From the NCBI RefSeq assembly GCF_000143415.4, contig NW_003314312.1, forward strand, positions 1,251,262 through 1,315,261: a stretch of DNA of 64,000 nucleotides, given 5' to 3'. This stretch comes from Selaginella moellendorffii (lineage: Eukaryota; Plantae; Lycopodiophyta). The notes under the pieces were generated by a model, which was not told where the DNA came from, did no database searches, and saw only the letters and a program-made list of their open reading frames with translations. The position numbers and the translations under genes were made by a program. Below, piece by piece: positions 1-64,000 of the stretch; within the stretch, counting starts at the first letter, position 1, and every line of letters begins with the position of its first letter.

Positions 1-487
1 CTGTGAAAGGATTTTCTGCTACCTTATTAATATTGTCAACTATGGCTTTGTTTATGAAGAAGTTCTAGAGGTAGAGTTTGATTGGAGCAGATATGCTGAT
101 GCTAACGTTGCTGGAGATCTAGATTTTTGCAAATCCACATTAGATTATTATTTTAACTTGGGCTTTGCATTGATCATATGGTCCAACAAGAAATAGGACA
201 TCACCATACTAAAGTAGAGTGTGTGATGCTGATAGCAATGACACAGGATGCTCTTTGGCTACACAAAAATCTCTTGTGAGAGATTATACCAATCTTCTAT
301 GACAATGAGAGTGTTATTGCTCTCACAAAGGACATATGACATCATGGAAGGACAAATCATATTTAAACTAGATTTCACATTATCCAAGAACATATTTGTA
401 AGGGAACTTTTAAGTCTTATATTAGGCTCTAGCTTTAACCATGTGTTCAATGTTGGTCAAAAGGAGGCTCAAGGGTATATTAAAGCA
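1..487 (+). pseudogene. Ty1/copia RT-RNase H remnant (left part)
   Basis: Degenerate translation YADANVAGDLDFCKSTLDYYFNLG...WSNKK...DNESV...KNIFVRE matches the copia RNase H signature (YxDADWAG...KSTSGY...WxSKKQ...DNxSA...KHI...FVRE). Confidence 0.7.
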
Positions 488-2332
488 TGTTATGGTAAGG
501 AACTGAACCTACCCTAGGGCTCAAAATGGAACGGCGGCACAATGGAGCTTTTGAGGTAGCTCGGGGGTGGTTGGGTGGTGAGGAACCTCAAGAGGAGGTG
601 TGGAATAGTTTAAGAAGACTAGATCTTTATCTTTTTGCCCTGGATCATAACATTGGTATCAGAGGGAGGTTGGTTACGATGGCCAACCAAGCTAAACGCT
701 AGAATCCTATTGTCGATGGTGGTGCTGATGATGGTGCCGATGGAGCTGCGGAGGTTTGGACCATTCAAGATGTTGTTCATGAGTTGCGAGCCCTTAACTG
801 AAATCAGCAAGAGATGCAAGATGAAATGCATGGCATGATGGATACCATGTGTGAGCATGTTGAGGCACTCAAGGCTGGATATGGTAGCACTCCAAGTAAG
901 CCTTCCTTGATATATCGACTCAAGATTCCAACTTTTTTCAATGATGGTGGTGTGAACGAGTGTTTCACTTGGCTAGCCAATGTGAAGAAGTTTTTGGTTG
1001 CTAAAGGAACTCTATATGCAAATGCTTTAGTGGCTATTCTAATGGTTTTGTGTGATAGGGGTCTTCAGTGGTGGAATTGACTTGAGAGTCCCGTGTTGCG
1101 GATAAAAAGCCACCAATGTCTACCATAAATGAGTTTGAGGCTACTTTTCATCTATGTTTTGCCCCTCATTACGACCTGGAGAATGCTCATACAGAACTTT
1201 AAAATTTTCAGCAAGGAAAAATAACACCTGGGAACTATATTGAGAAGCTTATTCACTTGATTAGTTGTGTTCTCATAAAGGATCTAGATCAGAAAAAGTC
1301 CTACTTCATTGATGGCCTTCATAGTGAAAGTATGCGGCAACACTTACATCATTCTCAGTCTACAAAGAGTTTGGAGGAGCTTTTTGATGCAACTAGTCAA
1401 CTTGACAATGACAAGCACAAATCTCATAAGCATTCAAGAAGTCCTTCTGTCAAGAATTTTCATGATGATCATCATGGACATAAGGATGGAAACAAGCATC
1501 ACAAGCTGAAGTCTGTGGTGGTTATTTTGGATGCAAAGGGGTCAAAGAAGTAGAAGTTCTTTATGAAGAATTATAGATAGGGTTGTCATAATTGCGGCAA
1601 GTTTGGACACTATAAGACTAATTGTCTACAGCTGAAGAACAAATAGCAAGGCAAGAAGAATGGCCAATCTTCTACTTACGGTAAGTTACATATTAAAAAG
1701 TTGCAAATTTTGTAGTGTGAGGACGATGGGGATGACCATTCTGGTCGGAAGAAGAGGCTTTCGATCATTTCTCATCAACTCAATTATGTTTGAAACGAGA
1801 TGGAGCTCGAGGACACTCATGAATCAACTTTAATGTTGGAGGGCGTGTTTCGTGGCGGTCCAGTGTGGATTTTACTAGATAGCGGGAGTAATGACAACTT
1901 TGTTTCGGCAAAGTTTATTGTGGAGCATGGTTTGGTGACACGAGGAGTTCTTCCATATATAGTGGAAGGTGTAGCTACCTCTGCTTAGCATTTTGATGCT
2001 TATGTAGTGGGGCTGGAAGTGTTGGTTTGCTGAACGTGTATGTACATTCCCCATGTCCCAATGGGACTAATACAAAAACTAAGTGTGCCGCCCTCTCATT
2101 GAGCTACTCTACATGATCGTCATATGTCGCAGCTAGACCTAGTCCTAGAGTAGAAGTGGACGTGGTCATCTCAAGTGAATCATGTTGATGTCCAAGTCTC
2201 CTCCACGAGCTAACCTTAGAACAGAGTCTAGAGGGCACCACTGCCAGCAAATCTCACCACCTCCCAATCTGCCGAAGCATGGGAGCCACTTGGATCTCCA
2301 CTCCTCGAGCTGCCTTGGTTTCGCCCGCTCTT

Positions 2333-4340
2333 TCAGGATGGTGTAGTGAAGACGCACCACTGCAAGAGTGAGTCTCCACCACGTTGCCACCACTGCTGAT
2401 ATTCTCGCTTGTTGCCCATCAAAGCAACAATGATTCCGTGCCTCCTAGAGTGCCTGCACTCCTGTTGCCCTCCAAATGGACCAGCACTCATGGCCCATTG
2501 CCTCCCAGATGGACATCCCAACTTCAGCCCCTGTCGCGTCCCACCAGATTCGCATGTTCCATTTGTGTCATTCATAGCAACGAATACGCCTCCAAGCTGG
2601 ACCAATGGCTGGACCTCTAGCTCCCTCGAACCAGTGGAGGATATCCCCACACCGAGCCTCGAACTCTGGAATGTCTCCGAGTTCCTACGTCGCCTTGAAG
2701 ATCTGTCGCCATACTTCTCTCGCCACGTCACATTCCCATAGTGCATGTCACACTGTCTCCAGCTCGCCGCACTCCTTGCATCATCGGCATGCTTCTTCCT
2801 GGAACCACTGTCCTACCAGCAACCCGTTATTTGCCACCAACCAAGAGGTGGCCTTGACTTTCTCCTGTACCGGTAGTTTCCAGAACGCAAGTGTGTTGCC
2901 CACCACCTGATTTGCTTTAACTCCTTGCTCGATCCATTTCTTCCAGAGCTTGGGGATCTCCTCTCTGGCCTCCTCCTTGCTGGTCAAGAGACCATCCCTT
3001 GCTTCTTTGATGCCAAAGGAGAAGAAGCTCCTCACTCCTTGTTTCCATGCTGCGGGGTCCCAATCCAGATCCTCGATGAGCTGCTGTCGCCACCATATGA
3101 GAATGCCATTCCCCTCTAGTGTGGCCAACGATTGAACCACCACTGATTGCTTCAGAGCCTGTCGTATTACTCGAATCCTGCCCTTGACTTCATCATCCAT
3201 CACCATTGTTCATCCCCTGCTAGCAGCAGCATGTCGCCTCTCAAGACCCGAAAAGGATGCTCGACATTTTCGTCTGGAGACACAACGAACCACACCTCCA
3301 CATCTCTGTCCTCCCAAGCTGGTGTTGGGGCCGTAAACACCCATGTCCAGGCCCCCAAGCTGACTAGTTCCCTATCTGGCTCCACGTCCCATTGCAGAGC
3401 CACAAAGTCTCCAGGTTTAAGACAACACCTAGGCCAAAGCAGCCCCTTCTTCGCCTCACTCACTGCTTTGATAATGCGAAGAAGATCAAGGTGGACTTTC
3501 CTCCACCATCCCGGGTTAAAGACCTGCATATGTCTCGTAGTTTTCCTCCTGTCCTTGTCCAAAACCCGCACTAGTTGCTTGAGAGTCCAGAAGTCTGCGC
3601 TATGTAGCTTTCTCCAGATTGTGTAGTGGTCCTCTCTGCCCAGTGTCCTGTCATCCAGCTTGAAGAGGTCATTGAAGAATAGGGGCTGGTTCAACCAGTC
3701 CTCTGCTTGCCTTGACAAATCCCTACTGACTAGAAACGCGCTCCATAACCTGAGAAACCCCTGGACCAGAGTGCCCCCCTTGACTTCTTGCTTCGGCCCC
3801 TCGGCAAAGAGCCAATGTGGATCCTCCTCCCACGGTCTTGCAGTGTTGTGCTTGGGCCGGATTGCCAACAAGTTCTGCCTAAACATAAGTCTCCAAGGTT
3901 GGTTACTTGGTTAAAGGCCCATGAGGAGGATTTTGTACTGTAGCACCTTCGCCATATCGCTTGGATTGATTACTCCAAGTCCTCCCAAGACTCACGAATG
4001 TGCTGTAGATTGCCATGTGACCTTGGCCATGCTCCTCCCTGTGACTAGTGCGCCCCGCCACAAAAACTGACAAACCATCATGCGTACCTTTCTAAGAGTG
4101 CGTTCTGGGACAAGCCAGATGGAGAGGTGGTACCAAATGCTGGGCAGAATGATGCTCCTGGCTACTACCACTCTCACTGGCAAGTCGAGTTTCCGGGGAG
4201 CCCACTTCTAGATTGACGTTCGTACCTGTTAGAGCAAGGTGTCATCCTGGAGTGCTGCATTGAACCAAGTACCAACCTAAATCCCTAGGTACCTGGCGTC
4301 CTCTCCTGGTTTGAGCCACTAGAAGCCGATGCTCTGTCCC
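2333..4340 (-). pseudogene. LINE ORF2 C-terminal part
   Basis: ARYLGI, RVVVARSIILPSIWY, QFLWRG...AKVTW, then a C-terminal Cys-containing region; the reading frame joins 16561 once the DNA transposon and one TSD are removed. Confidence 0.85.
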
Positions 4341-4771
4341 AAGCTCTATTTCGTTAAAGTGGGAATTGTCATTATCCCACTTGTAAAATAAGGTTTCCAA
4401 ACCTTTATATAGTATATAAATATAACAAAATTCAACTGCATTGAGGCACATGCCATTTTATTTTAAACAAGGAAATGTCTACTCAATCACTTCTCACTGC
4501 TTCACCTCTCTCTTCTCCTTGTCATCGTCGTCCAATTTCTTTCCATCCTTTTAATATTGGCTCAGTTGCTCCGAGTCTAGGTGGAGCCCAAGTCCCCATT
4601 CAATCTTTACTTTCCCCTTATTAATAAAACAACTTCGTAGACTTCCAATAACATGCTGTAACACTTCTAGTATAATGCAAATCCTCTCAAAGAATTGTCT
4701 TTTAATATTAATACAATGGCATGGAACCCCATGCCATAATAAGTTACATTTTTAAATAAATACATGCCATC

Positions 4772-7700
4772 TCAGACTGTTATTTTTTGCCTCCAACGCC
4801 TATACAATAATCTTGGAATTTCATCACTCTCCACACTATCAGGATTTAAACCCAATAGTAATGCCATCTCTTCTCTAATACGTCCACGCTCATGTTCAGT
4901 GGTCGAAGAACCCATCCGATTGAGCAGATTATGGAGATGCGGATAGTGCTTGGCTAGACAATATACATGCCATAAATGATGACTGGTGTCTGTCCGATCA
5001 AATGGCTTCTGATATACCGTTCCATCTGCCATTTGGTTGATTTCTGCAGCCACCTCCTGGACTGGCCGGTTCTCTATCACCATCGCTTCAAGCCGTTTTG
5101 CAAGGTCCCCCAGAACATACGGTTTCTTCTCCCTAGTTTCCATACTGCAAGAGATGGGGTGCACTGCATATGTGTGCGTGTTCGCTGCAGTTTTAATCGG
5201 CGAGTCATCGATGATGAGGATTTCACTTGACCTAGCAGTCCGGTTCATCACTACAGCCTCTGCCTTGACGAAGATGGGCTTGCTACCCCTCACATGGACC
5301 ATAGTCAAGCAATCCTCCTGTGTTGGGAGAAAGTCAAATGGTAATATTACTCGCGTCTGATCGTGCATCATCTGTAGCAACGTTAATGCATTGTGGCGCA
5401 TCATGGATGTCCAAACTCCCAATTGCAAATTGAACCCGGCCCTCTGTTTTAAGTGTCGCATGGTCATTATTAGATCCCGCAGTTTCTCCCGTGTGATTAA
5501 TGTGAATCTGTCTCTTTTGACCAACTTGCGACCGCAGGCTTTGGAGGGTGCAGTGACATTCGAGGACGAGCCACGCTCATGGGAGAAAAGGACACCGTTC
5601 AGATCAAAAACGATACAGTACTTTCGCCGTGACTCTGAAATGAAATGCGTTAGCATAAAAAATGGTACAAGTCAATTTTACCATCTACAATATTAGCGAA
5701 TGGTGCTCCCGATGGTCGTTCAGAGGGTTTTGGTCGAGGAAACGTGAAGGGCGGAAATACTCTCCTCTGCAATGTGGGGTCAATCGCATCCGATGGCGTG
5801 TGGGCACATGCCATTTCAGCTGTAGACTCTGGTACAACTGGCTCAACAGTGGCATGGGGTGGTTCCGATGGCGTGTGATCACACGCCATTTCAGCTGGTG
5901 CCTCCGTTGGCAAAGTGGACATGACCGAACAGGCAGTAGGGGCGGTGTAGGGAGGTTCCAACGGCGCGTAGTCAGACGATTGGGCACACGTTGGAAATGA
6001 GGATACGACCGGCTCGGCGGCTGGGGCGGCCTCATGCGGGTCCAATGGCGCCTGGTCACCGTCAGTTGGATACGTGGACAAGATTGACTCAGTGGTATGG
6101 GCAGCATCAAGTGGAGCGTGGTCAGCTTGCTTGGCGTTGATATGGATAGTAGCCTCCACCAGCTCTGATGACTCTTGCAGGCAAGTAGAGTCCACTGGCG
6201 GATCCATATGCATGTCCAAATATCTCCCTTCGATTGAGATGGTATCCTCCCGTGCTACTAAAAACAAACTCATTAGCACATTGAATCGACTATACTGTAT
6301 TTACCATCAACTGCTATTGAGGAACTAGGACCGATATCACTTGGGTGCACTGCTGATTCTGAAGGATTGGACATACGTTTCGACCCTTGCTTGGCACTAT
6401 CCTTCCTCGACACTAAAGGCTAGAGTTTGTATCTTAATTCAACTGAATAATCTCTACTTACCATTTCTTCTGCGACCTACATGGACAATGTTAGAAATGG
6501 TAAAAGGTTAGGAATGGATGTACTATTATTTACCTGATGGTTTGTCTTGTATGACCTTCCTCCGCTGCTCTTTGGCCACCTCAGGCTGGCCATCATCGTC
6601 ATCATCGTCATCGTCGTTATTGTGATCGTCACCATTGTGAGGACCATCCAAGTCCTCTTCGTCCTCCTCTTCTTCGTCCTCCTCTTCTTCGTCCTCCTCT
6701 TCGTCCTTCTGCTCTTCCTGCTCATTATCTTTCTCTGGCTCCTCATCCCCCTCTTGCATTTCTTCCATAGGCTGCTCAGGCTGGATTGCTTGTTTTTCCA
6801 GGACCATCTTGGAAAAATCATCTGGCCGAGTCTCCATCTCAAAATACAAGACATCCATAGCCTGTTTTAGTGCGTGACCTAGGACCGTATCCTCACCCGA
6901 CTGTCTTAACATGGTTTCTGCACGTTCTTGCACCCTTCGAAGACGACGAGATGAGAAAAACGTGGCCCTGACTTGAAAAGCATCCCTCATCCATTGTACC
7001 TCTCCATTGAGATTGGGGAAGGGGAGTCCGCCATAGGAATCTGAGTCAGAAGGTGGTGACTGGCTCCTTTCACTCAGCCCTTGATCTGCAATGAATGGCA
7101 TGAGCACACACGCCATAACCGCGAGGCATTACCTATCATCTTTTCGTTGCCCTTCTTCCTTTTCGAATCAAACGCCTCTGATCCCGACGACTGTCCAACG
7201 TGCTTTCGCTTTTTATGACCACTGTCAGTTTGAGCTTGGCTGGTGCTTGCCTGTTTTGCCTTTGAAGAAGTGTCTCCTGCAAGGAATGGCATGAGACCAC
7301 ACGCCATTGCAAATATAATTTGTACCTCCTTTTTTCCTATTGCTTGTCTGTTTGTCCTTCTTCGACGCGCCACCAGTGCGCTTTTCAGTCCTCGTGTCTG
7401 AATATTCACAACGATCTATAATCAAAATGGCGTGAGGCCTCACGTGACCTTACCTTGTGCAGGTTGTGACCTCGGCCTAACATCAGTAGCTGTTAACGCC
7501 GTTTCAGCATCTGGGGGTGGCCACGCTCCTGCATACAGAGCTTGTGAGATAACATTTAAACTTAAAGTGCGTACTCACCAGGTTCGTAGAGAAGATACTG
7601 TTTTTCTTTGGCAACTGTAATTATATGCTCCATTGAAGTCACCTCTTCAATGGAGTTTGTCACCGCAACACACGGGACACCCTTGAGTAGTGCGGCTCGA

Positions 7701-10362
7701 AAGAATAGTCCGCCGCAGTTGTACTCGACAACGCATTTGCCCTTGGAGTCACCCGCTATTGCGTTGAAGACCCAGCTGAGCATTTCCCATGCTGCACCTG
7801 GAGCTTTCTTTGGATTCGAAAGCTCCATAGCCGTCTTCAGTTCCTCAGGCACGGGTAAATTGACCTCCCTCAGATCAATTCGATCGGCTTTGTTGAACGA
7901 AGCTGGGAAGTCACTCCAGTCCCACTCTGCTGCAGGACCAATAACAAGGGCGAGTGTGAAGATGCGGACATTCGTCGGTATCTTCTTCTTAGCCATTATC
8001 CCATGGATCTCCCGCATCTCCTTGCCTTTCAACCGAGCCTTCACCTCGTTCAAGGCCTTCCAGAACTTGTGATAGGATTCGGAGTCGTAGATCATATAGT
8101 GGACTGAAGATTCCACCTCCGCAAGTCCCACCATTAAGTCAATGATGGAGCTGACTTCGTCTGCATGAGTGATCTCCTCGTTTGTGAAGTCCATCACACA
8201 AAAGATGTTCTTGACCTGCTCATCTCCGCGGGAAACGATGCTCCTCCACCTTTGATCCTCATCCGAATTCACGTATACCCGGTAAGGTTCTTGATAGGCC
8301 TCTGCTGCGGGGTCGAGCTGTTTCTGAAGCCGGCGGTCGACATCCCTCTTAATGAAATTTGGATACTGATCCAACTTCTCAGCTTTACTTTTCGTGGCAT
8401 CCCGCAGCAGATCGATGAACTTGGGGGCCCCCTTCACGTACTCGTCGATGTCTTCATTTGACAAGTCCAGCTCTTCCATCATCTCTTGCGTGGTGTCGAT
8501 GCTCACCCTCGCCACGGCCACTTGCTCGAAGATCCAATCCTTCAATAGCGCACGAGCTCTCAGAGTCGTGCACAAGTCCTCGTATGTCACAATATGGCCG
8601 GGAGTCATTTTGGTCTTGTTGAAGACTACCTCACCAAGTAGAAGAGCATTAGCCACTGTCAGAAGGTCGTCGTCGTCTAGAGACCGCGAGAAACGCAAGG
8701 CGTTGAGCTTCAAATCATTGGGCTTCCGGCCGTCCTCCACACCCATTGAGTTTAGCAACTCCCCGTCATGGTACCTCCTTAGCACATCTACCCATTTGTC
8801 AAAAACAACTTTTGTCGCGTGTAGAATGTTATGGATGCTGAGTGTGTCATTGACCCCCAGTGTTTTCGAGAGAAGACTCGAGAATTCCTGCAATGGAAAT
8901 GGCGTGAGGCCACATGCTATGCCACATGCAACGAGGCTTACCTGCCAGGCGCTAGTTGCTAGTGCACGTCCTTGTCCTGGTTTTTGTGGCTTCTTCAGTT
9001 GAACCCAGAGCTTCCGTGTTCGTGCCAATGTCTCGTGCAGACCCGATTTGTAGCACGTTTCTTGCTTGACATTCTGCGCGTGGGAGATGTATATGATAGA
9101 TCGGAGGGGCGAGTTGCCTTTTATCAGGCGGACAACTCTTGTCTTGAAGACTTTCTTCACCTCCTCGCCCACCATAATATCCACAACTATCTGTTGCATC
9201 GCCAAGCTAGAATGCTGCCCGGAGACGGCATAGAACCGGATGTTCTGATCGTCCAACACCTTCCTATTGATCAAGTCTGGAAACCTTGTCTCGCCCTTCA
9301 TTGTTCGGTAGTAGGGGATCACGTCTGCGATGTCGGGTGTTATTGGACTTGCCAGCATCTTCTGCTTCAGTTTCTCCACCCACTCATCAGATACTAGCCT
9401 GTGGTTGTATTTGCTTTGGATCTCGATACGGCTCACGTCGATTGTATATACTTTGTTGGAATAGTAACAAGTACTATTATCTGCGACGATTTTTGCTGCC
9501 TCTTCTTGCTCTTTCTGCTCTTTGCGGCTCTTCTTTTTGGTGGGTGTAGTGTTCGAACCCGAGGCAATGGCATCACCGAGTAGCTTCTTTTTTGGAGCAG
9601 CAGAGTCGGACGTCGGCTTGAGCTTGACCACCCTTTTCTGCTTCGGGGTAGTTTCCAGATCGACCCCCTTCCCCTTCGCTTCGCAAACTGGAGGCACTCT
9701 CAACGGCTCAATGTTGGAATATAGTTTTTGAACATCGCCGTAGGTGAGGTCCGTGGATTCCATGTGATCTTCATAGACCCGCAGCGTCTTTGAAATTGTG
9801 GGCCTCCTGGACAACCTCTCCCTAGCTCCCTCTAGGAATTCCTCATAGCCGCTGCCCCCCTCCGGGAAGCCGCTAGGATGTGCAAGGTGGATCTTGAAGG
9901 CGGACGCTGTCTCTACCACAAGTGCCAGTCCATATTCTTGCATGGAACTGCATGGAGTGTCTGTCACTTGGATGAGGATCCCCATGCATTCTTTTCTCCC
10001 ACCATCTGTGTTGTACAGCATCAGATCCTCGCCTTCCATCCCGAAAGTCCAACTGGTGAGCTCCTCCCCCTTCTCTGCATCCACATTGACAGTGGCTGGA
10101 AGAAGAACGCAATTCCTCGCCTGTTCAAAAATGCACAACAATTAGAGCTAACAGATGAAAAGCTAGCAGCTGGAAATAACGTGAGGCCACACGCCATTCA
10201 CCACTGCATCAGATGTCTTGAGGCTGCATCCTAAGATGGCGTGAGGCTACACGCCATCTGTAACCGGACTGCACTCGAGAGCCCAATCGGTGCATGCCAA
10301 TGTTGCTACTGAATGGCATGTGGCCTCATGCCATTTTCTACTTCGTCTAAAAGACTTACCAT
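4772..10362 (-). CDS. Transposon cargo gene, ~1640 aa: ParB/Srx-like + degenerate beta-class amino-MTase fold + acidic linker + FCP1/SCP-like HAD domain
   Basis: Ten GT-AG introns (10121-10359, 8888-8941, 7529-7578, 7416-7453, 7277-7325, 7086-7132, 6477-6533, 6413-6461, 6258-6304, 5635-5681) join the track ORFs into one stop-free frame of 4914 nt. ParB motif YNHRLVS...FYAVSGQHSSLA; HAD motifs IVFDLNGVL, VWTS, IIDDSPIK. Start codon uncertain. Confidence 0.8.
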
Positions 10363-11721
10363 TTGAAGCCGAATGGAGGCCGTGACAATCGAGGCCGGAC
10401 TCGCTGGCGAATGTGCACTGTGTGTGCAGCGGATCGTAGCAGCAAGGCTACTCTGCCACTTACAGTTGGAGAGTGGTGCTGAAATCTCCCGGGACGCCAA
10501 GTGGGCTGCGTGTGGGTGGTGGAGTGGGCGGCGGAGTTGGCGGCGAAGTTACAAACTGGGTGTGTCTTGAAATGGACGCCGATGCACACGAGCGCGATGC
10601 GAGCGCGAGTGTGATGCAAGCGCGAGTGGACGCCAATGCACACGAGAAACCTGTAGAGAAGTGAGCGTGATCGCGAGTGGGAGCGCGATGCGAGCGGGAG
10701 CGCGAGTGTGATGCGAGCGCGAGCGCGAGTGTGCGAGCGCGAGTACAAAGCAAAATGCAAAACCTAACCTCACACGCGCGAAATGTCACAACGGTTGGTA
10801 ATCCCGCCACGTCATCATTCCTCGGACTTGGGCGCCACCATTAATTTCTGGATTGCCGCGCGCATGCAAGCACGCAAAATCCAAAAGAAATCCGCAACGT
10901 CATCATTCCTCGGACTGCATGCACGCGAAATCCAAAAGAAAGATCATGATTGGGATATCATTTAATACCCTCGCTATATTTATACCATGCATGATTGGAT
11001 ATTCCAAAGCATCTTGTATTTCCAAAAATGGCAGATGTTCAGCTAAATAAAGAAATTCTATCTGTTTCTATTTTTCTCTCAAATCAATATTATAGCGTGT
11101 GGGCTCATGCAATTTTGAACCAAAGAAACCCAAAAAACGTTGGACCCAAAATATTTTGAAAAAACCCAAAAAACCCTAAACATTTTAAACCCAAAAATCC
11201 AGGCGTCCTGTGGCGTTATTCCTTGAATGGCGTGTGGGCGCATGCCATTTTCAGGGGCACATAGGAGTATATTCCTAGGATATTCTGACACGCGCGAGAT
11301 TTTTTTGAGTTTTCTGGAGATCCAACCGTTAGATCGCAACTAGATTTTACAGAATGGTATACAATGTCTTTCTTGATGACCCTGCAAAGAAGCATCTCAA
11401 TCGGACACCACATGAGACCACACGAGCCTTACAATGTTTCAGGGGCATTTGCCATAGATCCGACCGTTATTTTGCTCCAAGATTTCACAGTTTGGTGTGC
11501 ATTGACCTTTCCATCGAAACTGCAAAGGGACATCACAATCAGATGCGGGATCACAAGAAACTAACTTCACTAACTCTGGTTTCACCAAGATCTACGTAAG
11601 GAGTTATGAAATGAAAGGACCCTCTCTATTGAAATGTGTTTATGGTCCTAGGGGCATTGTGACATATCAAAGGATTTTGCATCAAGTTCTGTATTTGCAT
11701 GTTTATCAAGCTACTGAATTG

Positions 11722-11755
11722 CTAAACCCTAAACCCTAAACCCTAAACCCTAAAC
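11722..11755 (+). repeat. Interstitial plant telomeric repeat (CCCTAAA), about 4 units / telo-box array
   Basis: ctaaaccctaaaccctaaaccctaaaccctaaac; two units shorter in copy 2 (56453-56472). Confidence 0.85.
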
Positions 11756-13051
11756 ATGTGGCAAATGCTGCGTGAAGAAAGATGCCATTTCTGGGCAAAT
11801 GCTGTAAGAGGCAGATGCCGAGCAGATGTATCTCAGGCTAGCGAAGGGGACGAACGAAAGCTAGCTATAAACATGACGGGATGCAAATAGATTACTAGGC
11901 TGGTCCTACGAAAATCAAAAACCATAATTGAAAACATTGAAAATGCAAAAAGAAAGGTTTATAATATTTTTGAATTTTAGGCAACCAAAGGAATGTAAGT
12001 AGGGCATGTGTTTGTAAGTTTAAAAATGCCTCAACCACTTAAATTCCCAAGTAAATAAAGCTGTTTCTATTTTTGGTACAGGTAAACTTTATAGCGTGTG
12101 GGCTCATGCAATTTTGAACCCAAAAATGCACCAAAAAATGCTCGACTAGCATTATTCTTTGAATGGCGTGTGGCCTTATGTCGAGCATTATTCTTTGAAT
12201 GGCGTGTGGCCTTATATTGCCATAAATGGACGTACACACACAGCGTAATTATTCCTTTACACGGCGAATAATCTTGGCGCGGATCGCTGACATGGCATGG
12301 CAAAGTTCGAATCACTGACATGGCACAGCTGGATCGAGGCAAGGACATGATGTGACAAAGTTCAACCTCCGACAGCAAAGTCTAGAAGCTACTCAGTTTG
12401 AAATTTGTCAGAGGAATCATAAGATCTGGTTTGTCAGAGGATTTGATGTGACGTTCAAGCGTGTGTTATTTTTGAATTCTCGAACTCATTCCTAGGTCTA
12501 TCATTTTTGTGCGCCGTGTTCTTGGTTCCGCTGAGCGCAGTGAGCGCTGCTTGTGTAAGCGGCGTTGTGGGCTGTGGTTTATGCGTCTACGAGCGGTTGC
12601 GGCATTGCGAGCGCCATTGCGAGCGGCAGTTTATGCGAGTGGCAGTTTGTGCGAGCGGCGCTACGAGCAGTTGCGGTGTTGCGAGCGGCGCTACGAGTAG
12701 TTGCGGTGTTGCGAGCGGCACTGTCTTTGGTGTGGCTACCGCTTCCTCTTGATATTCGGCACTTGTGCTTCCTGGTATGTTCACCATGGAATGGCTTAGG
12801 ACCACATTTAGAAATGGCATGAGGCCACATGCCATCTTGGGCCCTTGCAATTTCATGGCTAGCGTATTGTCATGTATGTTTTTACTTGCCTGCAGCTGTG
12901 TGTATATCAAGATGGCATGAGGCCTCATGCCATCTTTGGCCCCTGCTAGCCTATTGCCATATTCCTTTGCCTTGCTGCAATTGTATATATTTTTGTATGG
13001 GTGACTAGTCACGCACACAAAAATATATACAGTTGCAGCAAGGCAAAAGGA

Positions 13052-13275
13052 NNNNNNNNNNNNNNNNNNNNNNNNNNNNNNNNNNNNNNNNNNNNNNNNN
13101 NNNNNNNNNNNNNNNNNNNNNNNNNNNNNNNNNNNNNNNNNNNNNNNNNNNNNNNNNNNNNNNNNNNNNNNNNNNNNNNNNNNNNNNNNNNNNNNNNNNN
13201 NNNNNNNNNNNNNNNNNNNNNNNNNNNNNNNNNNNNNNNNNNNNNNNNNNNNNNNNNNNNNNNNNNNNNNNNNNN
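13052..13275. other. Assembly gap (224 N)
   Basis: N run beginning inside the right arm of a long inverted repeat. Confidence 1.
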
Positions 13276-15427
13276 TATGGAGAGGCAATCTTCAAGAGGT
13301 TTGTCGAGACATGTAGCGAGCAGCAACCACATAAAACCCGCCTCTTGGAAGATGGAACACGAGACACCCAACGAGTTCTCCCTTCCATGTATACCAAGGG
13401 GGCCATATTGGAAGATGTGAATCGGGAACTCCAGAGTAATGGCTACAGGAAGCTGAGCCAATCTAGATTTAGTAGATTGTGGAGCAACAGGTTCAGGGAT
13501 GTGAGTATAGGAAAGTACTCCAGCTTTTCAAAGTGTGACGAGTGCACTGCTATCAAAATGGCTTTGTCGAAGAATTCTTGCAGCGCTCAAGAGCGAGAGA
13601 CGTTGGTTAGAAGGCGGCTCGACCACAACATCGAGCAGAGAAGCTGCAGGACTGCATATTATCATAACAGGATTCTCTCCATGGAGAGACCTGACTCTTA
13701 CCTCTGCATCATCCACGACAAAATGGACCAGAAAAAGACGTGCTTACCTCGACTCAATCCTGCCCCCAAGGCAATCTCTTCATCCATGCAGCTGCCTGTG
13801 TCTCTGTTTGGCATAATCGCTCATGGGCATGGTGCCCAGAACTATGGGAACTTCTTTGTACCTCTATGGGGTGGCGGGGGTGCAAACATGATGATTGCGT
13901 CCCTAGCAAAACACTTAAGGTCTCTGCAAAGTGCGCAGACTGAGCTGAACGGCCAACCCTTGCATAAGGCCCTTGTCGATCGAACCCCATACAGGGTTCA
14001 GCTGGAGGAGGAGCAAAGGCTTGCAGTATCGCGTGGGGCCCCATGCCATCCCAGTGAATATGTTGGCCGTCAGATTGTAGGGTTATCACGTGAGGCCTCA
14101 TGCCATTCCGACGAGGCTGGTCGCCCGGTGAATGCACAGCCTCATCCAAACGAAGCAGAATCTCAAGGAAGTTCTTGCGGCCGATGTGGCCTTCCACCCC
14201 ATCTTCTGCTCCAAACAGACAATGCTGGCAGTGAGAACAAAAACATGTACGTCTTCGCGTACTTGGCGATGCTTGTTGCCAAAGGCATATTTGAAACAGT
14301 TACACTTGGCTTTCTCATGGTTGGGCACACTCATGAAGACGTCGATGCCATGTTCAGTCACCTGGCAGAGTCCCTCCGGCGATCCAATGTCCTCACCCTC
14401 CCACAACTCTACGATGAATTCCAAAATTGCATCAAAGGCACTGTTGAAGCTGCACTTCTGACAGAGGTTCCAGACTTTAAGGGGTTTGTAAGAGGCTACA
14501 TCAGGGATGGATCCGAAACGCTGATTGGCCACTCCAAGCCTCTTCAGTTTCATTTCAGCATGTGTGACGGTGCTCCAGTGATGAGGTACAAGATGAGAGA
14601 ATGGGACACAGTGTGGCTGCCAGTGGACGGCATTGAACTCTTCAAGAGAGATCCCATAACTGGGGAACCTATGATTCCTCAGGGTTCCCCACGGCCGATG
14701 CACCCGGATGGACTCAAAGACCAGGAAAGTATAGTGGCCGGGATTAGACAGCATATTGCCTTCTGGAAGAGGGGGTTGGTGTTTGGTGGAGAATCCTATT
14801 TTCAGAGGTGCAAGCCTTTGCTCGAATACTGGGAGAAGATTATATCTGCTATCCAAAATGGGCCGGTTGTATATGAAGAATTGGAAGAGTCCTTTTGGCC
14901 AGAACCCAGAGCACCAGATAGTAGCGGAACAATGTCCTCTGGAAATGCAGTGACAGATAATGATGTTGAGGATCACTATTGTGGGCCGAGGAACAAGAAG
15001 CCGGATTCAGCATTCAATCCAGTACAGGTCTGCAAAGGAATGGTCGTGCTTGTCAGACCCAGTAATAAAAAACAAATGATATGGGTGGGGCGCTGCATCA
15101 CTGATGCAGAGGAGGACGCGGAAACTAACTCCTTCAATGTAACTGTGGAGTGGTTCAAGCCAAGTTCCGGATATACGAAGGATTGCCTAGAAAAGAGATG
15201 GGTGCTGAATCCAAGGGATCCCAGCATGAGCATATCGGTGGATAATGTTGTGCATGGTTGGATGCGGAAGCAGAGTGCCACCATCACCTTGCCAGACCAT
15301 GCAAGAGATGCAGCAAGAGCATTCATAACTCGGGTTCAAGGTGAGATTCATTAATATTCCTTTACAAAGTTTCTAATGTATTTTATTTCAAGGTGAACAA
15401 TCCGAATCTGAATCAAAGGAGGCTTGA
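13276..15427 (+). CDS. DDE transposase (Sola-like / DUF7869-type); 5' part lost in the N-gap
   Basis: FSKCDEC, IIHDKMDQ, LQTDNAGSENKN and FLMVGHTHEDVDAMFS motifs; C-terminal beta-barrel-like domain (VVLVRP...IWVGRC...VEWF); probable last intron 15341-15392 giving a stop at 15425-15427. Confidence 0.88.
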
Positions 15428-16560
15428 TATAGTGTGTGAGGTAAAACAAAGATGATGTGACATATGCATTTACCAATCACACGTGCATAAATCTAATAAT
15501 ATGGCGTGTGGCCCATATTAATGGCACATAAACCCATATTGTGGGCTTACGTGCTTTATGTACCATCATTCCCTTGCAGCGTGTGTGTTGGTTTCCTTTT
15601 ATAACACAACGAACTCCATATTTTAGGGTGAAGAGCGTTCTCATGGCAAGCACAAAATCTGTAAGTGAGGCAGAAAAGGAGACGGAGAAGGAGATAGGTG
15701 AAGATGTAGAATATATAAGTCTTCCAAACTCCCCGTACTATACTCCAAATGATCATTTTTCTGAACAAACGGCAACATTAACAACTATCGAGAACGCCCC
15801 AGTAACGTCAGAGACAACAATCCAAAGCAAAACAACTGACCCGGAGAAGGATGATAGTACCGCTGAGAGTACCAAAAAGGAGGTGTCCACTAGCGCTTAG
15901 GCTTATAATGGCGTGTGCCCTCATGCCATTTACTTGATCACCAAATACCTTTTTCCCTTTGCACTAGTATATCTTAATACCGGTCTGAGAAATAGAATGG
16001 CATGTGCCCTCAGGCCTTTTACTAAATCACCTTTGAAAGAAATGCAAGCCTCTATGTCGTAAAAAAAAGGTACTAGAGAAATTCCTTAATAATATGAATG
16101 TTATTTAGTTTCATGAAAATACACTAAGGGTCAAATGAGTTAAATGACTTCTCCAGACTAGCAATGCCTCTTGCTACACCTTCACAATTAGATTCGTTAG
16201 AAAAAGATAACATTGAATAATATCTAAATGTTCTCACCATTAAGTTATATGTCTGGCTAATAGGAATGATGTTCATCTTGGAAAGCTCACCACACGCTCA
16301 ATGAACAAACAAATAGTGTGTGCGCGCATGCCATCGCTCTTCTTTAGCTTCAGATTCGGCTTGTTCACCTTGACAATGAGATTTATTATACAACTAGATG
16401 GACTCAGTCTGGACATAAGGTCACCGCGCTAGTCACCATGCCCCAGATATGTCTAGCCCCTGGACAAAAAACATATAATTTCACGCCATTTTCAAATACT
16501 TGAAAATTTGTACCTAGTCCCATTTTACTGAATAAATCCCACTTTAACGAAATAGAGCTT

Positions 16561-16913
16561 TCCCCAAGATTCAATGCCTGGCTGCCCCCAATTTATGCCC
16601 ACTGATTTGTTCCAATTAATTGTTGCGCTAGCCGCGAGGTTGAAAGTCTCCAATGCCTTCTTAGCTGCATCCAGGTTCTCCTTAGTTGCGAGTAGAAACA
16701 AGGCAGTGTCGTCTGCAAGTGCTCCATCAAGGAGTTCTTGAGTCACCCTTGTGGTTCCCGGAAGTTGCTATCTTACAGCTGGTAGGGTGAGTCCTTTAAT
16801 GTGCCCACCTTCCGCTAGAAATGTGCCCAGGGCCTCAGCCACAATCAGAAAAAGATAGGGTGCTAGTGGACACCCTTGGCGTACCGAACGTCCCAGCTGA
16901 AAACTCATTCCCG
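16561..16913 (-). pseudogene. LINE RT middle segment
   Basis: VRQGCPLAPYLF, LADDTALF, INWNKS. Confidence 0.9.
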
Positions 16914-16999
16914 TGTAAGGAACCAACTCGCCGAGGTGTCGTAGGCTAAAGGAACCCCGAAAGCATGACCAAAATGACAAAGAGTTCATCGGATGGGAC

Positions 17000-17265
17000 C
17001 AAGTCGAAGATCGAGTCCAAGACCGACTCTAGGACCGAGTTCGAGATAGAGTCCGGAATCGAGTCCAAGACTGACTCGGGGACCGAGTTCGAGTCCGAGT
17101 TCGAGACCGAGTTCGAGACGGAGTCCGAGATCCGAAATCGGGTCCGAGACCGAGTCCAAGGTCGAGTCCGAGGTCGGGTCCGAGATCAGGTCCAAGATTG
17201 AGTCCGAGATCGAGTCCGAGACCGAATCCGAAATCGGGTCCGAGATCAAGCCAGAGACTAAGTCC
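17000..17265. repeat. LTR-internal hexamer-based tandem repeat (GAGTCC/GAGACC/GAGATC)
   Basis: Visible directly; also at 23370-23650, 38155-38372 and 44157-44400. Confidence 0.9.
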
Positions 17266-18110
17266 AAATACTAATATGGGTCAAGGGGTGAAAGCCCAAA
17301 GCGTGCGTCTCCCAGGGGGGGGGGGGGCTGCAGGGGGTTCCAAAAGTATAGTAGGGATAGTGAGGTCCAGGAACCAGTTTTGAAGGGACTCTCCAGTGGG
17401 GCTTCTAAACTGACTTGAGGTTGAGACTGGGACCGACGGGCCTTGGGTGGGAGTGAGCACGGACTTGGTTGGTGCCGGAGGGGCCATCCAAGGAAGTGCT
17501 CAAGAGCAGCTCCCACTCCCGAAAGGGAAACTGATTGCGGTGCTCCCGGCTCATGTGGAGTGGTGCCCCACTTGAGTACCATGCGGCTCATTGGTCCTCG
17601 CCCTGCCTAGGGGCTTGGGCCTTCCTTCGGGATGGAAGTGGGGGGGTAGAGGTACCCATACCGGGCCGCTAGGCCACGGTGTTTCGCCCCGGTGCCCCGA
17701 AGCAAGTGTTGCACTCAAGACTTGGGATTTAGAGGGTCCCATGATCAAGTCTTGTGGTACCAAGGGATATTAGGAACCTGGAAGCTTGGTGTGCTTGGCT
17801 GCTTGTGCTTGCGGGGAGTGTAGCCGAACCTTAAGTCCAGTCTAACCCGAGGAGGGGGATTGGGGGTGATTTGGGAATCCGTGGATGGATGGCTAACACT
17901 CCGTTGCTCGTGCAGTGAGTAGCTGAGACCAAGTAGAAGCTGGTACCATAGGCAAGAACCTTGGCAAGGGAACTTAGCAAAAGCCAAGGCAATGTTGGAC
18001 GGATAGACGAGGTAAGCTAGCAAATTGGAAAGGAAAAATTTATGGCTTACAATTTGGTATCGGAGCCTTTTCCTCAGTTCTAGCGAAGGATAGAGGCGGA
18101 TTGTTGGGAG

Positions 18111-21100
18111 ATGGCAAGGGCAGGGCGTAAGCGAACCCAGGCGGAGACGGAACCTCCGCCGGAGCTGGAGCCTCCGGTCGAACAAGAGGCTATGGATGAG
18201 GAATCCTTGCATGAGGAGGACTCCAGTGAGGAAACTTCCAAACAGGAGTCCGGTGGCGAGGTTCGGTCGTCCAAGGCTCGATTGGACGTGCTAGAAGGAC
18301 AATTGGCACCGACCAATGCCCTGCTAGAGACTGTCGTACACAAGTTAAAGCATGACGAGAAGCGGAAGAAAAAGTGAAAGACTGCGGATGCTGGCAGCGC
18401 AGAAGGTGCGGACCCTTTGGCAGGGACTGAGGCAAAACCAGACAAGGTCGAACAGACCGAAGTGGAATCAGTCCCTCAGGCAGTTCCCAAGTACAAACCA
18501 AAGCCCCCACTGGTGTTCAAGGGAGTGAACGACTATAAAGTTGTGGAGGATTGGTTTTACGATATGGAGGACTACTTCCGAGCGTTGCGATTACCGAGCT
18601 CGGAGAAGGTCCCATGTGCAAAACCATACTTGGCAGATAATGCCAAGTCTTGGTGGAGAACAACGGAGGCCAACGAAGGACCGGTGGCCACCTGGGACAT
18701 GATGAAGGCGAGGATCCGCACAACATACGTTCCTCCGAATGCCACTCTGCATCTGAGAGATGAGCTAAGTAGGCTGAAGCAGACTGGAACCATCCAGGAA
18801 TATGTGAATGGGTTCATGGCAAAGAGGATACTTGTCACGGACATGGGGGATATGGATGCGTTCCATGCCTTTATATCAGGTTTGCAAACCTGGGCTCGCG
18901 GTGAAGTGATGCGCTGGAACCCGACCAACTACAAGGAAGCGTTGGATGCGGCCATCAAGGTGCATTTCAACGATAACCTGCGAAAGGGGAACACGACGGG
19001 GTCGGGATCCACGTTTAGCAAAGGGGCTAAACCAAGGGGAACGTATAGCAGAGGGAAATTCAAGAAGAGTTTCTCTAAGAATGAGTCCTCGGGGTTCCGA
19101 AAAGGCAAATCTGGTGGCCAGCGAGCGAGTACGTGGGGAAGTCAAGCAAAAAGAGACAAACCCACGGATAAAAAGGTCAAGTCATATAGCAGCGTGGGAA
19201 ACAACGTATGCTATAACTGCGGTGAAGCGGGACACTTCTCGAGGGAATGTCCCTACCCGAAGAAGGCCAGAGCCAATATGGCCATCAAATCGGGTGAAGT
19301 CCAAACTGAGGTATGTGATCCAGTCCTTAACTCAAAGTTGCTCATTACACAAGCAACTTTGGTAGAGAGTCGTTCGCGACATCTACTAGCCCTCCGAGGG
19401 AAGCTCGGAGGTAGCTTTGTTAAGATCCTTATTGACACGGGTGTTTCGGATAATTTTGTGGCTGCAGACATAGTCCGGCAAGCCGGACTAACGGTGCAGC
19501 GGCTAGGCGAACCAAAGACTATAGAGTTTGTTCAAGGTAGCCAAAGCACCGATGAGGTACTTTGACAAGCGAGAGTCGAAGTAGGGACATGGAAAGTAGA
19601 CATGGATTTCACCATGTTGGATATGGCGGGATTTGACGTGATCTTCGGAATGGATTGGTTCAATCAGTTCGTGGTAGCCCTACATGGACAAGGTAGGAAC
19701 CTTGTGGTACTGGTGAATGCCTAAGGAAGAAGATCTAGGGTGGAGGCCCAGGATCTAAAGGTAGGGCAATGCAAGGCCAAAGAATCCTGCTTAAACCTGG
19801 TGTCCACGAGAGGACAACTCACTAAAGGAACTAAGGCAGCCTTTTTGTGCTTACTCTCGGTGAAGAGTGACAAAAAGATAGGAACGGAAGAAGTACCTTT
19901 AGTGATCCAGCAGGTGTTGGACCAATTCCAGGATACCATGCCAGAGGAGCTACCGGCGGGGTTGCCCCCCGCATGACCAATAGAACATAAGATTGAGCTG
20001 GTCGAGGGTGCTGAGGCGGTGGTTCGTCCACCCTATCGTTTGAATGAAAAAGAACTTGTGGAGCTCAAACGCCAACTAGAGGAGTTGGTGGACAAAGGGT
20101 ATGTTAGGTTGAGCAAATCGCCGTATAGGGCACCGGTGCTATTTGTGAAAAAGAAAGATGGGTCTATATGCATGTGCATAGACTACCGATTGCTCAACAA
20201 GTATACAAAGAAGAACAAGTACCCTTTGCCAAGGATTGAGGACCTGTTCGATAGGTTGGGAAAGGCAAAATACTTCTCGAGAATTGACCTAAGTTCAGGA
20301 TACTACCAGATCAGGGTAGCAGAGGAAGATGTCGAGAAGACAACCTATCGAACGAGGTATGGGAGCTTTGAGTTTCTGGTGATGCCCTTCGGACTATGCA
20401 ATGCGCCGGCAACGTTTTCGGCGTTGATGAACCATATCTTTGTACCCTATCTGGATCACTTTGTGGTCGTCTATATTGACGACATCCTGATCTATAGCGA
20501 AACACTAGAGGAGCATGCCAAACACTTGACGAAGGTGTTTGAGAAACTAAGGGAACACCAGCTGTATGCTAAAGAGAGCAAATGTGACTTTGCTCAACAA
20601 GAGGTAAAGTTTCTCGGGCATGTGGTGGGCAAGGATGGGCTCAAGGTGGACCCTGAGAAGGTCTAAGCGATCCAGGATTGGGAGCGACCATCGAATGTAC
20701 ATGAGTTAAGGGCATTCTTGGGGCTATGCAACTACTATCGAAAGTTTATCAGACACTATTCGAGAGTAGCCCTGCCCTTAACGGACCAAACGGGAAAAGG
20801 GAAGATGGTATGGACAGCGGAATGCGAGGCGGCATTCATCCACCTCAAAGGGAAGTTGAGGAAGGCCCCCGTGTTGGCATTACCAGACTTTGGTAAGGAC
20901 TTTGAGGTAGAAACAGATGCTTCAGACTTTGCGTTGGGCGCAGTTTTGAAGCAGGACAACCATCCAGTAGCATTCTTCTCGAAGAAGTTGGACAAGGCTC
21001 AACGGAAGTGGCCTGCCCATGAGAAGGAATTGTTTGCAGTGGTCAAGGCGCTCAAGGAGTGGCGACACTACCTTGGGAGACACTTCAAAGTTTACACGGA

Positions 21101-22883
21101 CAATGTGGCAACGAAACACTTCTTGTCACAGCCCGACCTAAGGGGAAAACAAGGTCGGTGGGCCAATGCTTTGGCCGAGTTTGATTGCGAGATCCTGTAC
21201 AAGCCTGGGAAGAGCAACATCGTGGCAGATGCGCTAAGTAGAAAAGCAAGCTTGAAGTTGGCGATATCTAGCATGACAGAAACCTTTTGGGATGATGTGC
21301 GGACTGCATACGAGAACGATGGTCTAGCACAAGAAGTGTTGCTGAGGAATCTAGAGGCACGGGAAGCTCACCAGAGAGGTGAGCTGCCAACGGAAGAGAA
21401 AACGGGCTATGCGGAACGCAACGGACTCATATATTACAAGCAAACGAGGGTGTATGTTCCAGAAGGGGAACTAAGGAAGGTAGCCTTGGAAGAGTGTCAT
21501 GACGGACCTCTCGCGGGACACGGCGGAGTGCCCAAGACGATGGGCTTACTCAAAAGGAAGTATCACTGGCCAGATATGGCTAAGGATGTCCAAGACTATG
21601 TAAAGACATGTCCAACATGTCAGCAGGTCAAAGCTGTGACAAAGGCTAGTGGGGGCTTGTTGCAAAGCATCCCCATTCCAGATCATCCGTGGAAATGTCT
21701 CACGATGGACTTCATCACGGGACTACCCCCAAGCGAGGGGTTCGATGTGATATTCGTGGTGGTGGACCGATTTTCAAAGATGGCACATTTCATACCCACC
21801 ACAACGGAAGTGGATGCGGAAGGTGTGGCGAAGCTGTTCTTCGAACAAGTGGTTCGAGTGCGGGGAAGGCCGGAAGAGATTATCTCAGATCGAGATAAGA
21901 TCTTCACCAGTAGGTTCTGGAGGACACTTCTAGAACAGTATCGCACCAAGTTGAAATTCAGCACAGCCTATCACCCACAAACAGGTAATGGGTATTAAGT
22001 CAAGATTGATGGCACTAACACTTCTTGACAGACGGACAAACGGAAAAGGTGAATAGGCAGCTGGAGGATTATTTGCGATGCTATGTCTCAGGAGACCAGA
22101 CCAACTGGGTAAGTCATTTGGGACTTGCGGAAATGTGTTATAACAACTCACCACATTCGAGCATCGGGGTGAGTCCATGGGAAGTCATCAATGGGCGAGC
22201 TATTGAAGGTCCTGTGGAACTCGGCGTGGCCGAGTATCATGGTGAGTTACCTGCAGTGGAGGCATTCACGGCGGAAAGACTCAACATTTGGAATCTAGTG
22301 AGGGATTCCTTGGAACGGGCTCAACAAAGGCAAACTAAGTATGCGAACCAAAAGTGTCGGGATGTGGAGTTCCAAGCTGGGGAGAAGGTGTGGCTGAACA
22401 CCAAGAACCTCAGGCTACCAAGTGGGATCAGCCGGAAGTTGACCCAAAGGTAAAAATGCATGTGTTCCTGTAAATGAATTAATCTTGAGTTCCTTAAGCA
22501 GGTTCGCGGGGCCTTACGAGATTGAGGCTCGAATCGGTAAAGTGGCTTACCGTCTCCGACTTCCTCGAGAGATGGGGAAGATGCATCCCGTGTTCCACGT
22601 GAACTTACTCAAGCCGTATTTTGAGGATCCGCTTCGCAAGGACCAAGTAAGACCTTTACCTGAGGTTATCCAAGGGGAGGAGGAATACGAAGTCGAGGCC
22701 ATCCTCAATGCGCGCAAGAGCAAGTGACAAGGACGCGAGGGGAGAGAGTTCCATGTGAAGTGGAAAGGATTTCCACACTGCGAAGCAACATGGGAACCGG
22801 AGGAGAACCTAGCGAACGCGCGAGATCTAGTGGAGGAATTTCTGCATGGCAGAACTCTATGTACTTATGCAAAGTTCAATTAA
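18111..22883 (+). pseudogene. Single gag-pol frame with two introns in the integrase; several nonsense codons consistent with C-to-T changes
   Basis: CYNCGEAGHFSREC, LIDTG, YIDD, TDAS, HHCC, MDFI, GPY and chromodomain (YEVEAIL...HVKWKGF...TWEPEENL). All ORFs to 21998 share one frame; removing 21985-22031 and 22450-22501 keeps it. Confidence 0.92.
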
Positions 22884-24433
22884 AATTATCAATTTGAGAA
22901 GTTGAGCAATGGCATATGTTGGGACCCGAAGGCGCGCCGAAGGTAAGCTAATTAGCATGGGTTAGCTAGGTTGACCAGGCGTAAGGAGCTACGCCCGACT
23001 CCCTGCGGGGATGTCGAATCCGTAGACGTATTTTACGGAGGTTGGGTTCAAGTCCCAACCCCCTAGTAAAGCAAGGCTAGGTTCAAGTCCCGACCCCATA
23101 CTAGGGCGTGGTGAGGTGAGGAGTATAGGGACACCTATATTCCGTTGTCATGGGCTCTTGGCCGGGGAGGCTAACTTAGGCACATTGCTAAGTGGGGGGA
23201 TGCCCCCGAAGACATGGTCAACAAGTCGTAGGATAAAACGAGACGTTCGATGTGGGCATCGAACTTCTTCTATGGGTGGTGGAGTTGTAAGGAACCAACT
23301 CGCCGAGGTGTCGTAGGCTAAAGGAACCCCGAAAGCATGACCAAAATAACAAAGAGTTCATCGGATAGGACCAAGTCGAAGATCGAGTCCAAGACCGACT
23401 CTAGGACCGAATTCGAGATAGAGTCCGGAATCGAGTCCGAGACCGACTCGGGGACCGAGTTCGAGTCCGAGTCCGAGACCGAGTTCGAGACGGAGTCTGA
23501 GATCCGAAATCGGGTCCGAGACCGAGTTCGAGGTCGGGTCCGAGGTCGGGTCCGAGATCGGGTCCGAGATCAAGTCCGAGATCAAGTCCGAGACCGAATC
23601 CGAAGTCGGATCCGAAATCGGGTTCGAGATCGAGCCAGAGACTAAGTCCAAATACTAATATGGGTCAAGGGGTGAAAGCCCAAAGCGTGCGTCTCCCAAG
23701 GGGGGGGGGCTGCAGGGGGTTCCAAAAGTATAGTAGGGATAGTGAGGTCCAGGAACCAGTTTTGAAGGGACTCTCCAGTGGGGCTTCCAAACCGACTTAA
23801 GGTTGAGACTGGGACCGACGGGCCTTGGGTGGGAGTGAGCACGGACTTGGTTGGTGCCGGAGGGGCCATCCAAGGAAGTGCTCAAGAGCAGCTCCCACTC
23901 CCGAAAGGGAAACCGATTGCGGTGTTCCCGGCTCATGTGGAGTGGTGCCCCACTTGAGTACCATGCGGCTCATTGGTCCTCGCCCTGCCTAGGGGCTTGG
24001 GCCTTCCTTCGGGATGGAAGTGGGGGGGTAGAGGTACCCATACCGGGCCGCTAGGCCACGGTGTTTCGCCCCGGTGTCCCGAAGCAAGTGTTGCACTCAA
24101 GACTTGGGATTTAGAGGGTCCTATGATCAAGTCTTGTGGTACCAAGGGATATTAGGAACCTGGAAGCTTGGTGTGCTTGGCTGCTTGTGCTTGCGGGGAG
24201 TGTAGCCGAACCTTAAGTCCAGTCTAACCCGGGGAGGGGGATTGGGGGTGATTTGGGAATCTGTGGATGGATGGCTAACACTCCGTTACTCGTGCAGTGA
24301 GTAGTTGAGACCAAGTAGGAGCTGGTACCATAGGCGAGAACCTTGGCAAGGGAACTTAGCAAAAGCCAAGGCAGTGTTGGACGGATAGACGAGGTAAGCT
24401 GGCAAATTGAAAAGGAAAAATTTGTGGCTTACA

Positions 24434-26557
24434 TGCAAGTGCTCCATCAAGGAGTTCCTGAGTCACCCTTGTGGTTCCCGGAAGTTGCTATCTTACAGCC
24501 GGTAGGGTGAGTCCTTTAATGCGCCCACCTTCCGCTATAAATGTGCCCAGGGCCTCAGCCACAATCAGAAAAAGATAGGGTGCTAGTGGACACCCTTGGC
24601 GTACCGAATGTCCCAGCTGAAAACTCAGTCCCGTCTCACCATTGATTGTGACTCTACTTGCGGCTCCTCGGTATAGTAATGAGATCCTGGCGACCATCTC
24701 TCCCGGGATGCCAATTGTATGCATGCACTCCTCCAGGAACCTCCAGTCCACCTGATCGTAGGCCTTCTAGAAGTCCAACAGCCATGCTGCAATTTGTTGG
24801 TCAGAGATCTCTACCCATCTCTGAGCCAACAGGTACGTCCAGATATTTTCTGTGATTTGCTGCCCTGGAACAAACCCTGTCTGCTGCTCCCGGATGATCA
24901 ATGGCATGATAGCTTGGAGCTTGAGGGTCATTGCTTTGGCATAGACCTTGTAGGATGTGTTGAGCATGGTGATTGGCCTCCAATTCCTCAGCTTTTGCAG
25001 GTCCCCCCTCTTTGGGATAAGCGCAATCTAGCCCTCGAGGATCTCATGAGGCAAAGTTCCATCACGTTGAGCATCCCACCATGCTTGTAGCAGCAGCAGG
25101 TCTATGGTCTCCTAGTGCTCCTCAAAGAAAATGGGCAAGAGGCCGTCGATATCTGGTTGCTTGTCGTTGCTGAGCTTCCCGAGTGCTTCCCAAAGCTCCT
25201 TCAGTGTGAATTCCGTCTTCAGTGAGTCGTGCCACTCATGGGGGACACGCCGGGGAAGGGACGCAAGCACTTCCACCGCCGCCTTTTCCCTCTCTAGAGT
25301 CCACTGCTGGGCCATATAGAGAAGTTGGTAAAATTCCTGGGTGAACTATTGCATCCCCTGTCCTAGAATGGGAGGAGAGTCTGTCACTGGCCTGATTCCC
25401 CTAAAGAAAGCCTTGTTGAGAAGGCGTTCATTGAGGGCCCATCCATCTTCCATGGCCCAAACGCCCTTGCTCCACACAGCGTACTCCAAGTCGCGTAACT
25501 CGGCTTTGCGTTCATCTATTATTGCTTGCCACTTGGACTCATTTTGCGTGTTCAGCAACATCCTGTGTGCTGCTGCCACCTTCAGCCTGACCAGTCTAAC
25601 GTCCTTCATCGCCGCTCCTTTGAGATCCTTCTAGCATGCTCGGAGCTTCTATGAGCAAGACAGGAGCACTGGGATCAGCCCCATCTTGCTCTACGCAAGA
25701 GCGTCGTGTATAAGCCCGATCGCCACCGGGTCTTGCAGCGTGGCTCTAGTGATTGATCGCTGGACTGCTGTCCCTTTGTCCCTTTGGAGCTTGATCACAC
25801 ATCTGAGGGGGTCATGATCTGAGAAGGAGGCAAAACCGAGCCATGTTTCAAGGCTTCCCCCATCCTGCCGTATGCGAGATGAGGCGTAAATCTGGTCCAG
25901 TCTTGACTGGGAGGAAATTGTCTGCCGCCTTGTAAAAGGGTGAGCATGAGGTGCGAATCCTGCAGCATGTTGAAGGTCCATGAGCCCCAACACGTCCATG
26001 AGCTGACTCCACTGCTCCTGCTCACGTGGCTGAATTGTTTCTTGCATTCCCTTGCGATCGCAGATGTCCTTGACCATGTTGAAGTCTCCTAGGACCAGCC
26101 ATTCATCTACTTGCCCCTGGGCAAACTGTAACATGCTCAGCCAGAATTCTGCACATCTCCCTTTCTTCGTTGGTGCATAAACGTTGATTATCCCCACCCG
26201 TCCAAAGTGGAGGTGCAGGATGACCAGCTGAGTCTTTCCTGGGACCAGGACAAGGTGGTTTCGTACTTGGGCAGACCATTTGGTTGAGACTACCATTGCT
26301 GTGCCACCTCCTGGTCTGGCCACTACTTGCGTGGCCAGGTTCCACTAGAGCCGTCCCATCATTCCAAAGGTTTAGTCTGGGGCCATGGTCATTTTGTGCT
26401 CTTGCAGGCACAGGATGTCGATATCTCCTTCTAAGCTGATCTCACGGATGTGGGACTTGAGCTGCGCCCTTTTGTTGAGTCGACTGCCGGTCCAGCTGAG
26501 TCCCCGGCAGTTCCAGGTGATGATCGTGAGTGTTGTCATGGAGCCACGTACTTCCAA
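24434..26557 (-). pseudogene. LINE ORF2 N-terminal part: APE endonuclease and start of RT
   Basis: TWNCRGL, LCLQEHK, INVYAP, LGDFN, SRLD, SDH endonuclease motifs; RT motifs LNTSYKVYAK, QTGFVPG, LLDF, VRQGCPLAPYLF; several stops. Confidence 0.92.
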
Positions 26558-26649
26558 GAAAGTGCGGAGTTATGGGGTCTCACCCTCCATTCTGTGGAGA
26601 TGGTCCACACCGCAGTCATCTTCCCCCTATACTTTGCCCAGGAGAAGCC

Positions 26650-28035
26650 TCAGACAGTGTATTTCGCAAAGCCCGTCCACTTAATGATAGCACTCTCCAT
26701 GCATGTTTGGTAGTCTCCAATCGTGATGACCTCTGGGAAGGCTGTGTTCTCGTGGCACATCAGCCAGTCTCCCGCCTTTGTGGAACTTAATTCCCGCTTA
26801 GGCGGAATCCACCTAACCGCCATTCCTACTATTCGAGGGAGGACGGGCTGGAAGCCATCCCCTTCGACGTTCGTAGTAGGTCCCTCAAACAGTTTGGGCT
26901 GTGAGGATGAGCCCAAGAGTGGTGGGGCGACTGGGAAGCGAATGTGGGGAGCTTGGTCTGGAGGGTATGCCTTCAAGATCCACTCCTGCTTTGCGGGTAA
27001 CTCAAAGGGCTTCTGAGAGGCCAACTTGTTCCACTTGACTAAGCAGGCCTCCTCCCGGTGTCCAGCACGCTGACAAAAGTTGCCTCTATGTTCTGAGTTC
27101 TCCGTTTGGATCCTGATATACTGGCCCAACACTGCGATCTCTGTCGGGATTTCAGCCGGGGCTGACACAAAAACTTTGAGGCGGATGGGACCTAGAATAC
27201 CCTCTACTTCTACAGTGTCGAGGCCGGCCGCTATCTGGCCAATACTACCTTCAACCAGCTCCTGGATCACCATTGTGATCCACATTTCCATGGGAACATC
27301 CCAAAATGCGATGTTCACTGGAAAGCTCCCGCCCTTGAGACATGCCTGGTCCTCTGCCATGAACCTCGGGATCCATGGATGGAATGACACTGCCCAATTC
27401 TCATCAATGAGGCCATGCATGGCCTCCGCCTGAGACCGTGCCTCCTCTGTCTCAAAGACAACTGTGTAGCAGCCCTTCCCCTGTGGCAGCATCTTCTTCA
27501 TGAGGATTCCCTGTCCTAGCATTGCATTGATCCAGTCGTTAGCCATGCGACCTGTTGGGAACTTCCCCCTAAAAACAGCAATCAGTGCCTTCTTACAGAG
27601 TTCCTCTTCCTTCTCTGTTACTGCTCTTTCCAAAGTCTCGGCCAGCTTAACAGGGACAGCCTTTCCTCTCGTGTCATTGTGGGCCAAGTCACTTCCACCT
27701 TCTCCTACTGCTGCCACCTTGTGCACTTTGGCCTGACCAGGTGTTCCCCCGTTCATGTTATGTGAGGTGTTCTTCTTGTTGACGTCACTGTTCCCATCCA
27801 AGGAGTGCAGCACTTCTACCACCTTTCCGCAGCCCCGAGTCTTCCCCACTCTTGACTGGGCTTTTGCCACTCGCTCAGGTGTGTCAACCTCCTGGTGCTG
27901 GTACCCTTGAGTCTCTGTTCTCTTATCTGTAGGGGCGTGCTCCTCCTCAAGAAAGGCTTCAACTGTGTTTGTCCAGGCCAGGTCCTCCTTGGCAAGTCTC
28001 GGAGTTTTAAGTTTCCGCCGCATTGCTCGCTTCAC
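26650..28035 (-). CDS. LINE ORF1 remnant (DUF4283-like region plus zinc knuckle)
   Basis: LCKKALIAVF...WI...GKGCYTVVF...SFHPWIPRF and GNFCQRAGHREEAC knuckle; lies directly upstream of the endonuclease. Upstream parts to ~30100 are broken by stops. Confidence 0.75.
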   Translation of the reverse strand: MKRAMRRKLKTPRLAKEDLAWTNTVEAFLEEEHAPTDKRTETQGYQHQEVDTPERVAKAQSRVGKTRGCGKVVEVLHSLDGNSDVNKKNTSHNMNGGTPGQAKVHKVAAVGEGGSDLAHNDTRGKAVPVKLAETLERAVTEKEEELCKKALIAVFRGKFPTGRMANDWINAMLGQGILMKKMLPQGKGCYTVVFETEEARSQAEAMHGLIDENWAVSFHPWIPRFMAEDQACLKGGSFPVNIAFWDVPMEMWITMVIQELVEGSIGQIAAGLDTVEVEGILGPIRLKVFVSAPAEIPTEIAVLGQYIRIQTENSEHRGNFCQRAGHREEACLVKWNKLASQKPFELPAKQEWILKAYPPDQAPHIRFPVAPPLLGSSSQPKLFEGPTTNVEGDGFQPVLPRIVGMAVRWIPPKRELSSTKAGDWLMCHENTAFPEVITIGDYQTCMESAIIKWTGFAKYTV

Positions 28036-30918
28036 TTTCTTCTTCTCACGTTTGGTCTTCCTCTTGTTGAAGGCATCACGGTCTGGAAATGAAGTGTGTC
28101 ATCTGACTGTTCATCCAGTGAGTGCTCCATCTCTAGCTCTATATCTGGCTCTCCGAGTCCCGCTTCAACTGTTGGCATTGGCGTGGTATCCACCTTGCCA
28201 CCTTGCTCTTGCGCCCAAGCGTCGAAGAGATCCGCTTGCTGTGTGGCCACTGCCTTCGTGATTAATTCTTGAGCTTCACACTGTGCAAGGCCCAACACGA
28301 GGTCCTCTCCTAGGGGATTCAGGTCCAGCTCTCTGCTCGTGCACATCAGAGTTGACTAGATTTCTTTGCGTACTGGAAGCGGAGAACTTTGGATCCTTTT
28401 CTCAAAGTGGTGAGGGTCCCAGACCAACATCCCTGCCTTGTTGAGTCTCGGGAGTGGAGAGGGGAGCAACACCTTCTACCCTTGGTGCGGTGCTGTGGGA
28501 GAGTCTAGATCTGATTTCCTCACTTGTTGCAGGTGCGCAAGGTCCACTTGTCGTGTTTCCTCCTGCACTCTTGCATGTACTAGATCAGGGATGAGCCCGG
28601 CCACATCTACAGGAGTTTCTGGGTGGGACAAGGGGTTCCCACCAGCTGGGCATGAGCTTGATGCATTCCCGTGAGCAGGGAGTGTGCCAGCTGTCCAGTC
28701 CTTTTGAGTCCTAAGGTTCTCTGTTAGAATTGCGGAGCTGCACAACATGCATCCCACAGAGAGATGTTCCCCACATCTTCCTCATCATCCAGTTGGTGAG
28801 TTAGCTATGAGACTTCATGCTGGATTCACTGTGCTGACTCTCGACACACCTATTCCGTGAAATGCTCACTGTTCCAAAAGACTATACCACCGCCTGTAGG
28901 CTTCGACAAGAACAAGTGTAGACAATCTGTGCTATCTCCATCCTGTCTCAAGTCAGTGCAGCGCCTTGCCCCTGGGGGCTGTGAGCTGGATCGGGGCCTC
29001 ACACTTGAGGAACGAGCTGGCGAAGATGGGAGTGAAGCTCTGGGCTTGTTCGTCAAGTCTGACAAGCATCTGTGGGCAAACTTCAATGTCCAGGGAGGCT
29101 GCTCCTTGTTCACCCTAGGGCCACAATTGAACGGTCTAACTCCCTGGAGATCTCCTAGCTTGGTTGTGTCTATGAATGAAGGATTGTGAACTCACCTTAT
29201 AGTGAGGCTTCCATGTTTAGCCTGCAGGACAGAAGTGCATCCCCACTAAGGTCCTGTTCCCCTCTGTTTTTGGACGTTCTGGGTGGGGCAGACTTGAGTT
29301 CTCCTGACCCACGTCCTAGCTTTGCTGCTCCTGCACGTGCTGCTGCTCTGGTGGTGACCCTTGACCTGACCCTAGTGTGCCGCTCTTGTACTTCTGTGAG
29401 ACATCCATCCCTGTGAATCCCCTCAATGGTGAAAGTGCTTGGGATGATTCTTCGCAAGCCTTCCTGACTTGTAACTGGCCCGAGACCCTCACGAAGCTCC
29501 TGAACTCCAGCCAGTGACCAAGCAAGTGGGTGAGGGGAGGTAGCTTCATCCTCTCCACCACTCTCAGTGGCACCACGTCTCTGGCTTGGCTTTTACTTCC
29601 AGCTTTTTCCAGGACCTGACCATCCCCCAGGCCTGAAACATCCACCACTTCTATCCCATGGTTCTCATCCTGTTGGGTTGCTGCCTTGTGTGGCTCACTT
29701 GCTGCCTTGCACAGTAGTGTTCTGGCTGTTGATATAGAGGGCCCTTTCTTGTCCTGGCTTGCTGCTGTGTGTGTGCTAGAACCCTGACCTTGTAACAATC
29801 CTCCTCATGGGAGTCGAATGCTAAGGCCCCTGCCTCACCCTCCACGACCTTGAGAGCTCAGCTTGATGGGCGTGGATGCTGTGATTCCCTTGTGGCTGTT
29901 CTCCATGCTGCTGACAGGAGAGTGAGTACAAAGCAGAAGCAAAAAATGGGGAACAATGCTTCCCTAAATCTCATGGCGGATGCCCCCGCCGACGATAGCA
30001 AGTGTGGGGAGATTGCACGCTCTCCCTTGAGCGCTCTTCTACCTCTGGTTGGGCCTCCGATCATGGCAGCCATGGTACTGGGTGCCTTCCACCACTTCCT
30101 CCCCAAAAATCTTCCAACATTAGGGTTTTTACGCGGAAGTGTTGGTTTGCAAAACCACACTTGTGAAGACTTTTTATCTCACGGATATCCATCATGTGAA
30201 TTTCATTCTTGGGATGCTATAGTTGGTGAAGGTGAATCCAAAGATAAAGTGGACTATTAAGCGTGTCTCGCTGGAGTATGGTGGTGTTAAAGATGTGTGG
30301 TTTGGAGAGGGAGTTCAACCTCCAGTTGTTATGCTCTCTACTACATCTTTGAAACGAGCTTGTTGATATGGCAAAGCACTTTCAAGTTATTTGCTGTTTG
30401 TTCATGACTTAGGGGACCAAGGCATGTATGGGTGAGAAGCAACAATATGGGATGTACTGAACAAGTTTGCTAATGTTTTTCCATCTGAATTTCCTCATAG
30501 GTTGCCTCCATTATGAAATGTGGAGCATGGGATTACGTTGGAGCTAGGGATGCAGCCAATTTATCAGCATCCATTTCGATTGAGTTATGCAGGGGAGTAA
30601 GAAGTTCAATGACAAGTCAAAGAGTTAGATTTATTCAACAAAGTAAGTCTCTATTTAGTGCTTCAGTCTTGCTTGTGAAGAAAAAGGATGATTCAATGCA
30701 GATATGTATTAACTATTGTGCCTTGAACAAAAAGACAATGAAAGATAAGATGCCGATGCTGTGTGTGGATGATATCTTAGACAAACTTAGTAAGGAGTGG
30801 TGGCGCAATGGAGTTTTTGAGGTAATTCAATGGTGGTTAGGTGGTGAGGAACCTCAAGAAGAGGTGTAACATAGTCTAGGAAGACTAAATCTTTGTCTTT
30901 TCACACCAGATCATAACA

Positions 30919-31047
30919 ACTTATATTCTTTTCAAGTCATGAATAGATGGCAAATATCCTCACCAAGCCTTTACCAAGAGCCCACATTCACTAATCATTG
31001 CCATAATTTAGGAGTTTTTCTTGTCGGAGCACACCAAGAAAAGGGAG
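30919..31047 (+). pseudogene. Ty1/copia RNase H C-terminus (right part of the interrupted remnant), followed by a PPT
   Basis: ANILTKPL (ADILTKPL motif), then purine tract AAGAAAAGGGAG and TGTTGG at 31048, a probable LTR start. Confidence 0.6.
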
Positions 31048-31149
31048 TGTTGGAACATAATGGAATCCACCATCTCCAATTAACTCTAGTTAGCTTTAGT
31101 GCTCACTCCTTATTAGCTCATGCAATACCTCTAGTAGCTCTAGTATAAT

Positions 31150-31560
31150 AGATCTGTTGCTCTAATCATGTTAGATACATTTACCTTGAGATCCAACTCT
31201 ATTCTTTCTTTTTTCTTCTTTAGGGTAAGGTTTAAAGCCTTGAATTCTTTGGAGCTCAGATCCAACCGCATGAGTATTACTTTCATATTGCTTCCTTGTT
31301 GTTGAATCTTAGACTTTGCTGCCTTTGCATTTTCTGGCTGGAATACAACATGGGTGCCATACTTAGCCAAGACTCTGGCAGTCTCAAACCCAGTTCCCGA
31401 CCTAGCCCCTGAAATTGCAAAGAGTTGGATAATGAATTCATATAATTTAATCAATTCTGTGCAACCTTTTTGGCAGTGCTTCTTGAACCAAAGCCTGTAG
31501 CTCCTCAGCATCCTGTGAAGTAGATGAAAACACCCATGGTTGTGTTGGATCAAAGCCCAA
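31150..31560 (-). pseudogene. Short-chain dehydrogenase/reductase (TIC32-like) fragment
   Basis: GARSGTGFETARVLAKYGTHVV (Rossmann GxxxGxG) and MRLDLSS; internal deletions. Confidence 0.75.
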
Positions 31561-32399
31561 ATTCTCAATTTCTTGCAATGGTTGTAGGCTGTGAATGAGA
31601 TTTGCATTCTTTAACAATGCTTTACTTTGACTCCTATAGAACAGTGAGAAGGATCCTAGAAAATGTATATCAAAAATTCTGTAATGAGTGCAATTTATGT
31701 TTGCTCTAATGGTAAGCTTGATGCCATACCTGAGATGGGGAAGAATGATTGCTAGCCAAGTTTCTAGCTTGTGATAACAATATTCTTGAAACATCCCTTT
31801 GATCAGCTCAAGAGAGCCTGGTATACCTAGTCTGTGAAGCATGCTTACATGCTTCATAGAGAAGCAATGAGGATCACTTAGGGGTTTTGAAGTAGCACTG
31901 CAAAATATTGGGAACTACCAGCACCCAATTAACATCACTCTGTACCAACAAACATGATGATCCTGTTGCCCGAGTTGAGCCCGAGATCTCCATCCCTGAG
32001 ATAGTTCAATCCATTGTACCAAAAGATTGGTTTATTTTGTCAACAATAGTAGTGGTGTTTTCTCTCTGGTTGTATATAAATTAAATTTTTATATTGTTAT
32101 CATAAAAATATATAGAAGTTTGCGAAAAGATTTAAAATTTGTTTGAGATCTTTTAAAGCCTATTTAAGACCTACAGAAACAACAGATTTTTCTTTGGGAG
32201 TCTAATGAGTTCATTTATAATGACTTGAAAGATTCTTGTGTAGTCAATTCAAGTGTGGCACTCGTCAAAGTTGTGGCTGACTAGAATTCTCAACAACCAA
32301 TCTCAAACAAGTCTCAAAGAAGCAAGCATATAATTGCCAAGGGCCATTTGCTTCTCAAATTTTAGACATTCACGATTATGGGGTCTTGCTTGCTCTTGT

Positions 32400-33095
32400 C
32401 TATGCCTTATGGAAATATTTCCTCCTCCTTAAGCTGTGGGATTGTCCCTCCTTGGACACCTCCATCATCTCGCAGGAATTCCCTTCCTCTCATTGCATGC
32501 CCTGTCCAAGCAGTATGGACCAATTTTCTTCATGAAGATGGGAACCGTGCCAGCGGTTGTCATCTCAAGCTCGGTTCTCGCCAAAGAGGTGTTGAGGTCG
32601 CAAGATCAGACGTTTACTTCCAGGCCTTACATCCTCGTTAGAGACTATGGCTTGTACCACTTCCAGGGGATTGGACCTGTCCCTTACAACGATCATGATG
32701 CAAAAGCTCTGCGCTACAGATCTTTTCACTCCCAAGAAGATCGATTCGTTTCTCCCAATCAGGCTAGAGGAGATCACTGGCATGTTTTCGGCGCTTCGAG
32801 GTGCTGGAGCGCACAAAGCTGTGGACATGAGGAACATGTTGTCGACCTTCACCTTCAATGTCATGACCCGGATTCTCATGAACAAGAGATTCTTCGAATA
32901 CGGGAGGATGAGGAGCACATTGATGGCGAGGCCAAGCAGTTCAAAGATATTGTGTTCGAGACAGCAGACCAGGGACTCCAGTTTCATATCAGCGAGTTCA
33001 TCCTGCACTGGCTCAAGTGGATTGATTGGAAAGTCCCGGAACTGAAGAGGCTCCATGTGAAGAAGGATAAGTTTCTCCAGAACATCCTTGACCAG
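32400..33095 (+). pseudogene. Cytochrome P450 (A-type/CYP71 clan) N-terminal fragment
   Basis: LLGHLHHL...[14 protein letters not shown]...VVISS...AKEVL...FTSRP; frameshifts; no heme-binding motif. Confidence 0.88.
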
Positions 33096-33129
33096 GTGGA
33101 GCTTTTCGTCATTCTTCAAGCAACGTTTA

Positions 33130-33250
33130 TGTTGCACTATGAAGGCGCTGTTAAAGAAGGTGGAAGAGGCCCAAGCATCTGGGACGTTTATGCTCACACT
33201 CCCGGAAAAGTAATGGATGGAACAACTGGAGATGTTGCAGTGGATCATAA
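33130..33250 (+). pseudogene. GH1 beta-glucosidase N-terminal fragment
   Basis: [37 protein letters not shown]. Confidence 0.85.
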
Positions 33251-33769
33251 GGTTCTGCGTCAGACTGAAGATCTGAAGGTCTCGTGTTCATTCCACGTTC
33301 ACCGCATTATTCTGGAGCACGAAAGAAGCTGGAACACAAGATCAATAGAAAAGCTTTGGCAATTGCTTACTATAGCAAGAACTTAGAAAGTAAAACAAAA
33401 AAAGAGAGACTTACAGGAAAAAATCATTTACTAATCATAAACCCATATAAACAGCATAAAACAAGAAGTTTTATGACGATGCTAAACCACCTGTACCCTA
33501 ATTTTTGACACGTCTGCGCTCAACGTGGGTAAAGGAGTGCGCGACACATAAGCGTGCCCTATCCCACATGCGAAGGCACAGAATCATGCCTGGGGCTTGA
33601 GTATATAAAGAGACCTGACAGACAGACATTATGAAAGAAAGAACTTAGAACAGAAGCGAAACTCTACTCACAAGTTTTGTAGTTTGGCGTCTTGCAGCTT
33701 GTTCCATCTCGAGTTCCTGCAAAGAAAAAATCAAAATAAGTCGAGAATTTTTCGGCCAGACCGCTAGCA

Positions 33770-34300
33770 ATAACATTACAGGGTTACAAGCTTCTCCAGC
33801 CGTCCTATTTGAGGAGGAATCGGTCCGGTGAGTTTGTTGCCATGCAAGTCCCTTCCAGAGAAGTCTGGAAGAATGCAAGAACTCAGTAAACGAAAACCAG
33901 CACACAGTTTCCTGAGATCCAGCAAATTTGTGACACCGATCGGGAACGTTCCAATGATCGACACTTGAAAGAGCTCCCTGGAAAGAAAGAAGAAAGTGAC
34001 GATCAAAGTGATAAGACGTATTAAAACTCACAATTCCGTGACCACTCGATAGCGTTCGTCATTTGGGGAGGAACAAGTGATTCCCGGCCACAATGCCGCG
34101 TCTCCATCCCCACAGGGATCCTCCCCATTCCAAGCATACATAACCTTCCATCCTCCAGCTGGCCTTGACTGGAATTGGCAAGATCGTCGCTTAATCCCTG
34201 GCTAAATCGAAAATGCAGGTGGAGAGGATCGACTCACCGTCTCGCTTCACCGTCTTGGCAGCTGCTAGAGTGGCAATCCAGAGCCCAAGAGCGAAACCAT
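33770..34300 (-). pseudogene. Secreted LRR protein / receptor N-terminal fragment
   Basis: LRRNT-like DPCGDGDAALWPGITC, then IIGTFPIGVTNLLDLRKL and DLHGNKLTGPIPPQIGRLEKL in short exons. Confidence 0.75.
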
Positions 34301-34393
34301 CTCAAGAACCCTAGATTTTCATTTTTGAATCAATGAATCGCTACTGTAACATTTCAACATTTGTATGGAATCGCTATGTTTTTCACTGGATTC

Positions 34394-36050
34394 TCAGTTG
34401 AATTCGCTACCCACGCAGTGATGGCACGTAAATAGATTGGTAGGATCGACCCTGCGCTTGATGTGGTACAGGCGAGGATAGTTCTTCCAAAGAAGGATTG
34501 CTGCCAATTGGGCTCGTTGTAATCGGCCTCGTTCACGTAAGTCCCGGAGCCCGGCGTGAGATCGATGAAGAGCTTGTTCGCCTGCGACACTAGATTCGCA
34601 GCAGCGCTCATCTCCGCCACCGTCGCATTGTCCTGCCAAGTCAGGGGCAATACGAGCAGCCACAGTCCGTCGCGATACGCCGGATTCACAGCGCTGTCTT
34701 GGGGTTCTCGCACTTTTCCACCCCCCAGGATCGCATACGTAGCTGGAACTTGCAGCTCGGTCATGACACGCATCATGGCCTTTGGGAGGAGGTCTTGTTC
34801 GTGGTTGAAGAGTGATCTCGGGATCAGCCTCATTGCGAAGACATCGGAGACTCCCAAGTTGTTTAGGCCCAAGCACGATTCCTGCCCTCCACACTGAAAC
34901 TGCAAGTGCCAGTCCCAGTACGAGGCATACGTCTCCAAGCTCCCATCGATCCGGATGTTGTTCTCCCGTGCGTACAATAGCAGCGGGGCCAAGGTGGTGG
35001 AAGCATACAAGACGTTCCGGTTGGGCAGCAGGAACGTTAGCGTCAGGCTCTGGCTTGTCGAGAAGAAGTAGCCAGACCAGCCGGCATCGGACAGAGAGGG
35101 ATTCAACCTCGTAAACAGAGTGAGCAGCCCTTGAAAGCTGGTGGTATCGGGGGTGCTGAATTTTGTGAGGAGCGAAGTCGAGGCTGCCAAGAGCTGGAAA
35201 AGTCCTGTGCATCGCCGAGAGCACAACTCCAAATATTCCTCTGCCACCACCCCGGAGAGGCCCAGAACAGGTCCGTGTTTTGGCATGCATCCGCGGTCAC
35301 CACCTCGTACTCGAGAACATTATCGGGGCTCAAGCCGATTAGCAGGGAAAGGAAACTTTGGCCGCCACCTTGAGGGTATCTGCCGGCTGCTCCAACCGAG
35401 GAACATCCCCCACCAGCCAGGATCATCTTTCGTTGATACGCTTGCCAGTAGAGCTCCTCCCACTGAATTCCAGCTCCCACCGTTACCGCCAAGTAGCCAT
35501 GGTCACTACCACGGCCGCATTTGAAGCTCTCGTGGAACTGGATCTTCTGGAGGTGGTGCACCCAAATGCTGAGAGCTCCCACTGCCATGCTCCACCCAAG
35601 GAAGTCATGCCCCATGATTCATATCACGATGCGCAAGTCATGCTGGGATGCAAACTTGACGGCCTCTTGGACATGGGCTGCCCAAGTAATGTTGACTGCA
35701 TAGATTGGGACTGCGCCCTGGAAGCAAGCAGTGGTCCTGTTGGAGGAGATCAGGCAGCGCTGCTCCCCAAACAATTCCCAGCTTGTCCGTTGCAGTGCAC
35801 TCGGTTGATCGGTCCTCCAGAATGGACTGTTCCAGCCGCTCCTCACGGCATTGCAGGCTTGCTCATCGTAGTTTGGATCATGGCATGGCGTTGCTGGAGA
35901 GGCCACACTGATCATTCTCCTTCCCATGGAGCAATTGAAGGATGCCCAGGTCTGTGCGTCTGGGTAGCACAGCTCGCCTGCTATATACTTGGAGTGGACA
36001 TGGCCGGGAGCAAATAAAACGACCAAGAATATCAATAGTATGGCTATCAT
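34394..36050 (-). pseudogene. Secreted FAD-binding BBE-like oxidoreductase (fungal-type), frameshifted
   Basis: Signal peptide; GHDFLG; VTVGAG; GCSSVGAAG...QGGG; DNVLEYEVVTAD; LRGGG; YVNEAD...WQQSFFG/NYPRL..IK..VDP.NLFTCHHCVGSE; three or more frameshifts; no evident introns. Confidence 0.9.
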
Positions 36051-36199
36051 CCTTGAAGAACCTTTATAGGGCTGAGAGAAATAGAGCTATACTTTCTTTT
36101 GCTGATCGATCTTGAGATGTAGCTTTCTCAATGATTTTGTCAATGACTTAATTAAACATGTCTTGAACATCCTTGCTCAAATGCAAACTCAACTCTTGA

Positions 36200-38056
36200 T
36201 GGCCTTCCAAACATAGCAAAGTAAAGATTTAATTTAGTTTCACTATGTTGACTATTATTGTAGGCAAATTGCACCAATAGAATATATAAATTTTATTATC
36301 CCTACTTTTGACCACCTCCAGCAAACAAAAATTAGGAAAGATCATTTCCAAGTAGACTGCAATCAGGTTTTGAAGCAATGATAGTCTTTCTAATACCATT
36401 CTCAATTCTAATGTTGTTTTGAGATGTTTTCCAAACATGTAAAGTAAGGACTTAATTTAGTTCCATTGTGTTGGTTATTGTTGTAGGCAAATTGCAACAA
36501 TAAAATACATAAATCCCATTGTCCATGCTTTTAACCAATATTACAACATAATATATTCTCCACCACTTGATTCACATGCTCAATTTGCCCATTTATCTGA
36601 GGATGATCTCCACTCAAGAGTTTCAAAGTCACTTGCATAGCTTTTGCAAAGCTCTTCCAAAATAGTGAACTTTGAGTCTTGATCACTAATGATGTTCTCC
36701 GACAAACCAAAATCAGGAAAAACCTTCTCTAAATAAATCACAACCAAGTTTGAGGTAGTGACAATCTTCTGAAATGCTAACAATTGCATATACTTTGTCA
36801 ATTGATCCACTATAATCCATATTTGCCTTTTTTGCCTTTGTGTTCACAGCAAGCAAGTGATAAAATCCATAAAAATACTACACCAATGGCTCTAAGGAAT
36901 AGGCAAAGGTTGTAAAAATCCCTTTGGCTTCTCTTATAGCACCTTTACCTGCTGATAGAGTTCACATGATTTACAATACTCGAGGATATCAACTTTCATA
37001 CTCTTCCAATAAAAATTGCATATAATCAGTTCATACCCTCTTAAATGACTAACCTTCGAATGATCATGATAGTAAAATAAAACATGATGAATTAACACAT
37101 CTAGCCATAGCAAATATATATAGTCATTGTAGTAAAGAATCCTATCCACCAATGAGAAAGGTGCTTTTAGCTAAACTCATAAAGATACCATCTTAACATC
37201 CTAAGCTTGAGCATGCTCAACCAATTGCCTTAACTCACTGACCACTTTACACATATGATATCAAAACCATGTTTGTAACTTTATCATATTTTGAACACAA
37301 GATAAAGCATTAGCCACCACATTTGATTTCCCCGAATGATGCTCAATAAGGAATTCCCCAAACTCCATAAGTTTAACCATTTAACAAGCTTGCATAGTGT
37401 TTAACTCTTTCTATGTGAAGAGATACATAAAAAGTTTGTGATCTATTAACACCACAAACACTGTACCATAAAGATAATACCTACATATTCATAAAGCATG
37501 AACAATGGAAAGTAACTTTTAATTATATGTAGAATATCCTTATTCCGTAGGATTCAAAGTCCAACTCTCATATACAATAGGTTGTCCTTTTTGAATGAGA
37601 ACTCCTTTTAATGTATAATCTTTTGCATTGCACATCATGTTATAAGGTTTTGATGAATTAACAATGCAAAGCACTAGAGCCTCGCTTAACAACTAATTTA
37701 ATGCAACAAAACTATTTGCATATGACTTTTTCCACTTGAATTGCACATTCTTAAACAACAACTATGTCAAAAGAATAGCCACCTTCACAAACTTGTGCTA
37801 AAAGCATGAGTAATAACTAGCTATACCATGAAAATTGCATAACTCTTTACAAATTCATATTTACTCTTCTTCATATAAAGTTTGTTATTAGGTAGTAACA
37901 AGAGAACTTTGTCCTTCATATTTTTGTTGAAAACAAGAATATCATTCAAGAAAATCTCCACAAACTCCAAACTTCCATCATTAACCGAATAAATGTGGTT
38001 GGTGCATTTGTCAAACCAAATGGTATGATTGTGAACTCAAAATGCCTGAAGCTTAT
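36200..38056 (-). pseudogene. Highly decayed gypsy pol (RT-RH-IN)
   Basis: FEFTIIPFGLTNAP, NVVANALS, FYWKSMK, IISDQDSKFT; AT-rich with many stops. Confidence 0.8.
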
Positions 38057-38757
38057 TGTAAGGAACCAACTCCCCGAGGTGTCGAAGGCTAAAGGATCCC
38101 TGAAAGCATAAAGAATTGATAAAGACTGAAATGATAAAGAATTCATCGGATGGGACCAAGTCTGAGATCGAGTCCAAGACCAACTCTGAGACTGAGTTCG
38201 AGATAGAGTCCGGGATCAAGTCCGAGGCCGACTCTGAGACTGAGTTTGAGACCGAGTCCGAGATCCGAGATTAGGTCCGAGACCGAGTCCGAGGTCGAGT
38301 CCGAGATCAAGTTCAAGGTCAAGTCCGAGTACGAAATCGGGTCCGAGATTGAGTCCAAGATCGAGTCCGAGACATGGAAGCAAGCCTCGGGGGCGGCGCG
38401 GCTGCTTGGCAAGGGCCAGCGTCACGCGGCGGGAAAGGGGAGGGGCCCCAAGTCCAAGTACTAATACAGGTCTAGGGGTGAAGCCCAAAGTGTGTGTCTC
38501 CTGGGGGGGGGAGGGGCTGTAGGGGGTTCCAAAAGTAGAGTAGGGATAGTGAGGTTCAGGAACTAGTCTTGAAGGAACTCTCTAGTGGTGCTTCCAAACT
38601 GACTTGAGGTTGAGATTGGGGCCATGGGGCCTTGGGTGGGAGTGAGCATGGAATCGGGTGGTGCTGGAGGGGTCACCCAAGGAAGTGCTTAAGAGCAGCT
38701 CCCACTCTTGAAAGGGAAACCAATTGCGGTGCTCCCGGCTCATGTGGAGTGGTGCCT
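38057..38757 (+). mobile_element. Truncated family-A LTR
   Basis: Starts TGTAAGGAACCAACTC and aligns by eye to the first ~650 bp of the 16914 LTR. Confidence 0.9.
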
Positions 38758-38759
38758 CA

Positions 38760-41700
38760 ACTTCCCATGGACTCACCCCAATACTCAAATGTGGTGAGTT
38801 GTTATAGCACATTTCCACAAGTCCCAAATGACTTACCCAATCAGTCTGGTCTCCTGAAACATAGCATCGCAAATAATCCTCTAGCTACCTATTCACCCTT
38901 TCCGTTTGTCCGTCTGTCAAGAAGTGTTAGTGCCATCAACTTGACTTAATACCCAATACCTATTTGTGGGTGATAGGTTATGCTAAATTTCAACTTGGTG
39001 CAATATTGTTTAAGGAGAGTTTTCCAAAACTTACTAGTGAAGATATTGTCTAGATCTGAGATAATCCCTTCTGGCCTTCCCTACACTCGAACCACTTATT
39101 CAAAGAATAGCTTCGCCACACCTTTCGCATCCACTTCCATTGTGGTGGGTATGAAATATGCCATGTTTGAAAATTGGTCCACCACCACAAATATCGCATC
39201 AAACCCCTCACTTGGGGGGAGTCCCGTGATGAAGTCTATCATAAGACATTTCTATGGACGATCTGAAATTGGGATGCTTTGTAACAAGCCCCCACTAGCC
39301 TTAGTCATGGCTTTAACCTGCTGACATGTTGTACATGTCTTTAATATTTTTGGACATCCTTATCTATACTTGGCCAGTGATACTTCCTCTTGAGTAAGCC
39401 CATCGTTTTGGGCACTCTGCCGTGTCTTGCAAGAGGTCCGTCATAACACCCTTCTAAGGCTACCTTCCTTAGTCCCCTTCTAGAATATACACCCTCCTTT
39501 GTTTATAATAGATGAGTCTATTGCATTCCATATAGCCTATTTTCTCTTCCATTGGCAACTCACCTCTCTGGTGAGCTTCCCGTGCCTCTAGATTCCTCAG
39601 CAACACTTCTTGTGCTAGACCATCGTTCTCATATGCTATCTGCACATCATGCCAAAAGGTATCACCAATTTCAAGCTCGCTTTTCGACTTAGAGCATCCG
39701 CCATAATATTGCTCTTCCCAGGCTTGTACAAAATCTCACAATCAAACTTGGTCAGAGCATTGGCCCACCGACCTTGTTTCCCTCTCAGACCGGGCTGTGA
39801 CAAAAAGTGTTTCGTTGCCACATTGTCCATGTAAACCTTGAAGTGTCTTCTCCACTCCTTGAGCACCTTGACCACCACAAACAATTCCTTCTCGTGGGCA
39901 GGCCACCTCTACTAAGCTTTGTCCAACTTCTTCGAGAAGAATGCTACTGGATGGTTGTCTTGCTTCAACACTGTGCCCAACGCAAAGTCTGAAGCATCTG
40001 TTTCTACCTCAAAGTCCTTAGCAAAATCTGGTAACACCAACATAGGAGCCTTCCTCAACTTCCCTTTGAGGTGGATGAATGCCACCTCGCATTCCATTTT
40101 CCATACCATCTTCCCTTTTCCCATTTGGTCCGTTAAAGGTAGGGCTACTCTCGAATAGTGTTTGATAAACTTTTGGTAGTAATTGCATAGCCCCAAGAAT
40201 GCCCTTAACTTGTGTACATTCGATGGTCGTTCCCATTCCTGGATCACTTGGACCTTCTCATTGTCCACCTTGAGCCTGTCCTTGCCCACCACATGCCCGA
40301 GAAACTTTACCTTTTGTTGAGCAAAGACACATTTACTTTCTTTAACATACAGTTGGTGTTCCCTTAGTTTTTCAAGCACATTCGTCAAGTGTTCGGCATG
40401 CTCCTCTAGTATTTTGCTATAGATCAGGATGTCATCAATATAGACAACCACGAAGTGATCCAGATAGGGTACAAAGATATGGTTCATCAATGCCAAAAAT
40501 GTTGTTGGCACATTGCATATCCCAAAGGGCATCACTAGAAACTCAAAGCTCCCATGTGGTTCATCAACGCCAAAAAACGTTGCCAGTGCATTGCATAGCC
40601 CAAAGGGCATCACCAAAAAGTCAAGTGTTCGGCATGCTCCTCTAGCGTCTCGCTATAGATCAGGATGTCGTTAATATAGACAACTACGAAGTGATCCAAA
40701 TAGGGTACAAAGATGTGGTTCATCAATGCCGAAAATGTTGCCAGCGTATTGCATATCCCAAAGGGCATCACTAGAAACTCAAAGCTCCCATACCTTGTTT
40801 GACAGGTTGTTTTCTCGGCTACCCTGATCTGGTAGTATCCCGACCTTAGGTCAATCCTTAAGAAGTATTTTGCCTTTCCCAACCTATCGAACAGGTCCTC
40901 AATCCTTGGCAAAAGGTATGTTCTTCTTTGTATACTTGTTGAGCAACTGGTAGTCTATGCACATGCGTATAGAACCATCTTTTTTTTTCACAAATAACAC
41001 TGGTGCTCCATATGACGACTTGTTTAACTTAACATACTACCAACTCTTTTAGTTGGTGCTTGAGCTCCTCGAATTCCTTTTTGTTCAGTCTTCACCAAGA
41101 GTAAGCATAAAAATGTTGCATTGGTTCCTTTAGTGAGTTGTCCTCTCATGGACACTAGGTTTAAGCAAGAGTCTTTAGGCTTACATTGCCCTACCTTTAG
41201 ATCCTAGGCCTCCACCCTGGATCATTCTCCCCGGGCATTTGCAAATACCACAAGATTCCTATCTTATCTATATAGGGCTACTATGAACAGATTGAACTAA
41301 TCCATCCCAAATATTATGTCAAATCCTGCCATGTCCAACATGGTGAAATCCGTGTGTACTTTCCATGTCCCTACTTCAACTCTTGTTTATCGAAGTATCT
41401 CATCGGTGTTTTGGCTACCTTGAACAAACTTTATCATCCACTACACTATTAGTCCGGCTTGCCGGACTATGTATGCAGCCACAAAATTATCCGAAGCACC
41501 TGTGTCAATAAGGATCTTAACAAAGCTACCTCCAAGCTTCCCTCGGAGGGCTAGTAGATGTCGCGAACGACTCTTTACCAAAATTGCTTGTGTAATGAGT
41601 AATTTTGAGCTAGGGACTGGATCACGTACCTCAGTTTGGATTTCACCCAACTTAATGGCCATATTAGCTCTGGTCTTGTTCGGGTAAAGACATTCCCTTG

Positions 41701-43270
41701 AAAAGTGTCCCACTTCACTGTAGTTGTAGCATATGTTGTTTCCCACGCTACTAGCAGACTTGACTTTCTTATCCTTGGGTTTATCTCTTTTTGCTTCACT
41801 CCCTCACGTACTTGTTTGCTAACCACCGGATTTGCCTTTCCAGAACCCCGAGGACTCATTCTTAGAGAAACTCTTCTTGAATTTCCCTTTGCCATATGTT
41901 CCCCTTGGTTTGGTTCCTTTGCTAAATGTGGACCCTGACCCCAACCCCAGATTACATCAAATCTTGCCATGTCCAATATGGTGAAATCCGTGTTTACTTT
42001 CCATGTCCCTACTTTGCCTCTTGCTTATCAATGTATCTCATCGGTGCTTTGGCTACCTTGAACAAACTCTATCATCCACTACACTGTTAGTCCAGCTTGC
42101 CGGACTATGTATGCAGCCACAAAATTATCCGAAGCACCTGTGTCAATAAAGATCTTAACAAAGCTACCTCTAAGCGGGCTAGTAGATGTCGCGAATGACT
42201 CTTTACCAAAGTTGCTCGTGTAATGAGTAACTTTGAGTTAGGGCCTGGATCACATACCTCAATTTGGATTTCACCTGACTTAATGGCCATATTGGCTTTG
42301 GTCTTCTTCGGGTAAAGACATTCCCTCGAAAAGTGTCCCACTTCACCGCAGTTGTAGCATACGTTGTTTCCCACGCTGCTAGCAGACTTGACTTTCTTAT
42401 CCGTGGGTTTGTCTCTTTTTGTTTGACTACCCCACGTACTTGCTCGCTAGCCACCGGATCTGCCTTTTCAAAACCCCAAAGACTCATTCTTAAAGAAACT
42501 CTTCTTGAATTTCTCTTTGCTATATGTTCCCCTTGGTTTGGCCCCTTTGCTAAACGTGGACCCTGACCCTGTCATGTTTCCCTTTCGTAGGTTATCATTG
42601 AAATGCACCTTGATAGCCGCATCCAACGCTTCCTTGTAATTGGTCGGGTTCCAACGCATTACCTCGCTATGAGCCCAGGTTTGCAAGCTTGATATGAAGG
42701 CATGGAACGCATCCATATCACCCATATCCGTGACAAGTATCTTTTTTGTCATAAACCCATTCACATACTATTGAATGGTTCTAGTCTGCTTCAGCTTACT
42801 CAGCTTATTCATTAAGTGCAAAGTAGCATTCGGAGGAACATAAGTCGTGCGGATCGTCGCCTTCATCATTTCCCAAGTGGTCACTAGTCCTTCGTTGGCC
42901 TCTATTGTTCTCCATCAAGACATGGCATTATTTTCTAAATATGGTTTTGCACATGGGACCTCCTCCGAGCTCAGTAACCACAACGCTCGGAAGTAGTCCT
43001 TCATATCGTAAAACCAATCTTCCACCACTTTATAGTCATTCACTCCCTTGAAGACCGGTGGGGGTTTTGGTTTGTACTTGGGAACCACCTGAGGGACTGA
43101 TTCCACTTCAGTTTGTTCGACCTTGTTTGGTTCTGCCTCAGTCCCTACCAAAGGGTCCGCACCTTCTGCACTACCACCATCCGCGGTCTTTCGCCTTTTC
43201 TTCCGCTTCTCATCATGCTTTAGCTTGCATACGAGAGTCTCCAGCAGAGCATCGGTCTATGCTAATTGTC
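38760..43270 (-). mobile_element. Family-A gag-pol internal region, degenerate, with internal tandem duplications
   Basis: ORFs nearly identical to 18417-22200; knuckle/protease block present twice (~41290-41940 and ~41945-42570); RT block partly duplicated at 40380-40790. Confidence 0.92.
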
Positions 43271-43396
43271 ATTTGTAGATGATATCTTAGACAAGCTTGG
43301 TGAAACAAAAGTGTCTACTAAGATTGATCTAAGGAGTGGATATCTTCAGATTGCAATGGAGGACACATTTATTTCCAAGATAACAGTTAATATAAG

Positions 43397-44494
43397 TGTA
43401 AGCCACAAATTTTTCCCTTCCAATTAGCCAACTTAACTTGTATATCCGACCAACACTAGCTTGGCTTTAGCTAAATTCCTTTGCCAAGGTTCCCATCTAT
43501 GCACCAGCTCCTACTTGGTCCTACTTGGTTTCAACTACTCACTGCATGAGCAATAGAGCATTAGCCATCTATCCACAGATACCCAAATCTCTCCCAATCC
43601 CCCTCCCCGGGTTAGCCGTAGGTTTAGCTACACTCCCCGTAGGCACAAGTAGCCAAGCGCACTAAGCCTCCAAGCTCCTAACATCCCTTGGTATAACAAG
43701 ACTTGATTATGGGACCCTCTAAATCCTAAGCCTTGGGTGCAACACTTGCTTTGGGATGCTGAGGCAAAACACCGTGGCCTAACGGCCTGGTATAGGTACC
43801 TCTACCATAACACTTTCATCCCGAAGGGAAGGCCCAAGCCCCTAGGAAGAGTGAGGACCACATGGGCCAGGAGCACCACAGTTGGTTGCCCTTCTGGGAG
43901 TGGGAGCTGCTCTTGAGCACTTCCTTGGGTGGCCCCTCCGGCACCACCTGAGTCCATGCTCACTCCCATCCAAGTCCCCTTGGCCCCAATCTCAACCTCA
44001 AGTCAGTTTGGAAGCACCACTGGAGAGTTCCTTCAAGACTAGTTCCTGGACCTCACTATCCCTACTATAATTTGGGAGCCCCCTACAGCCCCCTCCCCCC
44101 CCCCCCGCTAGGAGACACATGCTTTGGGCTTTCACCCCACAACCTGTATTAGTATTCGGACTCGGTCTCGGACTCGATCTCGGACTCGACGTTGGACTTG
44201 ACTTTGGACTCGGTCTCGGACTCGGTCTTGGACTCAATCTCGGACCCAACAGTCTCTGTCTCGGTCTCGATCTAAAACTTGGTCTCAGACCCGATATCGG
44301 ATCTCAGACTCGATCTCAAACTCGGTTTTGGAGTCGGTCTTGGACTGGATCTCAGACTCGGTCTCGAACTCGGTCTTAGAGTTGGTCTCAGACTCGATCT
44401 CAAAGTTGGTCTCATCGAATGAACTCTTTATCATTTTGGTCGTGTCTTCAGGGATCCTTTAGCCTTAGACACCTCGGGGAGTCAATTCCTTACA
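43397..44494 (-). mobile_element. Family-A LTR in reverse orientation
   Basis: Begins TGTAAGCCAC (reverse complement of the LTR end) and ends TTCCTTACA. Confidence 0.92.
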
Positions 44495-47400
44495 CGAACC
44501 TTAAGTCCAGTTTAACCTGGGGAGGGGGATTGGGAAAGATTTGAGAATCTGTGGATGGATGGCTAACACTCCATTGCTCGTGCAGTGAGTAGCTGAAACC
44601 AAGTAGGACCAAGTAGGAGCTATTGCATAGGCGGGAACCTTGGTGTGGGAACTTTGCTAAAGCCAAGGCAGTGTTAGTCGGATAGACGAGGTAAGTTGGC
44701 AGATTGGAAGGGAAAAATTTATGGCTTACAATTTGGTATTAGAGCCTTTTCCTCAGTTCTAGCAAAGGATAGAGGTGGATTGCTGGGAGATGGCAAAGAG
44801 AAGGCGTAAACAAACCAAGGTGGAGACAGAACCTCCTCTAGAGCTGGAGCTTCCAGTTGAACAAAAGGCGATAGATGAGAAATCCTTGCATGAGGAGGAC
44901 TCTAGTGAGGAAACTTCTAAATAGAAGTCTGGTGGTGAAGTTTGGTCATCCAAGATTCGATAGGACGTTTTAAAAGGACAATTGGCATAGACCAATGCCC
45001 TACTTGAGACTCTCGTACACAAGCTAAAGCATGACAAGAAGCGGAAGAAAAGGCGAAAGACCACAGATGCTGGCAGTGCAGAAGGTGCAGACCCTTCGGT
45101 AGTGACTGAGGCAGAACCAAACAAGGTTGAACAAACTAAAGTGGAATCAGTCCCTCAGGTGGTTCTCAAGTACAAACCAAAGTGCCGGTCTTCAAGGGAG
45201 TGAATGACTATAAAGTGGTAGAAGATTGGTTTTACGATATGGAGGACTACTTCCGAGCATTGCGATTACCGAGCTCGGAGAAGGTCCAATGTGCAAAACC
45301 ATATTTGGCAGATAATGCCAAGTCTTGGTGGAGAACAACGGAGGCCAACGAAGGACCGATGGCCACTTGGGAAATGACGAAGGCGAGGATCAACACGACT
45401 TATGTTCCTCCGAATGCTACTCTACATCTAAGGGATGAGCTGAGTAGGCTAAAGCAGACTGAAACCATTCAAGAGTATGTGAATGGGTTTATGGCAAAGA
45501 GGATATTTGTCATAGATATGGGTGATATGGATGCGTTCCATGCCTTCATATCAGGCTTGCAAACCTGGGCTCGCGGCGAGGTGATGTGTTGGAACCCGAC
45601 CAATTACAAGGAAGCGTTGGATGTGGCTATCAAGGTGCATTTCAATGATAACCTATGAAAGGGAAACATGACAGGGTCGAGGTCTACGTTTAGCAAAGGG
45701 GCCAAACCAAAGGGAACATATAGCAAATGGAAATTCAAGAAGAATTTCTTTAAGAATGTGTCTTTGGGGTTCCGAAAAGGCAATTTCGGTGGCTAGCGAG
45801 CAAGTACGTGGGGTAGCAAAAAAAAAAGAGACAAACCCACAGATAAGAAAGTCAAGTCTGCTAGCAGTGTGGGAAACAACATATGTTACAACTGTAGTGA
45901 AGCAACACACTTTTTGAGGGAATGTCTTTACCCGAAGAAGGCCAGAGCCAATATGGCCATTAAGTCGGGTGAAATCCAAATTGAGGTATGTGATCCAGTC
46001 CCTAACTCAAAGTTACTCATTACACGAGCAATTTTGGTAGAGAGTCCTTCGCGACATCTCCTAGCCTTTCGAGGGAAGCTTGAAAGTAGCTTTGTTAAGA
46101 TTCTTATTGACACGGGTGCTTTGGATAATTTTGTGGCTGTAGACATAGTCTGGCAAGCTGGACTAATGGTGCAGTGGTTGGGTGAACCAAGGATGATAGA
46201 GTTTGTTCAAGGTAGCCAAAGCACCAATGAGATACTTCGATAAGCGAGAGTCGAAGTAGGGACATGGAAAATAGACACGGATTTCACCATGTTGGACATG
46301 GCAAGATTTAACGTAATTTTCGGAATGGATTGGTTCAATTGGTTTGTAATAGCCTTGTATGGACAAGGTAAGAACCTTGTGGTATTAGCAAATGCCCAGG
46401 GAGAACGATCTAGGGTGGAGGTTTAGGATCTAAAGGTAGGGCAATTTAAAGCCAAAGACTCCTGCTTAAACCTGGTGTCTACGAGAGGACAACTCACTAA
46501 AGGAACCAAGGCAACATTTTTATGTTTACTCTTAATGAAGAGTGACAAAAAGACGGGAACGGAAGAAGTACCTTTACATCTAGCGGGTGTTAGACTAATT
46601 CCAAGATACCATGCCGGAGGAATTACCAGCGGGATTGCCCCCTGCACGACTAATAGAACATAAGATTGAGCTAATCGAGGGTGCTAAGGCGGTGGTTCGT
46701 CCACCCTATCATTTGAACAAAAAGGAACTCGAAGAGCTTAAGCACCAACTAGAAGAGTTGGTGGACAAAGAGTATATTAGGTTGAGCAAGTCGTCATATG
46801 GGGCGCCGGTGTTATTTGTGAAAAAGAAAGATGATTCTATATGCATGTGCATAGACTACCGGTTGCTCAACAAGTATACAATGAAGAACAAGTACCCTTT
46901 GCCAAGGATTGAGGACCTGTTCGATAAGTTGGGAAAGGCAAAATACTTTTTGAGGATTGACCTAAGGTCAGGATACTATCAGATGGGTAGCAGAGGAAGA
47001 TGTCGAGAAGACAACCTGTCAAACAAGGTATAGGAGCTTTGACTTTTTGGTGATGCCCTTCGGGCTATGCAATGCGCCGGCAACGTTTTTTGGTGTTGAT
47101 GAACCACATCTTTGTACCCTATTTGGATCACTTCATGGCCGTCTATATTGACGACATCCTGATCTATAGCAAGATGCTAGAGGAACATGCTGAACACTTG
47201 ACGAAGGTGTTTGAAAAACTAAGGGAACACCAACTGTATGCTAAAGAAAGCAAATGTGACTTTGCTCAACAAAAGGTAAAGTTTCTCGGGTATATGGTGG
47301 GCAAGGATAGGCTCAAGGTGGACCCTGAGAAGGTCCAAGTGATTCAGGAATGGGAACGACCATCGAATGTACATGAGTTAAGGGCATTCTTACTCAAGGG

Positions 47401-48948
47401 GCTTACTCAAGAGGAAGTATCACTGGCCAAGTATAGATAAGGATGTCCAAAAATATTAAAGACATGTACAATATATCAGCAGGTTAAAGCCGTGACTAAG
47501 GCTAGTGGGGGCTTGTTACAAAGCATCCCAATTTCAGATTGTCCATAGAAATGTCTTATGATGGACTTCATCACAAGACTCCCCCCAAGTGAGGGGTTTG
47601 ATGCGATATTTGTGGTGGTGAACCGATTTTCAAACATGGCATATTTCATACCTACCACAACGGAAGTGGATGCGAAAGGTGTGGTGAAGCTATTCTTTGA
47701 ACAAGTGGTTCGAGTGCAGGGAAGGCCAGAAGGGATTATCTCAGATCTAGATAATATCTTCACCAGTAGGTTCTGGAAAACTCTCCTTGAACAGTGTTGC
47801 ACCAAGTTGAAATTCAGCATAACCTATCACCCACATATAGGTATTGGGTATTAAGTCAAGTTGATGGCACTAACAATTCTTGACAGACGGACAAACGGAA
47901 AGGGTGAATAGGTAGCTAGAGGATTATTTGCGATGCTATGTCTCAGGAGACTAGATTGATTGGGTAAGTCATTTGGGATTTGTGGAAATGTGCTATAACA
48001 ACTCACCACACTCGAGTATCGGGGGGAATCCATGGGAAGTCATCAATGGGCTAGTTATTGAAGGTCCTGTAGAACTCGGTGTGGCCGAGTATCATGGAGA
48101 GTTACCTGTAGTGGAGGCATTCACGGTGGATCAGCCGGAAGTTGACCCAAAGGTAAAAATGCATGCAGTTGTTTAAACAAACTGATCTTGAGTTCTTTAA
48201 GTAGGTTCGCAGGGCCATACGAGATTGAGGCACGAATCGATAAAGTGGCTTACTGCCTCCGACTTCCTCGAGATGGGGAAGATGCACCCAGTGTTTCATG
48301 TGAACTTATTCAAGCCATACTTTGAGGATCCGCGTCGCAAGTACCAAGTGAGACCTTTACCTGAGGTTATCCAAGGGGAAAAGGAATACAAAGTCGAGGC
48401 CATTCTCAATGCACGCAAGAGCAAATGACAAGGACACGAGGTGAGAGAGTTCCATGTGAAGTGGAAAGGATTTCCACACTGCAAAGTAACATGGGAACTA
48501 GAGGAGAACCTAGCGAACTCTAAGACAGAACTCTATATACTTATGCAAAGTTCAAATAAAGGTATCAATTTGTGAAGTTGAGCAATGGTATACATTGTGA
48601 CCCGAAGGCGTGCCGAAGGTAAGCTAATTAGTATGGGTTAACTAGGTCGACCTGGCGTAGGGAATTACACCCAACTCCCCGCGGGGATGTGGAATCCATA
48701 GACATATTTTACGAAGGTTGGGTTCGAGTCCTAACCCCTTAGTAAAGCAACGCTGGGTTCAAGTCCCAACCCCATACTAGGGCGTGGTGTGGTGTGGGGT
48801 ATAGGGACATCTATATTCCGTTGTCATGGGCTTTTGGCCGGGGAGGCTAATTTAGGCACACTGCTAAGTGGGGGGATGCCCCCGGAGACATGGTCAATAA
48901 GTCATAGGATTAAAAAGAGACATTCGATGTGGGCATCGAACTTCTTAT
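44495..48948 (+). mobile_element. Family-A element: partial 5' LTR, degenerate gag-pol with RNase H deleted, cut just before the PPT
   Basis: LTR end at 44730; PBS TGGTATTAGAGC; gag/RT/IN/chromodomain remnants; the 3' UTR ends at the DNA transposon TIR. Confidence 0.92.
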
Positions 48949-49390
48949 AAGCTCTATTTCGTTAAAGTGGGAATTGTCATTATCCCACTTGTAAAATAAG
49001 GTTTCCAAACCTTTATATAGTATATAAATATAACAAAATTCAACTGCATTGAGGCACATGCCATTTTATTTTAAACAAGGAAATGTCTACTCAATCACTT
49101 CTCCTCCCCCTGCCACTGCTTCACCTCTCTCTTCTCCTTGTCATCGTCGTCCAATTTCTTTCCATCCTTTTAATATTGGCTCAGTTGCTCCGAGTCTAGG
49201 TGGAGCCCAAGTCCCCATTCAATCTTTACTTTCCCCTTATTAATAAAACAACTTCGCAGACTTCCAATAACATGCTGTAACACTTCTAGTATAATGCAAA
49301 TCCTCTCAAAGAATTGTCTTTTAATATTAATACAATGGCATGGAACCCTATGCCATAATAAGTTACATTTTTAAATAAATACATGCCATC

Positions 49391-52300
49391 TCAGACTGTT
49401 ATTTTTTGCCTCCAACGCCTATACAATAATCTTGGAATTTCATCACTCTCCACACTATCAGGATTTAAACCCAATAGTAATGCCATCTCTTCTCTAATAC
49501 GTCCATGCTCATGTTCAGTGGTCGAAGAACCCATCCGGTTGAGCAGATTATGGAGATGCGGATAGTGCTTGGCTAGACAATATACATGCCATAAATGATG
49601 ACTGGTGTCTGTCCGATCAAATGGCTTCTGATATACCGTTCCATCTGCCATTTGGTTGATTTCTGCAGCCACCTCCTGGACTGGCCGGTTCTCTATCACC
49701 ATCGCTCCAAGCCGTTTTGCAAGGTCCCCCAGAACATACGGTTTCTTCTCCCTAGTTTCCATACTGCAAGAGATGGGGTGCACTGCATATGTGTGCGTGT
49801 TCGCTGCAGTTTTAATCGGCGAGTCATCGATGATGAGGATTTCACTTGACCTAGCAGTCCGGTTCATCACTACAGCCTCTGGCTTGACGAAGATGGGCTT
49901 GCTACCCCTCACATGGACCATAGTCAAGCAATCCTCCTGCGTTAGGAGAAAGTCAAATGGTAATATTACTCGCGTCTGATCGTGCATCATCTGTAGCAAC
50001 GTTAATGCATTGTGGCGCATCATGGATGTCCAAACTCCCAATTGCAAATTGAACCCGGCCCTCTGTTTTAAGTGTCGCATGGTCATTATTAGATCCCGCA
50101 GTTTCTCCCGTGTGATTAATGTGAATCTGTCTCTTTTGACCAACTTGCGACCGCAGGCTTTGGAGGGTGCAGTGACATTCGAGGATGAGCCACGCTCATG
50201 GGAGAAAAGGACACCGTTCAGATCAAAAACGATACAGTACTTTCGCCGTGACTCTGAAATGAAATGCGTCAGCATAAAAAATGGTACAAGTCAATTTTAC
50301 CATCTACAATATTAGCGAATGGTGCTCCCGATGGTCGTTCAGAGGGTTTTGGTCGAGGAAACGTGAAGGGCGGAAATACTCTCCTCTGCAATGTGGGGTC
50401 AATCGCATCCGATGGCGTGTGGGCACATGCCATTTCAGTTGTAGACTCTGGTACAACTGGCTCAACAGTGGCATGGGGTGGTTCCGATGGCGTGTGATCA
50501 CACGCCATTTCAGCTGGTGCGTTGGCAAAGTGGACATGACCGAACAGGCAACAGGGGCGGTGTAGGGAGGTTCCAACGGTGCGTAGTCAGACGATTGGGC
50601 ACACGTTGAGTCCGTTGGAAATGAGGATACGACCGGCTCGGCGGCTGGGGCGGCCTCATGCGGGTCCAATGGCGCCTAGTCACCGTCAGTTGGATACGTG
50701 GACAAGATTGACTCAGTGGTATGGGCAGCATCAAGTGGAGCGTGGTCAGCTTGCTTGGCGTTGATATGGATAGTAGCCTCCACCAGCTCTGATGACTCTT
50801 GCAGGCAAGTAGAGTCCACTGGCGGATCCATATGCATGTCCAAATATCTCCCTTCGATTGAGATGGTATCCTCCCTACTGGCTACTAAAAACAAACTCAT
50901 TAGCACATTGAATCGACTATACTATATTTACCATCAACTGCTATTGGGCGCACTGCTGATTCTGAAGGATTGGACATACGTTTCGACCTTTGCTTGGCAC
51001 TATTCTTCCTCGACACTAAAGGCTAGAGTTTGTATCTTAATTCAACTGAATAATCTCTACTTACCATTTGCTTTGCAACCTACATGGACAATGTTAGAAA
51101 TGGTAAAGGTTAGGAATGGATGTACTATTATTTACCTGATGGTTTGTCTTGTATGACCTTCCTCCTCTGCTCTTTGGCCACCTCAGGCTGGCCATTGTCG
51201 TCATCATCGTCGTCGTCGTTATTGTGATCGTCACCATTGTGAGGACCATCCAAGTCCTCTTCGTCCTCTTCTTCTTCGTCCTCCTCTTCGTCCTTTTGCT
51301 CTTCCTGCTCATTATCTTTCTCTGGCTCCTCATCCCCCTCCTGCATTTCTTCCATAGGCTGCTCAGGCTGGATGGCTTGTTCTTCCAGGACCATCTTGGG
51401 AAAATCATCTGGCCGAGACTCCATCTCAAAATACAAGACATCCATAGCCTGTTTTAGTGCGTGACCTAGGACCGTATCCTCACCCGACTGTCTTAACATG
51501 GTTTCTGCACGTTCTTGCACCCTTCGAAGACGACGAGATGAGAAAAACGTGGCCCTGACTTGAAAAGCATCCCTCATCCATTGTACCTCTCCATTGAGAT
51601 TGGGGAAGGGGAGTCCGCCATAGGAATCTGAGTCAGGAGGTGGTGACCGCGAGGCATTACCTATCATCTTTTCATTGCCCTTCTTCCTTTTTGAATCAAA
51701 CGCCTCTGATCCCGACGACTGTCCAACGTGCTTTTGCTTTTTATGACCACTGTCAGTTTGAGCTTGGCTGGTGTTTGCCTGTTTTGCCTTTGAAGAAGTG
51801 TCTCCTGCAAGGAATGGCATGAGACCACACGCCATTGCAAATATAATTTGTACCTCCTTTTTTCCTATTGCTTGTCTGTTTGTCCTTCTTCGATGCGCCA
51901 CCAGTGCGCTTTTCAGTCCTCGTGTCTGAATATTCACAACGATCTATAATCAAAATGGCATGAGGGCTCACGTGACCTTACCTTGTGCAGGTTGTGAGCT
52001 CGGCCCAACAGTAGCTGTTAACGCCGTTTCAGCATCTGGGGGTGGCCACGCTCCTGCATACAGAGCTTGTGAGATAACATTTAAACTTAAAGTGCGTACT
52101 CACCAGGTTCGCAGAGAAGATACTGTTTTTCTTTGGCAACTGTAATTATATGCTTCATTGAAGTCACCTCTTCAATGGAGTTTGTCACCGCAACACACGG
52201 GACACCCTTGAGTAGTGCGGCTCGAAAGAATAGTCCGCCGCAGTTGTACTCGACAACGCATTTGCCCTTGGAGTCGGAAGCAGGTGCTATTGCGTTGAAG

Positions 52301-54893
52301 ACCCAGGTGAGCATTTCCCATGCTGCACCTGGAGCTTTCTCTGGATACGAAAGCTCCATAGCCGTCTTCAGTTCCTCAGGCATGGGTAAATTGACCTCCC
52401 TCAGATCAATTCGATCGGCCTTGTCGAACGAAGCTGGGAAGTCACTCCAGTCCCACTCTGCTGCAGGACCAATAACAAGGGCGAGTGTGAAGATGCGGAC
52501 ATTCGTCGGTATCTTCTTCTTAGCCATTATCCCATGGATCTCCTGCATCTCCTTGCCTTTCAACCGAGCCTTCACCTCGTTCAAGGCCTTCCAGAACTTG
52601 TGATAGGATTCGGAGTCGTAGATCATATAGTGGACTGAAGATTCCACCTCCGCAAGTCCCACCATTAAGTCAATGATGGAGCTGACTTTGTCTGCATGAG
52701 TGATCTCCTCGTTTGTGAAGTCCATCACACAAAAGATGTTCTTGACCTGCTCATCTCCGCGGGAAACGATGCTCCTCCACCTTTGATCCTCATCCGAATT
52801 CACGTATACCCGGTAAGGTTCTCGATAGGCCTCTGCTGCGGGGTCGAGCTGTTTCTGAAGCCGGCGGTCGACATCCCTCTTAATGAAATTTGGATACTGA
52901 TCCAACTTCTCAGCTTTACTTTTCGTGGCATCCCGCAGCAGATCGATGAACTTGGGGGCCCCCTTCACGTAGTCGTCGATGTCTTCATTTAACAACTCCA
53001 GCTCTTCCATCATCTCTTGCGTGGTGTGGATGCTCACCCTCTCCACGGCCACTTGCTCGAAGATCCAATCCTTTAATAGCGCACGAGCTCTCAGAGTCGT
53101 GCACAAGTCCTCGTATGTCACAATATGGCCGGGAGTCATTTTGGTCTTATTGAAGACTACCTCACCACGTAGAAGAGCATTAGCCACTGTCAGAAGGTCG
53201 TCGTCGTCTAGAGACCGCGAGAAATGCAAGGCGTTGAGCTTCAAATCATTGGGCTTCCGGCCATCCTCCACACCCATTGAGTTTAGCAACTCCCCGTCAT
53301 GGTACCTCCTCAGCACATCTACCCATTTGTCAAAAACAACTTTTGTCGCGAGTAGAATGTTATGGATGCTGAGTGTGTCATTGACCCCCAATGTTTTCGA
53401 GAGAAGACTCGAGAATTCCTACAATGGAAATGGCGTGAGGCCACATGCTATGCCACATGCAACGAGGCTTACCTGCCAGGCGCTAGTTGCTAGTGCACGT
53501 CCTTGTCCTGGTTTTTGTGGCTTCTTCAGTTGAACCCAGAGCTTCCGTGTTCGTGCCAATGTCTCGTGCAGACCCGATTTGTAGCACGTTTCTTGCTTGA
53601 CATTCTGCGCGTGGGAGATGGATATGATAGATCGGAGGGGCGAGTTGCCTTTTATCAGGCGGACAACTCTTGTCTTGAAGACTTTCTTCACCTCCTCGCC
53701 CACCATAATATCCACAACTATCTCTTGCATCGCCAAGCTAGAATGCTGCCCGGAGACGGCATAGAACCGGATGTTCTGATCGTCCAACACCTTCCTATTG
53801 ATCAAGTCTGGAAACCTCGTCTCGCCCTTCATTGTTTGGTAGTAGGGGATCACGTCTGCGATGTCGGGTGTTACTGGACTTGCCAGCATCTTCTGCTTCA
53901 GTTTCTCCACCCACTCATCAGATACTAGCCTGTGGTTGTATTTGCTTTGGATGTCGATACGGCTCACGTCAATTGTATATACTTTGTTGGAATAGTAACA
54001 AGTACTATTATCTGCGACGATTTTTGCTGCCTCTTCTTGCTCTTTTTGCTCTTTGCGGCTCTTCTTTTTGGTGGGTGTAGTGTTCGAACCCGAGGCAATG
54101 GCATCACCAAGTAGCTTCTTTTTTGGAGCAAGAGAGTCGGACGTCGGCTTGAGCTTGACCATCTTTTTCTGCTTCGGGGTAGTTTCCAAATCGACCCCCT
54201 TCCCCTTCGCTTCGCGAAATGGAGGCACTCTCAACGGCTCAATGTTGGAATATAGTTTTTGAACATCGCCGTAGGTGAGGTCCGTGGATTCCATGTGATC
54301 TTCATAGACCCGCAGCGTCTTTGAAATTGTGGGCCTCCTGGACAACCTCTCCCTAGCTCCCTCTAGGAATTCCTCATAGCCGCTGCCCCCCTCCAGGAAG
54401 CCGCTAGGATGTGCAAGGTGGATCTTGAAGGCGGACGCTGTCTCTACCACAAGTGCCAGTCCATATTCTTGCATGGAACTGCATGGAGTGTCTGTCACTT
54501 GGATGAGGATCCCCATGCATTCTTTTCTCCCACCATCTGTGTTGTACAGCCTTAGATCCTCGCCTTCCATCCCGAAAGTCCAACTGGTGAGCTCCTCCCC
54601 CTTCTCTGCATCCACATTGACAGTGGCTGGAAGAAGAACGCAATTCCTCGCCTGTTAAAAAATGCACAACAATTAGAGCTGACAGATGAAAAGCTAGCAG
54701 CTGGAAATAACGTGAGGCCACACGCCATTCACCACTGCATCAGATGTCTTGAGGCTGCATCCTAAGATGGCGTGAGGCTACACGCCATCTATAACCGGAC
54801 TGCACTCGAGAGCCCAATCGGTGCATGCCAATGTTGCTACTGAATGGCATGTGGCCTCATGCCATTTTCTACTTAGCCTAAAAGACTTACCAT
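49391..54893 (-). pseudogene. Copy 2 of the ParB-MTase-like-HAD cargo gene
   Basis: Same exons; disabled by TAG at ~50676, a 4-nt deletion at ~50520 and a deletion removing one splice acceptor at ~51647; several other exon indels are in frame. Confidence 0.85.
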
Positions 54894-57546
54894 TTGAAGC
54901 CGAATGGAGGCCGTGACAATCAAGGCCGGACTCACTGGCGAATGTGCACTGTGTGTGCAGCGGATCGCAGCAGCAAGGCTACTCTGCCACTTACAGTTGG
55001 AGAGTGGCGCTGAAATCTCCCGGGACGCCAAGTGGGCTGTGTGTGGGTGGCGGAGTGGGCGGCGGAGTTGGCGGTGAAGTTACAAACTGGGTGTGTCTTG
55101 AAGTGGACGCCGATGCACACGAGCGCGATGCGAGCGCGAGTGTGATGCAAGCGCGAGTAGATGCCGGTAGATGAGCGCGAATGTGAGCATGATCGCGAGT
55201 GGGAGCGCGATGCAAGCGCGAGTGTGCGAGTGCGAGTACGAAGCAAAATGCAAAACCTAACCTCACACGCGCGAAATGTCACAACGGTTGGTAATCCCGC
55301 CACGTCATCATTCCTCGGACTTGGGCGCCACCATTAATTTCTGGATTGCCGCGCGCATGCAAGCACGCAAAATCCAAAAGAAATCCGCAACGTCATCATT
55401 CCTCGGACTGTATGCACGCGAAATCCAAAAGAAAGATCATGATTGGGATATCATTTAATACCCTCGCTATATTTATACCATGCATGATTGGATATTCCAA
55501 AGCATCTTGTATTTCCAAAAATGGCAGATGTTCAGCTAAATAAAGAAATTCTATCTGTTTCTATTTTTCTCTCAAATCAATATTATAGCGTGTGGGCTCA
55601 TGCAATTTTGAACCAAAGAAACCCAAAAAACGTTGGACCCAAAATATTTTGAAAAAACCCAAAAAACCCTAAACATTTTAAACCCAACAATCCAGGCGTC
55701 CTGTGGCGTTATTCCTTGAATGGCGTGTGGGCGCATGCCATTTTCAGGGCCAAATGCTGAATAGAGAAAAATTCCCTTTCAGTGCAAATGCTGCAAGAGG
55801 CAGATGCCGAGCACAAAGGACTGTAACTACCTCACATGACACAGATAAACTTTTCTCTATTTGGCAAAGATAAACTTTATAGCGTGTGGGCTCATGCAAT
55901 TTTGAACCCAAAAAATGCACCAAAAAATTCTCGGCGTCATCTGGCGTTATCTCTTGAATGGCGTGGGGCCGTATGCCATTTTCAGGGGCACATAGGAGTA
56001 TATTCCTAGAATATTCTGACACGCGCGAGATTTTTTTGAGTTTTCTGGAGATCCAACCGTTAGATCGCAACTAGATTTTACAGAATGGTATACAATGTCT
56101 TTCTTGATGACCCTGCAAAGAAGCATCTCGATCGGACACCACATGAGACCACATGAGCCTTACAATGTTTCAGGGGCATTTGCCATAGATCCGACCGTTA
56201 TTTTGCTCCAAGATTTTACAGTTTGGTGTGCAATGACCTTTCCATCGACACTGCAAAGGGACATCATAATCAAATGCGGGATCACAAGAAACTAACTTCA
56301 CTAACTCTGGTTTCACCAAGATCTACGTAAGGAGTTATGAAATGAAAGGACCCTCTCTATTGAAATGTGTTTATGGTCCTAGGGGCATTGTGACATATCA
56401 AAGGATTTTGTATCAAGTTCTATATTTGAATGTTTATCAAGCTACTGAATTGCTAAACCCTAAACCCTAAACATGTGGCAAATGCTGCGTGAAGAAAGAT
56501 GCCCTTTCTGGGCAAATGCTGTAAGAGGCAGATGCCGAGCAGATGTATCTCAGGCTAGCGAAGGGGACAAACGAAAGCTAGCTATAAACATGATGGGATG
56601 CAAATAGATTACTAGGCTGGTCCTGCGAAAATCAAAAACCATAATTGAAAACATTGAAAATGCAAAAAGAAAGGTTTATAATATTTTTGAATTTTAAGCA
56701 ACCAAAGGAATGTAAGTAGGGCATGTGTTTGTAAGTTTAAAAATGCCTCAACCACTTAAATTCCCAAGTAAATAAAGCTATTTCTATTTTTGGTACAGGT
56801 AAACTTTATAGCGTGTGGGCTCATGCAATTTTGAACCCAAAAATGCACCAAAAAATGCTCGACTAGCATTATTCTTTGAACGGCGTGTGGCCTTATATTG
56901 CCATAAATGGACGTACACACACAGCATAATTATTCCTTTACACGGCGAATAATCTTGGCGCGGATCGCTGACATGGCATGACAAAGTTCGAATCACTGAC
57001 ATGGCACAGCTGGATCGAGGCAAGGACATGATGTGACAAAGTTCAACCTCCGACAGCAAAGTCTAGAAGCTACTCAGTTTGAAATTTGTCAGAGGAGTCA
57101 TAAGATCTGGTTTGTCAGAGGATTTGATGTGACGTTCAAGCATGTGTTATTTTTGAATTCTCGAACTCATTCCTAGGTCTATCATTTTTGTGCGCCGTGT
57201 TCTTGGTTCCGCTGAGCGCAGTGAGCGCTGCTTGTGTAAGCGGCGTTGTGAGCTGTGGTTTATGCGTCTACGAGCGGTTGCGGCATTGCGAGCGCCATTG
57301 CGAGTGGTAGTTTTTGCGAGCGGCGCTACGAGCAGTTGCGGTGTTGCGAACGGCATTGTCTTTGGTGTGGCTACCGCTTCCTCTTGATATTTGGCACTTG
57401 TGCTTCCTGGTATGTTCACCATGGAATGGCTTAGGACCACATTTAGAAATGGCATGAGGCCACATGCCATCTTGGGCCCTTGCAATTTCATGGCTAGCGT
57501 ATTGTCATGTATGTTTTTACTTGCCTGCAGCTGTGTGTATATCAAG

Positions 57547-57738
57547 ATGGCATGAGGCCTCATGCCATCTTTGGCCCCTTCTAGCCTATTGCCATATTCC
57601 TTTTGCCTTGCTGCAACTGTATATATTTTTGTATGGGTGACTAGTCACGCACACAAAAATATATACAGTTGCAACAAGGCAAAAGGAATATAGCAACAAG
57701 CTAGCAGGGGCCAAAGATAGCGTGAGGCCTCATGCCAT
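57547..57738. repeat. About 192-bp near-perfect inverted repeat with no loop, upstream of the transposase
   Basis: Centre GTGACT|AGTCAC at 57642/57643; both arms end in the 22-bp palindrome; copy 1 equivalent is 12912-13051. Confidence 0.95.
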
Positions 57739-57926
57739 TAGTGGTACCACTAATGGCATGAGGGCTTATGCCAATTTTGTGAATGCGAAATTTCACGTGG
57801 GTGTCAATAGCATGTTTGAATAATGGCATGTGGCCTCATGCTATTGAGGTTGTTTGGTATGTTATAATTTAGGCCATTCTCCAATCATTTTTTGTATGGT
57901 CTTAACTTCTTTTCTGCACTTTCAGA

Positions 57927-58628
57927 ATGGCCTTCAGGGTTGGGGAAAAGGTTTACATTTTGAATGGTGGGAAGAGAGTTGCAAAAGGGACCCTTGTGTC
58001 TATGGATCGGAACTTTGTTATACACTGTGAAAGGCTTGGGGAAGGCAATGCTGTTGTATCAGTAGAGACTGTCTTCGATGGGAATGTGGTCGCTATTGAA
58101 TGAGGAGAGATGGTCGTCGGGGTAAATGTTGTTGTTGCCTTGAAAAATCTTCAGAAGAAAGCAGATGTTGGGGACAGCGCAAGTGCGACGCATGTTCCCT
58201 CCGTGGATCTTAAGAACCGTGCTACATGGATTCAGGCGAAGGTGTTTCTAAACAACCCCGAAGGGGAGGTAGTAGCTGAGGGCTTAGCCACAGTTGTCGA
58301 TCCAAGAGATGCGGTTGCTAATCAAGAATTGGGCTGGGATGATATTGGAGTTGCGATTTTAGAGGTTGTTGATACAGAAGAAAACAGTCTGACTATTGGA
58401 AGCATTGTGCGGTGGAAATTGAGGCACTTAGTGTTTGAGAATGTGAAGGATTCACAATCAAACACCACTACAACTGATGACAGAACATCTCTTCATGGGA
58501 AAAGAAAGTACACCTTCCTAAAGCACAGCCAAAGGGATCTGAGCAACGAACCGAAAAGGCAGAAAATGGCGATGGAGGTTTGAATGGTCTCGACAATTGC
58601 TTGTTGCAAGAGGAGGTGCTGTCAACAT
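57927..58628 (+). pseudogene. Transposase N-terminus (two Tnp1/En-Spm-like beta domains plus CCxxxCC cluster)
   Basis: One frame from ATG 57927 with TGA at 58101 and 58581; repeated VAxG...D....LG...V pattern; ends ACCKRRCCQH. Confidence 0.7.
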
Positions 58629-60671
58629 GGGGGAGGGGGGTTCCAAAAGTATAGTAGGGATAGTGAGGTCTAGGAACCAGTCTTGAAGGAACTCTCCAGT
58701 GGTGCTTCTAAACTGACTTGAGGTTGAGACTAGGGCCGAGGGGCCTTGGGTGGGAGTGAGCATGAACTCGGGTGGTGCCAAAGGGGCCACCCAAGGAAGT
58801 GCTCAAGAGCAGCTCCCACTCTCGGAAGGAAAACCGATTGCAGTGCTTCTGGCTCATTGTGAGACACAAAATCCCTAGGCCCCAACGTGGAGCCGGAGGG
58901 GCGCCACGTGGTAGTGGCCGAAGCAAAAGCCAAATGGGCGTAACACGTTTGGACTAAAAGCTCCGCCTTGAAAGGTTGAGAGCGGGAGTGGAACTCCCAA
59001 TGAAGTGCTCGAGGAACAAGCACAAAGAGAGCAATAAGCGAGGCTCCAAAAAGGGACCCAAAAGGACCAACACATGACACGTGGAAGTGTCCGAGATGGA
59101 CCTGAGTTGGAGTCCGAAGTGGAATCCGAGAAGGACCCCGAGATGGAGTCCGAGGTGGAGTCCGAGGTGGACCTGAGATGGACCCGAGATGGACCCGAGA
59201 TGGAGTCCGAGATGGAGTCCGAGATAGACCCGAGATGGAGTCCGAGATGGACCCGAGATGGAGTCCAAGATGGAGTCCGAGATGGACCCGAGATGGAGTC
59301 CGAGATGGACCTGAGATGGAGTCCAAGATGGAGTCCAAGATGGACCCGAGATGGAGTCCGAGATGGACCCGAGATGGAGTCCGAGATGCAGTCCGAGATG
59401 GACCCGAGATGGAGTCCGAAGTCGAGACCGAGACCGGGACCGAGACCGGGACCAAGACCGAGACCGAGATCGGGACCGAGACCGAGACCGAGGCCGAGGC
59501 CGAGACCGAGCCTGAGTTCGAGTTCGAGTCCGAGTCCAAGCCCGAGTCGGAGTTCGAGTCTGAGTCCGAGTTCGAATCTGAGAGGGTGAAAGCCCAAAGC
59601 GTTCGTCTCCCAGACCCTGGGGGATTTGGTGAGCTCCAAAAGTATAGTAAGGGGGAGGACTGCAATGGAGCTAGTTTGGCCAGGAAAGGCCAAGTTGGCC
59701 CAGGAAGGCCGGACCCAGTGTTGGGTGATGAGCTGACCACTGTGAAGTCCAAGACTAGAGTGAATACGGACCGACAAGCGGGGTAGCTTGGTGAAGTGTT
59801 CAAGAGCCGACTCTAGTTCCCCCGGAAGATCAAATGGTCGATGCTCCCAGTCCAAGTGTGAGTGGCACTACCTACTTAGATACCAGGCGTGGCTTAATGG
59901 AACCTCGCTCTAAGCCCATGGCTAGAGCACCCAAAGGCGAAAGGCGGGGAGAGTACCCATGAGGCCCGCATAGGGCCATTGTGTTCTGAAATGGTGTCCC
60001 AAAGTCCCAGACTATGGAAAGGAAGAGGAGTAGCCCTCTGGTGTGGTGACCAAGGACACAGTTACATAATGAGGAAGTCCCAAAGGACCATGGGACTTAG
60101 TGGTCGGGCTTGTGGGCCTTGCCCCAGTGGTAGTGTTGGCGAACACGGCCATAGACAAAAAGGGACTTGGTGAGGACCGGAAAGGAGATATTGGGGAAGG
60201 CTATTCCCCATGTCCGTGGGCATCCAAAGGATGCTAAGGAGTGGGTCTGAGCTGATCACTCATGGGCGGATGGTCTAGTCTCGGAGAGACGGGATTGCAA
60301 TGCAGGTGGTGTTGGACCACCGATGTGACCAAGGTGAATAAGCATGGCCTAGCGTAACGGGCTGATATGTTGGTGGCATCTTGGGGTGTCGATCTTGGGA
60401 TCAGACACATGGAGCACTTGGACCAAGTGGAAAAGTTGAGTGGAAGTCAAAGAATGCGAGGTTGATGCCAAAAGTATTGTTCATTCCCAATCTTCGCATC
60501 CATCGATGGACCATAGTCACTTTAGTCACTACTTTAGTCACTTAACCGCACCTTTGACCACTTGGAGGAGTCCCATTCACAACCTCCATAAGTCCCATTC
60601 AGGACTTGGGGCTTGCTCGCCCCGAGAATGGCATCCATGCCAGACTTGCTTGATGGGTTACCACCTTTACA
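58629..60671. mobile_element. Family-A LTR fragment joined to a second LTR-like family (B) with a GAGATGGAGTCC tandem array; rearranged
   Basis: 58629-58857 matches the family-A LTR interior; family B starts TGTGAG at 58858; its counterpart lies on the minus strand at 62455-64000. Confidence 0.75.
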
Positions 60672-61466
60672 AGGTGACACTCCATCCTAGAACATCCTTC
60701 GACTGGACCATATTTCTCAAGCGGTGGATGTGGCATCCAAGGTGTTGCAATACGAGGGCATTATGCTAGTCATTCTTCCCCATTCTTTATTTTGGGGAGG
60801 TCCTTTTGCAACGATGGCAGAGAATGATGACTCTAGATTGGTTGAGTTTGCATCAGGCTGCCTACTCTCGAACATCCCGGTCGAAACAAATGGAGTAGGT
60901 GGCCGAATCCAAAATGTTTGCATTTCCATATCTTAAATTGATTGCCTCTTTTCCTTGTAGGTTTTAGCATGGAACTACCATGCTCTCTGCCGCTACTCTT
61001 GCCGTCACAATATCACATGAGCTGATGAGCGTGTAGGTTTGGCATTGCCAGGATATGATAGCTCAACAGATATCATCCCAAATGTCATTGATGAGGACCA
61101 TCATATAGAGTTCCCTAGTTATCGACATTGTTCACCAAAGGCCATACAAATCCTCCTAGAGGTGTTTTGTCCTCCTAAGGGGATTGTGCTTGATGCTACA
61201 GTAGGATTTAGTTCAATGGTGCTAGCAGCTAAAAAGACTGGGCGTGCAGTTTTTGCACTAGAGAAGGAGAGTGCATTTAAAGGTGTTCTTGGGACATTTT
61301 ATAACAGGTGATAATAAAGTATAAATTTCTCCTTATAGTAATTCCATCATGGTTGTGTATATTAGGTGGATTGATGATGTGGGTTATAATTTGCCATGTT
61401 ATGCAGAAGCAATGGCAAAAGCTCATATACAACAAAAGCTCGGATGTGGATGCCGAGGAAGACTAA
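60672..61466 (+). pseudogene. Intron-containing C-terminal fragment of a beta-class N4-C/N6-A DNA methyltransferase
   Basis: ASKVLQYEGIMLVI (RVLKxxG-like) and SPKAIQILLEVFCPPKGIVLDATVGFSSMVLAAKKTGRAVFALE (motif X / motif I block); GT-AG intron ~60916-60960; catalytic DPPY/SPPY part is absent. Confidence 0.72.
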
Positions 61467-61739
61467 GTTTAGTTTTTTTTTTTAGTTGAATTTTTTAGTG
61501 GTAATATAGAGTTTCTTCTTTGACTTATGATATTTATTTTCTTATTAAATTTATATTATTTAGCTTTTTCTTGGATTGAAAATATGTCTTAAGTTTTGAA
61601 TAGAATTGTTGGTTCGTCCCAAACCAATCATTTAAACATCAACTTTTATATTTGGTGGACTATATTGACTTTCATTGACTTGAGCTCAACTCAAAAACTA
61701 CCCAGCCCCATTTGCTCAGAAGCGCATTAAGATTGCAAA

Positions 61740-62440
61740 TATGAGTGACGAAGTTGCTTGAAGTTATTTTTTGGAAGGTTTAAGTTCGCTTTCTTGCAAT
61801 GAGATTTTGAAGTTTAAGCCGAAGACATACATGGAGTGTAAGAAGGTAGCACAACAAGTTGCTTTAGTCACTTGCTCATAGAACAGTATTAGCAGTTGTA
61901 TATTAGTACCTCGAACAATAATAAGAACTTTGGGAATAAATAAGATGATCAGAAATAGAGGGTGGAAGGAAAGTTCTGCCCTGGAGGCTCACAAGAAATG
62001 GTTAATAAAGGTGGTGGTTGGTGACCATGAGCAGCTTCTTCTGGTCTTAAGCCTTTTGTTCCTCCTCCTGGTGGGTACAAGCAGCAGCAACTTGTGAAAC
62101 CTGCTTGTAATGGAATAAGTAGTGTGGGTCATTGCTTCCATTGTGGAGAGATAAGACATAGGTTTTCAGAATGTCCCAACAAATATAAGACAAGGTCTCG
62201 TATTAATGTCATAAGGAAAGACGGTGGTGAAGCTGAAGGACCCAAAAATTAGTTAGTCAATGGAGACTATGAGGAAGAGGAGGTGAGTTACTTTCATTAC
62301 TTTCCTCAAGTTTTTCTTGCAGTTAATGCAAACATTGATCCATTGATATATCAGTCTGAGTGATGGTTGATACAGGAGCTACATACAACGTGATATCCGA
62401 AAACTTAGTTAAGTTTTTAGGATTAAATGCTTGCAAGCAA
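61740..62440 (+). pseudogene. Decayed gag knuckle / protease remnant
   Basis: CFHCGEIRHRFSECP and VDTGATYNV. Confidence 0.6.
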
Positions 62441-62454
62441 CTAATTTCTCCATT

Positions 62455-64000
62455 CTACTTTAGTCACTTAACCACATCTCCGACCACTTGAAGGATTCTC
62501 ATTCACAACCTCTATAAGTCCAATTCAGAACTTGGGACTTGCCAACCCCAAGAATGGCATCCATGCCACTCAACCTTTGCACTTGGTCCAAGTGCTCCAC
62601 ATGTTCAATCCCATGATCGGCCCTCCAAGGTACCACCGACATATTAGCCCGTTACGCTAAGGCCATGGCCATTCACCTTGGTCATACCAATGGTCCAACA
62701 CCACCTACATCGGAGTCCTATCTCTCAAAGACTGGGTCATCTGTCCATGAGTGATCATCCCAGATCCACTCCTTAGCATCCTTAGGACACTCGCAGACAT
62801 GGGGAATAACCTTCCCCAATATCTCTTTTCCGGTCTTCACCAAGTCCTTTTTTATCCATGGCCGTGATCGCCAACACTGCCACTGGATCAAGGCCTATAG
62901 GCCTGACCACTAAATCTCACTGTCTTTTAGGACTTCCTCACCATGTGACTGTATCCTTGGTCACCACACCAAAGGACTACTCCTCTTCCTTTCCATAGTC
63001 TAGGACTTTGGGACAACATTTCGGAACACCGTGGCCCTATACGGGCCTCATGGATACTCTCCTTGCCTTCTGCCTTTGGGTGCTCTAGCCATGGGCTTAA
63101 AGCGAGGTTCCATTGAGCCACACTAGGTATCCAAGTATGTTGTGCCACCCACACTTGGATTGGGAGCATCGACCATTCGATCTCCCGGAGGAACTAGAGC
63201 CGGCTCTTAAACACTTCACCAAGCTAGCCCGCTTGTCAGTCCATATTCACTCTAGCCTTGAACTTCTCAGTGGTTATCTCATCACCTAGCACCTGGGCAC
63301 AACCTTCCTGGGCCAAATTGGCCTTTCCTGGCCAAACTAATTCCACTGGGATCCAACCCTCACACTCTCCCTACTATACTTTTGGAACCCCCTACACGGG
63401 GGACAATTGCTTTGGGCTTTCACCAAACTGCGTGTATTAGTATTCAGACTCGAACTTGGACTCAGACTTGGTCTTGATCTCGGTCTCGGACTTGATCTTG
63501 GTCTTGGTCTTGGTCTTGGTCTCGATCTCGATCCCAGTTCCATCTCAGACTCCATCTTGGGTCCATCTCAGACTCCATCTCATATCCATCTCGGACTCCA
63601 TCTCTGGTCTATCTCAGACTCCATCTCAGGTCCATCTTGAGTCCATCTCGGACTCCATTTCGAGTTCATCTTGGACTCCATCTCGGACTCCATCTCGGAC
63701 TCCATCTCAGACTCCATCTTAGGTCCATCTCAGACTCCATCTCGGGTCCATCTCAGACTCCATCTCGGACTCCATCTCATGTCCATCTTGGACTTCAACT
63801 CGGACTCCATCTTGGGTCCATCTCGGGTCCATCTCAGACTCCATCTCGGGTCCATCTCAGACTCCATCTCGGGTCCATCTCAGACTCCATCTCGGGTCCA
63901 TCTCAAACTCCATCTTGGGTCCATTTCAGACTCCATCTCGGGTCCATATCAGGTCCATCTCAAACTCCTTCTTGGACTCCATCTCGGACACTTCCACGTG
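62455..64000 (-). mobile_element. Family-B LTR-like repeat, running off the window
   Basis: Reverse-complement similarity to ~59077-60445, including the tandem array. Confidence 0.8.

Follow-up and report, generated by a model that had tools for sequence, protein, structure and literature searches.

A 64-kb stretch of Selaginella moellendorffii DNA (hereafter, the window) harbors a cut-and-paste DNA transposon that was recently mobile. The model that we favor, and consider likely as a whole, is that of a ~13.2-kb probable Sola1 element which has long kept an oppositely transcribed gene for a ParB-fold protein, and whose palindromes would furnish docking sites for one of the element's own proteins. 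To our knowledge, transposons that encode a protein for the recognition of their own DNA are rare, and such recognition has so far been proven only for VANDAL/VANC.

Ends, target site and copies of the element

The preliminary description of this DNA had claimed a real mobile unit of at least 12.2 kb, with exact 24-bp terminal inverted repeats (TIRs), a 4-bp target site duplication (TSD), a reconstructable empty site and a second copy that starts at the same base in a different host site. All of these features are present:

4337-4340, no strand: left TSD copy, TCCC, 4 bp, read directly and identical to 16561-16564
4341-4364, plus strand: left TIR, 24 bp, AAGCTCTATTTCGTTAAAGTGGGA, exact match
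16537-16560, minus strand: right TIR, 24 bp, AAGCTCTATTTCGTTAAAGTGGGA, exact match
16561-16564, no strand: right TSD copy, TCCC, 4 bp, read directly
48949-58631, plus strand: second, broken copy (copy 2), first base the same as in copy 1, flank different

The TIR possesses a third exact match at 48949-48972 on the plus strand, with zero matches expected by chance in shuffled sequence, and its 24-bp length falls in the 11-1124 bp range of the Sola superfamily (PMC10741241). Upon removal of 4341-16564, the minus strand of the closed flanks encodes a decayed reverse transcriptase of a LINE, read in one frame across the joint and with normal motif spacing; the translation contains ADDTALF, INWNKS and WG, followed by QSIGF, a stop and WLKPGEDARYLGI. 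An uninterrupted paralogue of this empty site was not found within the 64-kb window. The TCCC duplication, with the empty site in frame minus one copy, agrees with the 4-bp TSD of the Sola superfamily. A chance TSD was rejected.

The left flank of copy 2 is TTAT, unlike that of copy 1. Positions 48949-57687 of copy 2 differ from 4341-13051 of copy 1 by 1.9% substitutions, and copy 2 retains a partner gene interrupted by stops, as well as the intergenic region, the whole hairpin and transposase codons 4-154, before it breaks off. The two copies are young at 1.9% apart; the substitutions between them are transition-rich and CpG-linked, and the copies look silent, decaying by CpG deamination.

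An assembly gap inside the element

The assembly is interrupted between the two genes:

12912-13051, no strand: left arm and center of an inverted repeat of ~190 bp, from forward and reverse matches; the assembly breaks 45 bp past the center
13052-13275, no strand: assembly gap, 224 bp as assembled, bridged by contig L001 and copy 2

The inverted repeat explains the assembly break. The complete hairpin is found in copy 2 at 57547-57738 (dG -91.8 kcal/mol, z -18.3). This ~190-bp hairpin is made of two of the palindrome sites described below, in inverted order.

Copy 2 extends beyond the left edge of the gap, up to 58631, and the public contig L001, from an independent data set, runs through 57732-57935, 58178-58629 and 287 bp absent from the window into 13276-14418, the join to which is a single reading frame. 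Contig L001 and copy 2 together bridge the gap, and the two gap sides therefore belong together. Because the gap conceals ~1.0-1.2 kb (the remainder of the hairpin, upstream DNA and transposase codons 1-249), the element, which measures 12.2 kb as assembled, is ~13.2 kb with the true content of the gap. Anyone annotating this locus should bear in mind that ~1 kb, with the first part of the transposase gene, is concealed at 13052-13275.

A chimera, in which the left part with the partner gene and the right part with the transposase are joined only via the run of N, would account for the match of copy 2 to copy 1 ending exactly at the gap start, and for the lack of any repeat of 13276-16560 within the window. 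It is scarcely credible nonetheless, and was rejected as close to refuted: the TIRs match, TCCC is duplicated, the LINE frame closes across the flanks, the break is accounted for by the 190-bp inverted repeat, and contig L001 carries copy-2 sequence from beyond the hairpin in frame into the stretch that begins at 13276.

A transposase probably of the Sola1 group

The rightward gene encodes the transposase:

13276-15354, plus strand: transposase, C-terminal 692 codons, open frame; Pfam PF25273, E 2e-42
14191-14601, plus strand: DUF7869 domain of the transposase, Pfam PF25273

Its 104 homologues are all DUF7869 proteins, and their alignment (A1) reveals three conserved acidic motifs, HDKMDQ, QTDNAGSENKN and GHTHEDVD, together with a conserved Cys-rich motif, CCxxxCCQ, at the N-terminus that could be a DNA reader. 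The protein is probably a DUF7869-type DDD/E transposase of the Sola1 group; the Pfam label is DUF7869 only, and the Sola1 assignment is based upon the 4-bp TSD, the motif order and a by-eye comparison with the transposase of Ectocarpus Sola1-1_Ec32, which the motif order matches. Sola1-1_Ec32 was itself classed by its authors through blastp to Repbase Sola1-1_PPa (PMC12477816).

A partner gene with a ParB/Srx-fold domain

Opposite the transposase lies the divergent, large, multi-exon gene that had been claimed, running leftward and with its exon joins predicted:

4772-5656, minus strand: NIF/FCP1-like, HAD phosphatase-like ORF or exon; PF03031, E 6.3e-5, 23.1 bits against a cut-off of 21.8
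5650-7409, minus strand: proline-rich, acidic and basic linker ORFs (5650-6279, 6526-7116, 7074-7409), from ORF calls
7565-10141, minus strand: main ORF of the partner (cargo) gene, 859 codons, open frame, intact in copy 1
7565-8269, minus strand: candidate degenerate N6/N4 DNA-methylase-like region, on weak evidence
9053-9463, minus strand: ParB/Srx-fold domain, ORF residues 227-363, signature FYAVSGQHS; AlphaFold model, pLDDT 80-93

The linker ORFs, for which no Pfam family was found, probably belong to this leftward gene as exons. Two RNA-seq runs, with ~12% of each read, gave 5 and 0 reads, no transcripts of the element and no splice joints, and the introns therefore remain predictions. 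The main ORF carries two stops in copy 2. Between the copies, dN/dS is 0.73 for the main ORF and ~0.47 pooled, values that are uninformative because the changes are too few and mostly reflect decay after insertion.

Sequence searches with the 859-codon ORF retrieved 16 weak homologues among 1.8 billion representatives. The six-frame-independent cargo homologues P0106, P0120 and P0113 reside on contigs shorter than 2.2 kb, too short to reveal their genomic surroundings. A word-indexed protein search with the whole ORF and with its residues 560-859 returned zero matches, a PDB sequence search with the ORF and with an alignment of its C-terminal part returned nothing meaningful, and Pfam and NCBIfam assigned no family to the ParB-like and methylase-like parts.

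At the level of predicted structure, the partner gene product is confidently modelled as carrying a ParB/Srx-fold domain, in keeping with the ParB-like cargo protein that had been proposed. The domain spans model residues 38-174, and 8 of the 8 top structural matches come from the ParB/Srx superfamily (Z 8-10), among them PadC (Z 10.0, rmsd 2.9, 97 aligned), KorB (Z 9.6), pNOB8 ParB-N (Z 8.4) and sulfiredoxin (Srx; Z 7.8); Foldseek likewise returned Noc/ParB at E 1e-4 to 1e-3. The ParB arginine motif GERRxR is absent, with SGQHS at the aligned position in the window protein and ISGQHS in the homologues. The modelled fold corresponds to the NTP-binding-type N-domain; a helix-turn-helix (HTH) is not resolved, and past model residue 175 the pLDDT drops below 60.

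The methylase-like reading of 7565-8269 is weak. Language-model features of the ORF point to the phage ParB_N+N6_N4_Mtase architecture (0.78), and the Riccia (liverwort) homologue aligns to PF01555 at E 1.2e-3 and 19.3 bits, under the cut-off of 26.7. In weak alignments, the window protein displays DFTN where DPPY would be expected and YNCGG where FxGxG would be expected, while the Riccia homologue displays DLTH at the position of candidate motif IV, (D/N/S)PP(Y/F/W). Every direct test on the copy 1 protein failed: the window protein yields no Pfam match to PF01555 even at E 10, the region has no PDB profile match, and an AlphaFold model of residues 600-859 from a 6-row alignment was unusable (pLDDT 45) and was set aside. 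The NIF/FCP1-like domain also departs from its family in the first HAD motif, which reads DLNGV instead of DxDx(T/V), the second aspartate being replaced. In Riccia relatives, this position is likewise occupied by a NIF exon or gene, with DVEGL in place of DxDx(T/V), and one Riccia neighbor gene is annotated NIF.

A private palindrome array

Both copies are studded with a private 22-base palindrome, ATGGCGTGnGGCCnCACGCCAT (22-bp sequence ATGGCGTGAGGCCTCACGCCAT). Allowing up to 5 mismatches, the window contains 42 matches, 22 in copy 1, 20 in copy 2 and none elsewhere, against a chance expectation of ~0.15 from shuffles; the claim that the element has palindromic sites of its own is thereby upheld. 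In many copies, CpG has turned into TpG/CpA through decay, which leaves ATGGCATG...CATGCCAT.

4435-16334, no strand: the 22 palindrome copies of copy 1, from the match search
First half of the starts: 4435, 4716, 5793, 5868, 7095, 7286, 7427, 8899, 10176, 10236, 10313
Second half of the starts: 11092, 11227, 12091, 12163, 12814, 12912, 14028, 14085, 15908, 15997, 16313
7086-7132 (47 nt), 7277-7325 (49 nt) and 7416-7453 (38 nt), minus strand: predicted mini-introns around a palindrome
8888-8941 (54 nt, in frame), minus strand: predicted mini-intron around a palindrome; the ORF reads through
10142-13051, no strand: intergenic region between the divergent genes, up to the gap; contains palindromes and three telo-boxes

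The sites are spaced at ~0.06-1.8 kb and lie between the genes, within 100-400 bp of both ends and inside the predicted mini-introns. All four mini-introns share one build, in which GT is followed by 5-21 nt, the 22-bp palindrome and a T-rich stretch ending in TTGCAG or TATAG; 8888-8941 falls where the ORF has sequence absent from most aligned homologues. Palindromes resembling binding sites can be lodged in mini-introns, if the predicted introns are real. The whole intergenic region comes to ~3.4 kb, and the ~3-kb control region with palindromes, telo-boxes and a hairpin that had been described is recovered in it, with telo-boxes at 11171, 11724 and 11738 and the ~190-bp hairpin. Matches to AAACCCTA/TAGGGTTT lie inside the two copies in five of six cases in the window.

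The recurring unit of palindrome and T-rich tail ending in TTGCAG, which forms the predicted mini-introns, and the 190-bp hairpin of two inverted sites might be taken to mean that the palindromes are not protein sites at all, and are instead a nested mini mobile or intron-like unit, or DNA or RNA hairpins acting as a small-RNA source or cruciforms. We regard this as very unlikely, given that the ~42 kb of window DNA outside the element contains zero copies and that the palindromes of related lineages agree in size but differ in sequence from one lineage to the next, a pattern that argues for recognition that co-evolves and not for a mini-element living on its own.

Related elements and their palindromes

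A ParB-like accessory gene recurs beside or opposite the transposase. Both window copies carry it; in four of five sampled Riccia loci (L002, L008, L009 and L010) a homologue of the partner gene lies on the strand opposite to the same transposase; and L003, at first apparently cargo-less, possesses a diverged ParB-like ORF with GQHS. The expectation that cargo homologues always lie beside this transposase was borne out at those four Riccia loci; at L004 and L011, palindromes are present and the partner gene was not detected in the DNA examined. The alternative that the cargo is a captured single-copy host gene was rejected: the partner stands opposite the same transposase in four of the five sampled liverwort loci, and almost no homologues were found outside such elements.

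Palindromes of the same build, but of different sequence, accompany the same transposase in the relatives: GCTTCGGGACGCGTCCCGAAGC in Riccia, GTTATCGTCGnnnCGACGATAAC in L004 and GGTATCGTCGnnnCGACGATACC in L003, where a second transposase is accompanied by GTATCGGCGGnCCGCCGATAC. Each of two neighboring transposase genes in L003 has a different palindrome directly upstream. A TIR search in L003 and L004 recovered palindromes only, and element ends were not found. The divergent layout with lineage-own palindromes is conserved in liverworts. The association of a ParB-type partner gene with Sola1 transposases emerges as an old one, reaching from brown algae through liverworts to lycophytes.

Candidate palindrome-binding proteins

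Taken together, a working model may be drawn. The element transposes by cut-and-paste, using a DUF7869-type DDD/E transposase that generates 4-bp target duplications, and its lineage has long retained an oppositely transcribed gene with a ParB/Srx-fold domain, a candidate degenerate methylase-like region and a NIF/FCP1-like domain. At the palindromes, a dimer of one of the proteins that the element encodes would dock and so let the element recognize its own DNA, a recognition that could serve assembly of the transposition complex, or marking or protection of chromatin. Either the transposase or the partner may be the palindrome-binding protein.

Binding by the ParB-like partner protein, which would then act on element chromatin by anti-silencing or self-marking in the manner of VANC-VANDAL or ParB-parS, is a tentative possibility. 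The modelled ParB/Srx fold is consistent with it, as is the element-wide distribution of the sites at ~0.06-1.8 kb, even in mini-introns, which fits coating or marking over end recognition; the window, L002, L008, L009 and L003 also combine the partner gene with palindromes, and the same hypothesis is in print for algal elements. However, the part that was modelled is an NTP-binding N-domain, which alone is no sequence reader (PMC12704722), the model does not resolve an HTH, GQHS stands in place of GERRxR, and L004 and L011 have palindromes where the partner gene was not found. The partner protein is also without similarity to VANC, and an anti-silencing role for it would be pure analogy.

The palindromes may instead be internal or subterminal binding sites of the transposase, as in En/Spm, Ac and P elements, with the partner gene as an unrelated accessory, a reading that we hold to be doubtful. 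A palindrome of its own marks every DUF7869 lineage that was sampled, even L004 and L011, in which the partner was not found, the two neighboring transposase genes of L003 are each directly downstream of a different one, the conserved CCxxxCCQ motif could read DNA, and sites occur within 100-400 bp of both ends. Yet the palindrome and the TIR are dissimilar, end recognition needs no sites deep in genes and introns, and the argument from cargo-less relatives is weakened by the diverged ParB-like ORF of L003 and by the boundaries of L004, which were not located.

The most far-reaching reading, which we deem unlikely as it stands, is a land-plant Sola1 self-recognition module co-evolved since before the liverwort/lycophyte split. 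Here, the partner, with methylase-like and phosphatase-like pseudo-enzyme domains, would load on private palindromes kept dense element-wide, even in purpose-built mini-introns, and would then mark or shield chromatin. The family offers a defined 22-bp site, a full site map, relatives with different sites and young copies, rendering the self-binding idea directly testable by binding assays, long-read methylation calls and co-variation across lineages.

Comparison with known systems

The two-gene transposon had been called undescribed, which does not stand: Ectocarpus Sola1-1 was already published with an opposite-strand ParB-methylase gene (PMC12477816). The window element is a land-plant variant of a known transposon design; a search for literature on DUF7869, or on Sola elements with ParB in Selaginella, found nothing. 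Sola1-1_Ec32 is a giant Sola1-class element of 21.5 kb with 282-bp TIRs and a 4-bp TSD (Genome Biol 2025;26:320, PMC12477816), whose accessory gene, on the strand opposite the transposase, encodes ParB-like and N4C/N6A DNA-methylase domains; its authors proposed that the accessory protein binds and modifies its own transposon (PMC12477816). It shares with the window element the 4-bp TSD and the opposite-strand accessory gene with a ParB-like domain, and differs in its brown-algal host, its size and TIRs (~13.2 kb and 24 bp in the window element) and its recognizable methylase domain, which in the window element is degenerate and a candidate only. Neither a NIF-like domain nor a palindrome array is mentioned for the Ectocarpus element ('palindrom' has 0 occurrences in PMC12477816).

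In the red alga Bostrychia, the Plavaka (CACTA-like) gene PAG3 encodes a protein in which an N-terminal domain homologous to ParB is fused to a putative DNA- or chromatin-modifying domain, the element contains inverted-repeat arrays, and the authors suggest that PAG3 binds its own transposon (bioRxiv 10.1101/2025.02.11.637652). Here too, a ParB-domain accessory gene and inverted repeats share one element, but the transposase superfamily is another, the partner domain of PAG3 is a 2OG oxygenase, and the repeats are tandem and beside the gene, whereas the sites of the window element are dispersed through introns. These 2025 algal reports raised the self-binding idea for ParB-domain accessory genes, with no sites given for Sola1. 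The mobile-element-linked ParB-methylase fusions of phage, chlorophytes and chytrids place a ParB-type domain before a DNA methylase (PMC4738411, Iyer et al. 2015; PMC12704722, PNAS 2025). With its candidate methylase-like region, the window protein would share this domain order, and its language-model features point to these fusions; they have detectable PF02195/PF01555 and intact catalytic motifs, while the window protein has neither at the sequence level.

Bacterial ParB-parS resembles the window system in the ParB/Srx N-domain fold and in a multi-copy palindromic site of ~16-22 bp, although the window element is without ParA, CTP-motif arginines or a resolved HTH, and is a eukaryotic transposon with more than 20 sites scattered along 12 kb. 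For VANDAL21 of Arabidopsis, the anti-silencing function of VANC has been shown experimentally. The likeness is that of a DNA transposon encoding an extra protein, with short motifs accumulated in its own non-coding DNA; VANC has no sequence or fold relation to the window partner, to which a function could be lent by analogy. Were the self-recognition module to prove true, it would constitute a eukaryotic, transposon-borne analogue of ParB-parS.

Element ends and insertion site

The DNA transposon at 4341–16560 (copy 1) is a land-plant version of an already published two-gene transposon design. Its 24-bp TIR, AAGCTCTATTTCGTTAAAGTGGGA, has three exact occurrences in the window, where none is expected by chance:

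4341, + strand, exact TIR match
16560, − strand, reading inward, exact TIR match
48949, + strand, exact TIR match, start of copy 2

The four bases outside both ends of copy 1 (the 4341/16560 TIR pair) are TCCC, and no alternative pair of ends yields a matching duplication. With 4341–16564 excised, the minus strand encodes a decayed LINE reverse transcriptase that keeps one frame through the joint (marked /), reading ...RQGCPLAPYLF...ADDTALF...INWNKSVGINWGQPGIESWG/QSIGF*WLKPGEDARYLGI...LGGLGV..., with normal INWNKS-to-YLGI spacing. Because the LINE protein is collinear through the joint, the empty site can be reconstructed; an uninterrupted paralogue of it was not found within the window. Copy 2 (48949–58631) lies in a different flank, TTAT, and differs from 4341–13051 by 158 substitutions over ~8.5 kb (1.9%), with 121 of these being transitions and 53 in CpG context. 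The TIRs, duplication, in-frame empty site and second copy elsewhere confirm what the preliminary description had observed.

Transposons are nested throughout the window. An LTR retrotransposon (16914–24433; LTRs 16914–18051 and 23286–24433, 95.7% identical) adjoins the right side of the element. On either side of it stands a 201-bp direct duplicate of host LINE sequence (16714–16914 and 24434–24634, 97%); this far exceeds the normal 5-bp target duplication and may derive from recombination or assembly. Three more segments of this retrotransposon-like family, in mixed orientation and 85–95% identical, lie at 18295–22185, 38760–43273 and 45185–48040. Tandem arrays have a 23-bp period at 59091–59473 and 63472–63991, and a 12-bp period within the LTRs (16949–17292 and 23345–23664).

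Assembly gap and size of the element

The match between the copies ends exactly at 13051/57687, the edge of an N gap (13052–13275), and the sequence of 13276–16560 does not recur elsewhere in the window. We rejected a chimera across the gap, as both a relative contig, L001, and one reading frame link its sides, and an inverted repeat accounts for the break. L001, 3.6 kb long and drawn from an unrelated public data set, is a member of the element's family shortened by deletion; it comprises, in order, 57732–57935 and 58178–58629 (copy-2 sequence past the hairpin), 287 bp absent from the window, 13276–14418, and 16427–16560 including the right TIR. Its 630-aa product proceeds in one frame from copy-2 codons 4–154 (58179–58631) to 13276 onward (codon 250 onward). 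The near-perfect, ~190-bp inverted repeat, complete in copy 2 at 57547–57738 (dG −92 kcal/mol, z −18), likely caused the assembly break; the gap starts 45 bp beyond its centre. Bridged by L001 and copy 2, the gap thus conceals ~1.0–1.2 kb, in which transposase codons 1–249 lie. The mobile unit of at least 12.2 kb described earlier is real, but its assembled length falls short of the true ~13.2 kb. Copy 2 is truncated at 58631, within the transposase CCxxxCCQH motif. Just upstream of its transposase start, 242 bp (57936–58177) are absent from L001; this stretch is either an additional upstream exon or an indel that distinguishes the copies.

Transposase

13276–15351, + strand, transposase open frame, 692 codons, Pfam DUF7869 (E 2e-42)

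All 104 transposase homologues, from a liverwort (Riccia), amphioxus, mussel and many other assemblies, are DUF7869 proteins. In alignment A1, HDKMDQ, QxDNxxxENKN and GHTHEDxD are conserved, as is a Cys-rich motif at the N-terminal side, CCxxxCCQ. What defines a Sola element is a DDD transposase together with a 4-bp duplication (PMC10741241), the latter represented here by TCCC. The Ectocarpus Sola1-1 transposase, classed by its authors via blastp to Repbase Sola1-1_PPa (Genome Biol 2025;26:320), has the same motif order when compared by eye; on this order and the 4-bp duplication, the element is probably a Sola1.

Partner gene

7565–10141, − strand, main frame of the partner gene, 859 codons, open in copy 1

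The copy 2 version of this frame carries two stops. Beyond it lie shorter frames and then one of 294 codons, whose product has a NIF/FCP1-like domain (PF03031, barely over cut-off) in which DLNGV replaces DxDxT. A word-indexed protein search with the main ORF returned no matches, and an exhaustive search of 1.8 billion representatives returned 16 weak ones (best 6e-11); the family is very rare. The domain common to these 16 carries the signature F-x-A-I-S-G-Q-H-S.

An AlphaFold model of ORF residues 190–620, confident for 227–363 only, gives the latter a ParB/Srx fold, with structural matches to PadC (Z 10.0), KorB (Z 9.6), pNOB8 ParB-N (Z 8.4), SerK (Z 8.2) and sulfiredoxin (Z 7.8), and a Foldseek match to Noc/ParB (E 1e-4). 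As modelled, the domain is a nucleotide-binding N-domain of ParB type, which alone is not a sequence reader (PMC12704722). The ParB-like cargo proposed earlier stands as to its fold, but GQHS occupies the position expected for the ParB arginine motif, and no HTH was resolved in the model of residues 190–620.

Three hints weakly suggest a methylase-like region: i) language-model similarity (0.78) to phage ParB_N+N6_N4_Mtase proteins, ii) a below-threshold match of a Riccia homologue to PF01555, and iii) motif resemblance, with YNCGG for FxGxG and DFTN at the expected DPPY position. Profile searches with this part of the ORF were empty and its structure model was unusable. If real, the methylase-like and NIF domains look like pseudo-enzymes.

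Palindromes and candidate binders

The palindrome consensus ATGGCGTGnGGCCnCACGCCAT has 42 window matches at up to 5 mismatches (~0.15 in shuffles). Copy 1 contains 22 of them and copy 2 the other 20, so that the ~42 kb outside the copies has none. The "exact" sites noticed earlier, ATGGCATG...CATGCCAT, are CpG-deaminated forms of it. Palindromes lie near both ends, across the intergenic region, within the partner gene and, at 14028 and 14085, in the transposase linker. Four in the partner gene sit inside predicted mini-introns of 38–54 nt, built of GT, 5–21 nt, the palindrome and a T-rich stretch ending in TTGCAG. One of these, 8888–8941, is in frame and read through by the ORF, and falls where the ORF carries sequence that most aligned homologues lack. 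The mini-introns are predictions; in two RNA-seq runs, with about 12% of each read, splice joints were absent and coverage was close to nil. The sole reads on the partner gene (5, one run) fall at 9857–10400, at the 5' end/promoter side, and are too few to interpret.

In four of five sampled DUF7869 loci of Riccia sorocarpa, a partner-gene homologue (HMM E 1e-23 to 6e-59) lies upstream of the transposase and is encoded on the opposite strand; the pairing of cargo and transposase extends to these relatives. An annotated NIF gene adjoins one of them. Each lineage sampled has palindromes of equal size and different sequence:

L002 (Riccia), GCTTCGGGACGCGTCCCGAAGC
L008 (Riccia) and L011, GCTTCGCGA...
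L003, beside two neighbouring transposases, GGTATCGTCGnnnCGACGATACC and GTATCGGCGGnCCGCCGATAC
L004, GTTATCGTCGnnnCGACGATAAC

The two DUF7869 genes of L003 (895–2619, − strand, and 14597–17762) each have a different palindrome upstream, and a 314-aa ORF at this locus has faint Ulp/C48-protease-like features. A palindrome-bearing locus with no cargo would favour the transposase as binder. L003 at first resembles one, but an opposite-strand 250-aa ORF beside its first transposase contains FMIINGQHS. At this motif the ORF can be aligned to the profile of the family (hhalign E ~1e-3, probability only 22%), and it scores against DUF3723 and ParB_N clusters as well. No partner gene was detected in L004 and L011, in DNA where the element limits are undefined. 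Given the L003 ORF and these undefined limits, both partner protein and transposase stand as candidates for the palindrome binder, with about equal odds.

Comparison with known systems

An Ectocarpus study reported a 21.5-kb Sola1 element whose opposite-strand gene encodes ParB-like and N4C/N6A methylase domains, and proposed that proteins of this kind bind the transposon that encodes them and modify it epigenetically (Genome Biol 2025;26:320). In the Bostrychia genome, ParB-domain PAG3 genes lie beside inverted-repeat arrays in Plavaka elements (bioRxiv 10.1101/2025.02.11.637652), and ParB-methylase fusions were already known from chlorophytes, chytrids and phages (PMC4738411, PMC12704722). 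The two-gene design and the self-binding hypothesis are thus not new: the two-gene element and ParB fold of the preliminary description hold, but "undescribed" does not, as both design and hypothesis were published for Ectocarpus Sola1. Apparently new are the lycophyte and liverwort branch of the Sola1-type design, the NIF-like part added to the partner gene, its degenerate catalytic motifs, and a defined, dispersed, lineage-specific palindrome reaching into predicted mini-introns. The Selaginella element makes the published, so far hypothetical self-binding idea experimentally tractable. Both it and Ectocarpus Sola1 place a ParB-like gene opposite the transposase; a methylase domain is reported in Ectocarpus, whereas in the Selaginella partner gene the methylase-like region is putative and its catalytic motifs look degenerate.
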